64,000 nt of DNA from an uncultured delta proteobacterium (GCA_963816145.1 CAWFJP010000015.1:128001-192000); one strand, 5' to 3'. Positions 1-64,000 are shown, numbered from the stretch's first letter. Program-made: numbers and translations. The notes: a model not told the origin generated them from the letters alone.

Positions 1-217
1 GCGTGCCCGGTCCGACCCGCGTCAACTCCGGATCGGGTTCGGGAATCTTGAGACCATAGGCGCTCTTCATTAGTTGTCCCTCCGGTTGAACGCTATCGGC
101 GCGATCATATGCCGGCGCTACCCCGAGTCAAGGCAAAACTGTACTGTATGGCTTGACAGCGTCGCGCGACAAGCACTAGTTTCGAACATTCGATTTCGGT
201 CGAAGGGAGATCTTTCA

Positions 218-1318
218 ATGGCTCATTCATTTCCGATCATCGATGCCGATGCCCATGTCATCGAAACCGAGCGTACCTGGGACTACCTCGATGATTCCGA
301 CCGCAATTACCGGCCGCGACTCTACTCGACACCGAACGATCCGATGCGCCAGTATTGGGTGCTAGAAGATAAGATCGCCGGATTTCGTTTCCTGACCTTG
401 AGCGAGCGCGAGCTCCAGGAGTTTGCCGACCGCGCCGGAAGAAACTTTACCACGCCGCAAGCGGCGCGCGAGCTAGACGATGTCGAGTTGCGCCTCAAAC
501 ACATGGACGAACTGGGCATCGATATTCAGGTGTTGCACAATACCTTTTGGATCGAACAGGTGACGACTAAGCCCCAAGCCGAGGTTGCCGTGTGCCGCAG
601 TTGGAACCGCTGGCTCGCCAACATCTCCAAGCAAAGCCACGGCCGCCTATTCTACTCGTGCGTGGTTCCCGCCATGGACATCGAAGCAGCGATCGGCGAA
701 ATCAAGTTCGCCAAGGAAAACGGCGGCGTGGCCGTGTGCATGCGCCCCCTCGAAGGCGAGCGCCATCTCTCCGATCCATATTTTTATCCGATCTATCAAG
801 CGGCCAGCGATCTCGACTTAGCGATCGCCGTGCATATCGCCAATGGCAATCCGGCAAACGCCGATCTCTACCGCCAAGCGCCCGCAGGCCGCTTCGCCCA
901 GTTCCGTGTGCCGACCGTCACCGCCTGCTTTGACGTTATCATGAGTGAGCTGCACCAGGAATTTCCCAAGCTGCGCTGGGGTTTTATCGAAGCCTCGGCC
1001 CAATGGGTGCCCTGGATCGCCCGCGAGACCGCGATCCGCTACCGTGCCCAAGGACGGACGTTCCCTGAGAATGTATTCGCTGAATACAATATTTACGTCA
1101 CCTGCCAAACCAACGACGACGTGCCCTACGTGGTCAATTGCTGCGGTGAAGATCGGCTGGTCATCGGCACCGACTACGGCCACACCGATCCGTCGAGCGC
1201 GGTGACCGCGTTGAACGAATTTCAACGAATGGAAGGGTTAGACGCCGGAGTCAAAGAAAAGATCCTGTCGCACAACGCCAAGGCGCTCTACAATCTGCTA
1301 GCGAACAGCGTGCATTAG
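218..1318 (+). CDS. Amidohydrolase family protein (amidohydro_2)
   Basis: IIDADAH metal motif, C-terminal GTDYGH; ATG 218 after GGGAGA. Confidence 0.88.
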   Translation: MAHSFPIIDADAHVIETERTWDYLDDSDRNYRPRLYSTPNDPMRQYWVLEDKIAGFRFLTLSERELQEFADRAGRNFTTPQAARELDDVELRLKHMDELGIDIQVLHNTFWIEQVTTKPQAEVAVCRSWNRWLANISKQSHGRLFYSCVVPAMDIEAAIGEIKFAKENGGVAVCMRPLEGERHLSDPYFYPIYQAASDLDLAIAVHIANGNPANADLYRQAPAGRFAQFRVPTVTACFDVIMSELHQEFPKLRWGFIEASAQWVPWIARETAIRYRAQGRTFPENVFAEYNIYVTCQTNDDVPYVVNCCGEDRLVIGTDYGHTDPSSAVTALNEFQRMEGLDAGVKEKILSHNAKALYNLLANSVH

Positions 1319-1339
1319 GCAGCAGCGAAAGATTAAGAT

Positions 1340-1420
1340 TCACCACGAAGCGCACGAAGGACACGAAGTGTCGGATCTTTATAATTCCAACCTTCGTGCG
1401 CTTCGTGTTCTTCGTGGTGA
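1340..1420. repeat. Hairpin with arms of three 9-bp CACGAAG units
   Basis: caccacgaagcgcacgaaggacacgaag ... cttcgtgcgcttcgtgttcttcgtggtg, between convergent genes. Confidence 0.85.
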
Positions 1421-1497
1421 GAACGAATTTCTGAATCAGCCTGAGAGTAGGAATGCCGCTTGGTAGACCTTGCGCAATAACGATTCTGAACGAAGCG

Positions 1498-2781
1498 CTA
1501 CTGCCAAGATGAGATTGGCGATTGCACGATACGCACGGCGGAACCGCGCAGCGCGGATAGCCATTTCGCCTGTTCGCGCCTGAATTGACTGAGCTTATAT
1601 CCTGACAGCGATTCCATGCTGGGAATTTTTACCGACAAGTAGTCGAGCTTCTCGCCATCGCGAGCGAATTCGAAATGAAGATGCGGACCGGTGGCATAGC
1701 CGGTCTGGCCGACTGCGCCAATCGTATCACCAACATTAACTCGGCGCCCTTCTTCGATCCCCCCGGCGATACGAGACAAATGAGCATAACTCGAGGTGTA
1801 ACCTCCGGCATGTTTCAGCTCGACCATGAGGCCGTATCCGGGACGCCACCCGGCAAACTCTACGGTCGCCGATCCGACGGCAACCACCGGCGTACCCTGG
1901 GCCGCTTGAAAATCGATCGCTTCATGGGGTCTCAACACACCCGTGGCCGGATCGGGCCGCGCTAAATCGAATGTCGACGATATCCGATCGAACTTCAACG
2001 GCGCCGCCAAAAACGCTCGCGGCAACAAGTGACCATCGGCGTCGTAATACTGCACGACACCACCTCCAACGTTGAAGCCGAAGGCATCGAATAACCGTCC
2101 GCCATGCACCACTCGAATCGCCGCCATCGAACCTTGGACCGCATGTCCATCGAAATATTGTTTTTCCGGCAGGACCAACAGTACCTCATCGCCCGCACCG
2201 AGGTCCGCCAACAAATCCACTTCGGCGCTGAAGATCCGCTGCAACTCAGCGATCTGCGCCGCGGATATGCCGGCACGAGCGGCGCTCTGCGCGAAATTAT
2301 CCGTGACGCGTACCCGAACGCTATTCGATCCCGCCACATGGGCAAGCTCTTGCTTTTCGACCGACCAGCCGCCCAAGCCATCGCTCACACGTACGAGATG
2401 TTCCTGCATTACAAATTCGACGGCGCGCACGTTTCTATCCAGTGGATCGACAAGAATGCTGAACGCCTGATCGCGCGGCATACGCCGCAGATCGACCGCG
2501 ACATAAATTTTTCGCAACAATTCCTGTGCCGAGGAAGGACGAAGACCGAATCGATGCAAAAGTCCTTGAAGCGACTCGTTGCGGCCGAGGCGCACAGCAA
2601 TCCGTTGTTCGGACCCGCGGCTGATACTATGCAGTGGAGAGATTTTTTCTCCGTTGCTCGACGGATCTGAAACCGGCATAAAGGTCAGTGCAAACAAAAC
2701 CAGCGCTGCGCAAAACGCCGCGCCAATCGGCAGTCCAGCGAAAACCTCGACAACAAAAATCCGTAGCTGTTTTTGGAGCAT
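1498..2781 (-). CDS. M23 family metallopeptidase (MepM-like)
   Basis: HEAIDF, YAHLS and TGPHLHFE motifs; N-terminal TM helix. Confidence 0.9.
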   Translation of the reverse strand: MLQKQLRIFVVEVFAGLPIGAAFCAALVLFALTFMPVSDPSSNGEKISPLHSISRGSEQRIAVRLGRNESLQGLLHRFGLRPSSAQELLRKIYVAVDLRRMPRDQAFSILVDPLDRNVRAVEFVMQEHLVRVSDGLGGWSVEKQELAHVAGSNSVRVRVTDNFAQSAARAGISAAQIAELQRIFSAEVDLLADLGAGDEVLLVLPEKQYFDGHAVQGSMAAIRVVHGGRLFDAFGFNVGGGVVQYYDADGHLLPRAFLAAPLKFDRISSTFDLARPDPATGVLRPHEAIDFQAAQGTPVVAVGSATVEFAGWRPGYGLMVELKHAGGYTSSYAHLSRIAGGIEEGRRVNVGDTIGAVGQTGYATGPHLHFEFARDGEKLDYLSVKIPSMESLSGYKLSQFRREQAKWLSALRGSAVRIVQSPISSWQ

Positions 2782-2961
2782 GAAGGAGCAGAACGAAACA
2801 GTTTTGCAGTTTAGTATGCGAGAAATGACCTAACGTCAAGCGATTTTTATCTAAAATCGGTCTATTCTTTAAAACGCAATCAGGAATCACCGTAGTTCCA
2901 GTTACATAACTGACAACAGCTCGCAAATATTTTTTATTCGAAATAAATTTGCGCGATTCAA

Positions 2962-3471
2962 TCAAGCACAAAGCTCAAAGGCGCGATGATACTGGACCTT
3001 GCCGCACGGGTAATCGCCGGTAAATGATTGCGCTATAAAGAATTGCGCTGGGACATTTTCAAAAATCAATTTATCACGAGCGACAAAACCAAAGCGTCCG
3101 TAATAGTCCGGTTCGCCCAAGACCACACAACCTTTTGCCTCGATGGCGCGCAGCGACCCCAAACCCGCATTGACCAAGCGTGATCCGATGCCGGTCCTTT
3201 GGTAGATTGGCGACACCGCCAGCGGCGCCAACCCGAACCAATCGCACAACAGGCCATCGACTGTCACCGGCGAGAAAGCAACATGGCCGACAATTTGACC
3301 CTTGATTTCCGCGACTAACGAAACCCTCAGCGCTCCACAATCACGCAATTCGTCGACCAGTAACGATTCTTTTTGATCACTCTGAGCCACGCCAGCGAAA
3401 GCCGCTGTGACGACGCACCGAATTGGCTCGATGTCGGAGACTTGTTCAGCGCGGATCAATACCTCAGACAT
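2962..3471 (-). CDS. GNAT N-acetyltransferase (YhbS-like)
   Basis: LAPLAVSPIYQRTGIGSRL, VLGEPDYYGRFGF. Confidence 0.88.
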   Translation of the reverse strand: MSEVLIRAEQVSDIEPIRCVVTAAFAGVAQSDQKESLLVDELRDCGALRVSLVAEIKGQIVGHVAFSPVTVDGLLCDWFGLAPLAVSPIYQRTGIGSRLVNAGLGSLRAIEAKGCVVLGEPDYYGRFGFVARDKLIFENVPAQFFIAQSFTGDYPCGKVQYHRAFELCA

Positions 3472-3493
3472 TATTCTTTCATCGGTAGGACGA

Positions 3494-4435
3494 TCACGAG
3501 CGGAGCGCTTGGTAGATCGCTGTGACATGGCGATGATCGGTGCCGCAGCAGCCGCCAACCACATTCAAATTCGGCAGCCTGGCCATGAGCGCGCGATAAC
3601 GTTCAGCGAGGTCTACAGGGTCGCCGGCGTCCAGGCTGATCGCTTCATCGAGTTCTTTGTGGCTCTTGGTCGAGGAATTGGCTCGCAGGCCGCGGATTCG
3701 GGTGAACCAGTTCTCTCCACCTTCGAGCAAGTTGGCGAAATGAATCGGATGAGCGCAATTGATCATGTAATAAACCGGGCCGTTGCCGGTGGCGGCATCC
3801 ACCTGGGCAATTGCCTCGCCGAGCATTTGGCCGTTCGGCAAACGTCCATCGGTTTCAACGGTAAAAGATATGGCCACGGGCATGCCGACCGCCTGCGCCG
3901 CGCGCACGATGCCGATCGCTTCCTCCGGATAGGTCATGGTAAACGCCGCAATCATGTCGGCGTCGGCCTCACAAAATATCTGAGCTTGCGGTCGGTGATA
4001 GGCCTCGGCCTCAACGTCGCTCATAAAACTCGCCGGATTGTAACCGTCCCCCCGCGGGCCGATGCAGCCGCTGATTACCATCGGCGTCGCCGGTGCTTCA
4101 AATTCACGGCGCAGATCGTGTAGCATCGCGATAGCCCGCCGGTTGAGGTCCCCGAGCTCAGCTTCCGAATAACCCAGCTTCGCCCCCCAATCCGCGCTGG
4201 CGCGCCACGTCGCGCTTTCTAGGATGAAGCCTAGACCGCTCTTTTGCGCGATTTCGATGTAACGGCGAAAATACTGGTTCAGAATCGCTAGTCCCGCGGC
4301 ATCTTTGAGAAGATTGAAAGCGGCGAAACATGGCAGCTCCATTCCTTCATGAAAGATGAGCGTGGTCTCCAATCCGCCATCGGTTAGAAACAATTTGCCC
4401 GCAAGCTGCGGTAAACGATCCCGGTACTTCGCCAT
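3494..4435 (-). CDS. Homocysteine S-methyltransferase family protein
   Basis: LTDGGLET, INCAHP, GGCCGTD zinc motif. Confidence 0.9.
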   Translation of the reverse strand: MAKYRDRLPQLAGKLFLTDGGLETTLIFHEGMELPCFAAFNLLKDAAGLAILNQYFRRYIEIAQKSGLGFILESATWRASADWGAKLGYSEAELGDLNRRAIAMLHDLRREFEAPATPMVISGCIGPRGDGYNPASFMSDVEAEAYHRPQAQIFCEADADMIAAFTMTYPEEAIGIVRAAQAVGMPVAISFTVETDGRLPNGQMLGEAIAQVDAATGNGPVYYMINCAHPIHFANLLEGGENWFTRIRGLRANSSTKSHKELDEAISLDAGDPVDLAERYRALMARLPNLNVVGGCCGTDHRHVTAIYQALRS

Positions 4436-4456
4436 CGATGACCACCTCGTTAAGGA

Positions 4457-5437
4457 TTATTTGAGTTTATCGAAAAATTTCTCTTTCTCTAGTTCCTGCA
4501 ACAGGCTTAGATCGATGAACTGTTCCGGTTTGGCATGGGCAGCCTGGGGCATGCTCTTGTACTCCTCGAGCACGGCCCGCGCTTCGTCCAGCGTCGGATA
4601 GGGCCGCTGTTGAAAAAATTTCACCGCATAGCGGTACCCGTCTTCAAGGATATCGGGATCGTTGATGCGCATATATTTTTTCAAAACATTGATGGCCAGG
4701 TTTTTTTGTGTGCGAATGGCATGGATGCCTTCGATTTCGCCGCGGACGAAATTGAGCGCCGTCGGCCGGCTGCGCTGGATGAAACTTCTCGTCGATGCGA
4801 TGGTCACCGCCGGATATTTGTAATCGAGGCTTTCGAAATCGGACAGTTCTCTGAAGCCGGCCTTTTTCGCCACCGTCAACGCCGGCGGCGAGATCGACCC
4901 GCCCGAAATTGCGCCCGCCTTCATCGCCGTCACCAGTTCGGGGATACCGCCGATTTGCACGATGGTGACATCCTTCGCCGGGTCGAGGCCGAGCTTGCGG
5001 AGATAGCGCCGAATGACTAGATCGCTGAGCGCGCCGAAGCGGCTCACGCCGAGCCGCTTGCCGCGCAGATCGTCGGCGGTTTTGATATCCGGCGTCACGA
5101 CCAAACTTTGCGGGATCAGCGGCACCAGAGTCAGGACGTTGACCGTGTCCGCGCCTTGCAAGCCCGCTTGGATCGTGCCGTTGCCGCCGAGCTGGATCAT
5201 CGGCGCTTCGCCGGCGATCAACGCCGACGTGATCGTCGAGGCGCTGCGGATCAACACCAGATCGACATCGAGGCCGTACTTTTTATACAAACCGCCATCG
5301 AGAGCGATCCATGTCGCCAACGACCAAGAACTCTCGGCGGAATAGGCGGCGCGCAGTTTAGTCAACTGCGCCTGTCCATCGGAGCTCGTCGCGAGCAACG
5401 ACAGCAAAGCCAATAGGGAAATGGTTCGCATTGCCAA
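4457..5437 (-). CDS. ABC substrate-binding protein, NMT1/SsuA-like
   Basis: Signal peptide; KKYGLDVDL, DLRGKRLGVSRFGALSD. Confidence 0.88.
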   Translation of the reverse strand: MAMRTISLLALLSLLATSSDGQAQLTKLRAAYSAESSWSLATWIALDGGLYKKYGLDVDLVLIRSASTITSALIAGEAPMIQLGGNGTIQAGLQGADTVNVLTLVPLIPQSLVVTPDIKTADDLRGKRLGVSRFGALSDLVIRRYLRKLGLDPAKDVTIVQIGGIPELVTAMKAGAISGGSISPPALTVAKKAGFRELSDFESLDYKYPAVTIASTRSFIQRSRPTALNFVRGEIEGIHAIRTQKNLAINVLKKYMRINDPDILEDGYRYAVKFFQQRPYPTLDEARAVLEEYKSMPQAAHAKPEQFIDLSLLQELEKEKFFDKLK

Positions 5438-5566
5438 ATTTCCTCCCGGTTAATTCTGCGCCAAGCAAATCGCTTTACGGCGGTTTTCCATCGGTGCGCG
5501 GCTACCGTTACGTTACCGTTGACCGCACCGCAAGGCAGCCAAATATCAACTATCGTTTCATGGCCG

Positions 5567-6661
5567 TTAACTCACCCCGTAAAGCCGGCGCGGATTGTCG
5601 CACAGGATTTTTTCAATCACCGCCGGCGCGACATCTTCCCGCGCCCTCATGTTTTTGACGAAGTCCGGCTCTTTCGATGGATCGTTGTGACCGTAGTCCG
5701 AGCCGATAACGATATGGTCTTCGCCGATATAGCTGAGCAGATGGGGCAATTCTTCGTCGGCCTCGCAGGCGACCCAGAAACGATACTCGCGGAACAGCTC
5801 TTGTGGGTTCTTGGTCTTGAAATCCGGGCGCACCGAACGACGCAGCACATGCCATATATAGGGCACCCAGCTCGCCGCCGCCTCGATGTAACCGAAGCGC
5901 AGCTTGGGAAATAACTCAGGTATCCGATTCGCCACCAGATCGCGGAAAGCTACCACCGGCAAGACGCGATTATGGGCGAAGGTGTGATTGCGCTCGACAT
6001 CGAAATGCTGCATCAAGTGGCGGCTGCCCGAACCGGTATGGATGCAAAGGGTTAAGTCCAATTGCTCCGCCAAGGCATAGACCGGATGAAGCTGCGGGTT
6101 ATCGAGTGTCAAATTGCCCTCCATGCCGCGCAAGAAAATTCCCACCGCGCCCTGCTCCTTGGCCCACTTCATTTCTGCCAAAGACGCCGCCAAATCGCGC
6201 AGCGGCAGGATCACCACCCACTTGAGCCGATCCGGAGCCTTGGCGCAGGCGTTGGCGACAAAGCGGTTATAAGCGCGGCAAAGCGCCACATCCAATTGGG
6301 CATCATCAGTGAGATAGACCAGAAATAGCGTCGGATAAATCACCTGGACATCGACGCCGATCTTGTCCATGTCCTTCAACCGCGCCATGGGATCGGTCAA
6401 CTCGCGCACCGCCAGATGGATGTCGCCGCGGCCGGATTCCTTTTTCTGCGCTGACGGCGTGATCAAACTGAAACTCGCCTTGCCGGCGGGCTTGGGAAAG
6501 ATCTCACCGTCGATCAGCCAAAATGCGTTGCGCTCACGGTACCAGGTATCGTCAGGGATGCGCGCCAAGACCGGCCGGCGCGGATACATCTCTTTGTCGA
6601 TAAAACTCCACATCGCCTCGGACTCGGCGATATGCGTGTCGGCGTCTAAAACTCCGGGCAT
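5567..6661 (-). CDS. Amidohydrolase family protein
   Basis: LDADTH, IHTG, GSDYGH motifs. Confidence 0.88.
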   Translation of the reverse strand: MPGVLDADTHIAESEAMWSFIDKEMYPRRPVLARIPDDTWYRERNAFWLIDGEIFPKPAGKASFSLITPSAQKKESGRGDIHLAVRELTDPMARLKDMDKIGVDVQVIYPTLFLVYLTDDAQLDVALCRAYNRFVANACAKAPDRLKWVVILPLRDLAASLAEMKWAKEQGAVGIFLRGMEGNLTLDNPQLHPVYALAEQLDLTLCIHTGSGSRHLMQHFDVERNHTFAHNRVLPVVAFRDLVANRIPELFPKLRFGYIEAAASWVPYIWHVLRRSVRPDFKTKNPQELFREYRFWVACEADEELPHLLSYIGEDHIVIGSDYGHNDPSKEPDFVKNMRAREDVAPAVIEKILCDNPRRLYGVS

Positions 6662-6852
6662 TTTGAACTCCTTACTTCTAGAATCCGTTCCATTTGTTCC
6701 AGTCGTTCCAAAGGTTCCATCCTCCTCCTGTGTCCTCCGCCGCGATGCGGGGGAGGACCGAGTGATTTCGACCCTTTGTGTTCTTTACGGCCAAATCTTC
6801 CGACTCTGAATCTAGTCACCGCGAACTCCGCGCCGCCGCGGTGAATGCGTCC

Positions 6853-7878
6853 CTAATTCTTAAACTTGTCGATAAAGCCGCTCTTCTTGATTTCGTCGAG
6901 CACGCTGGAATCCAATAGGCGCAGGCTATCGGGGGTCTGGCCTTTGGCTTTGGGGTTCGTCGGCACCAACTGGGACAAGATGAATTCCAAACCTTTGCGG
7001 TCGGGCATGACCATCACGCCGGCGCCATGTTTCGCCAAATAGTAATCGTAGCTGATGTTGGCGTCCTCGCCGTCGACACGAATATATTTCTTGATTAGTT
7101 GCAGGCCAAGGGCTTTATCGTTTTTCACCATGAAATAGCCTTCAATAATCGCCTTCATGGCGTTGACGATCTTGTTTCGATTTGCCGCGAGGTAACCGCG
7201 CCGGACGATAAAGCAGTTTTGCGGGAACGGCACGCCGCTTTCCGCCAAATCGATCAACGAATTCATCTTATGGTCGCGAATGCCCATCGTGGTCAGCGGC
7301 TCCGCCAATAATGTCCCGTGGATGGTCCCATTCATCAGTGCAGCGAAACGGGTTAAATTTCCGCCAACCTGAACGATCGTAACGTCTTTCGGATTGAGGC
7401 CGATCTTTTCCAATGCGACTTGGGTCGCGTAATCCGACGCAGAGCCGAAGCGGCTGATCGCAACGCGTTTTCCCTTCAAATCCTCGGCTCGCTTGACTTC
7501 GGGCCGAACAAGCAATTTATTGGGAATGAAGTTGATACCGCCCGCGATGATCGTCGTGTCGGCGCCCTGAAGATTCGCCGTAATCGCCAGCGCCCCGGTG
7601 GTGAAAACAATCTGTAGCTCATTCGCCAGCATGGCCTGCATCGCCGGCGTGCCGCTCTCCAGGGCCAGATACTCGCCATCGAGCCCGTACTTTTGAAAGA
7701 TTCTCTTCTCGTACGCCGCCCACGCCACGGCATGAATCGCCGTTGAGAAGCCGCCGCTAGCGACGCGGAATTTCTCCTGCGCCGCAACCGGCGCGAAACG
7801 CCCTACGAACAAAAATGCCGTCACGATTAGAACGTCGAGCAATCTCACAATACCTCCCCCTTCGAGCGCTAGTAGCAT
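6853..7878 (-). CDS. ABC substrate-binding protein, NMT1/SsuA-like
   Basis: DLKGKRVAISRFGSASD; signal peptide; start uncertain. Confidence 0.85.
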   Translation of the reverse strand: MLLALEGGGIVRLLDVLIVTAFLFVGRFAPVAAQEKFRVASGGFSTAIHAVAWAAYEKRIFQKYGLDGEYLALESGTPAMQAMLANELQIVFTTGALAITANLQGADTTIIAGGINFIPNKLLVRPEVKRAEDLKGKRVAISRFGSASDYATQVALEKIGLNPKDVTIVQVGGNLTRFAALMNGTIHGTLLAEPLTTMGIRDHKMNSLIDLAESGVPFPQNCFIVRRGYLAANRNKIVNAMKAIIEGYFMVKNDKALGLQLIKKYIRVDGEDANISYDYYLAKHGAGVMVMPDRKGLEFILSQLVPTNPKAKGQTPDSLRLLDSSVLDEIKKSGFIDKFKN

Positions 7879-8182
7879 TATTGATGCTGCCTAAAAAAAG
7901 TGGTCGCCGCTGAAAACCAACATCGGCGCCGATCATACTCCTCACCTAGGAATCCGGTAAAGACACTCGGCGAAGTTATTTTGACCGCAATCGGAGCTGT
8001 GAGATTCTAATGCCGATTATTGGGATGGCCGCGAGGAAAAAATACAATCGTAGAATAACTACCCCGCTGCACGCCGGGGGCAGCGACAAAACTCTGATTC
8101 TCTTATCCGAGATATCCCATAGGCGTGAAGACGGTCCCGTCCTGCCACGCCAAGAATAGTGCCGGCATAGTTGGTCGCTCGA

Positions 8183-11100
8183 CTACTTGGTTTCTTTTTC
8201 AACGAGGTGCAACGCTTGCTCGTCGGAGAGCGATTCTACCGCTGCCAATGCATCGGACAAGTCCGCCTCATCATAATTTGTCAATTCTTGACTGCTGATC
8301 ATTTCTGCCATATGGGCGACGGTGGGTAATTCAAAGAACTCGCGAAAGGGAATTTCGATTTTAAATACTTCGTTTGCGCGAGAGATTATGCTCATGGCGT
8401 GTAAGGACTGTCCGCCCACATCAAAAAAGTTTTGGTCGATTCCCAGACTGTCTATGCCTAACACATCGATCCAGATTTTCACCAGCTTGTTTTCAACAGG
8501 CGTGCGCCCTTCGGCGATCGGTGCGTCCGCGTTAGGCGCCTCAATGTTCGGCTCCGGAAGTGCTTGCCGATCCACCTTGCCGCTCGGCGTGCGAGGCAGA
8601 ACCTCCAAGCGCACGAAGGCCGAGGGCACCATATAGCTAGGCAACCGAGCTGCCAAAAAATTCCGCAGCATACTGCTGCTGGGCGGTGGCGCATCGGTGC
8701 AAACGTAATAGGCCACCAGGCGCTTGCCCTCCAGGTGATCGGACCGAGCCGCGACCACAGCCGTCGCAATAGCCGAATGCCCGAGCAACATCCTTTCAAC
8801 TTCACCTACCTCGACGCGGTAGCCGCGGATCTTGACCTGAAAGTCTTTGCGCCCTAGATGCAGTAAGCATCCATCCGGCAGAATTCGTCCCATATCTCCG
8901 GTACGATATACCCTTGTCTCCGGTTCCACGGGGTCTGACGAAAACACTGCCGCGGTCAAATCCTGCCGGCGCCAATACCCCGGGGACAGGTAATGGCTCT
9001 TGACCGCGATCTCGCCGATCTGATCGTTTTCCAGCTCGTTACCCGTCTCGTCGAGCAAGAGCACCGTGGTGTCCTCTACGGCGTAGCCCACCGGCACCGA
9101 TCCGCTCGGAGTAGCGGTCTGTTTGTCCACGAAATACCAGCGGATATTACCTGTTTCAGTCGTGCCGAAGCGGTTCACCAGAACACAACCTGGAGAAAAA
9201 TGCTGCTTATACAGATCGACATCCCGCGACGAAAGGGGTTCGCTGCCGAGCACAAGCAAACGGAGCTTGGGAAACAAGTCGCCCTTATCGAGAGTATTGG
9301 CAAAGTGACGAAATGCTGTCGGCACCCAATGTAATAATGTTATCCCTGCGTCGCGAAGCAAGCGAGCAAAACGGCCAAAACCCTCCTCCGCGACTGAAAT
9401 GGGAAATAACGCGGCGCCATTGAGCAATGCGCCGAAGATATCTAGGCGAGAGGCACTAAAACCATGTGAATGAAGCTGCGTAACGCGGTCCTCTCGTGCA
9501 AGCTGAAGACCATTGGTATAGGTCATAATTTGATGGAGGACGTTGCGGTGGTTTTGTACGACGCCTTTGGGGCGACCGGTGGAGCCTGAGGTATAAAAGA
9601 GATAGGCCAATGAGTCCGGAGAAATTGTTGGACTCAGGTTGTCGGTTGGTATGCCGCCGTCAAGCCGATCGATATTTAGAATCATGCTGGGCTCGCGCAC
9701 AAATGCCATCGTCGACGACAGATCGGCGCCATTAGTAACGATCAGAGAGGCCTGAGACTCCTCCAGGATGCTGACCAGCGTGGCATCAGGATAGGTAGGG
9801 TCGAGCGGAACATAACACTTCCCCGCTTTTAGAATACCGAGGATCGATGTCACGGCAGGAATGCCTTGCCTTAGTAGCAATGCCACCGGCTCTGGTTTAC
9901 TACCGAGTCGGTCGATGATAGCCCGCGCGAGCTGATTGGCCACGCGGTTAAGTTCCCCATAGCTTAACAAGAGATCTCCGCTCTTTAGCGCCAATTGATC
10001 GGCATACTTTTCGACTTGCTGCTCGAAGCGAGCCGGAATCGATTGTTCGATGTCCGCCCGGGTGAACGGTACAAAGGAAGGGGCTGGTTTGACGCGCACC
10101 CGCCGTGGCGCAATCTCCGCAACATCCCTGTCGATGATTCGGTGGGTTCGTTTCGCTTGTCGCCCCTCGAACTTTACTAAACGGAGCTTGCCGGTCTTCG
10201 GGTCATTCTCAATGGCGCGTACGTTTCGGACGTCGACAGTCGTCCTCGCGCCACCCTTTGCGTCAAGCATTTTCTGAAACTCTTCTCGGACGGCGGTGTC
10301 GATGTTCCGCGGCGCGACATAGTCGATGCGTACATGTCCGGGACCCTCCGAAACAAACTGGAGCTTATCGATTGTAGGTACGAAGAGTGTTGTCAGCACG
10401 AGGGGGTGAATGCTGTCGTGCACGCCACTCGATAGCACAATGGGTAACGCATCGTTCACTCTACCTCTGATATCGCGAAGCGTTGAAAAGGGCCGATCGG
10501 GGAGTGGTGTCCCTTTAACGACATAGTCGCCAAGCTCATACCGCAGCATTGGCAACGTGTAGTTGTAAAGATTCGTAAGGACAACCCGACCTTCTTTGCC
10601 ATCACTTACGCCTTGATCTTTGTCATCGAGCACCTCGACGATGTTCAGATCATCCATGACCATCATCTGATCGCATTCAGGCGTTTTTATCGCAATGTAT
10701 TTCGACTCCGACGCGGCATAGAGCACATAAATGGGCGCACGCCACGCCTCGCGAATATTTCTTTCCATGCTTTGGGTCAGTTTATCCCCGTAGACAATTA
10801 CTCTCTGCGGGTAAATTCGAAGGCTTCCCTTAAGCGCGAGTTCCGCCAACTGGGCTACGCTGCTGGAATAGCCGCTGAGCCGATGCGGTTGAAAATCATT
10901 TAATTGATTGACCGTCTGTTCCGATGAGCGCAGCAGTGACAGTATCAAAGTGTCGTAGATATTCTTCGGCATGGAATTGACCATGGTCGCAGACGCGAAA
11001 TGGCCAGTCCCTACAATATAAAAAGCAACCTTCGTCTTGCCCTTCGGATAATTTTCAGGCGACGGCAGACGTCCTGCTACAGTTGCGTCCGCTATGGTCC

Positions 11101-11488
11101 AGGCGCCTCGATCGTAAGGAAAAATACCAATATCGCCGGAAGTGCCGGAACCGTGAATTACGACTATGTCCTTGGAGAAAGTCTCGCCCGGATCACGATG
11201 GCCCTCAAACCAAGCTTCCAGTTCTTTTTTCCTGAGTCTCGGATCGGTCACTGCCTTATCAAAATTATCAATCAAGGTTTTTTTTGGCAGTAAAGGTAGA
11301 TCGCTTATCGAAACGTCGGCAAAATCTTTTTCGCGGATACCATGGCTCGAATAATAATCCCGATAAAATGCCGATCGGCTCCAAACATAATCGAGCAATC
11401 TTTTAAGCTGCCGGTTTTGATATTGAAGCATCGCTTGGCGTGACCCAGGGGTAGAGCCATCCCCTTTGGAGTGCACAGCTGTAGTCAT
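8183..11488 (-). CDS. NRPS-like protein: phenylacetate-CoA-ligase-like domain + adenylation domain + carrier protein
   Basis: N-terminal GSGTSG, YAASE, RYELGD; A-domain YTSGSTGRPKG, YRTGD, QVKIRGYRVE, PSGKVDR; PCP FFDVGGQSL. Confidence 0.85.
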   Translation of the reverse strand: MTTAVHSKGDGSTPGSRQAMLQYQNRQLKRLLDYVWSRSAFYRDYYSSHGIREKDFADVSISDLPLLPKKTLIDNFDKAVTDPRLRKKELEAWFEGHRDPGETFSKDIVVIHGSGTSGDIGIFPYDRGAWTIADATVAGRLPSPENYPKGKTKVAFYIVGTGHFASATMVNSMPKNIYDTLILSLLRSSEQTVNQLNDFQPHRLSGYSSSVAQLAELALKGSLRIYPQRVIVYGDKLTQSMERNIREAWRAPIYVLYAASESKYIAIKTPECDQMMVMDDLNIVEVLDDKDQGVSDGKEGRVVLTNLYNYTLPMLRYELGDYVVKGTPLPDRPFSTLRDIRGRVNDALPIVLSSGVHDSIHPLVLTTLFVPTIDKLQFVSEGPGHVRIDYVAPRNIDTAVREEFQKMLDAKGGARTTVDVRNVRAIENDPKTGKLRLVKFEGRQAKRTHRIIDRDVAEIAPRRVRVKPAPSFVPFTRADIEQSIPARFEQQVEKYADQLALKSGDLLLSYGELNRVANQLARAIIDRLGSKPEPVALLLRQGIPAVTSILGILKAGKCYVPLDPTYPDATLVSILEESQASLIVTNGADLSSTMAFVREPSMILNIDRLDGGIPTDNLSPTISPDSLAYLFYTSGSTGRPKGVVQNHRNVLHQIMTYTNGLQLAREDRVTQLHSHGFSASRLDIFGALLNGAALFPISVAEEGFGRFARLLRDAGITLLHWVPTAFRHFANTLDKGDLFPKLRLLVLGSEPLSSRDVDLYKQHFSPGCVLVNRFGTTETGNIRWYFVDKQTATPSGSVPVGYAVEDTTVLLLDETGNELENDQIGEIAVKSHYLSPGYWRRQDLTAAVFSSDPVEPETRVYRTGDMGRILPDGCLLHLGRKDFQVKIRGYRVEVGEVERMLLGHSAIATAVVAARSDHLEGKRLVAYYVCTDAPPPSSSMLRNFLAARLPSYMVPSAFVRLEVLPRTPSGKVDRQALPEPNIEAPNADAPIAEGRTPVENKLVKIWIDVLGIDSLGIDQNFFDVGGQSLHAMSIISRANEVFKIEIPFREFFELPTVAHMAEMISSQELTNYDEADLSDALAAVESLSDEQALHLVEKETK

Positions 11489-11774
11489 AAATTGCGCTCC
11501 TTTCTGTTTTGAAGGCTAGGAGTTTGTCAAGCATTAACTTCACTTCAAAGACCTTAAGACACGAAGCAATGAATCTCAATTGGGGTATGGAATTTGTCGA
11601 GGAATTTCTGGAGGGGTCATCGCCAAAGATTTTAGCAATTTGGGGTGGCAGGTTTTTTTGAACCTCGGTGACAACAGATGTCATGGTTTTCGACGACGGT
11701 TTACACGCCAAGACGGAAGGGGTATACGAACGACTTGTGACAATATTGGAGAAATTACGTAAGGAGCCGCGCAG

Positions 11775-12872
11775 ATGATTTTTCTCACCAACGAACAGAT
11801 CGAACAGGTCCTCGACATGAAAACCTGCATCGACGCCATGGAAGACGCCTACCGCGAACTGAATGAGCTCAAAGCCGGCTACCGCCCGCGCATCGACTTC
11901 TACGTGCCACAAGAACCGCACTACTATCGTTGGGGCACCATGGAGGGCGCGTCGCGCAAGTTAGGCGTCTTCGCCATCCGCATGAAGTCCGACATGCTCG
12001 CCTGGGAAAATCAGGACGGCTTCATGGTCGAGGACAAGTATTGCATGGAGCGCGGCACCTACTGCGGCCTGATCTTCCTGACCAGCACGCGCAACGGCGA
12101 GCCGCTGGCGATCATGAACGATGGCTACCTCCAGCATATGCGCGTCGGCGCCTGCGCCGGTCTCGGCACCAAGTATCTGGCGCGCAAAGATGCCAAGGTC
12201 ATGGCGATGATCGGCTCCGGCGGCATGGCGCGGACCTACGCCGAGGCGATCAAACATGTCCGACCCCTCGAAGTCATGCGCGTGTTCAGCCCGACGAAAA
12301 AGAACCGCGAAGCCTTTGCCGCCGAGATGACCGATAAACTCGACATCGAAGTGATCGCCGTCGACTCGCCGGAAAAGGCGCTCAAGGGCGCCGCGATTGT
12401 TTCGCTGACCACCGACTCGCTCGTACCCGTGATCAAAGCCGAATGGCTCGAACCGGGAATGCATATCAACAACGTGCGCAACAACGAAGCCGGTCCCGAC
12501 GTCCTGGCCCGCGCCGACGTGCGCGCGCGTCTCGGCACTTCCACGCTCTACGCCGATCGCAATTCACCAGAAGTCGTCACCGGTAGCGACGGCATGTTCG
12601 GCTTCATCGCCGGTAGCCCGGAGGAAAAGCAAAAGATCCCATCCTCACCGCACCATGAGATCGACAACCCGAATATCGGCACCGTCCCCGACGTCATGGC
12701 TGGTAGATGGATCGGCCGGGCCAATGACCAACAGATCACCTTCCTGAACAATCAAGGCACCCAAGGCCTGCAATTTGCCGCCGTCGGCGGTACGGCGTAT
12801 AACTTGGCCAAAGCCAAAGGATTAGGCCATGCATTGCCTTTAGAATGGTTCACGCAGAATATAAGAGATTGA
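11775..12872 (+). CDS. Ornithine cyclodeaminase/mu-crystallin family protein
   Basis: HMRVGA, IGSGGMA, VFSPTKKNRE, GLQFAA. Confidence 0.88.
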   Translation: MIFLTNEQIEQVLDMKTCIDAMEDAYRELNELKAGYRPRIDFYVPQEPHYYRWGTMEGASRKLGVFAIRMKSDMLAWENQDGFMVEDKYCMERGTYCGLIFLTSTRNGEPLAIMNDGYLQHMRVGACAGLGTKYLARKDAKVMAMIGSGGMARTYAEAIKHVRPLEVMRVFSPTKKNREAFAAEMTDKLDIEVIAVDSPEKALKGAAIVSLTTDSLVPVIKAEWLEPGMHINNVRNNEAGPDVLARADVRARLGTSTLYADRNSPEVVTGSDGMFGFIAGSPEEKQKIPSSPHHEIDNPNIGTVPDVMAGRWIGRANDQQITFLNNQGTQGLQFAAVGGTAYNLAKAKGLGHALPLEWFTQNIRD

Positions 12873-13022
12873 GAACAACGGAGTGATGGAATACTGGAAT
12901 CTTGGGCACTGATCGAATTCCAATCTTCCAAACCTTGAACTCTTGCCTTCGATAAACTCAGGCCCTGAGACCGTCGAAGGGAACCTTTGAACGAACGAAT
13001 TCCCAATCCCCGGAGGTTTACC

Positions 13023-13817
13023 ATGGCTATACTGCGCTACGTCGCCTATCTCGCTGAAGATCCCGCTAAATTAGTCGATTTCTACCACCGTTTTCTCGGC
13101 ACCGAAGAACTCGGTCGCACGCCGGACGGCGATATCACCATCACCGACGGTTTTTATAATTTGACCTTTTTCAAAAACCGTCCAGAGCTGGGCGAGATGC
13201 AAACCAACAACGGCTTGCACCATATCGGCGTGCAGGTCGACGATCTCGAAGAAGTGAAAGGCCGGTTTATCCGGATGTTCCCGCGCGGAATAATCATCCA
13301 GGAGTCGAACGATTTGCAGCATGGCCAAATCCGCCTGCACGACCCGGAATGCCGGCCGGTCACGGTGTCGACGACGAGTTACGGCGTGCCGGCGAGCAAA
13401 GAAAAACGTTTCCCGCGCGTGCGCCATATCGCCTACAACGCGCTCGATCCCGAAACCATGTTGCAGTTCTACACCCAGGTGTTGGGTCTGCGCGAAGTGC
13501 CATCGAGCTATCTGCGCCGCCAGCAGGGACGCGGCAACCGCTTCTGCGCTGATGGTAAAACCAACCTGGCGATCCATCCGTTCTACAGCCAGGTCGAAGG
13601 CCATGAAGCCAAGTACGGCATCAACCATATCGGCTTTCTGACCAACACCATGCAGGCGACCATGGCGGAATTGAGCAGTATGTTGAAAATCGCGCCACGC
13701 CCGTCGACCCGCCCTTACGCCGAATTTCGTTTCCGCGATCTGGAAGGCAATGCCTTGGATTTGTCGCAGACTAAAGGCTGGGAAGTCGACGTCGATAAGT
13801 GGGAAACGGCGGCTTAA
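13023..13817 (+). CDS. Two-domain VOC/glyoxalase family protein
   Basis: GLHHIGVQVDDL, GINHIGF, RDLEGN. Confidence 0.8.
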   Translation: MAILRYVAYLAEDPAKLVDFYHRFLGTEELGRTPDGDITITDGFYNLTFFKNRPELGEMQTNNGLHHIGVQVDDLEEVKGRFIRMFPRGIIIQESNDLQHGQIRLHDPECRPVTVSTTSYGVPASKEKRFPRVRHIAYNALDPETMLQFYTQVLGLREVPSSYLRRQQGRGNRFCADGKTNLAIHPFYSQVEGHEAKYGINHIGFLTNTMQATMAELSSMLKIAPRPSTRPYAEFRFRDLEGNALDLSQTKGWEVDVDKWETAA

Positions 13818-13922
13818 AAAAGCCGTTCAAGGTTCAAGGGTTCAAAAAGTTCAAAGTAGGACTTGTAGGATCGGTGGAGCGCAGCGATACCCATTGATTC
13901 TGAAGAGAAAAGATTTAGTTTT

Positions 13923-14939
13923 ATGCTGAAATTAAAATTTACAGTTTCGATCGTTTCAATCATTGCACTGTTAATCACGGCATCGCCACGCACGGCACTA
14001 ACGGCCTCGGCGCCGTTGGAAAAACTGACGCTCGGCTGGAGCGCCATCGCCGGCTCGCAGGCGCCGTTCTGGATCACCAAGGAAGCCGGCCTGTTCGAGA
14101 AAAACGGCCTCGACGTGATCATGATCTACCTCGACGGCGGTTCACGGGCTACTCAAGCGATGATGTCGGGCGATCTACCGATCGCTCAGGTCGGCGGCAA
14201 TGCTCCGGTGGTTGCCAAACTGCGCGGTGCCGATATCACACTGATCGCGGGCTTACTTAATATCCTCGCCTACAGCATGGTGGTTTCACCAGAAATCAAA
14301 AAGCCGGAAGACCTGCGGGGCAAAAAGCTCACGGTCAGCCGCTTCGGCTCCAACTCCGACTACGCCACGCGCAAAATATTATTGAAATGGGGATTGAAGC
14401 CCGACGTCGACGTGGCGGTCCTGCAGATACCAGGCGGTCAACCGACTCGCCTGGCGGCGATACAAACAAATCAAGTGCAAGGCATGGTGGCACAGCCGCC
14501 GGTGACCAATCTGGCGCGCAAGTTCAAAATGAATATCATCGCCGAGCCCGAAGACTTCGGCGGCGCCTACCCGACCACACCGGTGGCGGCGCGGATTTCC
14601 TTCATCAAGGATAAACGCGACACCGTGCGAAAATTTACCCGCGCGCTGTTGGAAGGCATTCACCTCTATAAAACCAACAAGGAGTTCAGCAAGAAAGTCA
14701 TCGGCAAATACGTCAAGACCGACGACAACGATGCATTGGAAGACAGCTATCAATTTTTCTCCCGGCTCGTGCCGGCCAAGCCCTATCCGTCCCTCGAAGC
14801 GGTCAAAGAAGCCCTTGCCGAACTCGGTGAAAAAGATCCCAAGGTCCGCGCGGCGAAACCGGAGGACTTCGTCGACATGAGTATCATCAAGGAGTTCGAC
14901 GACAACGGATTTATCGACGGGCTGTATAAGAAACGCTAA
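13923..14939 (+). CDS. ABC substrate-binding protein, NMT1/SsuA-like
   Basis: GLFEKNGLDV, DLRGKKLTVSRFGSNSD. Confidence 0.88.
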   Translation: MLKLKFTVSIVSIIALLITASPRTALTASAPLEKLTLGWSAIAGSQAPFWITKEAGLFEKNGLDVIMIYLDGGSRATQAMMSGDLPIAQVGGNAPVVAKLRGADITLIAGLLNILAYSMVVSPEIKKPEDLRGKKLTVSRFGSNSDYATRKILLKWGLKPDVDVAVLQIPGGQPTRLAAIQTNQVQGMVAQPPVTNLARKFKMNIIAEPEDFGGAYPTTPVAARISFIKDKRDTVRKFTRALLEGIHLYKTNKEFSKKVIGKYVKTDDNDALEDSYQFFSRLVPAKPYPSLEAVKEALAELGEKDPKVRAAKPEDFVDMSIIKEFDDNGFIDGLYKKR

Positions 14940-15020
14940 CGGACGAACATCGAACTGCACCGGGACGAAAGTTCATTTTGTGAATCATTTCCATTAGTGG
15001 GCTTTTTACAGGAGCGATTT

Positions 15021-16010
15021 ATGAACAGACAATTTAATCGGTTTATGTTCGCGCTCGTGCTCCCGTTACTTTCCTTGAGTCATTTCGCTACAGCAGCCAC
15101 GATCACCGTAAAGGTCGGTTACCCTCAACTAAGCGGCGGCTCCATGCCGCTCTGGGTGATCAACGACAGCAAGCTCGATCAGCGCTACGGCGTCGATGTC
15201 AAAACCGTCTACATCGCGGGTGGCGCCACTCTCACCCATTCTTTAGTCGCCGGCGACATCGATATCGCATTGACCGGCGGGGCCGTGGTTGGCGCCGTGC
15301 TTAGCGGCGCCGATCTCGTTTACGTCGGCATCGGGCTTTCGACTTATGGCTTTACCGTATACGCCAAGCCGGAGACCAAAAGCATCGAAGATCTGCGCGG
15401 CAAGATTTTTGGCGTGATCACCCGCGGCGCTTCCTCCGACCACGCAGCGATCGCGCTTTTCAACCGATACAACATGAAGGTCGGCCAAGATGTGAAATTT
15501 CTTTACTTCTCGCGGCAAGGTGATCTTCTCGCGGCACTGGACAAGGGCGTGGTGGTGGGTGGAGTGTTTTCATCGCCTACGACCGTGATGGCCAAACGCA
15601 TGGGCTACAAAGAGCTCGTCAATATCGCCTCTTTCAAGCTGCCCTATCCGCACAACGCCATCGCAGCTCGCAAGACCTTAGTCCGGCAAAATCCGGAGCT
15701 GATTAAGGGCTTTCTGAAGTCCTACCTGGCGGCGATAAAAATCATTCATGAGGAGCCGGCGATCGCAAAGCGCGCCCTGTCCCGCTATCTCGGCACCAAA
15801 GATCCTGAGATGATCGATGACTCCTACACCAGCCTTGCGCCGCTGTTCTTGAAGGTCCCGTACATGCCCGAGGAAGCGATTCGCACCGTCCTTTCCCTCT
15901 CGGACCATCCAAAGGCGTCGCAGGCGGATCCCAAAGATTTCTTCGACAATCGTCCACTGAAAGAGCTGGAGGATAGCGGCTTCGTCAAGGAACTGTATGG
16001 TCAGCGCTAG
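15021..16010 (+). CDS. ABC substrate-binding protein, NMT1/SsuA-like
   Basis: DLRGKIFGVITRGASSD; signal peptide. Confidence 0.85.
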   Translation: MNRQFNRFMFALVLPLLSLSHFATAATITVKVGYPQLSGGSMPLWVINDSKLDQRYGVDVKTVYIAGGATLTHSLVAGDIDIALTGGAVVGAVLSGADLVYVGIGLSTYGFTVYAKPETKSIEDLRGKIFGVITRGASSDHAAIALFNRYNMKVGQDVKFLYFSRQGDLLAALDKGVVVGGVFSSPTTVMAKRMGYKELVNIASFKLPYPHNAIAARKTLVRQNPELIKGFLKSYLAAIKIIHEEPAIAKRALSRYLGTKDPEMIDDSYTSLAPLFLKVPYMPEEAIRTVLSLSDHPKASQADPKDFFDNRPLKELEDSGFVKELYGQR

Positions 16011-16080
16011 CGCCGCCGCGCATCACGCTGGTCGAAGAGTAAACGATCCTCGGATCGAATCCGAGTGAGTGTGAGCGTCG

Positions 16081-17028
16081 ATGGGCAATAGCCATACTTC
16101 GCGCGGCGCCCCGCGAGCAGCCGCGTTCTTGCGAAATCTTATACTCGCTGCCGGCTTGCTAACTTTAGGTCTTGGCGCTATCGAGAAAGCACATAGCCAA
16201 ACCATAACTAACTCTATGAAACCCATCCCCATTCCCCCGCAGGCCACGGCCAAAGACGGCTTGGCACAAATTCCCGACACTCGTCTCTGGTACTGGGACA
16301 CCGGTGGACCGGGGGTGCCGATCGTGCTGCTGCATCCGGCCACCGGCAGCGCGCTCATCTGGGGTTACCAGCAGCCTGTGTTCGCCAAGGCAGGCTACCG
16401 CGTCATCGCCTATTCGCGCCGCGGCTACTACAACTCCGCGCCCTTCGACGCGAAAAACCCAGGCATCGGCTCGGAGGACCTTCGCCACCTAGCGGACACA
16501 TTGGGGCTTGGACGATTTCATGTGGTGGCGTCGGCAGCCGGCGGCAGCATCGCGTCGGACTTCGCGTTTTCTTACCAGGAACGGTTGCTGAGCCTGAGTA
16601 TTTCAAGCAACTCCTTCGGCGTGCGCGACGGCGAGATCGCCAAGGCGGCCGCCGCCATTCGTCCCGAGGGCTGGGAAAAAATGCCGGCCGAATTTCGCGA
16701 GCTCGGTCCATCATACCGGGCGGCAAACCCTGCGGGCGTGAAGGCGTGGATGGAACTCGAACATAAGGCGCTGATTGGACGTGACTACCGGCAAATCCTA
16801 AAGAATGAAATCACCCAGGCAAAGCTTAAAGATCTCAAGCTGCCGACGTTGGTTATTTCCGGGGCCGCAGATTTATCTACGCCGCCATCGATTGCGCGGA
16901 TGATCGCGGCCGAGATTCCGAACAGCCGCGTGGCGCTGATCCCCGAGGCCGGCCATTCGACCTACTGGGAACAGCCAGAGATTTTCAATCGCGCCGTGCT
17001 CGACTGCATCGCCGGCCAGTCGAAATAA
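16081..17028 (+). CDS. Alpha/beta hydrolase, probably secreted
   Basis: LLHPATGS, SRRGY, ASAAGG nucleophile elbow, AGHSTYWE. Confidence 0.8.
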   Translation: MGNSHTSRGAPRAAAFLRNLILAAGLLTLGLGAIEKAHSQTITNSMKPIPIPPQATAKDGLAQIPDTRLWYWDTGGPGVPIVLLHPATGSALIWGYQQPVFAKAGYRVIAYSRRGYYNSAPFDAKNPGIGSEDLRHLADTLGLGRFHVVASAAGGSIASDFAFSYQERLLSLSISSNSFGVRDGEIAKAAAAIRPEGWEKMPAEFRELGPSYRAANPAGVKAWMELEHKALIGRDYRQILKNEITQAKLKDLKLPTLVISGAADLSTPPSIARMIAAEIPNSRVALIPEAGHSTYWEQPEIFNRAVLDCIAGQSK

Positions 17029-17135
17029 CAATCGTGATAGCGCCCAGAGCGATGCTCACTTTGATCGAGAACTGACAGACCCTAGGCTCCAAGCCGAGGG
17101 GTTCTGAATTCGTCGACTGGAACTCGATTTCCCAT

Positions 17136-17223
17136 CCGTCATTCCCGCGCACGCGGGAATCCAGACGTTTTTTGTGTTCAACTTCGTAATAAACCTGGAT
17201 GCCGGCCTTCGCCGGCATGACGG
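17136..17223. repeat. REP-like doublet (GTCATTCC...GGAATCCA / TGGAT...ATGAC family)
   Basis: Two opposed palindromes; related copies at 18415, 22366, 26404, 39868. Confidence 0.85.
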
Positions 17224-17353
17224 AATTTCACTTTCGTCCGAAGAATGTGCTGCGCCCTGACGAAGGGACGAGAGATTTCAACCAGCCCCGATAAAGATAT
17301 TGAACACCTGCGGTTACGAACAAAACCTTGTCATGATAAGGATCATGTCAGCT

Positions 17354-18403
17354 ATGGAGAACCTCGAAGTGTTGGTCATGCAGCAGGTTCCGGATTCAGT
17401 CCTCGCTCGCATTTCCAAAATCGATCGGCGCATCAAAGTCGTCGATGCCAGGGGGTGGTTCGATGTCGAACTTCGCGCCACATGGCCGCAGTGGACCGTC
17501 GACCGGTATCTTGGCGCGCGCAAATATCCCGCAACCACGGTTGCCCAGCGGAATGAAGCGCTCGCATCGGCCGAAGTCATGCTGGTGGGCTGGCCACCGG
17601 TCAAAGACATGCGCGTTCGCTCGCCTCGACTGAAATGGGTCCATGAACTGCCGGCCGGCGCTAGCAACTTCCTCGATACCGACCTGTGGGGCTCGGATGT
17701 TATCGTAACAACCTCACGCGGGCTGACGAATAGACGCCCGATGGCGGAGTATGTATTGGCTAGCTTCCTCCACTTCTCGCGTGGCTTCCACTGGAGCTAC
17801 CGCGATCAACGGCGGCACAAGCTCGATCATCAGACCTATGATCCGATTATTATCCGCGACAAGACCGTTTGCGTTGTTGGTGCCGGCGGTATCGGCGTCG
17901 AAGTGGCCAAACTTTGCGCCGCGGCCGGGATGCGGGTCGTCGGTACCAGGCGGGATGCTGCAGTGCGGCCGGAAGGTTTTGCGCGCTTGGAACCTGCCCA
18001 CGCCTTGCGCGAAGTACTGCGCGAAAGTGAGTTTGTCGCTATCTGCTGTCCGTGGACCAAGGAAACGACCCATCTGATCGGTCGCGACGCCTTTGCCGCG
18101 ATGAAACCGGGAACGGTTTTGGTCAACATCTCGCGCGGTGAGATCATCGACGAAGAAGCTTTGATCCTCGCGTTAAGCCAAGGCAAGCTGCGCGGCTTCG
18201 CCACCGATGTCTATGACGGTGAATTCGAGCGACCGCCTGACGCTCGCTTGTGGGATGACGAACGCGTCGTCATCACACCGCATGTTTCCGCAGTCGCCGA
18301 CATCTCCGAGCATCAAGGCGTGCAACTATTCTGCGACAACTTGCGCCGCTGCCTGGACGGCCAGCGATTGGAAAACGTCATCGACTGGCAGCGCGGGTAT
18401 TGA
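17354..18403 (+). CDS. D-2-hydroxyacid dehydrogenase
   Basis: VGAGGIG, VNISRGEIIDE, ITPHVS. Confidence 0.9.
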   Translation: MENLEVLVMQQVPDSVLARISKIDRRIKVVDARGWFDVELRATWPQWTVDRYLGARKYPATTVAQRNEALASAEVMLVGWPPVKDMRVRSPRLKWVHELPAGASNFLDTDLWGSDVIVTTSRGLTNRRPMAEYVLASFLHFSRGFHWSYRDQRRHKLDHQTYDPIIIRDKTVCVVGAGGIGVEVAKLCAAAGMRVVGTRRDAAVRPEGFARLEPAHALREVLRESEFVAICCPWTKETTHLIGRDAFAAMKPGTVLVNISRGEIIDEEALILALSQGKLRGFATDVYDGEFERPPDARLWDDERVVITPHVSAVADISEHQGVQLFCDNLRRCLDGQRLENVIDWQRGY

Positions 18404-18414
18404 AGGCCTGTGAT

Positions 18415-18496
18415 CGTCATGCCGGTGCAAACCGGCATCCAGGTTTCGTTCCCGATTACCAACCAAAGATGGATTCCGGCGTGCGCCGGAATGACG
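18415..18496. repeat. REP-like doublet
   Basis: cgtcatgccggtgcaaaccggcatcca ... tggattccggcgtgcgccggaatgacg. Confidence 0.85.
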
Positions 18497-18632
18497 CATG
18501 GACAGGCAGCGCGGGTATTGAAACATGTCAATGGCCTGTGTACTGCTCAAAGGGCGAATGCAATTCGCCCCTACGTCTCGATCGTGACTTTGCGCCTTCG
18601 CGCCTTTGCGGGAGACATTTCGGATTGTATTT

Positions 18633-19379
18633 TTAGCCGACGAAATGAAACCCACCGTCGACGTTCAACAACTGGCCGGTCATAAAGTCGCTTTCGTTCG
18701 ACGACAGAAACAACACCGTTCCCACCAGATCGCTCTCCACCTGGGTCTTTTTCAAGCTGCGCTGCTGGGCGCGGATCTTTTCGTATTCGGGATCGACCTC
18801 GCGCCCTTCGGTAACGACGAAGCCGGGGCTCACCGAGTTGACGCAGATGTTCCAGTCGCCCAGCTCTTTTGCCATGGCTCGGGTCATGGCGATCAGCGCG
18901 CCCTTTGACGTGACGTAGTGGATGTAGTTAGGGTTGCCGGTGAGCGCCACGTTGGAAGAGATGTTGATGATCTTGCCACTTTTTTGTTTCATCATGTAAG
19001 GCGCTGCCGCTTTGGCGCACAGCCACGAACCGCGCACGTTGACCGCCATCGCCTTGTCGAATTCCTCGACAGTCATCTCCCAGAACGGTCCCTTCCACAC
19101 CGACATAAAATAGGCCGCGTTGTTGATGAGGATATCGACCGTGCCGAACTGCTTGACGGTTTCAGCGACCATCGCCTTGACGCTCTGCTCGTTCGACACA
19201 TCGCAGGCCATGCTGATCGCCGTGCCGCCCATGTCTTTAACCGTTTTGACGATCTGATCCGCGCTGGCGATGTCCGGCAGACTCAACTTCGCCCCCTCCT
19301 TGGCAAACGCCAGCGCATACGCCTTGGCGATCTTGCCGCCGCCGCCGGTGATGATCACGGACTTATCTTTGAAACGCAT
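18633..19379 (-). CDS. SDR family oxidoreductase (paralog 1)
   Basis: TGGGGKIA, NNAA, YVTSK. Confidence 0.92.
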   Translation of the reverse strand: MRFKDKSVIITGGGGKIAKAYALAFAKEGAKLSLPDIASADQIVKTVKDMGGTAISMACDVSNEQSVKAMVAETVKQFGTVDILINNAAYFMSVWKGPFWEMTVEEFDKAMAVNVRGSWLCAKAAAPYMMKQKSGKIINISSNVALTGNPNYIHYVTSKGALIAMTRAMAKELGDWNICVNSVSPGFVVTEGREVDPEYEKIRAQQRSLKKTQVESDLVGTVLFLSSNESDFMTGQLLNVDGGFHFVG

Positions 19380-19400
19380 GGATACCCCTTAAAGATAAAC

Positions 19401-19473
19401 GTAAGGGGTTAGGGGTAAAGGGTGAGCCGCTCAATTTCCGGAGACGCCTTACACCTAACCCTTCACCCCTTAC
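19401..19473. repeat. Hairpin with arms of 7-bp units between the SDR paralogs
   Basis: gtaaggggttaggggtaaagggtga ... ccttacacctaacccttcaccccttac. Confidence 0.7.
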
Positions 19474-19478
19474 CATTC

Positions 19479-20225
19479 TTACCCGACAAAATGCGCGCCG
19501 CCGTCGACGTTGAGCAACTGGCCGGTCATGAAATCGCTCTCCGGCGACGCCAGGAACATTACCGTACCGACCAGATCGTTCTCGACCTGCACGCGTTTGA
19601 TGGCGCGGTTGCCGACGCGGCTGGCGTTGAACGCCGGATCGACCGCGCGTCCTTCGGTAACGACGAAGCCTGGACTGACGGTGTTGACGCAGATGCCGTA
19701 GTCGCCGACCTCGCGGGCCATCGCCCGGGTCATGGCGATCAGCGCGCCCTTGGAAGTGACGTAGTGGATATAATTCTGCCCGCCGTTGAGCGCGGTGCCG
19801 GAAGATATGTTGATAATCTTGCCTTTGCCTTGCTGCTTCATATGCGGGAACGCCGCCTTGGCGCAGAGCCACGAGCCGCGCACGTTGACCGCCATCGCTT
19901 TGTCGAACTCATCGACTGCCATTTCCCAGAATGGACTTTTCTTCACAGTCATGAAGTAGGCAGCATTGTTGATCAAGACGTCGACGCTGCCGAATTGCTT
20001 GGCCACGCTGTCGACCATCGCTTTGACGCTCTTCTCATCGGAGACATCGCAGGCCATGCTGATCGCCGTGCCGCCCATGTCTCGAATCGCTTTGACGACA
20101 TGATCGGCGCTGGCGATATCGGGTAATGCTACCTTTGCGCCTTCTTTGGCGAAACCCATCGCATAAGCTTTGCCGATCTTGCCGCCGCCGCCCGTGATGA
20201 TCACCGACTTGCCTTGGAAGCGCAT
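19479..20225 (-). CDS. SDR family oxidoreductase (paralog 2)
   Basis: TGGGGKIG, NNAA, YVTSK; same length as and highly similar to its neighbour. Confidence 0.92.
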   Translation of the reverse strand: MRFQGKSVIITGGGGKIGKAYAMGFAKEGAKVALPDIASADHVVKAIRDMGGTAISMACDVSDEKSVKAMVDSVAKQFGSVDVLINNAAYFMTVKKSPFWEMAVDEFDKAMAVNVRGSWLCAKAAFPHMKQQGKGKIINISSGTALNGGQNYIHYVTSKGALIAMTRAMAREVGDYGICVNTVSPGFVVTEGRAVDPAFNASRVGNRAIKRVQVENDLVGTVMFLASPESDFMTGQLLNVDGGAHFVG

Positions 20226-20336
20226 AAAGTTCTCCTTTAACTTAGTTTAAGTGTCACTTAACACCCGCTCCCAGGTGTGTCAACGAAATCACCGGCTTGA
20301 TTGACAGCAGCACGGTCGACTCTTATGATCGCGACA

Positions 20337-21335
20337 ATGCACCGAAAATACTTAATTTTCTTCCTAGTACTCGCAGCGGCCCCGCTGGTGATCACGGCGC
20401 GGCTGTGGAGCAAAGATATAAACATCGCCTACTCGACTATCGGCGCCAACAACACGGTCGTCTGGGTCGCCCGCGACATGGGCCTTTTCAAAAAGCACGG
20501 CCTCGACGCCCAAGTGCTCTACGTCCAGGGCGGCGGTATCCTGATTCAGGGCATGCTCAACGGCAACATTCCGATTTCGATCACCAGCGGCTCCCAGGCG
20601 ATCGTCAGCAACCTGGCCGGGACCGACTTGGTATTGTTCTCGACGTTTCACTCCGCTGCCGGACCGCGCTATCTCGGCGTTGCCAAGGACATTCAGAATG
20701 CGGCCCAGCTCAAAGGCAAGAAGCTGGCGGTTTCCCGCTTCGGCAGTTCATCGGACTTTATTTTGCGTTTCGCCTTGCGCAAAGCCGGGCTCGATCCGGA
20801 GAAAGACGTTGCGATATTGCAAATCGGCAACTCACCGGACCGGCTGGCGGCCATGCGCAACGGGCAAATTTCCGGCACCATGCTCACGGTGGAAGATCGC
20901 TGGGCGGCCGAAAAGTTTGGCTTCCGCACGCTGCTCGATGTCTATGACTACGGCTTCGAAGCCCTGACCGTGTCTGCGATCGCGAGCAAGAAGTACCTAA
21001 CCGAGCAGCGAGACATGGCGCGGGCATTCATGCGCGGGCTGGTGGAAGCGATTCATTTCACCAAAACGCGTCCCGAAGAAACCAAGAAGATCATGGCGAA
21101 GAACACCCGTATCTCGGACCCCGGAATTCTCGATCAGGCCTATAAATTCATCGCCGCCGACTATCTGCAAAAGCCCTATCCGTCGATCAAAGGCATCCAG
21201 TTCACCTTGCAAGATCTCGATCGCACCCGGCCCGGCACCGCGGAATTGAACCCGCTGCGATTTGCCGATATGGAATTGGTAAAAGAGCTGGAGACCAATG
21301 GATTCATCGACCGGATCTTCGGCAAGAAATCCTGA
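20337..21335 (+). CDS. ABC substrate-binding protein, NMT1/SsuA-like
   Basis: GLFKKHGLD, LKGKKLAVSRFGSSSD. Confidence 0.85.
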   Translation: MHRKYLIFFLVLAAAPLVITARLWSKDINIAYSTIGANNTVVWVARDMGLFKKHGLDAQVLYVQGGGILIQGMLNGNIPISITSGSQAIVSNLAGTDLVLFSTFHSAAGPRYLGVAKDIQNAAQLKGKKLAVSRFGSSSDFILRFALRKAGLDPEKDVAILQIGNSPDRLAAMRNGQISGTMLTVEDRWAAEKFGFRTLLDVYDYGFEALTVSAIASKKYLTEQRDMARAFMRGLVEAIHFTKTRPEETKKIMAKNTRISDPGILDQAYKFIAADYLQKPYPSIKGIQFTLQDLDRTRPGTAELNPLRFADMELVKELETNGFIDRIFGKKS

Positions 21336-21352
21336 TAAACGAGGCAAACTCC

Positions 21353-22312
21353 ATGGCTAAACTGAAACTCACCATCGCATTCGACAAATACGACTATCTG
21401 CAACCGTTGCGCGACGGCAAGATCGAAGCTCAAGGGCTCGACTTGAACATCATCACGGTGGAAAGCGGCATCCGTCATGAACGGATGTTTCATTACGGCG
21501 AGTATGACGCCTGCGAGTTCTCCATGTCCTCATACCTGGTCGCGCGCGGCGGAGATATCGACCGCTTGCAAGCGATTCCGTTTTTCCCGCGGCGCATGTG
21601 GGCGCATAAGTTTTGCTTTATCAAAGCCGGCTCCGGCATCAAGAAGCCGACCGACCTCAATGGCGGGCGCATCGGCCTGCGCAGTTACGAGAATACTCTG
21701 GCGTTGGTCGCCAAAGGCATGTTGATGAACAGCTACGATCTCGGCGTCGGCGATGTCACTTGGGTGATCGTCAACAAGGAGCATGTCGGCTTCAACCCAC
21801 CGCCGCATATCAAAGTCGAATACGTCGAAGGCAATCGCAAGCTCGAAGATCTGCTGGTCGAAGGTAAGGTTGACGCCGAAGTCGAACCCGACCTGCCGCA
21901 GCGCTGGATTCGCGGCGAAGGCACCGTCGAGCGGCTGTTTCCGGAGTTCGAGAAAGAAGAACGCGCCTACTACAAAAAGACCGGCATCTTCCCGATCATG
22001 CATCCGGTGGTCATCAAGAAAGAAATCCTCGACCGCGATCCATGGGTGGCGACCAGCCTGTACGAAGCCCTGCTCGCGTCGCGCAAGGCCTACAACGAAT
22101 TCATGGAACAGCCGCACCGCTTGAGTTTCGCCTGGGGTCGCTCCTATCTGGAAGAAGAGCGAAAGTTTTTCGGCAAGGACCCGTTCTACCAGGGTCTGAA
22201 AGAAAACTATAACGACATCGAGAATTTGATCAAGTTCGCCGGCCAGCAAGGCATGCTCGGGCGGAATTTGAGCGTGGAAGAATTGTTTACCGAAAATACT
22301 AGAACGACTTAA
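21353..22312 (+). CDS. 4,5-dihydroxyphthalate decarboxylase-like protein (binding-protein fold)
   Basis: YDACEFSMSSY, IPFFPRR, TGIFPIMH. Confidence 0.75.
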   Translation: MAKLKLTIAFDKYDYLQPLRDGKIEAQGLDLNIITVESGIRHERMFHYGEYDACEFSMSSYLVARGGDIDRLQAIPFFPRRMWAHKFCFIKAGSGIKKPTDLNGGRIGLRSYENTLALVAKGMLMNSYDLGVGDVTWVIVNKEHVGFNPPPHIKVEYVEGNRKLEDLLVEGKVDAEVEPDLPQRWIRGEGTVERLFPEFEKEERAYYKKTGIFPIMHPVVIKKEILDRDPWVATSLYEALLASRKAYNEFMEQPHRLSFAWGRSYLEEERKFFGKDPFYQGLKENYNDIENLIKFAGQQGMLGRNLSVEELFTENTRTT

Positions 22313-22365
22313 CGTCGATTTTCGGCATGTTTGAAATCCGTCGCCTTTAGGCCAAGAGAAGATTT

Positions 22366-22451
22366 GTCATGCCGGCGTAGGCCGGCATCCATCTTCATTA
22401 CGTGTGCTGCAAGGCCAAAACAACCTGGATTCCGGCCTGCGCCGGAATGAC
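22366..22451. repeat. REP-like doublet
   Basis: gtcatgccggcgtaggccggcatcca ... tggattccggcctgcgccggaatgac. Confidence 0.85.
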
Positions 22452-22466
22452 GAACGGGAGGAGATT

Positions 22467-23561
22467 ATGGCTGATTACAGAATTATCGACGCCGACGGGC
22501 ATGTGATGGAGTTGGATTCCGAATTGCGCGAGTTTATCGGCGCGCCGTACAACGACCTTGAATGGCATCACAGCTATTCATTTTGGCCCGGTCTGACGAT
22601 GGACGGCTTCCTACGCTCGCTGCGCAAAAAAGGCGGCTGGGCCGGCGGCGGCACCGGGCCCAACGCTCAAGATTGGCTTCGCTTCCTCGACATCAATAAG
22701 ATCGAGATGACAGTGCTGTATCCGACCCAGGGGTTGACCCATGGCGCGATTCAAGATCACGACTGGGCGATCTGCATGGCGAGGGCCTACAATGATTGGC
22801 TTTACAATAAGTTCATGGCGGTGAGCCCGCGCCTGGTCGGTGTCGCCCTCTTGCCGATTCAAGACATCGGCGAAGCCGTCAAGGAACTGCGCCGCGCGGT
22901 TACGGAACTGGGCATGGTCGGCGCGGTTTTGCCGGCGGTAGCGCCCGGCGGGCGGCTCTACAGCGGCCCGGAGTTCTATCCGCTCTGGGAAGAGGCGCAG
23001 AAGCTCGACGTGCCGGTGTCAACGCATGGCGGCCTGAGCATGCCAGCGCTCGGCTTGGATTCCGTCAATAACTTTACCGTTGGTCATACGCTGGAGCATC
23101 CGTTCGCGCAGATTCGCCAATTCACCGCCTTGATGTTCGAAGGCGTGTTTGAACTTTTCCCCAATTTCAAATTCGGCTGCATCGAGTGCGGCGTCGGCTG
23201 GGTGCCCTACATGATGGACCGCATGGACGAAGAACAGGAACGCAAAGGCCACTACTCGCCGCGCTGCAAGTTGAAACCCAGCGAGTACGTCAAGAAAGGC
23301 AACATCTACTTCGCCGTCGAAGTCGAGGAGTCGGCCTTGCCGCTGGCCGCCCAGGTGGCCAACGACAACGCCTTAATCTGGGCCTCGGACTACCCCCACG
23401 AACGCGACCAACGCGATTTCAGCCATGACATTCCCAACTTGATCAATCGCAAGGACATTAGCGATGAGCTGAAGCGCAAGATCTTCTGGGACAACCCGCT
23501 GCGCTTTTATCCGCGCCTGAAAGCTCGCGTAGACAAGACCGACAAGCGAGCCGTAGCTTAA
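22467..23561 (+). CDS. Amidohydrolase family protein
   Basis: IIDADGH, STHG, WASDYPH. Confidence 0.88.
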   Translation: MADYRIIDADGHVMELDSELREFIGAPYNDLEWHHSYSFWPGLTMDGFLRSLRKKGGWAGGGTGPNAQDWLRFLDINKIEMTVLYPTQGLTHGAIQDHDWAICMARAYNDWLYNKFMAVSPRLVGVALLPIQDIGEAVKELRRAVTELGMVGAVLPAVAPGGRLYSGPEFYPLWEEAQKLDVPVSTHGGLSMPALGLDSVNNFTVGHTLEHPFAQIRQFTALMFEGVFELFPNFKFGCIECGVGWVPYMMDRMDEEQERKGHYSPRCKLKPSEYVKKGNIYFAVEVEESALPLAAQVANDNALIWASDYPHERDQRDFSHDIPNLINRKDISDELKRKIFWDNPLRFYPRLKARVDKTDKRAVA

Positions 23562-23577
23562 TTAGTAATAGTTTTTC

Positions 23578-23658
23578 TCACCGCGAAGGCACGAAGGACA
23601 CGAAGGTTTCGGAGGATTAGATTTCCGAACTTCGTGGCACTTCGTGCCTTCGTGGTGA
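23578..23658. repeat. Hairpin with arms of CACGAAG units (same family as 1340-1420)
   Basis: caccgcgaaggcacgaaggacacgaag ... cttcgtggcacttcgtgccttcgtggtg. Confidence 0.85.
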
Positions 23659-23670
23659 AGGGTCTTATCC

Positions 23671-26600
23671 TCAATGGAAATCCCGGCTCGGCACATTCGC
23701 GGGTTTCAATTCTACGCTCGGTTTCCATAAGCTCTCCGCCACTAGATGCACCACGCCATCTTCGACTTGCAGTTTGCCGGTGATGCCGAGAAAGCTCACC
23801 GTCTTCGCCAGCACCGCGTAGCGTTGGAAAACGCTTTCCCAGATCACCACGTTGACGAAACCGGTTTCGTCCTCCAGTGTCATGAACACCACGCCGCCGG
23901 CGGTGCCCGGCCGCTGCCGGCAGATCACCAAGCCGGCGTAACGAATGGTTGCACCGTTTTGCATCGTCGCCACAGTGCTCGCATCGGGCATACCCTGGCG
24001 GATTAAATCCCGGCGCAGCGGTTCCAGCGGATGGCGCCGCGCGCTGTGCGCTGTCCGCCGGTAGTCCCAACCGACTTCTTCGAAGTCGCTCAAGGGATCA
24101 AATCCAGGATTGGCGCTCCTGCACCGACATCGTCAGCGATTGATCGCGCGTCTGAACCAATCGGCGCACCTCCCACAAAGCGCTGCGCCGCGCTACGGCC
24201 AAACTGTCAAACGCCCCCGCTTCCGCCAGCGCGCTCAAGCTTCCCTTCGTCGAGTCGAGTACGCCGGACGAAATCTTCCAACGAGACGAACGGCTTTCGC
24301 CCGCCGCGCCGCTTCGACATTCCGCCAGTCAGCTTCACCCAAACTTTTGACATAGCGCAGCCCCATGCGGAGGGCGAAGCCGCCGGCACTTTCATGGCAA
24401 CACTCCAGCGTACAATCCCAGTCACTGGTTTGGACATCGATGGAGCGAACCACGACGCGATGGCGCTTGGCGTCTTCGACGATGGTCGCGGGCGTGTAAA
24501 AACCCATCGGCTGGGCGTTGAGCAACGAACAGGAATATTCGGCGTGATAGTGGCACTTGAGCCAGGCGGTCGCATAGGCGATCAATGCGAAACTCGCCGC
24601 ATGGCTTTCCGGAAAACCGTATTCTCCGAAGCCGCGGATCTGTTCGAAAACCCGTTCGGCGAATTCTATCGCGATGCCCTTAGCCTGCATGCGCGTGATC
24701 AAGCGTTCGCGGTGACGCTCCATCCTGCCGGTGCGATGCCACGCCGCCATATCGCGGCGCAGCTGATCCGCTTCGCCGGGCGTGTAATCCGCGGCGATCA
24801 TCGCCAAGCGCATCACTTGTTCTTGAAACAACGGCACGCCGAGAGTTTTTTCCAGTACCGGTTTCAACGATGGATGGGGAAATTCCACATCTTCCTTACC
24901 TTGGCGCCGGCGCAAATAGGGATGCACCATGCCGCCGGTGATCGGCCCCGGTCGCACGATACTGATCTCGATGACCAGATCGTAGAAATTTTTCGGCCGC
25001 AGCCGCGGCAACATCGCCATCTGCGCCCGGCTTTCGATCTGAAACACGCCCACCGTGTCGCCTTTGCAGATCATGTCGAAGGTCGCGACATCACGGGGCG
25101 GAATCAGCGCCATCGACAGCTCGACGCCGCGCTGTTGGCGCAAGAGTTTAAAGCAAAGATCGAGCTGGGTGAGCCCGCCCAGACCGAGCAGGTCGACTTT
25201 AAACAGGCCGAGATTCTCGACGTCCTCTTTGTCCCACTGGATCACCGTGCGCTCGGCCATGGTCGCATTCTCGATGGGCACCATGTCATGCACCGGTTCA
25301 TGGCCGAGGAGAAATCCGCCGGGATGAATCGACAGGTGGCGCGGAAAATCCAAAATCTCGTTGGCGAGCTGGAGCAAATGCTCATGCAGTCCGGCGGCCG
25401 GATCGACACCCAACGCCGCCAGCACTTCCGGCCGGACGTTTTCATAGGACGACAGAAACTTCGCCACGCGGTCGAGCGCCGTCTCGGAAATCCCCAAAGC
25501 CTTGCCGACATCGCGCAGCGCCGAGCGCGACCGGTAACGCACCACGTTGGCGACCATGGCGGCACGGTCGCGGCCATACTTTTGATAAACATGCTGGATC
25601 ACTTCCTCGCGCCGGCCATGCTGAATGTCCAGATCGATATCCGGCGGCTCGGCGCGCTCCATGGAAATGAAACGCTCGAAGAGCAGTCCCATTCGCACCG
25701 GATCGATGGCGGTGATGCCGAGACAGTAACAGACGACGGAATTCGCCGCCGAGCCGCGTCCCTGGCAAAGGATATCGTTGGCCCTGCAGAACTCGACGAT
25801 CTCCCACATGGTCAGGAAGTAGCCGGGATAATCGAGGGCCTCGATGATCTCCAGCTCTTTTTCCAATAGCGCGGCAACCGTTTCAGGAATGAGCTCGCCG
25901 TAACGTCCGCGCGCGCCGCGGAACACATGGCGGCGCAGCCACTGCGCCGAAGTCGCGCCGCCGGGCAGCTTTTCCGAGGGATAGCGGTAACGAATCTCCG
26001 CAAGCGAGAAGTTACAGCGTTCGGCAATCTCGATGGTCCTGTCCACGGCGGCGGGATCGTCGGCGAACAGCCGGGCAAAAGCATAGGGCGCTTTCAACCC
26101 GAACTCGGCATTGGGCTTTAATTTCCGGCCGCAGGCGCCAACCGCAACGCCATGGCGAATCGCCGTCAGGACATCCTGCAAACGCCGCCGCGACGGATTG
26201 TGATAAAGCACTTCGTTGGCGGCGACCAAGGGAATGCCAAAGCGCCGCGCTCTTTCGCGCAAACAGATTTCCTGGGCGACTTCCTGCTCGCAGCGATGGC
26301 GCGCGATCATGCCATACAACCGATCCCCAAAAGCATCGCGCAGGTTTCCGGCAACCTGATCCACATCCGTCTTGCTGTCAGCTAAAACAGTCCTGGCCAT
26401 CCCTCCGTCATTCCGGCGAAAGCCGGAATCCAGGTTGGTCTTTCTTGATCCGCTAGAAACCGCCTGGATTCCCGTTTTCACTGGAATGACGGACATCATC
26501 TCCCCACTCCATAGCGCTATCATTCGCGGCGCATGCGCACATACTTCATCCCAACCGACAGCGCTCTCCCCTTTCTCCGACCGCCGCCGCCCTTTAGTGA

Positions 26601-26889
26601 TGAGCTGGCAAAGGTTGGCGTAGCCGCAGCGATCCTGAGCCAACAGAACGATTGTCGAGCCGTCGTCGACCGAGATCTCCGAACCGATGATCAGCCTCAG
26701 CCCGACTTCCCGGGCCTTCATATGCGCCCGCACCACGCCGTAAACCCCATCCCGGTCGGTCAAAGCCAACGCCGGCAAGCCGAGGCGAACCGCTTCCTCC
26801 ACCAACTCGTCCGGATGGCTCGCGCCTTCGAGAAACGAAAAATTACTTTTGCACCAGAGGGGAACGTAGGCGGACATAGGCGGAAACAA
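23671..26889 (-). CDS. dnaE2: Error-prone DNA polymerase DnaE2/ImuC; three +1 frameshifts at ~24110-24300 as assembled
   Basis: [46 protein letters not shown]-terminal SRDFH typical of DnaE2. Confidence 0.92.
26404..26493. repeat. REP-like doublet inserted in frame in dnaE2
   Basis: tccgtcattccggcgaaagccggaatcca ... tggattcccgttttcactggaatgacgga; translates to VIPVKTGIQ...[10 protein letters not shown]. Confidence 0.85.
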
Positions 26890-26939
26890 TCCTACAAGAA
26901 GATCGAGACAGAGATAGAGACGAGTGGAAAGACCGTCAA

Positions 26940-27539
26940 TTACTTATGTGGAATAGACTGCAATTGCCGATCATGCAGCTTGGCCAAGAATAGTAGCGCG
27001 AGACAAGCTCCCAGCAGCGCCATCGCCATGTCGGATTGGGTGTCCCACATATAGCCCTGGGTGCCGAGAAAGCTCTCGGCGGAATCGCCGGTCGCCGCCG
27101 CAACGCCCCATTCGAACAATTCGTACAGCGCGCTGAACGCCAAGCAGATCGATATCACAAACAGGTTCAGCCAGGCGCGGCCGTTCACAACGCCATGCCG
27201 CATCAAGACTTCGCGCGCGACGATCGCCGGCACGAAGCCCTGGGCGAAGTGGCCGATCTTGTCGTAATTGTTTCTTTGCCAGCCGAAAAAGTCGCGGACA
27301 AACTTAAAGGTCTCGACTTCGGCGTAGGTATAATGCGCGCCGAGAAAAAGAATCAGGCAATGCATCAGTATCAGCGCGTAAGCCAGAGTCGTTAACCGAA
27401 AGCGTGTGTAGGTCGCGGCAAGAATGACGAAGACGATCAGCGCCGGCAGCGCTTCGAGAAACCAGGTGAAGTAATCCTGCGGCTGGATCGCCGACCAAAC
27501 TAGAGCGCCCCCATAAGCGGCAAGCCAGAGAAGTTTCAT
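26940..27539 (-). CDS. DUF2238/YjdF-like membrane protein
   Basis: [34 protein letters not shown]. Confidence 0.85.
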
Positions 27540-28144
27540 CGCCTCGATGATGGTCCGTGCTCGGCGATGATCGGTTTACGGCGAAAACAACCCTCGACGT
27601 GATCGTTGACCATGCCAGTGGCTTGCATGTGGGCGTAGATGATCGTCGGGCCGACGAACTTGAAACCGCGCTGCTTCAAATCTTTGCTCAAAGCGTCCGA
27701 CTCCCGGCTGGAGGCCGGGTAATCTTTCAGCGTTTTGAGACGATTGACGATCGGCTTACCGTCGACGAAGCGCCAGATGTAGGCGTCGAAGCTGCCGAAC
27801 TCGTTTTGAACCTGTAAAAATTTACCAGCGTTGTTGACGGCGGCAGCGATCTTCAACCGGTTGCGAATGATGCCGGGATTTTTCAGCAACGCCTCGATCT
27901 GCTTCTTGCCGAAGCGCGCAACTTTCTGCGGATCGAAACCGGCAAAGGCGTCGCGGTAAGAATCACGCTTGCGCAGCACCGTATACCAGCTCAGCCCCGC
28001 CTGCGCCGCTTCAAGAGTAAGAAACTCGAAGATCGCACGATCGTCATGCACTGGCACGCCCCATTCGCGGTCGTGATACGCGACATAGTCCGGCTTGGTC
28101 ATGTCGACCCACGGGCAGCGGTTTTTGTTGTCAAAGCCTTGCAT
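27536..28144 (-). CDS. tag: DNA-3-methyladenine glycosylase I
   Basis: YHDREWG, QAGLSW, IIRNRLKI, GMVNDH. Confidence 0.95.
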   Translation of the reverse strand: MQGFDNKNRCPWVDMTKPDYVAYHDREWGVPVHDDRAIFEFLTLEAAQAGLSWYTVLRKRDSYRDAFAGFDPQKVARFGKKQIEALLKNPGIIRNRLKIAAAVNNAGKFLQVQNEFGSFDAYIWRFVDGKPIVNRLKTLKDYPASSRESDALSKDLKQRGFKFVGPTIIYAHMQATGMVNDHVEGCFRRKPIIAEHGPSSRR

Positions 28145-28255
28145 AAAGAAGAATATTAACCACGAAAAACACGAAGTTTAATATACCTCATGTCCGAGAT
28201 TTTCATACGACATAGTTGACAATTTGTGCGGCTTCCGCAAATTCTCGGAAGATGT

Positions 28256-28360
28256 ACCACAGAGGGCGCAGAGGACACAGAGAAAAAGACAGAAAGATGT
28301 TGTTAATAATTTTCCGAAAATTCTTTCTTCCCTCTGCGATCTCTGCGTACTCTGCGGTGA
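28256..28360. repeat. Hairpin with arms of 9-bp CAGAG units
   Basis: accacagagggcgcagaggacacagag ... ctctgcgatctctgcgtactctgcggtga. Confidence 0.8.
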
Positions 28361-28414
28361 ACATTCCGAATCTTTGGTTGCGGCTCTACCGCGCTGGGTT
28401 TTTCGTGGCTCATC

Positions 28415-28966
28415 TTAATCATTCGGTTTCGGAAACCGGCGGTAGAGCCGCACGATCCACCAGATGAGCGCCAAGGCGAAGCCGAAAAGAACCGCCGAGA
28501 AGGCCGACACCGGCAGCGCCGGCGGCTGGATGTGATTGGCTTTGAGAATGACGTAGTGCATGCCGAGCATCATCATAACGATCAAACAGCCGAGACGCTT
28601 GCCGTGGGCCGACAAGTAGCGCAGCGACTCTTCACGGCGCGCCGGCGCCAACCAGTAATCACGGTTCGGCACGTTGGTCCAATGGGGAAACTTGCGCGGC
28701 AAGGTGCCGACCATGAAGCTGACAAAACTAGAAATGCCGATCAGAAACGCCAGCATGAACAGCAGATATCCCTCACGGCTCATCCAGCCGTTGGCCCGGT
28801 TATCGCCGCCAAAATGGGTCGCCACTAGGTCCGGCAGATAACGCGTCGTGTAAATAACAAACACAACGGCAAACACCGCCAGGCAGATCAAGGTAACCAA
28901 GGCGCCTGAACCGTCGTCGCGCCGCACGCTAGTCTCCCTGCTGATACCAGCCATATCGCTTGCCAT
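28415..28966 (-). CDS. DUF1648-like membrane protein
   Basis: LPDLVATHFG..ANGWMSR. Confidence 0.7.
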   Translation of the reverse strand: MASDMAGISRETSVRRDDGSGALVTLICLAVFAVVFVIYTTRYLPDLVATHFGGDNRANGWMSREGYLLFMLAFLIGISSFVSFMVGTLPRKFPHWTNVPNRDYWLAPARREESLRYLSAHGKRLGCLIVMMMLGMHYVILKANHIQPPALPVSAFSAVLFGFALALIWWIVRLYRRFPKPND

Positions 28967-29213
28967 CCCAATAGATTAACGCGCGACAGCCGCGGTCTTG
29001 ATGACCAGGATCGCGTCGCTGCAGAACTTTTGAAGGTATACTCGCCACCCTTGGCCATCTATCTCAACAGCGACGGACCGTCGAGTCGGGCAACGCCAGA
29101 CACACCACAAGCAGCGCCCAGAAGTAGAATTTATGGACAATCAATGGCGAGGAGAAATCGAATCGCCGGCCAAAGACCGACCAGCGATCCTATGAATTTC
29201 GCGAGCAGATTTA

Positions 29214-29714
29214 TCAGCCCAGGCTGCGCGCCAAAGCATCCAAGCCTTCGGCGACGGAATTTTCGGAATCCGGCGTCACCTGCCCCTTCGGTGTCAGTTG
29301 ATTGATCAACTCGGGCAGCACCTGCGACATCGCCGAGCCCGCTTGATCTTGGGACATGCCGAGCTTCGAGGCGATATCGCTCAACGACCCGGAGCCGAAC
29401 ACCTGCTCCAACTGATTCGGTGAGATATTCATGTTCTGCCCGCTGCCGACCCAGGAGTCGGCTTGGGCGCCCATGCCGGCTTCGCGGAACTTGCCCAGCA
29501 CGCCGCCAAGCCCCCCCTGTTGCTGAAGCATCGAAAGCGCGAGCTGCAATAAAATATTTCCCGTGCCACTGCTGCTACCAGCGCTGCTGCCGCCGGTGAG
29601 TCCGCCGAGAATGGCACTCAACGGATCTTGCGCCTGTTGATCTTGTGACTGTTGGCGATTGCCACCCAGTGCGGCGCCCAGCACATTGCCCAAAATGCCG
29701 TCTAATAGTCCCAT
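29214..29714 (-). CDS. YidB/DUF937 family protein
   Basis: MGLLDGILG, ADSWVGSGQN, LPELINQLTP. Confidence 0.85.
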   Translation of the reverse strand: MGLLDGILGNVLGAALGGNRQQSQDQQAQDPLSAILGGLTGGSSAGSSSGTGNILLQLALSMLQQQGGLGGVLGKFREAGMGAQADSWVGSGQNMNISPNQLEQVFGSGSLSDIASKLGMSQDQAGSAMSQVLPELINQLTPKGQVTPDSENSVAEGLDALARSLG

Positions 29715-29898
29715 GCGAGTCTCCTTTTATGCTGAGGTGAAGTTAGCAATCCACACACCCAGATACTATCCCAACCGAGAACATGGCTACAAGAGAGCAA
29801 AGTCCGATGACGGCGTAACTGCGCCGGGTCGGATTCGGACTCTAAAACGAAACAGCCCTTGCCCTGCATTTTTACCCGATGCCCTGAAGCACGCGATA

Positions 29899-30318
29899 CT
29901 ATTTTATGTAATACCCAGCGGCCTTCCACTTGCCGTCTTTTTCTTGCATGAAGGTCACGGTTTCGACCGCGTTCTTTTTATTTGCGAAACTAGAGTCGAA
30001 CTGCATGACCACGTAGTTGCCATCCGGCGCGCCCGGCAGCGACGTGGCGCTTTGCGCTTTGGTGAGCTTACGCGACAATAGCTTGCCCAAAGGTTTGCGC
30101 GCGCCAGCCAACGCATCCTGCCAACCCTTCTCGCTCACCGCACCCTTAAAATATGCCGAGGCATCCCTCCAACTATTGGTGTAACTCCCCGCATCGATCT
30201 GGCTCAACCATGCCGGCGCCGCCGCCGTGGCGGCCTTTTCGGCAGCTTCGTCGGCGTAGGTTGGGAAAATGTTCCAGCCCAACAGTAAAATCAGCGCAAT
30301 GAGAATAGTTCTGTTCAT
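29899..30318 (-). CDS. DUF4019-like secreted protein
   Basis: SLPGAPDGNYVV, GKWKAAGYYIK. Confidence 0.8.
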   Translation of the reverse strand: MNRTILIALILLLGWNIFPTYADEAAEKAATAAAPAWLSQIDAGSYTNSWRDASAYFKGAVSEKGWQDALAGARKPLGKLLSRKLTKAQSATSLPGAPDGNYVVMQFDSSFANKKNAVETVTFMQEKDGKWKAAGYYIK

Positions 30319-30351
30319 GTTCCTCCTGGATGTTTTCTTATCGTAAACAGT

Positions 30352-30792
30352 TTATCGCTTAATACCGAGAAGCACCACGCCGGCAGCGACGAGAAATATT
30401 CCAAACCAATCTTTAGGTACCGGCCGCTCGCCGAGAAATATCACTGCAAAAATGGCGACCAGGACGACGCTCAATTTGTCGACCGGCGCAACCTTGGCCG
30501 CCTCGCCCATTTGCAACGCGCGAAAATAACATAACCAGGACGCCCCGGTGGCCAGGCCGGACAACGTGAGAAAGTTCCAATTCTTGGCGCTCAAAGACGA
30601 TAGCTCGCGCCACTTGCCGGCGTAGTAGACAAATCCAGTAATTGCCAGCAGGATGATCGCTGTCCTAATCAACGTCGCGAAGTCGGAATCGACTCCTTCG
30701 AGGCCGATCTTGGCGAAGATCGCGGTCAAGGACGCGAACGCCGCCGACAGCAGCGCCCAGTAAAACCATGACTGCACAGATGCTCCCAACAT
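30352..30792 (-). CDS. EamA family transporter
   Basis: SGLATGASWLCYFRAL, VAPVDKLS. Confidence 0.88.
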   Translation of the reverse strand: MLGASVQSWFYWALLSAAFASLTAIFAKIGLEGVDSDFATLIRTAIILLAITGFVYYAGKWRELSSLSAKNWNFLTLSGLATGASWLCYFRALQMGEAAKVAPVDKLSVVLVAIFAVIFLGERPVPKDWFGIFLVAAGVVLLGIKR

Positions 30793-31208
30793 TATTTGGA
30801 TCCTTCCGGTTTGCGCCGCGCTTTTCGTTCGAGGCCTTCTAAATGCACGCGCCGCGACTCAGCGCTCTGCTCCCGCTTCTTGCGCCGGCACAGCCGGCAG
30901 CGAACCGCGGTTGTGTAAACAAACCCCTTAGCTACTTCATACCACCACTTCTGCTGCGTGCCGGTCCACACTTCTTCCTTGCCGCAATCAACACAACGAA
31001 ACGGCCGATCGACATAATACCCGCGATAAACAAAATCCGGCGCGCCGTAACTGTTGTTCGGCGCCAACAACGCCTCGTTCACCGGCGGACCCAGCACGGG
31101 ACGAAGCCAGAGTTCCTGTCGTTTGTTGCTGGACTGAATCTTGGCGCTTTGCTGTTTTCTTTTGGCCTTAATCTCAGTACGTTTTTGTTTGCCGCTTTTC
31201 ATTTTCAC
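30792..31208 (-). CDS. Zinc-ribbon domain protein
   Basis: FRCVDCG..WT..QQKWWYE...RCRLCR. Confidence 0.75.
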   Translation of the reverse strand: MKMKSGKQKRTEIKAKRKQQSAKIQSSNKRQELWLRPVLGPPVNEALLAPNNSYGAPDFVYRGYYVDRPFRCVDCGKEEVWTGTQQKWWYEVAKGFVYTTAVRCRLCRRKKREQSAESRRVHLEGLERKARRKPEGSK

Positions 31209-31288
31209 TTGGCGGGCTCAATCTTGGTCTCGGTGATCCAAAAGCCGCGCGCCGCCCCAACAAGGCGCGAATAGCATGACAGCTAAGA

Positions 31289-31678
31289 TTACGCTGAAAT
31301 GATTTCTCGTAGCCATATCTCAATGATCAAGACGGCGTTCGGCGCTATCAGCTCGCCCAACCCTTCGTCCCGATAGGCCAGGTGCGGGCTGACGCGAATC
31401 TTTCGGTAGCCGCCGGTTTTCATGTCATAGAGCGAGTATTCCACCCCAGCCATCGTCTGGCGCCGGCCCAACGTTGTTTTGTGATCGACTAACGGCCGGC
31501 CATCGATATGGCGGATCATTTCCGGAGGAAGGATTTCTGCCTGCTGCTCGTTAAGCGGAATCTCATCGCCGTGATTACGATAGAGCCGCCAATTAAAAAT
31601 GACAGTATCGCCTTTCTTGGCCGGCTTGCCTTGGCCTTCGATCTCCGCTAGCAGTTTGATGCCCGACTTGATTTTCAT
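31289..31678 (-). CDS. FKBP-type peptidyl-prolyl isomerase-like protein
   Basis: EGQGKPAKKGD, MKTGGYRK, PHLAY, PNAVL. Confidence 0.8.
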   Translation of the reverse strand: MKIKSGIKLLAEIEGQGKPAKKGDTVIFNWRLYRNHGDEIPLNEQQAEILPPEMIRHIDGRPLVDHKTTLGRRQTMAGVEYSLYDMKTGGYRKIRVSPHLAYRDEGLGELIAPNAVLIIEIWLREIISA

Positions 31679-31685
31679 TGCGCCG

Positions 31686-32222
31686 CTAATGCGGGGGAAG
31701 GACTTCTTCGAATCGAGACTCTTCCCACTGCGCCCCATCGCCGACGACAATTTCGCCGCCGGCGAGGACCCGCGCATAGGCGCCGCCGCGCCAACCGGCG
31801 TACATCGCGTTCTGCAACCCCGGCAAAACCTCGTCCATCCTCTCGCAAGGTTTGGTTTCGCCGCCAATCAGCAGCCGGGCCGGGCCGATGTGAAGAACCT
31901 TGCCGCGTGCATTGGCGAGCCTAATGCCGCTTACCAATAGATTCGCCCGCCGCGCGCTCGCTTGCGCTGCTCCACCCAACTGCTTCATTAGCCGATCCCA
32001 CATTTCCTTTTCCAGCAAGGTAACTTGCCGCGACCCGCCGCAGTCAGCGCTGCCAAGCAAACCCTGATGGGCAACTAACTGGGCAGATGACACCGCGTCC
32101 ATCGGCCCGCGATGCGCTCGCTTGATCCAGATCGCTTCCAGATAGCCGCCGCTCGACGCCAATGAGTCGATGCCATCGCCTAGATAAAGTTTTCCCTTAG
32201 ATAATCTCAAGCTATCCTTCAT
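31686..32222 (-). CDS. MOSC domain protein
   Basis: [29 protein letters not shown]. Confidence 0.85.
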
Positions 32223-32232
32223 GGCTGGGTTA

Positions 32233-33201
32233 TCACCGGAAACGCTGCATGAACCCTTCTTTTTCGATCTCGTCAAGCAGGCTCATATCGACGAACTCGG
32301 CGGGATTGCGCTGCGGCGCGTTCATTTCCCGCATGATATTTTTCAAGCCTTCTAAATTAGTCCGCGGCACAGGTTCGGTGCGGCGGGCGAAGAATTCGTA
32401 GGTCGCGTCGGTGGCTTCAGGATCGTCGACCCGGAGATATTTTCTGAGAATCTTGATGCTGCCCTCCCGGTTGGTGCGCATGTAGTGGATCGCTTCGATC
32501 TGCGACCGAAGCAGGTTTTTCGCTAGCGGCCGCTGCTTTTCTATGAAGGCGCGCGTCAGCATGAACGAAGTGTTCGGATAAGCGCTGAAGTCGCCGACGT
32601 CGGCCAGCACGTTCATGCCGCGCTTGCGGGCGATATGAATCTCCGGATAGGAAAGGATCGTCGCGTCGATCTGCCCCAAGGTCAATGCCAAAAGCCGCGC
32701 GTTGGTAGCTCCCGATTGAAGAATCGTCACCTGACGCGGGTCGATTTTCCAGGCGCGCAGGGCCCATTGAATGGCGGTGTCGTTGGAGCCGCCGAAGCGG
32801 AGAATGCCGATCTTTTTGCCGATCAATTGCTGCGGCGTTTTGATCTCGGCGCGCGCGACGATTTCAGCAGCCATGCGATTTTCCGATGTAGAGATGAGCG
32901 CGATCGGCGCGCCGCGCACCGCCGCCCCGATCGCCGCCGACGCCGAGTTCTGACTCAGCTGAATGCTGTTGGCGAGCAACGCCTGCATGCCCAGCGCCCC
33001 GCCGCTGATCAACAGCGGCTCGATATCGAGGCCGTACTTCTTGCCGATATCCGCTTCTTTAATCACCCACAACGGCATCTGGTAACCGGCGATGCCGCCG
33101 TAGCCGGCGTAAATTTTTGTCAGATCCGCGGCGGCAGCTCGATCGAGCAATCCACTGAGGAACAAACTGGTAGCTTGGATAACGAGTAGTCCCACCGTCA
33201 T
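32233..33201 (-). CDS. ABC substrate-binding protein, NMT1/SsuA-like
   Basis: [22 protein letters not shown]; upstream ORF extension is repeat-derived. Confidence 0.85.
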
Positions 33202-33204
33202 CCA

Positions 33205-33282
33205 AAATCTCCCCTGCCCCCCCTTTAGCAAAGAGGGGAAGCAGGACCTCCCCCTTTGAAAAAGGGGGAACGAGGGGGATTT
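33205..33282. repeat. CCCCCTTT...AAAGGGGG palindromic doublet
   Basis: ccccctttagcaaagagggg ... ccccctttgaaaaaggggg with outer arms aaatctcccc / gggggattt. Confidence 0.75.
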
Positions 33283-33330
33283 ACCTGCGCACAAATTAGC
33301 AAATTTCACACTGACCTCGATAAGGAAAGC

Positions 33331-34422
33331 TTACCCTACGACATATCGATCCAACTCCCGGCTGAACTCTAACCCTAAGCCAGGCTTGGTCGGCACAAGG
33401 AGTTCACCTTTCACCGGCACGGGAACTTCGTCGAATAGGCGAAAAGACCATGGCATGTATTCTACAGTCAAGCCGTTGGGAATCGCCGAAACTAGATGCA
33501 CATGGATCTCCGGGAACAGATGGCTCACCACCGGTAAATTGAACGCCTCGGCCATGGCCGCAACTTTCATCCAGTTGGAAATGCCGCCGACCCGAATCAA
33601 ATCGATCATGATGATATCGGCGGCGCCGGTTTCGATGGTGTGGCGGAACGGCGTGATGCCGTACAAACACTCGCCGCTGGCCAGCGGTGTGGCCAAGGCA
33701 TTGGCGACGCGCGCCAAACCGGTGAAATCGTCATGCACGGTGACATCTTCGAGCCAAAAGAAGTGCACGTCCTCGACGCGCCGGCCGATGTCGATGGCCT
33801 GATTGACCGACCAGCGTTGATTGATATCGCACATAAGATCGACATCGGCTCCCACCGCTTCGCGAGTCAAGTGCGCGCGTTCGGCCTCCTGCGCGGGGGT
33901 AACCTCACCGGGCAAAGCCATCTGGGTTTTCATTTGCTTGAAACCGCGCTCAACCAGCGTGCGACAGGCTTTGAGCAAATGGTCGAGCGGATAGCTCCGC
34001 ACCAGCGCGCCGCTGGCGTAGGTCGGCACGCGGTCACGCAGGCCGCCAAGCATGGCGCCGAGGGCTTGGCCGAGATACTTGCCCTTGATATCCCAGAGCG
34101 CCATGTCGATGCCGGAGATCGCCAAGGTGAGAATACCGCCCGGCCCGGCACTCGCCGCCGCTGCGCGCAGTTTCTGCGTCAGCGCATCGATACGCAGCGG
34201 ATCTTCGCCGACGATCATGGCGCCGAGCTGATCGATCGCCTGCTTGAGCGTCGCACTGAGCACGCCGCCGAAGAACGTCGCGCCGATGCCTTCGATGCCG
34301 TCCGCCGTCTCGATCCGAACCGTGACAAACATGTTATGCGCCCGCCCCGACGGCGGCCCATCGGCCAACGGCTCATCGACGGGCAAGCGGACAACCTGGG
34401 AATGGATACTTTTAATTTTCAT
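33331..34422 (-). CDS. Mandelate racemase/muconate lactonizing enzyme family protein
   Basis: AISGIDMALWDIKGK, DINQRW, WLED, SGE. Confidence 0.9.
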   Translation of the reverse strand: MKIKSIHSQVVRLPVDEPLADGPPSGRAHNMFVTVRIETADGIEGIGATFFGGVLSATLKQAIDQLGAMIVGEDPLRIDALTQKLRAAAASAGPGGILTLAISGIDMALWDIKGKYLGQALGAMLGGLRDRVPTYASGALVRSYPLDHLLKACRTLVERGFKQMKTQMALPGEVTPAQEAERAHLTREAVGADVDLMCDINQRWSVNQAIDIGRRVEDVHFFWLEDVTVHDDFTGLARVANALATPLASGECLYGITPFRHTIETGAADIIMIDLIRVGGISNWMKVAAMAEAFNLPVVSHLFPEIHVHLVSAIPNGLTVEYMPWSFRLFDEVPVPVKGELLVPTKPGLGLEFSRELDRYVVG

Positions 34423-34782
34423 TGTGATCCCTTCATACCTTGCGCTGTCCCAGCAGACATCCACCGATACCACAGCGTCACAAATACTAGTAGATTCAAG
34501 ATGCCGTAAACGACAACATAGCACTACTCAGCCGGTCCCGAATGGCCGACCGACTCGATGCCAAACGTCGTTTCGAGCAAGACCAAACCGGCAGCAAGAT
34601 GAAGTAACGACAAGACTCAGCGGCACGCCGGCGAACATTGCCGAAACTATCCCCACCAGAGGACGCATGATCGACGACAGTCTCTCGGCAATGCAATCCA
34701 TCCGTCGGTGGAATTGACCACCGCGCCTCCATTCGCAAGGGGCCGTATCTACCGCGGCCGGTTTCTGCTAGAATTAACTTGA

Positions 34783-35367
34783 ATGAACCATTATCAACGA
34801 CGCGATTACCTGCGCGAACTGCGCCCGTACCTGATTGCCAGCATCATCTTTTTCGCCGTCGGCACAGTCATAGGCGCCGCGGTCGCGAGCCGCTTTCCAG
34901 GGCTGGCCGATCATTTCGGCGACTCCATCACCGGCTTTCTGACAACCTTCCGCGGTCTGCCGAAACCGCAACTTGCCGCCGCGATCTTTCTCAACAACTC
35001 GGTAAAAACTCTAGCCGCAATCTTGTTAGGACTAGCGATTGGCATCGTGCCGGCGGTGTTTCTCGTCGTCAATGGCGCCGTTCTCGGCGTGGTGTTTTTT
35101 TTGTCATTTCATAGTCGCGGCGTTTGGCCCTCGCTTGTGAGCATCTTACCCCATGGCGTCATCGAACTTGCCGCGGTATTTCTCGGCACGGCGATCGGAC
35201 TCATGTTAGGCGACGTTGTGCTGAAACGGCTACTGAGAAAATCCGACACCAAGATTAGAGCGGAACTAGGCCGAGCCATAGGCTTCTTCAGCATCGTCAT
35301 CGTACCCATGCTGCTCGCCGCCGCTTTGATCGAAGCCTTCGTCACCACGGTGATTATCGGCGCTTAA
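34783..35367 (+). CDS. SpoIIM-like membrane protein
   Basis: IFLNN, NGAVLG, ILPHGVIEL, AALIEAFVT. Confidence 0.85.
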   Translation: MNHYQRRDYLRELRPYLIASIIFFAVGTVIGAAVASRFPGLADHFGDSITGFLTTFRGLPKPQLAAAIFLNNSVKTLAAILLGLAIGIVPAVFLVVNGAVLGVVFFLSFHSRGVWPSLVSILPHGVIELAAVFLGTAIGLMLGDVVLKRLLRKSDTKIRAELGRAIGFFSIVIVPMLLAAALIEAFVTTVIIGA

Positions 35368-35462
35368 TGATTTCCTGCGAGAGTCATCACTCTCGAAGAA
35401 GCATCACCGTAAAGCCGGATCGCTGTATTAACTCTTGGCCATTTCGGCAAGGCGCTTTGGAA

Positions 35463-35888
35463 TCAGCGAGCTTCCACCTGGAGCGAGCAGTAACAAACCA
35501 ACAGCTCACGCATCTCCACAACACGCCGAGCTGAATATTCTCGCGACTCGACAAGATTGCCCCACACCGGCGCTGGCCAGCAAGCATCATCCGGCTTGCG
35601 GCCGACGATATGCAAATGCAGCTGCGGCACGACGTTGCCGATGGCGGCGAAGTTGATCTTTAAGTAACCTAGATGGCGTTTAATCAATTGCGCAATCACT
35701 GCAGCCTCACTCAGCGCGACAGTGCGTTGAGCCTCGGGAAGATCGAGCAGATCGGCGACGGCGGTTTCCGGAACTAGAATGAACCAGGGAAGCGCGGCAT
35801 TTTTGTTCAACAACACATGGCACAGTTCGAGTCGGCCAAGCCGATGGCAATCGGCGAGCAGCTGGGGATTGATTTCAAATTTAAACAT
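35463..35888 (-). CDS. HIT family protein
   Basis: IGNVVPQLHLHIVGR, WPAPVWG. Confidence 0.9.
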   Translation of the reverse strand: MFKFEINPQLLADCHRLGRLELCHVLLNKNAALPWFILVPETAVADLLDLPEAQRTVALSEAAVIAQLIKRHLGYLKINFAAIGNVVPQLHLHIVGRKPDDACWPAPVWGNLVESREYSARRVVEMRELLVCYCSLQVEAR

Positions 35889-35911
35889 AGAAAATATGCC
35901 TCGCAGCCAGA

Positions 35912-37093
35912 TTATTTCGCTTCACTGGCGCAGCGAAAACCAATACTGTTGTCCCGCTGGTCGGGATTGGCGTGCATCCGTTTGGTACTGGCCAGCCGAT
36001 CCGCTTGGTCGTACCAGCCACCGCCGCGCAGCACTCTGCTAGTGCCGCTACTTGGCCCCTTGGGATTGCGCCGGTCGGCCTGGGGGAAGCTCTCCGAGAA
36101 CCAATCCGCCACCCATTCCCAGGCGTTGCCGGCCATATCCTGTATGCCGAAGGGACTTGCGCCTTTAACATGACTGCCAACCCGAGCGACGCCGTTCTTG
36201 TAAACTGCATTCCCATATTTCTGGGCAAAACGCGCATGCTCGGAGCTAGGCGGGTCGTCGCCCCAAGGATATTTTCGTTCATCTGTGCCGCGCGCTGCTC
36301 GTTCCCACTCCGCATCGGTCGGCAAGCGCCGGCCAGTCCAGCGGCAGTAGCCGTCGGCATCCTGCCAATCGACGCCGACGACCGGCAAATCAGCGCCGTT
36401 CTTGAGATCAGCAGTTTCCCATTCCTCCGGCGGCCTGACGCTTCCGGTAGCCTTCAAAAAGATCGCATAACGGCCGACGGTCACTTCGTACCGGTCGAGG
36501 TAAAAAGCGTCGACGAATAATTCGCGGCGCGGCGAATTCTCATCATCGCCCGCAACAAACGCCCCGGCCGGTATCAAAACCGCCGGCGCGCCGTCTTTGC
36601 CGGTCCGCTCCGTGCGATCTCGCCCGCGCAGGCTATAGAAAACCCCGCCAGCAACAACTCCGGCCGCCACGAGCGCGGCGGCGAAATATTTGAGCCGCTT
36701 GCGCCGCCGCTCGCCGGCAATTCGATGCACCTCGGCGGCGACGGCAGCGGGCAGGTTGCCGTCGGTATGAAGAAACGTCACAGCTTTAAGCAAGGCCGGC
36801 ACACTTTTAAGATCTACTTTTCCGAGTACTACGGGCAACAATTTGACTGCCGCTTTTTCGGCAATGCTTAACTCGGTCAATGTATAACTACCGGCGTCGA
36901 CCGCATTGGCTGTGATCAAGAAAATAAACAAGTCAGAGCTCTCAGCCGCCGACCTGATGCGATTGTGATACTCCTCCCCAGCAGGCAGGTCGGCACGGTC
37001 GAAGAACACCCGATGTCCCTGATCCCGTAGCGCCAGATAGATGGATTTCGCCGGCTCGCGATCTTGCGAAGCGTAACTAAGAAAGATTTTCAT
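35912..37093 (-). CDS. TIR domain + TM helix + FGE-sulfatase (SUMF1) domain protein
   Basis: KIFLSYASQD (TIR_2); hydrophobic helix; RLPTDAEWERAARG, DMAGNAWEW, GFRCA. Confidence 0.85.
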   Translation of the reverse strand: MKIFLSYASQDREPAKSIYLALRDQGHRVFFDRADLPAGEEYHNRIRSAAESSDLFIFLITANAVDAGSYTLTELSIAEKAAVKLLPVVLGKVDLKSVPALLKAVTFLHTDGNLPAAVAAEVHRIAGERRRKRLKYFAAALVAAGVVAGGVFYSLRGRDRTERTGKDGAPAVLIPAGAFVAGDDENSPRRELFVDAFYLDRYEVTVGRYAIFLKATGSVRPPEEWETADLKNGADLPVVGVDWQDADGYCRWTGRRLPTDAEWERAARGTDERKYPWGDDPPSSEHARFAQKYGNAVYKNGVARVGSHVKGASPFGIQDMAGNAWEWVADWFSESFPQADRRNPKGPSSGTSRVLRGGGWYDQADRLASTKRMHANPDQRDNSIGFRCASEAK

Positions 37094-37156
37094 GGGTTCG
37101 CTGACTGCCGGCGGAGACTCTCAGTAGAGGGATACGTGTGATGCATGAAGGTGATT

Positions 37157-38212
37157 CTACGGTGTCCTCGCTTCTTGGGGAACTTTACCGCCCCATAGCT
37201 CTTTCATGAAGCCGCTCTTGTCGAGATTCTCGACGAAAGTATTGTCGAAGACTTCGTTCGCTTTGCGGCGAATCACCGTGCCCTCTTCGCGGGCGTTTTC
37301 GATGGTCTCGGCAACCATCTTTGCCGGCACGATCAGGCGCCGGTTGACCAAGCGCTTGGCGAAGGCATCATAGGCCGATTGTAGGATATCGGCATCGTTA
37401 ATCCGCAGCGTCTTCCCCACCGAAGCCATACCGACCTCCGGTTTTTTCTCGACGAGAAAAACCGACTCGGCCAGCGCCGCGACCATTTTTTGGATCAGCG
37501 CCGGCTTCTCCTTGAAAGTCTTGGCGTTGGTAAATAACGAGCTATAGATAAACGGCAGACCCAGCTCGTTGAGATGATAGATGACGTTGAAGCCGTCCTT
37601 TTTGCCGCGGGCATCGAGGGGCGGCTGGATCAGCGTCGCCTGAAAAACATCTTGCGCCATGGCGGTGTAGCGTTCGGTGGGCGTGCCGCCGACGGTTGCC
37701 AGGGTCACATCCTTTTCGCTCAGGTTATGCTTCTTGAGGAAATCTTTCGCCAGCTTGTAGGTGAAATCTCCCGGGCGGGTCACGCCGATGCTTTTGCCTT
37801 TCAAATCGGCGGGCCGCTTGATGTCTTTTCGTGCCAACACGACGTAGGGCAAACCCACCAGCGGCGAAGCGACCAGCTTGCCGTCCATGCCGGTGGCGAT
37901 GCGCGCAATATTGGCGTCGGCATTGCAGTAAAGAAAATTGATCTCATCGGCCGCCAACGCCGCCGCAGCAACGTTGCCGCCGCGCACGACGATATGCTCG
38001 GCGTTGACACCATATTTTTCGAACAGCTTGTTATCGAGGGCGGCATACAAATGAATAAACCCGCCGGTGATAGCACAGGTGCCAATGCGCGCCCGGACCA
38101 ACGGCTCGCCAGGCTTGGCGAGATAGGGATTGGCCTGAACCTTGTCCGCATAGGACATGGCGGCAACAGCCAAAACGAAATATCGCATCCAATAAGCGGT
38201 CATCCAGCGCAT
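37157..38212 (-). CDS. ABC substrate-binding protein, NMT1/SsuA-like
   Basis: LFEKYGVN, DLKGKSIGVTRPG. Confidence 0.85.
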   Translation of the reverse strand: MRWMTAYWMRYFVLAVAAMSYADKVQANPYLAKPGEPLVRARIGTCAITGGFIHLYAALDNKLFEKYGVNAEHIVVRGGNVAAAALAADEINFLYCNADANIARIATGMDGKLVASPLVGLPYVVLARKDIKRPADLKGKSIGVTRPGDFTYKLAKDFLKKHNLSEKDVTLATVGGTPTERYTAMAQDVFQATLIQPPLDARGKKDGFNVIYHLNELGLPFIYSSLFTNAKTFKEKPALIQKMVAALAESVFLVEKKPEVGMASVGKTLRINDADILQSAYDAFAKRLVNRRLIVPAKMVAETIENAREEGTVIRRKANEVFDNTFVENLDKSGFMKELWGGKVPQEARTP

Positions 38213-38349
38213 GCGGCACTCCTATTCAATCGCTCAACCTGCGCCTATATACGAGGTTTCATTCGATGGGGTCAATGGAATAACCACGGTTCTGCAAAAC
38301 TAGCAAACACAGACGCGCATCAGCGCGTCCGCACCGGGAAGACACTGAA

Positions 38350-38953
38350 TCACTCCTTGAACCACCAGCATTCCCAACCGTCGACCAGCGCGGCGAATTT
38401 CGCGTAGCCCGCCGCTCCGGGATGCGCGCCATCCCCAGCCGACACCTCGGCCATCCATACCGGGTCTACGACTAAGACATCGAAGGTCGACAGAAACGGG
38501 ACTCCTTGATCTGCGGCAACTTGCCCCATGGCAAGCGACAATTGACGAGTGCGCTCGTTGTGCTGCCGATCGCCGATCGGCGGCGGGCCGATCAGCGCAG
38601 TTCGGTAGCCGCGCTGCTGTGCCGTTCGCAGAATCTGCCGAGTGTTCTGGATACTGACTAACTCAGGTACACGCGTGCGGCTGTCCTCGATCATCGTGTC
38701 GTTGACGCCATACGAAAAGACCACGTAAGGCGTACAAGAGGTCGGCAAGCGGCGCTGCGATTCCGACTCCCAGCGCGCGGCAATCTCGCTACTGGTATCG
38801 CGCCGCACTCCCAGGTTGTAACAAGTCAGTTGGTGGCCTCGCTGCCCAGGCGAGGATCGATACCCGTCCGGTCCAGCCGAGATACTCCGGATCGTTGGTA
38901 CCGTGGACGAAGGAATCGCCGACGAAGCACAATCGCATATCGTCAACTTGCAT
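38350..38953 (-). pseudogene. GDSL/SGNH hydrolase, frameshifted near 38850
   Basis: RLCFVGDS in one frame; YNLGVRRDTS, GVND, DGAHP in another. Confidence 0.7.
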
Positions 38954-39236
38954 GACTCTCTTAAAATATTCGATGGCAGAACGGTGATGGGAACAGAGTA
39001 CCGTGGCGATCGGCGAACTTCGACACCGCCGTCGTCCTTTCGATACGGCGCGAGGAACTCACTGGCCCAACCGGGCCCGCTCCTGCGAAACCTGTGAAAT
39101 CTCGATCTCGTGATCCGAGGGAGTTGAGCATCGCCCACGAAAGTTTAATTTGACATCAGAGGATCGGGTTGGATACTGTCAACCCCAAAGCCGGATGACC
39201 GGCCAAACTGACCGCACCGTCGCCAAGGAGATTCCT

Positions 39237-39725
39237 ATGCCGAAGATCACCAGCATCAGCCATGTCGTGCTTTATGTAAGAGATCTCGACAAGATGGTCG
39301 ACTTCTACACCAACATGTTGGGGCTGATTAAGTACCGTGAAAACCCCGGTCGCATGGTTTTCCTCACCCCTGACCCGGAACTCGACGACCACCAACTCGC
39401 CCTGGTCAAAGGCCGCGAAGGCGATGCCAAGCTCATCGCCCATATCGCCTGGAAGGTCGAAACCCCCGCGGAGATCAAAGAGTTCTATGAACGCTTCAAA
39501 ACCGCAGGCGTGCCCATCGACCATTGCGTCAGCCATGCCTATACCGAAATGGGCAATACCGTCTCATGCTACTTCCTCGACCCCGAAGGCAACCGCATCG
39601 AAGTCTACGCCCTGGTCGCCGAGCGCGACGACGCGCGGGAAAACCGCCCGTTGGACTTGGACAAGAGCTTAAGTGAAATCGTCGCCGTGGCGAGCGGCCG
39701 GGCGCCCGCGAGCGGCATGCATTGA
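39237..39725 (+). CDS. VOC family protein
   Basis: SHVVLYVRD, YFLDPEGNRIEV. Confidence 0.85.
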   Translation: MPKITSISHVVLYVRDLDKMVDFYTNMLGLIKYRENPGRMVFLTPDPELDDHQLALVKGREGDAKLIAHIAWKVETPAEIKEFYERFKTAGVPIDHCVSHAYTEMGNTVSCYFLDPEGNRIEVYALVAERDDARENRPLDLDKSLSEIVAVASGRAPASGMH

Positions 39726-39867
39726 TAGTTCTTTTGCAGCTGACGAAATTTCAAAGGGGTCGATCAACGGCGGACGAGTCCGGCGGTAAATGCCGGTTGT
39801 TTTTACGGTACTCTGACTGAATGACCCTCGGCTTTTGAATTTGTCGACTGGAAGTAGAATCTACCGT

Positions 39868-39976
39868 TCGTCAGTCCGGCGCAGAGCCTGCCCCGGACTG
39901 GATCCGGAGTCGGAATCCAGTTTTTTCGGCATGGCAACAAAAGCGAAGATGGATGCCGGCCTTCGCCGGCATGACA
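39868..39976. repeat. REP-like doublet with a nested second palindrome
   Basis: Inverted homologue of the 22366 copy; cctgccccggactggatccgg interrupts the left palindrome. Confidence 0.75.
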
Positions 39977-40028
39977 AATCTTCTGCTCGACTGAAGCATC
40001 CCTGAGAGGGACGCCAGCTTACCCACTA

Positions 40029-40748
40029 TCAATTTCCGATTGGCTGCAAGCCGCTTTTTATAATCGCGCTGGCCGCCGCCGGCGACCCGAGGAATTTAAT
40101 CACCGCACGAGCCGTATCGACGTCGGTGGTCGTAGCGGCGATTCCGGCCGAGAACACCGAGACTTTCTGCACTTCCGGCGGCAGCGGCGTGACATGGGCG
40201 ATACCAGACACGGGCATCAGCTCGCTCATCTGCTGGAAACCGATCTCCGCCTCACCGCGCGCAATCACCGCGCCGACGCGCTCGCCGCCGCCGATGAGCC
40301 GGCTCTTGCTCATCACCTGGTCGGCGATCCCTAACCGTTGGTAGAGTTCTTTAGTGAGATAGTCGCCGCTGACGCTGGCCGAGTACGCGATCGACTTGGC
40401 CAGCAAAAGCGTGCGCTTCAACGCATCGATGGAACCGATGTCGGGCTTGGGTGCTCCGGCGCGCACGGCCATGCCGATGGCGGAGCGCACCAGGGGCGTA
40501 TAGCTTTCAGACAAAACCAAACCGTCCTTGATGAAGCCGGTAAGCACACCATCCGCGACAATGATAACGTCAACGGCCTCGCCGCGTTTAAGCCGACTGG
40601 GAATAGAAGTATCACCCGTCCCGATGGAAGTTGCCGCAGTAACGATCTTTTTTTTGGTCAACGCTTCGAGTTGGGGAATCAACTCAAGATACGCCGCAGT
40701 AAAAGCCCCCGAGGTCATCACTCTGATTTCATTGGTCGCAGTATTCAT
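40029..40748 (-). CDS. ModA-like substrate-binding protein
   Basis: SGAFTAAY, GAPKPDI, GEAEIGFQQMSEL. Confidence 0.8.
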   Translation of the reverse strand: MNTATNEIRVMTSGAFTAAYLELIPQLEALTKKKIVTAATSIGTGDTSIPSRLKRGEAVDVIIVADGVLTGFIKDGLVLSESYTPLVRSAIGMAVRAGAPKPDIGSIDALKRTLLLAKSIAYSASVSGDYLTKELYQRLGIADQVMSKSRLIGGGERVGAVIARGEAEIGFQQMSELMPVSGIAHVTPLPPEVQKVSVFSAGIAATTTDVDTARAVIKFLGSPAAASAIIKSGLQPIGN

Positions 40749-40890
40749 GTTTGCTTTGTCTCCGTGGTTGCCGGCTCGAGCCGTAGATTGCAGACGTCCT
40801 TCTTAAAGTTGTTATCCCTGGACACAGAACACAATCAAGTCGCCACATTGTTCTGATTGGGTGGGCTGGATCCGATCCAGCGCCAGCGTT

Positions 40891-41373
40891 TCAATATAAC
40901 GCACCGTTCTTATGTAAGAACCGCCATTTCCCGTCCTCGTCCAACACAGCTTGTAAATCGTCGTCGGGGTAGCTCACGGTGTCGCCCGCGCTACGGTCGC
41001 CCACTTCGAGATAAATAACATCTTCATCCGTTCGGTTGACAAGATGATGGCCGTCTCCAGTACCGGCTTTGAAACCCGCGCACATTCCAGGCGAGAGCGG
41101 TGCCTCGCCGTCATCCGTGATGAGAACCGCGTGCCCCGCCAAGATGTAGACGAACTCATCTTGCTTTGAGTGAGCGTGGCGCAGCGCAGAGGATCCGCCA
41201 GGCGCAAGGCGCGTTAGATTGACACCGAAGTTGGATAAACCGAACGGGTCGCCGAGCGGCCGCTTTTCTCGCCGAGCCATGCGCGAGAAAAATGGCTCCG
41301 GATAATTTGACGGCTTGGTTCGCGGCGCCGCTTCCTGGGCAACGACTGCGGTTGGGAAATTAGCATTTGGCAT
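40891..41373 (-). CDS. Cupin domain protein (last recognisable cassette-like gene)
   Basis: NFGVNL, RHAHSKQDEF, HHLVNR. Confidence 0.85.
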   Translation of the reverse strand: MPNANFPTAVVAQEAAPRTKPSNYPEPFFSRMARREKRPLGDPFGLSNFGVNLTRLAPGGSSALRHAHSKQDEFVYILAGHAVLITDDGEAPLSPGMCAGFKAGTGDGHHLVNRTDEDVIYLEVGDRSAGDTVSYPDDDLQAVLDEDGKWRFLHKNGALY

Positions 41374-41391
41374 AATGCCTCCTACTCATGG

Positions 41392-41520
41392 AGCTAACGA
41401 TCCGGCCCGATAAGGCTCGGCAAGCAAAAGCGTAGCTTCGATCCGCAAAAGCGGATCTTGGCCTGGGCTACGCCGACCGTGCGGACGGCGAAGCCTTTAA
41501 GTTGGCCTGAGTTGTTAGGT
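41392..41520 (-). repeat. attC site (129 bp)
   Basis: AGCTAAC ... GTTAGGT with imperfect internal dyad symmetry. Confidence 0.7.
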
Positions 41521-41778
41521 TTCGCCACTATTGCCTTGAATGCAAGCGACCATATTGCCTTCCGTATCAAAGGCCAAGGCAACGAAACCGTATTGACCGA
41601 TGGATGTCTTCTCTCGTTGCATGCGCCCACCGGATGCCGTAACCCGCTCCGTCTCTACGTCGCAATCCAAGCAAGTGGAGTAAACCAGCGTACTGTTTCC
41701 GCCGGACGGGAAACCATCCATTTTGACTAAGGCACCCGAGGCCCCCACACGGTCCATGGCCATCGGAAAACTCCACAT
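41515..41778 (-). pseudogene. Truncated VOC/glyoxalase cassette gene
   Basis: SIGQYGFVALAFDTEGNM; N-terminus missing, end apparently frameshifted. Confidence 0.65.
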
Positions 41779-41786
41779 CTCCAGTC

Positions 41787-42364
41787 TCAGCGCTTGGCGA
41801 ACTTGAGGTCGTCACCTTTGGCGCGGCGACCGTTCGCACCAACTCGAGTCCGTGCAGGTTGTCGCCGACCCCATCGAACAACCGCTCGCCGCTGCCGAGG
41901 AAGCCGGCACGAGATTGATCTCCATCTCGTCCACGAGGCCGGCAGCGAGATACTGCTGTGCGGCACTCGCGCCGGCGCCGAGCGAGACGTCTTTACCGCC
42001 AGCGGCGCGCCTCGCCAGATCGAGCGCCGTCTCGATGCCGCTGGTGACAAACGTGAAGGTCTCCCGCCTTTAAGTTTAAGCGGTTCACGGGCGTGGTGCG
42101 TGAACACAAAACCGGGTGATGGAATGGCGGATCAACTCCCCACCAACCGGTCCATGGATTCTTGCCATCTCAAGGGCCGGGGTGGCCGCCAAACATGTTG
42201 CGCCCCATCACCGTGGCGCCGATGTTGGCGAGCGATTCCTCGACGACCGGGGTGCTTTCATTGACCTCGCCGCCTTCAAGGCCGAGAAGCGATCGCAACA
42301 CGGCAAGTTGAAATACCCACTCATGCAGACGCCCGCCGCCGACAGTTTGCCCTTTGGCCCACAC
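41787..42364 (-). pseudogene. Fragmented dihydrofolate reductase/RibD C-terminal family gene
   Basis: GGGRLHEWVF and GATVMGRNMF, with further fragments in other frames. Confidence 0.7.
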
Positions 42365-42511
42365 GCTTCCGTCTCAATGATACAAGGTATGCGGTTTGGC
42401 GGAGGTAGTTTTCGCAGCCATCGTCATTGAATCCAGAAAAAGCGAGCGCTTTCGGTTAAGGCCTTAACCGCCGTGTGCTTGCGGGTTCGATGGATAACAA
42501 CCGACTCGACG

Positions 42512-43240
42512 CTAAAGTTCGAGATCCGCCAGGACTTCGTACCAGCTGTTCTGGCCCTTACGGACGGGGTCGATGTTTAGTTCTTGGCGCCAGACAGCGA
42601 GCGGCTTGTCGAGCCCTTCCTCCCAACGGATACCCATCAACGGTTTGATGCGCTCGGCCATGTCCCAGCCGGCGCGCACCGAGTGGACTTGCTGCCCCCA
42701 CCCTTCGACGCGCAACATGCTCAACGCGATGGCGCCGAGATCGATGGTCATGAAAGCCGGGTAGCCGTATTGCAGCGCGGTGATCGCGATGACTCCCAGT
42801 TCGCCGGGACCGATCATGGAAAAGCCGGTGACAATGTGATGAAAGTCGTGGGTCTTGCGCACGCGCATGGTGACGTAGTCGGTCTCCTCGTCGATGCTCG
42901 GGCGGTCGCCGTAGAAGTGGGCCGCATAGCCGAGGCGCTTCATCACCTTGGCGTAGACATAACCGAGGGAGTCGCGCGGATATGTAACTAACTCGTCAAG
43001 GTTCAGTTCAGGTCCCATGTATCGCTCTTCAATGCATTTCCGAGCCGGTGGGTCTGCGCGCATGCGCTCTATGCAGGTTTTCATCACAGGCCGGTTGCGG
43101 AAATGGTCCTCCAACCGCCCCACCGTGGCAGTGTCCTTGCCTTGGCCGAGCGCGAACTCCACCGTCATCTCAAACGCCCGCGCTGCCGGCACAGTGAGAG
43201 CAATCGCCTTTAGTGTGTTTTGCAAATGTTGGTAGCCCAT
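42512..43240 (-). CDS. Coq4 family protein
   Basis: DSLGY, THDFHHIVTGF, GE motif. Confidence 0.8.
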   Translation of the reverse strand: MGYQHLQNTLKAIALTVPAARAFEMTVEFALGQGKDTATVGRLEDHFRNRPVMKTCIERMRADPPARKCIEERYMGPELNLDELVTYPRDSLGYVYAKVMKRLGYAAHFYGDRPSIDEETDYVTMRVRKTHDFHHIVTGFSMIGPGELGVIAITALQYGYPAFMTIDLGAIALSMLRVEGWGQQVHSVRAGWDMAERIKPLMGIRWEEGLDKPLAVWRQELNIDPVRKGQNSWYEVLADLEL

Positions 43241-43413
43241 TCGGGTCCCCTTTCGCGTTGGCGCCAATCATTAGGCCGATAGCCCATATAAGCACCCGAT
43301 TCAACAGTTCGGCAGGCTCTGGCTTCACATCCGCACGGCGTATGGGTGCAGCGATTTCACGGCAGCCTGACGTTCGATATGAGGTAATGGTCAAGTTGGC
43401 GTGGTTCCATGTG

Positions 43414-43488
43414 TTCTAACTCCAGGCATCAGGCGCGGTGGGAGCGCAGCGGATACTGTACGCCGTCGCCGGCAAGCGTTTGTTAGGC
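43414..43488 (-). repeat. attC site (75 bp)
   Basis: TTCTAAC ... GTTAGGC downstream of the stop at 43523. Confidence 0.7.
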
Positions 43489-43522
43489 TGGCTACATTAC
43501 CTGTACCAGTTACGCCGGCAAG

Positions 43523-43990
43523 TTAGCCGTGATTTGCATACTTGTACCTCAGGCCGAGACTTGTGGCGAATGCGCGAACGCGCGACTCTGCGATGACAGG
43601 GGCGATCCACATGCAGTTCGAAAACGCGTCCGGCCACTCAAGCAGAGCCAAGGAGTTGGCGTAGAGGAAGATGTGATCAAAGAGCTCAGGCTCGGCGTGG
43701 TGCAGCGAGGCGTTCGCAAGCACCTCACACAGCAGAGGCGCGAAGCGACAGCGGAACCGCAAAATGCTGCCGGTAGACCAGAGCGTCTGCGGCTTTGGCA
43801 GATATGGACCATCATCGACGTGTTGCTCGAAGATCCGCACGATATCCGGAGCGATCGATGAACCTTCGAAGAAAACCGCAGTCGCTTCGGAAAATGCTGA
43901 AGAAATCGCGTGGAGAAATATCGCGCAGTCAACTGTACCTTCCTCGATCTCCCAGCATGGTCCCATCGGGAGCGAAAGCGGAATTTGCAT
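43523..43990 (-). CDS. Hypothetical cassette protein
   Basis: ORF bounded by attC-like sites. Confidence 0.55.
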   Translation of the reverse strand: MQIPLSLPMGPCWEIEEGTVDCAIFLHAISSAFSEATAVFFEGSSIAPDIVRIFEQHVDDGPYLPKPQTLWSTGSILRFRCRFAPLLCEVLANASLHHAEPELFDHIFLYANSLALLEWPDAFSNCMWIAPVIAESRVRAFATSLGLRYKYANHG

Positions 43991-44022
43991 TGAGCGTGGG
44001 GCGCGCAGCGTCGTTGGGTCTT

Positions 44023-44057
44023 GGCTAACGCTCGTCCGCTGCATGCCGTTGTTGGGC
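44023..44057 (-). repeat. Internally deleted attC remnant
   Basis: GGCTAAC ... GTTGGGC spanning only 35 bp. Confidence 0.45.
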
Positions 44058-44094
44058 GCGGATAGCGCTTGACCACATCCTGCTTGAACCTCGT

Positions 44095-46736
44095 CTAAGC
44101 AATAGCATTCTCCACCCGGGAGTAGAAATACTTCTTGGCCAACTCAGCGGCCAGGACGTAGAATGCCGTTAGTCCGAGCAATGTCAGCATGAGCGATGCG
44201 GGCAACGGGATGAAGCCAAACAGCGAACTGAACGGCAGATACGGCAGTACGAGCGTAACGCCAATGAAGACCAACGTACTCACCAGCAAGAGCGTGCCCG
44301 GGCGGCTGCGGAAGAACGGATGGCGCGTGCGCACGACCAGCGCGATGACGAGCTCGGTCAACAGCGATTCGATAAACCAGCCGGTGCGAAACTCCACCGG
44401 CGCAGCGCGAAATAAAAACAACAATATCCCGAAGGTCAGGAAGTCGAAGAGCGAGCTGACCAGGCCGAAGAGCACCATGTAGTTGCGGATGAACTTGGTA
44501 TTCCAGCGGCGCGGCTTTTCCACCCATTCCGGGTCGACATTGTCGCCGGCGATGGTTATGCCGGGAATGTCGGAAAGAAAGTTGTTGAGCAGGATTTGTG
44601 AAGCGAGCAGGGGCAGAAATGGCAGGAACATCGAAGCGCCGGCCATGCTGAACATGTTGCCGAAGTTGGCGCTGAGTGGTCGTGAGAATGTACTTGAGTG
44701 TATTGGCGAACGTCCTGCGGCCTTCATCGATGCCCTCGCGCAATATGCCCAAATCCGTTTTGAGCAGGACAAAGTCGGCGGCGTCTTTGGCCACATCCAC
44801 CGCGGTGTCCACCGAGAGGCTCACGTCGGCGGCATGCAGGGCCGGCGCGTCGTTGATGCCATCGCCCATATAGCCGACCACGTGCCCGGTCTTGCGCAGC
44901 GCAAGGATGATGCGTTCCTTCTGGTTGGGATCCACTTCCGCGAAGATCGTGGTGCGTTCGGCAAGATGCCAGAGGGCCTCGTCACGCAGGTCGGCCAGCT
45001 CACTGCCGGTCAACACACCCGTGACCTGCAACTTCACCGCCTCCGCGACGTGCCGCGCCACCTTCTGATTATCGCCGGTGACGAGTTTGATTTGCACACC
45101 GCGTTTCGCCAGATCGACGATGACTTGCTGCACATCGGATTTTGGCGGATCGAAGAAGAGCAGAAAGCCGGCGAAAGCGAGGGCGTTTTCATCGGCGCGC
45201 GAATAGGCTTCAGGCCGCCCGTCTACCGTCTTCGTCGCCACACCGAGCACACGGAAGCCTTTGGCGCTCCATTCACTGATACCGCTGCTCGATCCCTGCC
45301 CGCCTCGCCGCATCCAGCGGCCGGACTCCCTCCCCAGTTTGCACGCTGTCACAGATGCTCAGGACGTTATCCAGGGCGCCCTTGGTGATGAGAGTGCGCT
45401 CGCCTTGGGGACCGGCAGTGACCACACTCAGGCGCTTGCGCACGAAGTCATAGGGGATCTCGTCCACCTTTTGTTCGGCGCTGATGTCCGGCCCCGCCTG
45501 TAGCGCGTAAGCTTGAATCGCCTCGTCCAGAGGATTGTTCATACCGGTCTGGAAGTGTGCGTTGAGATAGGCGTAGCGCAGAACGGCCTTGGACGGTTGC
45601 CCCGTTGTATCGAGTGCGCCGTCGAGTCGGACGACACCTTCGGTGAGCGTGCCGGTCTTATCGGTGCACAGCACATCCATGCTGCCGAAGTTTTCGATGG
45701 AGTTCAGGTGGCGCACGATAACGCCGCGTTTGGCCATACGCTGTGCCCCGTGCGAGAGCGTAATGCTGATGATGGCCGGCAAGAGTTCGGGCGCCAGGCC
45801 CACCGCCAGCGCGAGCGAAAAGAGCAGCGAGTCGATCAGCGGCTTGGCAAGGAAAAGGTTGACCGCCAAGACGATAATCACCATCACCAGCATGACCTGT
45901 GTGAGCAGATTTCCGAACCGATGAATGCCGCGTTCGAACTCGGTCTCCAACCGGCGCAGGCTCAGCCGTAGGGCGATCTGGCCGAACACGGTGGCCTTAC
46001 CCGTCTGGACAAGCAGCATCTGGGCGGTTCCGCTCCTGACACTGGTGCCCATGAAGACGGAGTTGGTGCGTTCCGCCAGGCTGGCGTTCGCTGGGACCGT
46101 CCCCGGCTGCTTTTCCACCGGGAAGGTTTCGCCAGTGAGCACGGCCTGGTTGACAAAGAAGTCATTTGCCGCGAGCACGACACCATCGGCGGGGATCAGG
46201 CTACCCGCAGAGAGCAGTACCACATCGCCTGGCACTACTTGCTCGGAGGGCAGCATTTGCGGCTGACCGCCACGTAGCACGCTGGATTTGATAGTGATCC
46301 GTGACCGTAGTTTCTCGACGGCATTGCTGGCACGGTACTCCTGCGCGAAGCCAAGCACCGTGCTGCCGAGCACCACAGCCAGCACAATGCTGGCATCGGT
46401 CCACTCGCCGACAACGAGGGAGACAACCGCGGCGAAGATGAGGATGAGAACAAGCGGGCTTTTGAACTGGTTCAGGAACAGCCCCAATGCGGTGGTCTGC
46501 TGTTGTGCTTTAATCGTGTTCAGCCCGTATCGCATCAGACGTTGTTTAACGTCCGCTGGTTCAAGGCCCTTGTTGGTGGTGCGCAACGCGGCAAGGAGCT
46601 GCTCGGGCGCGCGGCTCCAATAAGCCGCCAGAGTTCCCTGGGCGTCCTGTTGCCCAGCTTGTGGCGGTTTGCGGGGAAAGAAACTGGCGAAGGGTTTCAT
46701 CTCATTCGATTTCTCTGGAACACGTCTGGTTCCCAT
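44095..46736 (-). pseudogene. mgtA: Magnesium-translocating P-type ATPase with two frameshifts (~45275, ~44677)
   Basis: LTGETFP, DKTGTLT, TGDN, GDGINDAPAL, SANFGNMFS spread over three frames. Confidence 0.85.
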
Positions 46737-46806
46737 CTCCCGGAGGCAGCGGCAGGTTCATGGACAAGGAACAGCCTACCCTGGCTCGTTCACGAGCACT
46801 TGCGCA

Positions 46807-46874
46807 TCACCGCCCAGCGTGACAAGCACCCCAAAGCCCCCTGTTGGGCGGTCCGGTTCACGCCATGGTTAGTC
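46807..46874 (-). repeat. Damaged attC (inverse core intact, core lost)
   Basis: accgcccagc...gttgggcggt stem; GTTAGTC overlaps the stop codon of the methyltransferase. Confidence 0.5.
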
Positions 46875-47471
46875 CTTCCGCGCGACGATTGCATAGCGTC
46901 CTTTATCATGCCCCGTTGTCGGTAGGTTCATGAATTCTCCAATGACAATTCGACAACCCAGGCCCTGAAGAATGCGACTCGTCTCCTCCGGAGTGTTTGA
47001 GTCGTAGAAAAACTCTTGCCCAAACATATGGTCGGTAAACGGCGGCTGCTCAGAACCACCAACCGTAAGCATAATCTTCCCGCCTCCAGGGAGCGTCTCG
47101 ACAACTCTGCGTAGTATTTTGGCGTGCGTTGCGCGGTCAATGTGAAAAAGTGAATCCCAGACGATAGCGGCAGCAAATCCGATACTGAATTCGTACTGCT
47201 CAATGGGCGAGAGAATCCACCGCTCGCTTGGGAAGCGAGCCTTGGCCAGCTTTATGAGTTCCTCGGCCTGATCGATTCCGAGGACTTTATGCCCCCTGGA
47301 AATTACATACTCTGCCATCGGACGACCCGCACCACAGCCGACATCGACTACCAGAGAGTTATCCGGCAGATCAGCCAAAAGAATATCCAGGTAGTCTTTT
47401 TCTCGGCCGTAGAATTTTGTCCGGGCTTCATCCCACTGACCGGCAATCCTATTGTAGGAAGCGCGGTTCAT
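46869..47471 (-). CDS. Class I SAM-dependent methyltransferase (cassette)
   Basis: VDVGCGAG, WDSLFH. Confidence 0.85.
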   Translation of the reverse strand: MNRASYNRIAGQWDEARTKFYGREKDYLDILLADLPDNSLVVDVGCGAGRPMAEYVISRGHKVLGIDQAEELIKLAKARFPSERWILSPIEQYEFSIGFAAAIVWDSLFHIDRATHAKILRRVVETLPGGGKIMLTVGGSEQPPFTDHMFGQEFFYDSNTPEETSRILQGLGCRIVIGEFMNLPTTGHDKGRYAIVARKD

Positions 47472-47477
47472 ATGAAG

Positions 47478-47570
47478 GCCTAACGACCCAAGCCCAACGG
47501 CCCCGCCCATGAGGGGCCACGATTGCAACCACAATGCGATGGCCGAGTTCGCCGCAGCGCAAGGTTAGGC
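47478..47570 (-). repeat. attC site (93 bp)
   Basis: GCCTAAC ... GTTAGGC. Confidence 0.8.
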
Positions 47571-47751
47571 ATCATCATCGTCATCTGTATCATGTCACTT
47601 CTGCTCGGCGTCGAGTCGCCAGCCGTCGTCGGTGTGGCCTTTGGCGGCGGAAGCTCACAATACGACTGAAAATCAATCATGCTCATGGTCCCACGCCAAG
47701 CGAGTGCCTAAATTCACAGACCCAGTGCAAAAGATATGGCTAAGGTGTTGC

Positions 47752-47866
47752 ATGGAACACTACTACGAACAGTTTTCGCTTGAAGAGCGCTATACGGTTT
47801 CCCAACTTAGCCAAGCCGGGAAAACAATCCGCCAAATCGCGGCAGCTATGGATGGCGCGCCTAGCG
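47752..47866 (+). mobile_element. IS30-family transposase N-terminal remnant
   Basis: MEHYYEQFSLEERYTVSQLSQAGKTIRQIAAAMDGAPS resembles the IS30 HTH. Confidence 0.65.
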
Positions 47867-48169
47867 CTTTTCCGGCGGTATGGATCTGATTGCGGCTGAA
47901 AACTCTGCATGAGCCACCGGATCAACCGGCCTATGCTTGACCTTGGTACTCGCAGGGTCCTTGCCAAGAAAGTTGTCGCCTTTCCAGTTCCTTATCGGTC
48001 TGATCGGTCTCGGCACAAAGCCGCCCCCGCAGTTCGGGCAGACGTTTTCCAGGACGTTATCGACACACGTGGCGCAAAACGTACACTCATAAGTGCAGAT
48101 GCGCGCTTCAAGCGAGTCGGGAGGCAACGCCTTGTTGCAGTTCTCGCAAGTGGGTCTGAGTTCGAGCAT
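47861..48169 (-). CDS. DUF1272 family protein (copy 1)
   Basis: MLELRPTCENC, ICTYECTFC, CPNCGG. Confidence 0.88.
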   Translation of the reverse strand: MLELRPTCENCNKALPPDSLEARICTYECTFCATCVDNVLENVCPNCGGGFVPRPIRPIRNWKGDNFLGKDPASTKVKHRPVDPVAHAEFSAAIRSIPPEKR

Positions 48170-48249
48170 GGTGTCCCTCTATGACGACTAAGGTTCGCGA
48201 TACGCAGCCGCGAAGAAGCGGTCCGGCCGATCGCGGGGCTGGGCATCGC

Positions 48250-49053
48250 CTAGTTCGCGACGACTGCTCGGACTGCCCAGGCCCGAGCGGATAACGAAAT
48301 CGAACCGTCCGCTTGCAGCGGGATGCGCTCTCGCAGGCGATCGCGTAGGCGCGTCCGCGCGGTCTCCTCAAGGGCCATCGCATACGCAGGTGCTGGTCCC
48401 TGGCCGCCGAGAAACGGCCGCCAGTAGTCTTCGAAAGTGGCAAAGCTCGTCGCGATGTCGATCGCCGTCACTTCGGTTCCGCCCAATCCTGCGCTCGCGA
48501 AAAGCTCAGTGAGCGCCTCCGGACGGCACAATGGGAAACGGGCCCCTTCGTCCAGCTTCGCTGCGTCTGGATTGAGATCAATTGCCGCATCCCAGAAATG
48601 GCGCATCATCTCCATCCTTCCCGCGTAGTCCCAGACGTACGCCGCGATCGTTCCTCCGTCAGTCGTTACCCGCGCCATTTCGCGTACGGCAGCGAGTGCA
48701 TCTGGAACGAAGTTCAAGACGAACCCCGAAACCGCGACGTCGACGGACCGGTCCTCGAGCGGAATCTCCGCAGCACTGCCGCGCCGTAGCAGCACCCGAG
48801 CGCCAAGCTGCTCTTTGGCCTTTTCGAGAAAGCCTTCCGAAGGCTCGACGCCGATGACTGACAGGGGCGAACAATTGTCCAGAATCGCGGCGCTGAGCGC
48901 ACCCGTGCCGCATCCAACATCGAGCCAGCGGCGCTGGGCAGGAATCTTCAACCATGCGAGAAACAGCGGCGCAACCCGACGGCTCCAGCGGCCGACATAC
49001 TGCTCATACGGATCGCCTCGTTCCCACCTGTCCGAGATCTGCGTCGAAACCAT
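48250..49053 (-). CDS. Class I SAM-dependent methyltransferase
   Basis: WLDVGCGTG, AYVWDY; followed by a degenerate attC-like stem at 48186-48259. Confidence 0.88.
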   Translation of the reverse strand: MVSTQISDRWERGDPYEQYVGRWSRRVAPLFLAWLKIPAQRRWLDVGCGTGALSAAILDNCSPLSVIGVEPSEGFLEKAKEQLGARVLLRRGSAAEIPLEDRSVDVAVSGFVLNFVPDALAAVREMARVTTDGGTIAAYVWDYAGRMEMMRHFWDAAIDLNPDAAKLDEGARFPLCRPEALTELFASAGLGGTEVTAIDIATSFATFEDYWRPFLGGQGPAPAYAMALEETARTRLRDRLRERIPLQADGSISLSARAWAVRAVVAN

Positions 49054-49275
49054 GAGATCCTCACTTCAGCGACCCCAATATTAAGGCAACCGGTGCGGCT
49101 TTGCGTGTCCTAGAATTGTATGAGATTTACGATCTCTCCGGCAACATCGGCCGGGGTTTATTCATTCAAGAATAACACGGAGTCAGCCGGGAGCGCCCGG
49201 GCGATTGGCGTCAAATAAATTTGCATTCTGCTCCAATCAGCACCGAGGACATTCTTAATTTGGTCTCGTAGCTAA

Positions 49276-49335
49276 TCTCAACGTTTGAGTGAAGCCGCGC
49301 ACGCCTGGCGCGCCCGCTTGAACGACGGGTCAGAC
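49276..49335 (-). repeat. Degenerate attC (60 bp)
   Basis: TCTCAAC ... GTCAGAC just after the stop at 49341. Confidence 0.55.
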
Positions 49336-49340
49336 GACGC

Positions 49341-49751
49341 TCATCCGTTGATTGGTATGCCCAACTGACGGGCCTGGGATGCAGCGTCCCTGGCGCCCCA
49401 GCGGCGCTTGATCTTGCCGCTGTCAATCTCGAACCACTCCATCGCGACCAATTGATAAGATTTGCCGGTGGGCTGATTGCCAAACGCCGGCGCGCGGAAG
49501 GTTCCCGATTCGATATAGCGCGCCGCCACGACGTTGCCTTCCGCTACCAACCCTTCGATCTTGAGTTGCATGCCGTAGCCCTCAATCAGTTGCCGCCAGA
49601 TGGGCTCGATCTTCTCGAAGACGCCCTTGCCAAAGACACCTTGAATCTCGGCGTCCTCAGCAAGCAATGACTTCAGTTCGTTCAAATCGCCGCGATTAAA
49701 TGCCTCGACATACTGGCGCACAACCTGTTTGGCTTCTTCCTCGATTGACAT
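49341..49751 (-). CDS. SnoaL-like ester cyclase family protein
   Basis: YVEAFNRGD, VAEGNVVAAR, PTGKSY. Confidence 0.8.
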   Translation of the reverse strand: MSIEEEAKQVVRQYVEAFNRGDLNELKSLLAEDAEIQGVFGKGVFEKIEPIWRQLIEGYGMQLKIEGLVAEGNVVAARYIESGTFRAPAFGNQPTGKSYQLVAMEWFEIDSGKIKRRWGARDAASQARQLGIPING

Positions 49752-49774
49752 GATCACTGCCGTTCCTGTTTGCC

Positions 49775-49838
49775 GTCTAACATTCGCGCTCGTCGGCGCG
49801 TCGTTTCGAACCACGTCGGCGGCAAGCAATGGTGAGCC
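49775..49838 (-). repeat. Degenerate attC (64 bp)
   Basis: GTCTAAC ... GTGAGCC. Confidence 0.5.
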
Positions 49839-49858
49839 GCCTTCGCAACCTTTTCATA

Positions 49859-50167
49859 TCACCGCTTCTCGGGCGGGATGTCTCGGATCGCGGCCGCGAA
49901 CTGCGCATGGACGTTCCGATCAACCGGCCTGTGTCTGATTCGCGAGCTGGCGGGATCTTTGCCAAGGTAGTTGTCGCCTTTCCAGTTCTTCGATGGTCGG
50001 ATCGGTCGGGGCACGAAGCCGCCGCCCCAATTCGGGCAGACGTTGTCCAAGATCGTATCGACACATGCCGCGCAGAACGTGCATTCATAGGTGCAGATGC
50101 GCGCCTCAAGCGAATTGGGCGGCAAAGGCTTGTTGCAATTTTCGCAAGTCGGTCTTAGTTCAAGCAT
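49859..50167 (-). CDS. DUF1272 family protein (copy 2)
   Basis: Paralog of 47861-48169; CPNCGG changed to CPNWGG. Confidence 0.85.
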   Translation of the reverse strand: MLELRPTCENCNKPLPPNSLEARICTYECTFCAACVDTILDNVCPNWGGGFVPRPIRPSKNWKGDNYLGKDPASSRIRHRPVDRNVHAQFAAAIRDIPPEKR

Positions 50168-50455
50168 GATCTCTCCCCGGCCCTCGCCTCGACGAAGTGA
50201 TGAGGCCGCTGCACGACAGGACTGATACAGATGGCTGACACATTATGTCTAGGCGGACAGCTATTGGTCGCCACCGGCGATTGGAGTCTCGGTTGTCACT
50301 GAAACGGTAAAAATTGTTGATCGCACCCTGTAGCCGTTCCGGAAACAAATCCTTATCCCACTTTTCTCGGCAAATAACGAGGTACTCGGATGGGCTGAAC
50401 TTTTCTGCCATGGCTTTGTCCTCTGAGTTCAAGATGGCGTGCGGCACGTAGGAGA

Positions 50456-50526
50456 GCCTAACGTTGGACGGAATCAGGCGATGACGTTGGAACGCCGTTG
50501 GCCGTCAGATTGACGGAGGGTTTCCC
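50456..50526 (-). repeat. Degenerate attC
   Basis: GCCTAAC ... ttgacggagg GTTTCCC. Confidence 0.4.
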
Positions 50527-50573
50527 CGCTTTCCAGGCATGACGAAGCACCACACTTACCTGCGGTAATTTGC

Positions 50574-50975
50574 CTACGACGATGCACCATTGCTCCATGC
50601 CGCGCGCTGCAGCACGACGCGGTACCCGTCGTGGTCCTCGAAGGTTCGCCCCAGTTGATCCCAATACGGGTTGAACGATTTGACCTCGACAAAACCGGCA
50701 TCGAGGGCCGATCGGCATGCGCTCTCCCACTCGGATGCGTCTGGCAGATAGAAGACGATGAGGTCCTCAGCCGTTGGTGCCGGCGTGACCGGATGGACGC
50801 GGCAAAAGGTAAACTCGAAGTGATAGCTCAGTCCAGGCCTTCCGAGCATGACGCCATCAAATCCTTCGTGGTCGGCGAATCGTCCGATTTCAATGAGACC
50901 GAGGCCTTTGCAGTACATCCGTACCGACTTTTCCAGTTCCCTAACCGGGCGAGCGATGCGGAGATGAGCTTGCAT
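50574..50975 (-). CDS. VOC family protein (YycE-like)
   Basis: HLRIARP, DHEGFDGVMLG, NPYW, DHDGYRVVL. Confidence 0.85.
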   Translation of the reverse strand: MQAHLRIARPVRELEKSVRMYCKGLGLIEIGRFADHEGFDGVMLGRPGLSYHFEFTFCRVHPVTPAPTAEDLIVFYLPDASEWESACRSALDAGFVEVKSFNPYWDQLGRTFEDHDGYRVVLQRAAWSNGASS

Positions 50976-51301
50976 GGATATGATTCTGATCGATTGAACG
51001 GTGCAACGTCGCAAACAAACGGCCCGTACGGTCCGACGAGTCCCTGAACGCGGCCCGGGTAGACGTTCATCACGATCATCACAGCGGCCTGCTGAGTCAA
51101 GGCCGACGCCTGAGCGCGCAACACAGAAACGCTCCTGAAGCGCGCTAGCGTAAAGACAGCTAGCAATCGACGAGCCAGAGCAGGAGGCGCTTGGCATCGG
51201 CAGTGAGCGGGTTGAGGGAATTCGGCGCTCGGTCGCGGACAAGCAAGCAGCAACGCCCGCTTGGTCCGGATAGCGCCCTTTGCGCGTTTATGCCTGTGCC
51301 A

Positions 51302-51652
51302 TCATAGCGCCACTCCAGCAGCATGCCGATCAACGCGCTTTTGAAATCGCTCGCTGCTCGCACTGCATGCGGCGCATTGGCCGGCATGGTAGATGGTTTC
51401 GCCCTCCTGCAGCCGGTATTTTTCCCCTGCTATTTCTATCTCTGCTTCCCCTTCCACACAGATCACCAGCGCATCGAATGGGGCGGTGTGCTCGCTAAGC
51501 CCTTCTCCCTTGCTGAACGCAAATAGCGTCACTGTGCCGCCAGGATTCTTCAGTAGAATCCGGCTCACAATCGAACCCTTTTGATATTGCGCGAGACTCT
51601 TAAGACTCTTTGCTTCGGCAGCCTGCCGGTTTCTCACATCGCTTTTTTCCAT
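51302..51652 (-). pseudogene. Cupin domain protein, frameshifted near 51390
   Basis: GLSEHTAPFDA; the continuation MPANAPHAV is in another frame. Confidence 0.7.
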
Positions 51653-51787
51653 CGGAATTCCTCGCTTCAAACGCTAGTCACCTCTAAACCGTCCCTCCGA
51701 ATCGATAGCGCCCGCGGTATCATCTAACCCGGCTGACGTCGATCGCAAGCAGCAAGCCCAGGTCGTAGAATTGTACGCGTCAGTTCG

Positions 51788-52234
51788 CTACCCCGTAATC
51801 TCGGCTTCGACGAGTTGCGCAAGCAGGGTGAGCGATTCCTGCCACCCGAGATAGCAAGCCTGGGGCGGAATCGAGTCGGGTACCCCTTCTTGCAGGACGT
51901 TCAACTCGGTCCCACAGAATACCTTTTCCAGAGACACCGTCGTCTGCATTACTCCAGGCAAGTTCGGGTCGTCGAACTTGTCCGTGTGGCGAATGCGCTC
52001 GTATGGCACCAGTTCAAGGTACTCACCACCAAACGAGTGGCTTTGGCCGGTCGTGAAGTTCGTGAACGACATCTTGTAGGTGCCGCCGACCCTGGCATCC
52101 AGATGGTGAACTTTTCCGGTAAACCCATTCGGCGGAAGCCACTTGACCATTGCGTCGGCATCGAGGAAGGCCCGATAGACTCTTTCGGGCGTCGCACGGA
52201 GCACGCGGTGAAGCCGGATGATGTTTGTGGGCAT
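51788..52234 (-). CDS. SRPBCC/AHSA1 family protein
   Basis: PERVYRAFLD, CYLGWQESL. Confidence 0.88.
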   Translation of the reverse strand: MPTNIIRLHRVLRATPERVYRAFLDADAMVKWLPPNGFTGKVHHLDARVGGTYKMSFTNFTTGQSHSFGGEYLELVPYERIRHTDKFDDPNLPGVMQTTVSLEKVFCGTELNVLQEGVPDSIPPQACYLGWQESLTLLAQLVEAEITG

Positions 52235-52314
52235 GATGATTTCGCCTTTCTATGTGTGTTGCTTGGTGAGTTGGTCTCGCACTTGCGCAGCGGTACCGAT
52301 GGATAAGTTGTGAC

Positions 52315-52405
52315 GCCTAACGGCCGCGACTCAGACGCCGCCGACCACTGCACGCGAACAAAGGTGCACGCTTCTTTGCGGTCGCTCTGAAGCCACCTGT
52401 TAAGT
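52315..52405 (-). repeat. attC site (91 bp)
   Basis: GCCTAAC ... GTTAAGT overlapping the GFA stop codon. Confidence 0.85.
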
Positions 52406-52789
52406 GTCAAGCTTGATCCTGCTGCCATAAATTCTCTTGATCGGAATCGACTCAAGATCGATTCCTTCGAGACACCTGACGTTAACCGCCCAACCGTCGA
52501 ACGGCTCTACTCCTTCCTTCAATTCCTGTGACGTTGGGTCGCTTGGGCGTCTAAACGGAAGAATGCCGCAGACCGAACAGAAGTAGTCCTTTGCAGTTCG
52601 CGAACCCCATCGATAAAGCACGAGATCGTTCCACGACGTAAGCAGGCGGAGATTCTCTTTTGGCACCCGATGATTCAGCGCTCCTCGCCTGCGGCAAACC
52701 GAACAGTCGCACACTCGTACATGGTCGATTTGTGCATCTACCTCAAAACGGACTCTCCCGCAATGACAAGAGCCTCGGTATGTCTTCAT
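52400..52789 (-). CDS. GFA family protein (cassette)
   Basis: GSCHCG, CDCSVC, FCSVCG, VNVRCL. Confidence 0.9.
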   Translation of the reverse strand: MKTYRGSCHCGRVRFEVDAQIDHVRVCDCSVCRRRGALNHRVPKENLRLLTSWNDLVLYRWGSRTAKDYFCSVCGILPFRRPSDPTSQELKEGVEPFDGWAVNVRCLEGIDLESIPIKRIYGSRIKLDT

Positions 52790-52792
52790 GAT

Positions 52793-52859
52793 ACTTAACG
52801 TTTGAATTCACCGGCCTGCGCGGCTTTTTGCGCAGGTTCGGTGGAATGATGGGTTGGGC
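52793..52859 (-). repeat. attC site (67 bp)
   Basis: ACTTAAC ... GTTGGGC with a clean stem; core is the exact complement of the GFA cassette inverse core. Confidence 0.92.
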
Positions 52860-52889
52860 CGCACTTTCTGCGCCATTTCTATGCTGCCC

Positions 52890-53231
52890 TCAGGACTGCG
52901 GATCGAACCCGAAGACACGTAGCTCTTGATCACAGCGACAGGCCTTCGCGATGCGCGCGGCCCACGCGACGGCTTCTTCACGCGAGGGGAGTTCAAGCAC
53001 AGTGAAGCCGCCGTCAATCGGGGGCGCCCATGGGTAGCCGCCCTCGGCGACTGAGCCGTCGGCCGCTACAAGCACAGGCGGCACGCCTTCGTCGATGCCA
53101 CCGCCGAAAACGTAGACGCCGGCGTCCTTCGCCTCCTCGATCACAGCGTGCGCGTCGCGGCCCACCGCCTCCCACGCGTCTTCGGGCACGACCATCGCAG
53201 CGCTGGGAAAGGAGATCAGGTACTTGGCCAT
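52890..53231 (-). CDS. YCII-related protein (cassette)
   Basis: AGVYVFGGG, GGFTVLELPSREEA. Confidence 0.8.
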   Translation of the reverse strand: MAKYLISFPSAAMVVPEDAWEAVGRDAHAVIEEAKDAGVYVFGGGIDEGVPPVLVAADGSVAEGGYPWAPPIDGGFTVLELPSREEAVAWAARIAKACRCDQELRVFGFDPQS

Positions 53232-53279
53232 GGTGCTATTTCCTTTGGAGATTGATGTCGGTCGTGAAGCAAGTGTGCG

Positions 53280-53377
53280 GCCCAACGCGCCGGCTAAGCA
53301 GCGGCCCGCGCCGAACTGGCGAATCCGTTTCTGATCAGCCCCACACACGGGCCGACTGCTTCAGCCGGATGTTGGGC
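53280..53377 (-). repeat. attC site (98 bp)
   Basis: GCCCAAC ... GTTGGGC; ggctaagcag / ctgcttcagcc L boxes. Confidence 0.9.
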
Positions 53378-53392
53378 TGGGTAGCCTGGACC

Positions 53393-54265
53393 TCATGACG
53401 TCGCCTCGCGGTACCCAGCCGCGATGGCTGCGCGAAATTCCTCGCTCTCGTGGCTCTCGAGATTCATCGTAATCAACTGGCGGAGTGCCTTGGACGAGTG
53501 AGCGAGAAGGTATTCCCCGCTGGGTTGGCCCTGGAAATGAAGAATCCCCGCAAGCGCAAGTTGCCGCTGAGCCGTCCAGAGCCTCCCACTCAAATCGTCA
53601 ACGTACAAAAAGACGGGTCCGCCACTGAATCCACCAGCATCCGGCGAGTCTTCATGCTTGCCGGTGTCCAGCTGAAAGACCTCCACCCAGTTAATGGCGA
53701 CGTCGTCGGGTCGGGCACCTTCCGGGCACGCCACGAAGTGCGACGACACGATGTTCGTGGTAACTATCATGTCAGTCGATCGGTCTTGGAGGCGCCGCGG
53801 AAGGCCGGCGACGATACAGAACCGCCCAGATACGACCCTCGGATTCGCTTCCCGGAGCCGGAGATTGACTGCCGCGATGCCGGGGACGTCTATGAAGACC
53901 TCTGGTCGCGGTACTATCACGGCAAGGTCGAGTTCGTTCGACCGCCAGTTCCGACCACGACGGGAATCGGACCGTACCGTACAGAGCGGCGAGTACGTTC
54001 TCTTCGGGGCCGGTTGTGGTCCGGAGGCAGACTGAGGTCCTGGGAATACAAGACAAGGCGAATCAAGAAGCGAGAGTTTGGTGGCGACATGCGCGGCCGT
54101 TGCGATCGCCCAGGTACCTTCGATAGCGACGATTACGCCAGCCCCGAAGAAGTCAGCGTCTCCTTCCGAGATGAATCCCACGAGGTGTCGGGAGCAGTGC
54201 GCGTAGAGGAGTGCTCTCTCCTCGTCCTTGAGAATTGCGTACTTCGCGTCGGCCTTGGTCATCAT
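53393..54265 (-). CDS. Trypsin-like serine protease-like protein (cassette)
   Basis: TAAHV, DLAV, GGFSGGPVF triad-like motifs. Confidence 0.6.
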   Translation of the reverse strand: MMTKADAKYAILKDEERALLYAHCSRHLVGFISEGDADFFGAGVIVAIEGTWAIATAAHVATKLSLLDSPCLVFPGPQSASGPQPAPKRTYSPLCTVRSDSRRGRNWRSNELDLAVIVPRPEVFIDVPGIAAVNLRLREANPRVVSGRFCIVAGLPRRLQDRSTDMIVTTNIVSSHFVACPEGARPDDVAINWVEVFQLDTGKHEDSPDAGGFSGGPVFLYVDDLSGRLWTAQRQLALAGILHFQGQPSGEYLLAHSSKALRQLITMNLESHESEEFRAAIAAGYREATS

Positions 54266-54283
54266 GCCTCTCAAGTCCCCTCA

Positions 54284-54370
54284 GCCCAACGCCATGCGGC
54301 TAAGCCGTGGCGAATCAGCGAGCCTGTAAGGCGAGCGTTTTCGACATCAGTCTTAAGCCGCGGGTTAGGC
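54284..54370 (-). repeat. attC site (87 bp), family A
   Basis: GCCCAAC ... GTTAGGC; near-identical to the sites at 61282 and 63536. Confidence 0.9.
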
Positions 54371-54378
54371 AGTCGTCG

Positions 54379-54700
54379 GGATTCCGGGGACAGAATACCA
54401 GTTTTTTACGATGCATATTCATACCGACGTCCCGCTTTGTAATCAGATCACGCCCCGTTAACCGCTCAATCGTTTCGATGAACTGCTCGCTACCGGCGGG
54501 CCGACAGGCACGAATTCCTCGTAGCAAGGTCGGCCTTGCGATCGCTATCAGTTTGGAAAATGGGAATAAATCGTACGCCGCGCTGAGTGACGTGATGCGG
54601 ATACCGGGCGCTACCTCTCTGGAAATTCGCGCCATCCACGAAACCCTAGTCCAGCCCAATGTCTTCAGTCGAAAAAATTAGCATTGTGTCCGCGAAATTC
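54379..54700 (-). mobile_element. Internally deleted REP-associated tyrosine transposase (RAYT-like) element
   Basis: MARISR..APG(Y)PHHVTQRG joined to C-terminal RPAGSEQFIETIERLTGRDL; imperfect ~29-bp inverted ends. Confidence 0.7.
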
Positions 54701-54749
54701 TCCCCGGAATTCTGCCCCAGCGCCGGAATTGCCTGCAAAACCGCTCAGG

Positions 54750-55190
54750 CTAGTCTTTGCCCCATCCGCTGACGACCTCGGGCCGCACCCGGAACTGCAC
54801 CCGTCGCTCTCCCGGGGCGCGATACGGGTATTCTTCCACTCCGAGATACTTCTTGGCAAGGCGGTTGATCCCCGCGCCGGCGCCCTGCTCTTCACTAATG
54901 ACCTGGACCACGCGGCCACGCAGGCCGAGGTTGCGGTAGGGGTTTTCAGGATCAAGGACACTGAGCGCGACGGGGCTCCCGAGGCGAAGGGCGTTGGCCT
55001 TGGTCCGTCCCTCCGCTGTGTTGAGAATGATATCCTCACCGTCCAGATCCACCCACATCGCCGATACGTGAGGTGTCCCGTCTGGCAAAACGATGCCAAC
55101 GTGAACGAGCACCGGCTTCTCGAGCATCTGGCGCTCCTTCGCGGTCAACTGCCGATGCCCCACCGTCATGTTTGGATGCTGCAGAGCCAT
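54750..55190 (-). CDS. PPOX class F420-dependent oxidoreductase-like protein (cassette)
   Basis: DGTPHVSAMW, NTAEGRTK, DPENPYR, LAKKYLG. Confidence 0.85.
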   Translation of the reverse strand: MALQHPNMTVGHRQLTAKERQMLEKPVLVHVGIVLPDGTPHVSAMWVDLDGEDIILNTAEGRTKANALRLGSPVALSVLDPENPYRNLGLRGRVVQVISEEQGAGAGINRLAKKYLGVEEYPYRAPGERRVQFRVRPEVVSGWGKD

Positions 55191-55207
55191 CTCTCTCCTC
55201 CTGTCCT

Positions 55208-55305
55208 GTCTAACGGCTCAACGTTCAGCCGCAAGCCGCGCGCCCGACGTTTCATATTCGAATTCTCGTTGCACGCGGCTTGACGGCTGCAACGTTTTGT
55301 TAGGC
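55208..55305 (-). repeat. attC site (98 bp)
   Basis: GTCTAAC ... GTTAGGC; cagccgcaagccgcg / cgcggcttgacggctg stem. Confidence 0.92.
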
Positions 55306-55318
55306 CAAACTCCCGTAA

Positions 55319-55843
55319 TCATTTGTCTCTTAGGGTTCGTGGAGCTTGAAAATGTTGCGCGCTACGTTTTGCCCAATACGCATGCTGCATTTCTACAAGC
55401 GGGATCAACGCCGCATCAGCGGCATTTATGGTTTTATGTACTTCCAAAGTTCCGCCAAGCAATATCTGTCTATCTCGGAAGACTGTTACGGACTGCGCCA
55501 CCTGAATAGTCGGCCCAGTTGGTCCTGACGCATCAACCCAAGGTTCGTGTTTTGAGTTCATGCCTAGATAGTTATCGTCATGCTCCCTTTTGTTTCGTAG
55601 GAATTGAGCATCTACCGACGCTAGAAAAACATCCATATCAGTCACTGCAACGTTAAGTGTCTTTAGTTTTGACGCCCACCTACAAGCCTTGTAGGCGACA
55701 TTGATAAAAAACTGTTCCTCCATCCGCGATGTAGTGTGGGTAACATGTCCTTCTGCCTTGTATGATTCAAGAAGGCGATTTCCCTGATATATCACCGCTT
55801 GAAGCCAGTAAATCGCTTGTTCAAGATCCTGTAATTCTTCCAT
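55319..55843 (-). CDS. Hypothetical protein, first cassette (AT-rich)
   Basis: ORF starts 10 bp after the GTTAGGC core; ends before attC. Confidence 0.7.
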   Translation of the reverse strand: MEELQDLEQAIYWLQAVIYQGNRLLESYKAEGHVTHTTSRMEEQFFINVAYKACRWASKLKTLNVAVTDMDVFLASVDAQFLRNKREHDDNYLGMNSKHEPWVDASGPTGPTIQVAQSVTVFRDRQILLGGTLEVHKTINAADAALIPLVEMQHAYWAKRSAQHFQAPRTLRDK

Positions 55844-55852
55844 ATACAGATG

Positions 55853-55890
55853 GCCTAACCAAGATTATCGAGTTCCGTATAGACCCGCAG
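55853..55890 (-). other. Putative attI site
   Basis: Minus-strand GTTAGGC core matching the first cassette's inverse core, with no attC-like palindrome upstream; 160 bp after the intI stop. Confidence 0.7.
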
Positions 55891-56020
55891 TTCGGCAGTT
55901 CTTCAGTATAGTATGGTTCGTGGTTTGTCAGTTGGCCTGCTTTTACAATAGGGACCACTGACTTGTAAAGCGTTCTCTGATGACCTAATCCGATAAATAC
56001 CGAAGGCTTCTTCTGTATAT

Positions 56021-57103
56021 TCAGACGCCTTTGATTTCGGAGTTTAATACCGAGCCTAAACTGTCGGCAGGGCTCCGTACTCCCCGTCCACCCCGATTTA
56101 ATACGTGGGTATAAACCATCGTCGTACTGACATCCCTGTGACCCAATAGCTCTTGGACCGTCCGGATATCGTAGCCGTCTTCAAGCAGGTGAGTGGCAAA
56201 AGAATGGCGAAAAGTGTGCGGGCTTGCCGGTTTGGGTATCCCCGCTTTCTGTGCAGCCTCTTTCACCGCTCTCTGTAACACAGACTCATGAAGATGATGC
56301 CGGCGTTTCTCGCCAGTAACGCGATCGGTGAAGTGGTGGGGCGCTGGGAATACCCACTGCCAGCCCCACTCTTTGCCGGCGTTCGGATACTTGCGATCGA
56401 GAGCGTTCGGCAATGCAACGCGACCCAGTCCTTTCTCGATATCTTCCTGATGTTGACCTCGAACCGCTTCGATATGTCTGAATAGAGATTCTTTGATCGC
56501 TCTCGGCAGCATCGTGTGACGATCTTTATCGCCTTTGCCGGCTCGCACGACGATCTCGTTGCGGGAGAAATCGATATCCTTGACCCGCAGATGACAGCAT
56601 TCCATCAGTCGCAAACCACCACCGTACAGAAGTATCGCCATCAAACGTGGCGCCCCGCTCATCCGATCGATCACTTTTTTCACTTCCTCCTTCGTGAGCA
56701 CGACCGGCAATCTCAGGGGCCGCTTCGCACGGACGACGCCGTCGATCAGTCCGATCTTTTTGTCCAGCACTTCTTTGTAAAGAAATAGAAGCGCGTTGAA
56801 GGCTTGGTTCTGTGTCGATGCACTAACGTGGCCGTCGCTCGCCAAGCTTGAAAGAAAGCTCGCGATCTCCGCCTCCGCCATTTCTTGTGGGTGCCGCTTG
56901 TCATGGAAAAAGATATAACGCTTGATCCAATGAACATAGGCTTTTTCGGTCTTATCGCTGTAGTGCCGCGTGCGGATCGCTTGCCTCACTTGGTCGATTA
57001 GTTTTGGTTTCTGACTCATTGGAAGCAGCTGAGAATTCAAGCCACCCTCGATTGCTGCCAGCGTGGGATTTATTGAACTCGGCGCATTGGTGGCGTTAAT
57101 CAT
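56021..57103 (-). CDS. intI: Integron integrase
   Basis: [19 protein letters not shown], IntI-specific [16 protein letters not shown] and [28 protein letters not shown]. Confidence 0.96.
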
Positions 57104-57117
57104 GACATCCTCCTACG

Positions 57118-57417
57118 TCATCCCGCGTAACGCAGCGATTGCTTCCCCACCGGCTGCCTCGCTATATTCTCCTCCCGCTTCCCCTCATACCGCGCCTGCA
57201 AATCGAGCCAGTAGCGCTCCGACATGCCGAAGTAATGCGCCAGTCGGTGCGCGATGTCGGCGTCGATGGCGCGCTGGCCCTGGACGATCTCGTACACCCG
57301 CCGCGTCGGCACACCGATGTCGCGGGCGAGATGCCAAACGCTGATTCCTTTCGGAGCTAAAAACTCCTCCAATAAAACTCTACCTGGGTGCGTCTTCGAA
57401 AAGCGATTAGTGGTCAT
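57118..57417 (-). CDS. higA: HigA-family antitoxin (no adjacent toxin)
   Basis: HPGRVLLEEFL, HTH, YWLDLQARY. Confidence 0.85.
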   Translation of the reverse strand: MTTNRFSKTHPGRVLLEEFLAPKGISVWHLARDIGVPTRRVYEIVQGQRAIDADIAHRLAHYFGMSERYWLDLQARYEGKREENIARQPVGKQSLRYAG

Positions 57418-57452
57418 CGTTACTCCTTGTCTAGTTTACTGAGGTTCAATAC

Positions 57453-57482
57453 GTTCAAATCGTTCAAGCCGTTCAAAACGTT
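57453..57482. repeat. Left arm of a 30-bp inverted repeat (9-bp CGTTCAA units)
   Basis: gttcaaatcgttcaagccgttcaaaacgtt. Confidence 0.9.
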
Positions 57483-57493
57483 TCGGATCGGAT

Positions 57494-57910
57494 TTAAGGT
57501 GTCGAACCTTTGGATTTGTTCGACGCACTATACTTTGGTCCCTTCAGTGAGCTGCGTTTTAGGTAGTCGATCAGGTTACTGATCATGATGGATAAGCGAC
57601 GAAATGATTGGCTGGCATCGTCACAATCTTTCTGCGCGACATAAGCCTGATCAAAAGCTACGTAAAGTTGTGAGCGCACCTCGCCACACGACGCTTTGGC
57701 AACATAAAGAAATTGAATAAACTCTTGGTTTCCGCCGCGTTCGAATCCTTCGGCGATATTGGACATGACCGACATTGACGCCCGGCGAATTTGATCCCGC
57801 AACGCGAAGTCCTTAGCGAACCCGGTGTCTTTGGTCATCTGGTAAATTGCCTTTGTAAGCAGTCGCGCATCTTTCCAAATCTCGAGGTCTTCAAAGTTTT
57901 TCACTTCCAT
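57494..57910 (-). CDS. Four helix bundle protein (23S rRNA IVP-like)
   Basis: FEDLEIWK, DQIRRASMSVMSNIAEGFER, ASCGEVRSQL. Confidence 0.92.
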   Translation of the reverse strand: MEVKNFEDLEIWKDARLLTKAIYQMTKDTGFAKDFALRDQIRRASMSVMSNIAEGFERGGNQEFIQFLYVAKASCGEVRSQLYVAFDQAYVAQKDCDDASQSFRRLSIMISNLIDYLKRSSLKGPKYSASNKSKGSTP

Positions 57911-57934
57911 TGTCTCCCCCTCCTTAACGATTTG

Positions 57935-57964
57935 AACGTTTTGAACGGCTTGAACGATTGGAAC
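57935..57964. repeat. Right arm of the 30-bp inverted repeat
   Basis: aacgttttgaacggcttgaacgattggaac; reverse complement matches the left arm at 29/30. Confidence 0.9.
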
Positions 57965-57971
57965 TCATTTT

Positions 57972-59516
57972 TCATTCGGTCATTCGACCGCGCCCTGTAA
58001 GAAACCACCGCCGTCTCACCCGGTCGTAATAGAGCCAAAGCAAATCGCCGCCGCGGGTTTCGGCGTAGTAGTATTCGCGCTGGATCTCGCGGTTCCACCA
58101 GCCGCCGGCGAAGACGTAGGGGCCGGTGAGTTTGTCGATGTTGCCGTGCTTGGGGCCCAAGACGAGCCAGCCGTCTTCGTGGCTGTGATACGGACCGCCG
58201 GCAAGACGCTGCGGTTTTTGGCTCACGCGGCGGATCAATGTTTTCGAATTGGCGAGGTTCAATTCGTTTAAATCGTTCAAACCGTTCAAAACGTTTTGGG
58301 GAAGACGAATACGAGTCACAGGCTCCCAGGTAAATCTCGCTTCGGGCAGATGGCCGTCGGTGAGCTTGGCCGAGACCACCGCGTCGTCGCCGAACTCGGC
58401 ACGCAAACGCGCCAGCGCGCGGTTGGCGGCTTCGAGATCGCGCGTCGGTTTTTCGTTGAACAAACGCAACTGTTCGCTGGTCGCCGTGCAGGCTTCGGCG
58501 CTGAGTTCGATTTCGATGGCGCCGGCGGCGAGCCGAAGCGACTCCAGGCGCAGCCGGACGAGATCGAGAAGCTGCACCGCATCGAGGGTCGGCACCGCGG
58601 GACGCAGCGATTCTTTGAAACGGTCGCCGTGATCGATCAGCAACGACAACCAGAGAACGACCAGCGCCTGATGGCGCGCGGCGAGTGTGCTCAACAAGGG
58701 ATGGAGCAACTGCTTGATCAAAAACAACAGCCGGGTGCTGTCGCTCTCGGCGTCGTCGAGAATTATCGTCTGGCGCGCCGGTTCCACTGGCGCGTTCGGC
58801 GCCAGCGGCGCCCACAGTTCGCCGGCAGCCATGCGGTGGAGACGATAAGCTTCCTTGCCGAAACGCTCGCGCAACCCGCCCGGCGGCAAGGACAACAGCG
58901 CGCCGACGGTGGTGATGCCGAGCTTGAATAGCGCATCGCGAAACTTGGGCTCGATGTTCAAACGGTTGAGCGGCACGGCGCCGGCCGCCTGCCGTTCTTC
59001 AGCGCCGTTGCGAAAGATGGTGATCCCCGCCTTGTTTTTGGCGATCGCATAGCTGCCGAAGCGGCTGAAACCGACGGCGAGATTGGCATTGAATCCCTGG
59101 GCTCCGAGATCTTGCTGTATAACGCTGGCCCACTGTTTGGGCGAAGCATAGAGACGCTGCAGACCGCTGCCGTTCAACCAAAAGACGCCGGGCTCCTGCG
59201 CCGCCGGCTCGACCTCGGGAGTAAAGCGCATCAGCCGCTCGGTCAATTCGCCCAGCGCTGTTTCACTCTCAGCCGCCGACACTTCGCCGGCGCGCAGCGT
59301 CGACGCGAGGGAGAACGCCGCGGCGTAGCGCAGACCGGGCAGCACCCCCTGCCGGCGCGCGCTTTCATTGACCCACAGCACTAAACCCTGCGGCTTGTCC
59401 TGCGTCACCACCGCCGCCGGATAACCGGCCCAGTCGGGATGACGCCTGAGCAAGAGCTGCAATGGGAACGCCGGCAGATCAACACAGGCCAGCCGGCCCG
59501 CTATAGAGCTCTTCAT
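57972..59516 (-). CDS. imuB: ImuB, Y-family polymerase-like protein
   Basis: LACVDLPAFPLQ, FTPEVE, HLPEARF, GGWW..EIQREYY; follows imuA. Confidence 0.88.
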   Translation of the reverse strand: MKSSIAGRLACVDLPAFPLQLLLRRHPDWAGYPAAVVTQDKPQGLVLWVNESARRQGVLPGLRYAAAFSLASTLRAGEVSAAESETALGELTERLMRFTPEVEPAAQEPGVFWLNGSGLQRLYASPKQWASVIQQDLGAQGFNANLAVGFSRFGSYAIAKNKAGITIFRNGAEERQAAGAVPLNRLNIEPKFRDALFKLGITTVGALLSLPPGGLRERFGKEAYRLHRMAAGELWAPLAPNAPVEPARQTIILDDAESDSTRLLFLIKQLLHPLLSTLAARHQALVVLWLSLLIDHGDRFKESLRPAVPTLDAVQLLDLVRLRLESLRLAAGAIEIELSAEACTATSEQLRLFNEKPTRDLEAANRALARLRAEFGDDAVVSAKLTDGHLPEARFTWEPVTRIRLPQNVLNGLNDLNELNLANSKTLIRRVSQKPQRLAGGPYHSHEDGWLVLGPKHGNIDKLTGPYVFAGGWWNREIQREYYYAETRGGDLLWLYYDRVRRRWFLTGRGRMTE

Positions 59517-60075
59517 AATTCCAGGTCGGACCGCGCCGCTTGTCCTTGAGCACGCGCAAAGCGCACGCGAAGCGATTACCTTCGACGCGTTTTTTCTCGG
59601 CATGGGCGCGCAGGGAAACCAGCGAACCGAGAGAAAAAGCCCCGTGCGTTTTTTCCGTCAAACAAATCAGCGCCGTGTGATGACGATGCGCCAGGCCGGT
59701 CAAGCGCGTCTGCAGCGGCATCGGAATATCGGCAGCGCCGAGATCGAGCACAATGACGCCGAAACCGCCGGAGCGCAGGAGCTTTTCGCCGGCGCGGGCG
59801 ATGCTGTCGGCGCGGGCTAAACGCACCACCACCAACGCCGCCAGATCGGTGCCGCCTTGAGCGACATCCGGCGGATAGAAAGAATGTTCCGCCAAAGTAA
59901 TCCAACCCACCGGCTCGCCATGCGCCTGCGCCTCGCGAATCAAAGTAAACGTCAGCGTCAACGCTGCTGAAGCCGCCGCTCCGGAGATCTCGACGAATCG
60001 CCCGGCGACCTCGTCAAGCGTCCACGGCGTCGCTACAGCAGCGGGACGAAGTCTTTGTGTGGAAGATAACGCCAT
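59479..60075 (-). CDS. imuA: ImuA, RecA-like protein
   Basis: GRFVEISG, FYPPD, LLRSGGFGVIVLD. Confidence 0.85.
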   Translation of the reverse strand: MALSSTQRLRPAAVATPWTLDEVAGRFVEISGAAASAALTLTFTLIREAQAHGEPVGWITLAEHSFYPPDVAQGGTDLAALVVVRLARADSIARAGEKLLRSGGFGVIVLDLGAADIPMPLQTRLTGLAHRHHTALICLTEKTHGAFSLGSLVSLRAHAEKKRVEGNRFACALRVLKDKRRGPTWNYEELYSGPAGLC

Positions 60076-60231
60076 AGATGAAAACTCCAGGAAAGCTGTC
60101 CTGCCTTGAGTGGGACACAAACGAACGGAGATCAGCAACCGACAACAGCTTCAGATCGGCAGGATCGAACTGCTACAGAAAAGTAACGTCGCGTTCGAAA
60201 AATGTAGAAAATGGTGGAAGGGGGAAGCTTT

Positions 60232-60281
60232 ATTTAACGCTATGCCGCTGACCTGGAATCGGGTCAAGCGGTGGGTTAGGC
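60232..60281 (-). repeat. attC site (50 bp)
   Basis: ATTTAAC ... GTTAGGC overlapping the stop codon; ccgctgacc / ggtcaagcgg stem. Confidence 0.8.
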
Positions 60282-60485
60282 TCTGCGCGACCGTTTGTGT
60301 TTTGCGATCAGCTCCCGAACCGTTGCAACCAACTCTTTCGGCACTTCCATGAGGGCTTGAGTAGAATCCTCATATACCGCCTCATCCTCGGCGACCGCCT
60401 CTTCTTCCGTTTGCTGCTCGTAATGCTTGAGCACTCGACGTACTTTTCGCTCGTCCCAACCGGTTGGAAATTTACTCTGTTTCAT
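60276..60485 (-). CDS. Putative antitoxin
   Basis: Small acidic ORF overlapping the toxin-like gene; HYEQQTEEEAVAEDE. Confidence 0.6.
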   Translation of the reverse strand: MKQSKFPTGWDERKVRRVLKHYEQQTEEEAVAEDEAVYEDSTQALMEVPKELVATVRELIAKHKRSRRA

Positions 60486-60778
60486 CTCTTTCCTTTTCTA
60501 CGTAAGCGTCTTCGATAGGCTAATAATGGCTTGCCGCGCAACTCGTATGCTGTAATCACAAAGACGCTGTCCGGTTGCGGGTCTGGAACATAAATCACCC
60601 GAAGATAACGCCCGGCTCGTGTTTTACCTATTGCTACACGTGCCCCTTCCCGGCCGGGACGATCCTCCCCGGGGGATGAAAGCACATCGATAACTTCTTC
60701 CTCATCGATTCCGTGATTGTGGATGTGAGGAACTTCCGTTTGCTGCAGCGCATGGTTAGGCTCTTCTTTCTTCGTCAT
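60482..60778 (-). CDS. BrnT/DUF4258-like toxin with attC-derived N-terminus
   Basis: HGIDEEEV, GKTRAGRYLRVIY, VITAYEL. Confidence 0.65.
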   Translation of the reverse strand: MTKKEEPNHALQQTEVPHIHNHGIDEEEVIDVLSSPGEDRPGREGARVAIGKTRAGRYLRVIYVPDPQPDSVFVITAYELRGKPLLAYRRRLRRKGKR

Positions 60779-60779
60779 G

Positions 60780-61271
60780 TCAAATCTTGGCCAATGCCTC
60801 GCGGCGGCGCTGCCCTGCTAACACATATTGTCGTGAAAGCTCGAATCCCTCTTTGCGCGAAATGTTCGGGTTGGGTGTGCAAGTGATGGATCCATCGGCA
60901 TTTGTCTCAATGATATCACCAGCCGCACGATGAGAGCCAAGCATGTCGTGTCCGAGCTCTTTCTCCAGCGCATCGTAGTTCGGATGCACCGGCAGTATCG
61001 TGATGCGTGATGGAACTCGGCGGCGCTCAATAAAGCCAGACTGGCTACCCCAGCCGTCGGAACTCTTGTAGTTGCTCTTGATGTAGGGGCGACCGCTGTC
61101 ACCGCCTGAAAACTGCTCGGAAAGATAGGCCTGCTCACCAGGTGAAAGCTCCCTGGCGGAGCCGTCCTGATTCACGTAAACAAACTTAAAGCCCGGCTCG
61201 TTACCGCGGCGCGGGACGAACATCCAAACGAGGCCTACGATAACAATGACTGAAATCGCCGCGATGAGCAT
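60780..61271 (-). CDS. Hypothetical membrane-anchored cassette protein
   Basis: N-terminal TM; starts 11 bp after the attC core. Confidence 0.65.
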   Translation of the reverse strand: MLIAAISVIVIVGLVWMFVPRRGNEPGFKFVYVNQDGSARELSPGEQAYLSEQFSGGDSGRPYIKSNYKSSDGWGSQSGFIERRRVPSRITILPVHPNYDALEKELGHDMLGSHRAAGDIIETNADGSITCTPNPNISRKEGFELSRQYVLAGQRRREALAKI

Positions 61272-61281
61272 AGGTTTCTTA

Positions 61282-61367
61282 GCCTAACGCGATGCGGCTA
61301 AGCGTGGCGAAAGAGCGAGCCTGAAAGGCCAGCGCTCCCGACATCGGTCTTAAGCCGCGGGCTAGGC
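61282..61367 (-). repeat. attC site, family A
   Basis: GCCTAAC ... GCTAGGC; homologous to 54284. Confidence 0.85.
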
Positions 61368-61377
61368 GTCAATTTCC

Positions 61378-61791
61378 TTATCCGCGATTCTTACGCTCCC
61401 AAGCCTCTCGTTCTTCACGGCCTTCCCAAATCGTTTCACGCGGAAAGTGTCCTGTGCCAACCCAGCAAAGCAACGGCTTCACTTCTCCGTAATTGAGAAA
61501 ATGCTCCAATGTCTCCGTCGCGAGATCTTCCGAGACAAATAATTCGCGAGGCCATCGTTCCAGAGTCTGCCCACCGAGATTGATTTCAACGCTGGGATTA
61601 GAGAACTCGATCCGAGTCACAAGAAATTCACCCGACGATACGTCGTTCTCGAAACACTGCAGATAGAAGCCTGCGCACTCACGCCAGCTAATGTGAACGC
61701 GAGGGAAATCGCTGTCCGCCCGACGAATTGATGCCTCGTCCCAGACCGCAGCCGATCGTAGCCGCGATAAAACTTCTGAAGGCGGCGGCAC
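61378..61791 (-). CDS. Hypothetical cassette protein, possibly Imm1-like
   Basis: C-terminal LGGQ..E.WP.E.FV...A...LEHFL..G......W; start uncertain. Confidence 0.45.
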   Translation of the reverse strand: MPPPSEVLSRLRSAAVWDEASIRRADSDFPRVHISWRECAGFYLQCFENDVSSGEFLVTRIEFSNPSVEINLGGQTLERWPRELFVSEDLATETLEHFLNYGEVKPLLCWVGTGHFPRETIWEGREEREAWERKNRG

Positions 61792-61907
61792 AACAACCTC
61801 GCTTGTGCTTGAGATAAATGAGAGCCGAAAAGTGTGTCGAAGAGTGTCGGTCCTATCGGTGTACGTCTGACGGACGGTGCGCATGTTCGTTGGCCGGACG
61901 CCAGCCT

Positions 61908-62300
61908 TTACCGCCGGCTTCCGACCGGCAACCATCGGGCAGCAGCATCGGCGCTATCCTCGGGCCGCGTGTTGAATGCAATCGCCGCGCCTGGGGCAGC
62001 CTTGTGGATAGCGTTGATGACGGCTTCGAATATTGCAAGGCGCCGGGGCGGCAGGCGGATGCCGGCTCCGATTACAACACAATCATAAGTCGTCGAAGCT
62101 AATTGACGCTCTGCTGTCGGCCCAGCGGTTTCATCAGGCCGGATGAAACCAACGTCGGCCTCCCATCCGCGTTCAGCAAACTGCTTCAGCGCAACCGCAA
62201 TGCCGGCGCGAACCTTCTCCGCCGTCATACCTGGTGGCAAAGCAGGGTCGGAAAAATCCACAGTCTCCGGATCGTAGCCAATCAACAAAACCCGCGCCAT
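61908..62300 (-). CDS. Conserved hypothetical protein
   Basis: GGAGG RBS; YDCVVIGAGIR, AFNTRPEDS. Confidence 0.7.
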   Translation of the reverse strand: MARVLLIGYDPETVDFSDPALPPGMTAEKVRAGIAVALKQFAERGWEADVGFIRPDETAGPTAERQLASTTYDCVVIGAGIRLPPRRLAIFEAVINAIHKAAPGAAIAFNTRPEDSADAAARWLPVGSRR

Positions 62301-62496
62301 GAGCCCTCCCTCCTTTTCCGTTAGCTTAGTGCAACCGTCTCGGACATACGAGGCAAGCCAATCATAAATGCCTCGCTTGGATCCTGGCCTTTCGACATGA
62401 TTTTCATGACATGCCAATCGTGGGTATTGACGACATAGATGATCTTTCGGTCGGGCGCGGCGGCACAATCCGTCACATCGGTTATGACCTCCGGCG

Positions 62497-62546
62497 GCCT
62501 AACGCGGTGCCGCTGAGCCGGAATCGGGTCCAGCGGCAGGTTAGGC
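62497..62546 (-). repeat. attC site (50 bp)
   Basis: GCCTAAC ... GTTAGGC; homologous to 60232. Confidence 0.82.
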
Positions 62547-62549
62547 TCT

Positions 62550-62813
62550 CTATCGGTAAACGTCTTTTCTGTGGCCAACTTTGACGATGTCGACCAGAAA
62601 TTTCTTATCGTCGATGGAATACAAGATACGATAGTTACCCTCTCGCACCCTGTACCGGTCGAGGTGACCTGATAATTTTTCACAACCAAACGGTCTGGGA
62701 TTTTCACCTAGAGATTGAATCCGTAAGACAATTCGCTGTCGGTCTTTCTTTTGTCCAACCGTATCAATCTCTTTGCTTGCAGATTGCTTGATGACTACCT
62801 TATATCTTGCCAC
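62550..62813 (-). CDS. RelE/ParE family toxin
   Basis: NPRPFGCEKL, YRVREGNYRILY, VGHRKDVYR. Confidence 0.9.
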   Translation of the reverse strand: MARYKVVIKQSASKEIDTVGQKKDRQRIVLRIQSLGENPRPFGCEKLSGHLDRYRVREGNYRILYSIDDKKFLVDIVKVGHRKDVYR

Positions 62814-63030
62814 GCCGTCTCAACGACCTCACCACGGTTTCAAAGTCGACGCTCTTTTCGTGAGCACGTTCTTCAAACGCAGCGAGATCTTCCGCATCCT
62901 CGGCCAACGCCAGTTTCACAGCGTCATTGACCATGTCAGAAATGGAACGATCGGCAGCTGCTGCCTTGAGTCGCAGGGCTCGGTGAATCTCCGGCTCGAA
63001 ATAAACGGTAGCTCGTTTCGGTAAACTCAT
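62800..63030 (-). CDS. CopG/RHH antitoxin
   Basis: KRATVYFEPEIHRALRLKAA; overlaps the toxin start. Confidence 0.85.
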   Translation of the reverse strand: MSLPKRATVYFEPEIHRALRLKAAAADRSISDMVNDAVKLALAEDAEDLAAFEERAHEKSVDFETVVRSLRRRGKI

Positions 63031-63036
63031 ATGGTT

Positions 63037-63065
63037 ATATTAACGTTACAACGTCATAACGTCAA
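63037..63065 (-). promoter_or_regulatory. Sigma70-type promoter of the TA cassette, overlaid by operator-like AACGT repeats
   Basis: Minus strand TTGACG-17 nt-TAATAT just upstream of the ATG. Confidence 0.6.
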
Positions 63066-63076
63066 CGTGGCTAAGA

Positions 63077-63158
63077 GCCTAACGTTATGCCATTGAGCCG
63101 CTATCAGAAAAGGGAATCATCCGTCAAAACTCGTCGTCGGCTCAAGCGGCGGTTAGGA
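63077..63158 (-). repeat. attC site (82 bp)
   Basis: GCCTAAC ... GTTAGGA; ttgagccg / cggctcaa stem. Confidence 0.85.
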
Positions 63159-63169
63159 CCTTTGTTGTG

Positions 63170-63484
63170 TCACTTGGCTTTGAGTCCGTCACGAAAGGCG
63201 ATGGATTCCAATTCGACCCGGACAGCGTCCTCGATTGGAATCACCGGACGGGCCTCGAAGACAAACGCCGGCAGCAGCGAGCAGAACTTGTGGACCGCTG
63301 TGGGATCATCGCAATCCAGCATCATATATCCACCCCAGTCTCCCACTCGGATCACGAACAACTCGATCTTGAAATTGACCGGCGCCTTCCATTGTGTGAA
63401 GACCTCTAGGATCCGCTTCTGGGCGTTCTCGTATTCCATCGGTGAGCCTTGCGGACGTTCGGACCAAGTGAGCATGTACTTCAT
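63170..63484 (-). CDS. DUF3303-like protein (cassette)
   Basis: MKYMLTW, FEARPVIPIEDAV. Confidence 0.7.
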   Translation of the reverse strand: MKYMLTWSERPQGSPMEYENAQKRILEVFTQWKAPVNFKIELFVIRVGDWGGYMMLDCDDPTAVHKFCSLLPAFVFEARPVIPIEDAVRVELESIAFRDGLKAK

Positions 63485-63535
63485 GGGTATTCTCCGTTAT
63501 TGAGGTGATGTGATTGGACGTAATTGTTTCAATCG

Positions 63536-63622
63536 ACCTAACGCTATGCGGCTAAGCCGTGGCGAAAAAGCGAGCCTTTAAGGCGAGCGTTCTCGACATC
63601 AGTCTTAAGCGGCAGGTTCAAG
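63536..63622 (-). repeat. attC site, family A, with disrupted inverse core
   Basis: ACCTAAC ... GTTCAAG in place of GTTAGGC. Confidence 0.8.
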
Positions 63623-63727
63623 TAAAGCCGCTGCGCGGCAGTTAATCCCACCTGACAATCGATTCTATCCTATTACCAGCGTTGTTCGGTAAAAGCTTCT
63701 CCTATCTTTTACAGAAGGAGAAGTTTT

Positions 63728-64000
63728 ATGAACGATTGGTATCAACGCATGATGGCAACTCTGCAACTCAATGGGAAAGGAGAGCCCACGCAGAAAGCCT
63801 ACACCCGCGCGGTCCGTATGCTTTGTGAGTTCTACGATAAAACCCCTGATCTGATCTCCGAGCCCGAGCTCCAAGAGTACTTCCTGCATCGCAAAAACGT
63901 CAACCGCTGGGTGCCCAAGACCATGCGCATCTGCTACGGCGGTATTCGCTTCTTCTACGTCCATGTGCTGGCCCGCGATTGGCACATCTTGTCGATCCTG
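63728..64000 (+). CDS. Tyrosine recombinase N-terminal SAM-like domain (partial, runs off the window; absent from the ORF track)
   Basis: AGGAG RBS; MNDWYQRMMATLQLNGKGEPTQKAYTRAVR...LQEYFLH...GIRFFY. Confidence 0.8.
   Translation, partial: MNDWYQRMMATLQLNGKGEPTQKAYTRAVRMLCEFYDKTPDLISEPELQEYFLHRKNVNRWVPKTMRICYGGIRFFYVHVLARDWHILSIL

Follow-up and report, generated by a model that had tools for sequence, protein, structure and literature searches.

The window analysed here, a stretch of 64,000 nucleotides, most probably covers the downstream portion of a compound locus, a Binatia-type SOS mutagenesis operon (lexA-imuA-imuB-dnaE2) that two sedentary chromosomal integrons interrupt (we put this reading at roughly 80%). 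ORFs and sequence give the minus-strand order as attC (60281-60232), imuA, imuB, a four-helix-bundle (4HB) gene, a HigA-like gene, intI (intI-A), attI and cassettes. On the same strand, dnaE2 lies 29 kb downstream of intI-A. A second integrase gene, intI-B, is found outside the window, 14 kb upstream and directly behind lexA, and its array of 15 sites ends at attC 60232. Since dnaE2 follows downstream on the same strand and intI-B and lexA stand upstream, we read the locus as the lexA-imuA-imuB-dnaE2 operon interrupted by two co-oriented integrons. Within it, intI-A and imuAB are fixed operon genes and not a mobile super-cassette.

The operon genes

The features of the locus are collected in Table 1; coordinates without a prefix are those of the window, and its host is an uncultured soil bacterium. 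By profile scores, the mutasome members ImuB (Y-family-like) and DnaE2 are both present. The RecA-fold gene in front of imuB reaches 25.6 bits on the ImuA model NF033429, which has a cut-off of 150, and its putative name, imuA, rests on synteny. Both imuA and imuB are single copy in the genome. In imuB, translation shows that a repeat of the GTTTGAAC type, around 58250-58295, stays in frame. Gaps within the imuA-imuB-4HB-higA-intI unit are short (61, 76 and 14 nt). Among metagenome contigs the 4HB gene is present in some and absent from others, and its depth is higher. No toxin gene adjoins the HigA-like gene, and such a gene is also found upstream of intI in L016, L025, L029, L069, L127 and L128. 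Upstream of intI-B there is a 4HB gene and, further upstream, the sole lexA found in the genome (TIGR00498, 210.7 bits). Finally, dnaE2 has three in-frame stops between 24093 and 24237, and the DnaE2 protein of a relative aligns to it in a single frame from 26877 to 23674; the stops may stem from errors in long reads or reflect a genuine defect.

Table 1. Features of the locus within the window, in minus-strand order
Feature	Position	Strand	Evidence and remarks
attC, array B	63536-63622	-	PWM and hairpin scan; leave-one-out orientation test
attC, array B	63077-63159	-	PWM and hairpin scan; orientation test
ParE-toxin ORF	62550-62813		just upstream of attC 62497-62546; PF05016 37.1 bits
attC, array B (50 nt)	62497-62546	-	scan; orientation test; DNA fold z -5.13
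attC, array B	61282-61367	-	scan; orientation test
last cassette, array B	60276-61271	-	ORFs; PF14076 31.3 bits; copies in contigs
terminal attC, array B	60232-60281	-	R'' GCCTAAC 60281-60275; R' GTTAAAT 60238-60232
imuA leader	60076-60231	-	alignment; L128 spacer
imuA (RecA-fold, ImuA-like)	59479-60138	-	PF00154 33.1 bits, cut-off 27; likely start ATG 60075
imuB (Y-family-like)	57972-59603	-	PF00817 41.5 bits
4HB region with flanking repeats	57444-57964	-	inverted arrays of GTTCAA/TTGAAC units bracket the 4HB gene
four-helix-bundle gene	57494-57910	-	PF05635 116 bits; TIGR02436 110.8 bits
HigA-like HTH gene	57118-57417	-	TIGR02607 77.7 bits; 14 nt upstream of intI-A
intI-A	56021-57103	-	TIGR02249 468 bits, cut-off 265; transcribed towards own attI and cassettes
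attI-A	55853-56020	-	putative crossover GTTAGGC 55859-55853
first cassette ORF, array A (174 aa)	55319-55843	-	ORF call
attC, array A	55208-55305	-	GCCTAAC...GTTAGAC; R' GTTAGAC 55214-55208; scan, orientation, fold
attC, array A	54284-54370	-	scan; orientation test; joint 52796->54288 in X1 and X5
attC, array A	53280-53377	-	scan; orientation test
attC, array A	52794-52858	-	GCCCAAC...GTTAAGT, read by eye, missed by scanner; end of 1491-nt deletion joint
attC, array A (weaker score)	52315-52405	-	scan; orientation test
last attC detected, array A	47478-47570	-	scan; orientation test
dnaE2 (error-prone polymerase)	23671-26889	-	NF004225 1141.8 bits, cut-off 939

Two integrases and two cassette arrays

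IntI-A can be aligned over its whole length with 2A3V, a Vibrio integron integrase of solved structure (E 1e-88); the alignment is continuous to residues 8-318 and includes the integron-specific LPxAL..KYPNA..W..FP segment. IntI-B (C15:202178-203233; TIGR02249 465.6 bits) is 74% identical to it, and inspection of the alignments by eye finds the catalytic Arg-Lys-His-Arg-His-Tyr motifs (e.g., GLRLMEC, GKGxKDR and YTHV) in both proteins, with all of them kept in IntI-B. The attI regions of the two integrases are of two different types. In attI-A the motif TATACGGAAC...TTGGTTA is common to L016, L019 and L020. The window ceases to be homologous to L016 and L019 at 55856/55855, and metagenome contigs of the runs X1 and X3 end at 55855. 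The typical layout, in which intI is divergent from the cassettes, is not found; intI and the cassettes are on one strand, and in the window as well as in related loci attC sites follow downstream of intI on that strand.

The attC sites were called with our own position-weight and hairpin scanner, and not with the covariance model of IntegronFinder. The position-weight scan gives 20 minus-strand matches in the 26 kb of C15:175492-201562, as compared to 95 when both strands of the entire 7.8-Mb genome are scanned, a density above chance. Fifteen of them are located between intI-B and imuA and five downstream of intI-A, and one more site was read by eye. By this scanner, the arrays consist of co-oriented sites forming RYYYAAC...GTTRRRY imperfect hairpins, one per cassette; Rfam has no match within the window. 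To assess orientation, each site was scored by models trained on the other sites, and 6/6 held-out as well as 14/14 leave-one-out sites score higher on the minus strand. Cassette ORFs precede their own attC on the minus strand, and the plus-strand hairpins, folded as DNA, have z-scores of -3.6 (60232), -5.65 (55208) and -5.13 (62497).

The last cassette of array B contains ORFs for a 163-aa protein (60780-61271), a DUF4258 toxin-like protein (60482-60778) and an overlapping 69-aa protein (60276-60485), and it has 97-98% identical copies in three JGI contigs. In array A, a profile search matched no family to the 174-aa ORF, contigs end or diverge at 55215 in attC 55208-55305, and beyond attC 47478-47570 no further site was detected down to dnaE2, even at a lax scanner threshold. 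Moreover, cassettes at this locus have moved in nature. One cassette is shared at 98.5% identity with G003, whose imuAB is about 77% identical, cassettes are shared collinearly with G024 (92-98% identity), and contigs of two runs (X1, X5) contain a precise 1491-nt cassette-deletion joint, 52796->54288.

In the arrangement that we propose, integron B would comprise lexA, a 4HB gene, intI-B, attI-B and about 15 cassettes, lie mostly outside the window and part lexA from imuA. Integron A would comprise intI-A, attI-A and at least six cassettes, follow imuA-imuB-4HB-higA and part imuB from dnaE2. In both, intI would be transcribed in the direction of its attI and cassettes, which is an atypical layout. 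A preliminary description of the window had placed the integrase and imuAB inside a cassette array, with every site in the same orientation. Its gene order and sites are real, with all genes and sites on the minus strand by ORF calls and sequence reading, and the uniform orientation is confirmed by the scoring above. The flanking sites stand as well, but the single array has to be replaced by two integrons in tandem, whose nesting makes the integrase and imuAB appear to sit in one cassette array.

A conserved locus with a fixed array end

The architecture of the locus is conserved. Binatia-type relatives keep lexA-imuA-imuB-(4HB)-(higA)-intI on one strand, and in L016, L017, L026, L029 and L128 this order is contiguous with no attC upstream. 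Among same-genus genomes intI copies and arrays are gained and lost, while imuA-imuB-4HB-higA stays wherever it was recovered (L122, L124/125, L126, L127). Searching with IntI-A we fetched 80 loci, and in 12 of them lexA, imuA or imuB precedes intI on its own strand. If the comparison is limited to loci with 2 kb or more of upstream sequence, such an SOS gene is found upstream in 6/9 at an IntI identity of 72% or more, versus 1/51 below 72%; the remaining three of the nine close relatives have no SOS gene upstream. In a draw of 41 relatives, intI and imuB are no more than 4 kb apart on one strand in eight genomes, G000 among them, and a quick tree recovers all SOS-linked intI in one clade (26 rows, SH-aLRT 98). 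In G002 and G003, dnaE2 follows intI at a distance of 24 kb and 33.5 kb, respectively, with both genes on one contig and one strand.

At attC 60232, the flank to the right, which is the imuA leader, is conserved in relatives, the left-hand cassettes differ, and homology ends at G|TT. For G008 and G024 homology to the window stops at 60237/60238, and the GTTAAATAAAGCT junction is common to G003 and G024, each time behind a different last cassette. The leader is kept in six same-genus genomes with an array or attC upstream and is absent from the lexA-imuA spacer of G017. Thus, with a conserved right flank and a differing cassette to the left, attC 60232 is the fixed end of an array; the fixed part would consist of the right half-site of attC 60281-60232 and its flank.

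We see almost no chance that the tandem arrangement is an assembly artefact, that is, a chimeric join at a repeated attC in a metagenome-assembled genome. Short-read contigs do break at attC repeats, those of X1 and X5 end inside attC 60232, and the estimated contamination of the genome is 6.72%. However, the junction is bridged by contigs of other samples, X3 (record 22, 59265-61415), X19 (record 12, 59780-60447), L133 and L134, and long contigs of the closest relatives have the same array-imuA junction.

DNA between directly oriented attC sites can be excised by the integrase, and excision of the 5-kb block around intI-A and imuAB is geometrically, or formally, possible. The block lies between attC 60232 and attI 55853 or attC 55208, all on the minus strand. 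It is nevertheless very improbable that the 4.4-5 kb between attC 60232 and attI-A or attC 55208 constitute a giant self-encoding cassette that forms a circle, re-inserts or serves as a deletion switch. The flanking sites are real, folded and co-oriented, two intact integrases are to hand, attC-attC cassette deletion does occur in natural populations at this locus (joint 52796->54288), and the deletion product, which would still hold intI-B, should be viable. Against this, the block is operon DNA inherited in place, as seen in the five contiguous loci devoid of an upstream attC, and in same-genus genomes it is intI and the arrays that come and go. Relatives show the block in its operon position only, neither as a discrete unit in other array positions nor precisely absent, and among the loci compared it never occurs in another array context. 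Moreover, relatives conserve the sequence to the right of attC 60232 as the end of an array, and all contigs reaching this site run on into imuA (two Logan contigs and 3/3 JGI contigs, the latter continuing into the imuA leader). Contigs aligned to the locus, which drop rare variants, give no sign of excision of the 5-kb block. The directly oriented attC sites around intI-A and imuAB are therefore a by-product of two co-oriented arrays, with no cassette signature. Of the excision reading in the preliminary description, the geometry of co-oriented flanking sites holds, and the self-encoding super-cassette or evolved switch gives way to a fixed operon block. The same description had named two findings that would speak against it. 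A misassembly near 60230 is contradicted by the independent metagenome contigs that bridge the junction, but the upstream array does turn out to be a fixed neighbour, as it belongs to a second integron with its own intI-B and lexA.

Another origin for array B, in which IntI-A inserted cassettes at a secondary GTT site before imuA and the 4HB-intI-B module came later or independently, is unlikely. In its favour, the lexA-imuA interval of G003 contains attC sites and the same GTTAAAT junction but lacks an intI, and long arrays are found upstream of imuA in G008 and G024, whose array heads lie beyond the 20 kb fetched. The attI types differ, and 74% identity between IntI-A and IntI-B does not fit a recent duplication. 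However, an integrase at the array head recurs (lexA-intI-attC-imuA in G023, lexA-intI in L031), frequent intI loss in the genus explains G003 more simply, and in the quick tree IntI-B falls into the same IntI subclade as IntI-A. Judged from the window only, the attC sites in front of imuA resemble a CALIN (a term used in PMC7923331), a group of attC sites with no integrase of its own. This may be the actual condition of G003, G008 and G024; in our reading as two tandem integrons, by contrast, array B has an intact intI-B at its head, 14 kb upstream.

Regulation and relation to known systems

A palindrome, CTGAAA-N4-TTTCAG, is found between TTGAC and TATA upstream of lexA in 9/9 loci. It resembles the M. 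xanthus SOS box as quoted in a passage of PMC9705874, and we take it as the candidate LexA box. The upstream region of recA lacks the palindrome, so that the palindrome's assignment to LexA is tentative. No strong copy is present upstream of imuA, intI-A, intI-B or dnaE2; the best match in the imuA leader, at 60137, is weak (score 3.9 versus 33.5 at lexA). A sigma-70 consensus scan finds no minus-strand promoter within 55000-61500. We infer co-transcription and LexA control. intI-B would be co-transcribed with the cell's only lexA from the palindrome-bearing promoter, intI-A would be the last gene of the tightly packed imuA-imuB-4HB-higA-intI unit, and the cassettes would be transcribed by read-through from intI. 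It is doubtful that transcripts starting at the lexA promoter cross about 14 kb of cassettes to reach imuAB and intI-A, and the conserved imuA leader may hold a separate promoter.

Work of Guerin and colleagues from 2009 reportedly tied integrase expression to the SOS response. Here too, as in such SOS-controlled integrons, integrase expression would be tied to SOS and DNA damage would trigger cassette shuffling. In those integrons, however, intI has a promoter of its own, which a LexA box overlaps, and it runs divergently from the cassettes, whereas here intI-B lies within the presumed lexA transcription unit, intI-A is last behind imuAB, and each is transcribed towards its array. The lexA-imuA-imuB-dnaE2 adaptive mutagenesis cassette, said to have been described by Erill and colleagues in 2006, shares with the locus the same four genes, their order, the single strand and a palindrome in the lexA promoter. 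Unlike that cassette, the locus is split by two integrons with their arrays, so that lexA and imuA are 14 kb apart and dnaE2 comes 29 kb after intI-A, and it has the 4HB and HigA-like genes intercalated.

The survey by Cambray et al. (2011; PMC3108266) uses none of the words imuA, dnaE2, operon or inverted in its main text. The atypical integrons of Treponema, in which intI is transcribed towards the cassettes according to passages of PMC3607928, likewise have intI, attI and cassettes all on one strand, but these passages mention neither an SOS-operon context nor a tandem pair. In Pseudomonas, the Y-family polymerase gene rulB is the insertion target of integron-like elements described in PMC4542609, which also associate a recombinase-bearing element with an error-prone polymerase locus. 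As described there, they are not attC/IntI integrons and disrupt the polymerase gene, whereas here true integrons lie between intact genes.

In the two-integron locus, DNA damage would switch on point mutagenesis and cassette shuffling together. It is a long shot that imuA-imuB-4HB-higA-intI-A, being flanked by two co-oriented arrays, is a true integrase substrate, which SOS induction would occasionally release as a circle of about 5 kb with its own integrase and attI, and that the arrays act as mutasome spacers. If so, loss of the circle would switch error-prone repair off in a heritable way, the circle could integrate anew at the attI of a relative, and the arrays between the mutasome genes would be adjustable spacers setting the output of imuAB and dnaE2 after damage.

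Gene order and recombination sites

Open reading frames, profile searches and direct reading of the recombination sites all bear out the minus-strand order given in the preliminary description: cassettes, attC, imuA, imuB, a four-helix-bundle gene (4HB), higA, the integrase gene intI-A, attI and again cassettes. The score of intI-A lies above the 265-bit cut-off of the integron-integrase model, and an alignment of its product with the Vibrio integron integrase of known structure (2A3V) spans the whole protein, with the integron-specific segment and the catalytic motifs included.

Main features of the locus (window positions; where indicated, positions on C15, the contig that contains the window as C15:128001-192000)
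Feature	Position	Strand	Remark
intI-B	C15:202178-203233	minus	second integrase, beyond the window
Small cassette ORFs	ahead of attC 60281-60232	minus	
attC	60281-60232	minus	
imuA	60138-59479	minus	
imuB	59603-57972	minus	
4HB gene	57910-57494	minus	23S rRNA IVS-protein family
HigA-like HTH gene	57417-57118	minus	
intI-A	57103-56021	minus	468 bits, integron-integrase model
attI-A	55859-55853	minus	position of the crossover GTTAGGC
First cassette ORF of array A	between attI-A and attC 55305-55208	minus	174 aa
attC of array A	55305-55208	minus	
dnaE2	26889-23671	minus	NF004225, 1141.8 bits

attC sites were called with our own scanner, which combines a two-part weight matrix and a fold filter; MAFFT alignments of attC (A1-A3) were set aside, as their 3' arms were misaligned. 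Twenty matches lie on the minus strand within 26 kb around the locus, versus 95 genome-wide on both strands, and the hairpins fold better than shuffled sequences (z-scores of -3.6 to -5.65). With held-out training the minus-strand reading scored higher at 6/6 and 14/14 sites, and thus the sites are co-oriented, as had been proposed. Between 47478 and dnaE2 the weight matrix and fold scan detected no convincing attC even at a lax threshold. Scanning the contig for hairpins under relaxed settings gave 301 clusters, which were mostly noise and were discarded, and Rfam returned zero matches across the whole window.

Toxin-antitoxin-like cassettes, which could stabilise the array end, are found at 60276-60778 and 62550-62813. 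The final cassette ahead of imuA carries a DUF4258 ORF and an overlapping 69-aa ORF, and a ParE-family toxin is encoded two cassettes upstream of it (62550-62813). A perfect GCCTAAC...GTTAGGC hairpin at 8456-8537, within an 1101-aa NRPS ORF, probably resembles attC by chance or as a degenerate site. Elsewhere in the genome, small groups of attC-like matches at C14:443047-445575 and C30:522802-523619, one of them near a broken intI fragment (C14:442293-442409), resemble integrase-free clusters of attC.

A second integron and the split SOS operon

A whole-genome search revealed a second integrase gene, intI-B, 14 kb further upstream on the same strand. It is intact, keeps all motifs and is 74% identical to intI-A. 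Directly ahead of it is a second 4HB gene, which shares 90% identity with the other one. Both are preceded by lexA (TIGR00498, 210.7 bits), no other copy of which was found in the genome. The stretch from intI-B to attC 60281-60232 (termed attC 60232) is occupied by 15 attC matches, imuA and imuB are single-copy, and dnaE2 is found on the same strand 29 kb downstream of intI-A. Together, these positions give the order lexA-4HB-intI-B-attI-B-array B-imuA-imuB-4HB-higA-intI-A-attI-A-array A-further genes-dnaE2. The locus is a lexA-imuA-imuB-dnaE2 unit of the classical type, interrupted by two integrons of the same orientation, and the integrase within the array belongs to the second integron of this tandem. 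Hence, an integrase that seemingly sits inside a cassette array can come simply from tandem integrons.

The stretch 32652-42342, between array A and dnaE2, is 73-88% conserved in two relatives (G008 and G024), and no attC was detected in it. It is either normal chromosomal sequence or cargo fixed long ago, and now parts imuB from dnaE2. An ORF at 45273-46736 matches the profile of a magnesium-translocating P-type ATPase only over its N-terminal half (19-468 of 867 positions), and the gene is probably truncated or frameshifted. A stretch of about 45 codons in dnaE2 (24093-24237) contains three in-frame stops, and on either side of it the DnaE2 of a relative aligns in the same frame. The stops reflect either two compensating indels, as an error of the long-read assembly, or a real defect.

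Relatives, cassette mobility and the 5-kb block

Beyond the genome studied (G000), we took 80 loci encoding IntI relatives from public genomes. The records are titled Binatia and "delta proteobacterium" and are metagenome-assembled genomes. In 12 of the 80 loci, lexA, imuA or imuB lies upstream of intI on the same strand. Where the upstream DNA of a locus extends to 2 kb or more, such an SOS gene is present in 6/9 at an IntI identity of at least 72%, versus 1/51 below. Locus L016 has a gap-free lexA-4HB-imuA-imuB-4HB-higA-intI order, L017, L026 and L029 are similar, and L031 reads lexA-intI. All SOS-linked integrases fall within one clade of 26 rows in a quick tree (SH-aLRT 98), and attC sites follow intI on the same strand in the SOS-linked loci. 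Two relatives carry dnaE2 on the contig and strand of intI, 24 kb and 33.5 kb downstream of it. L020 combines a broken lexA, intI, one cassette and dnaE2, with a 65-bp dnaE2 fragment upstream; the genomes of L020 and G010 are flagged as unpublished, and no conclusion rests on the L020 architecture or the G010 rows alone.

In a draw of 41 related genomes, G000 included, intI was found in 16 and imuB in 29, and in eight, including G000, intI lies within 4 kb of imuB on one strand. Three genomes (G012, G018 and G027) have dnaE2, while imuB was not found with the query used. Reading them as deletion products was rejected because their dnaE2 contigs stop 0.15-3.3 kb upstream.

Within the genus the layouts differ. 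G017 has lexA-imuA-imuB-4HB-higA-intI-array, and G011 attC-imuA-imuB-4HB-higA-intI-array. G023 lacks the second intI and reads lexA-intI-attC-imuA-imuB-4HB-higA, followed by two attC and by dnaE2 just 4.3 kb after higA. G003 lacks the first intI and has lexA, attC sites and imuA-imuB-4HB-higA-intI-array. Finally, G008 and G024, whose imuA is up to 98% identical to that of the window, have long arrays upstream of imuA, and after higA neither an intI nor an array. These differences argue that integrases and arrays have been gained and lost within the genus, and the position of imuA-imuB-4HB-higA is unchanged in every genome where it was recovered.

On the left, G008 and G024 are homologous to the window as far as 60237/60238, where the G of the R' box GTTAAAT lies; on the other side the homology ends at 57168-57170, 65 nt ahead of intI-A. 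Three genomes of the genus without intI-A (G008, G023 and G024) all lose homology at 57168-57170, in the 3' end of higA, which may mark a shared boundary of the intI-A module. Moreover, genomes with differing last cassettes have in common the junction GTTAAATAAAGCT and, after it, an imuA leader of 150 nt; the leader is absent where lexA directly precedes imuA. A junction and leader that stay the same behind different last cassettes mark a fixed array end, and by this sequence comparison attC 60232 is one, with cassette turnover to its left and operon DNA retained to its right.

The junction is also found in other samples: two metagenome contigs (X3 record 22 and X19 record 12) span attC 60232 into imuA, and 3/3 contigs with this attC in a separate JGI metagenome set run into the imuA leader, one of them reaching 58143 at 98% identity. 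Contigs of two runs carry an exact 1491-nt deletion between two attC of array A (joint 52796->54288), one of which escaped the scanner and was found by direct reading, and contigs end at the attI crossover (55855). Cassettes are also shared between genomes. One at C15:201550-202028 (73550-74028 in window numbering, outside the window) is 98.5% identical to L025:17352-17830 in G003, despite an imuAB identity of about 77% between the two genomes, which suggests either that the cassette was exchanged recently or that it is strongly conserved. It recurs in G024 and G008 at 97.6-97.7% identity, and G024 has several cassettes in common with G000 in retained order. The deletion joint, the contig ends at attI and the shared cassettes point to cassette mobility.

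Since recombination can join a pair of direct attC sites, the 5-kb block that carries imuAB and intI-A could in principle be lost. The preliminary description saw in this block a self-encoding super-cassette or a deletion switch. The geometry it relied on, direct co-oriented sites, holds; the comparative data speak against the block as a mobile unit, and its excision as such is improbable. A joint of 60238 to 55214 or 55859 was absent among 15 of 23 contig joints listed, and neither contigs, which cannot reveal rare molecules, nor relatives gave evidence that the block is lost. Two joints in run X5 (55215->63625 and 60277->63625) were rejected as block deletions, having a short side of 20-21 letters and unknown letters between; we read them as attC-attC similarity or another cassette order.

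The 4HB genes are flanked by inverted arrays of 3-4 GTTCAA/TTGAAC units (57444-57964; also L009:11280-11830). In metagenome contigs the depth of the 4HB unit is about 4-fold above its flanks, many unlike loose ends occur at 57444/57453/57926/57964, and joints skip 443-534 nt. The unit has the appearance of a small element, variably present at hairpin repeats and found in many contexts. A GTTTGAAC-type repeat, the same as that around the 4HB genes, lies in frame inside imuB (58250-58295) and reads PQNVLNGLNDLNELNL, and alignments of imuB with relatives break there. The genome contains 141 clusters of at least three hexamers of the GTTCAA/TTGAAC type.

Putative LexA control and significance

In 9/9 loci, TTGAC, a palindrome CTGAAA-N4-TTTCAG and then TATA are found upstream of lexA. 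The G000 copy is perfect (16 nt; C15:204445-204464, or 76445-76464 in window numbering, outside the window), lies between the lexA -35 and -10 and is the top site of the genome (score 33.5; next 16.9). It resembles the M. xanthus SOS box, given as CTRHAMRYBYGTTCAGS in PMC9705874, and we infer that it is a candidate LexA operator of the lineage. Near-matches elsewhere in the genome are mostly within ORFs, the palindrome was not found in the recA upstream region, and the best match in the imuA leader scores 3.9 versus 33.5, although this stretch is conserved in six genomes. As a LexA box, the palindrome would imply a very small regulon. A consensus scan detected no promoter on the minus strand of 55000-61500; intI-A starts 14 nt after higA with a good ribosome-binding site, and the preceding gaps are 76 and 61 nt. 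intI-B would belong to the lexA transcription unit, in which case DNA damage would induce lexA and intI-B, and probably also the array that follows.

Both integrons and the ImuA-ImuB-DnaE2 mutasome are well known to increase genetic variation in bacteria when DNA is damaged. To our knowledge, they are normally treated as separate modules whose sole common feature is the LexA box. Here and in the related soil and wetland clade the integron platform is physically part of the mutasome operon, in G000 twice. A literature search on integrons with imuA, imuB or dnaE2, on Binatia and on a "mutagenesis cassette" found no paper describing intI-imuAB linkage. intI is known to be under LexA control (Cambray 2011, PMC3108266), and the words imuA, dnaE2 and operon are absent from the main text of that paper. 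An intI pointing to attC on the same strand is the atypical layout described for Treponema integrons in PMC3607928. What is new here is a tandem arrangement that splits the operon and from which one or the other integrase has been lost in some genomes. The linkage makes co-transcription of cassette shuffling and error-prone synthesis testable, as are the expression of integrases that point into their arrays, seemingly without a promoter of their own, and the effect of the arrays on the expression of downstream genes.
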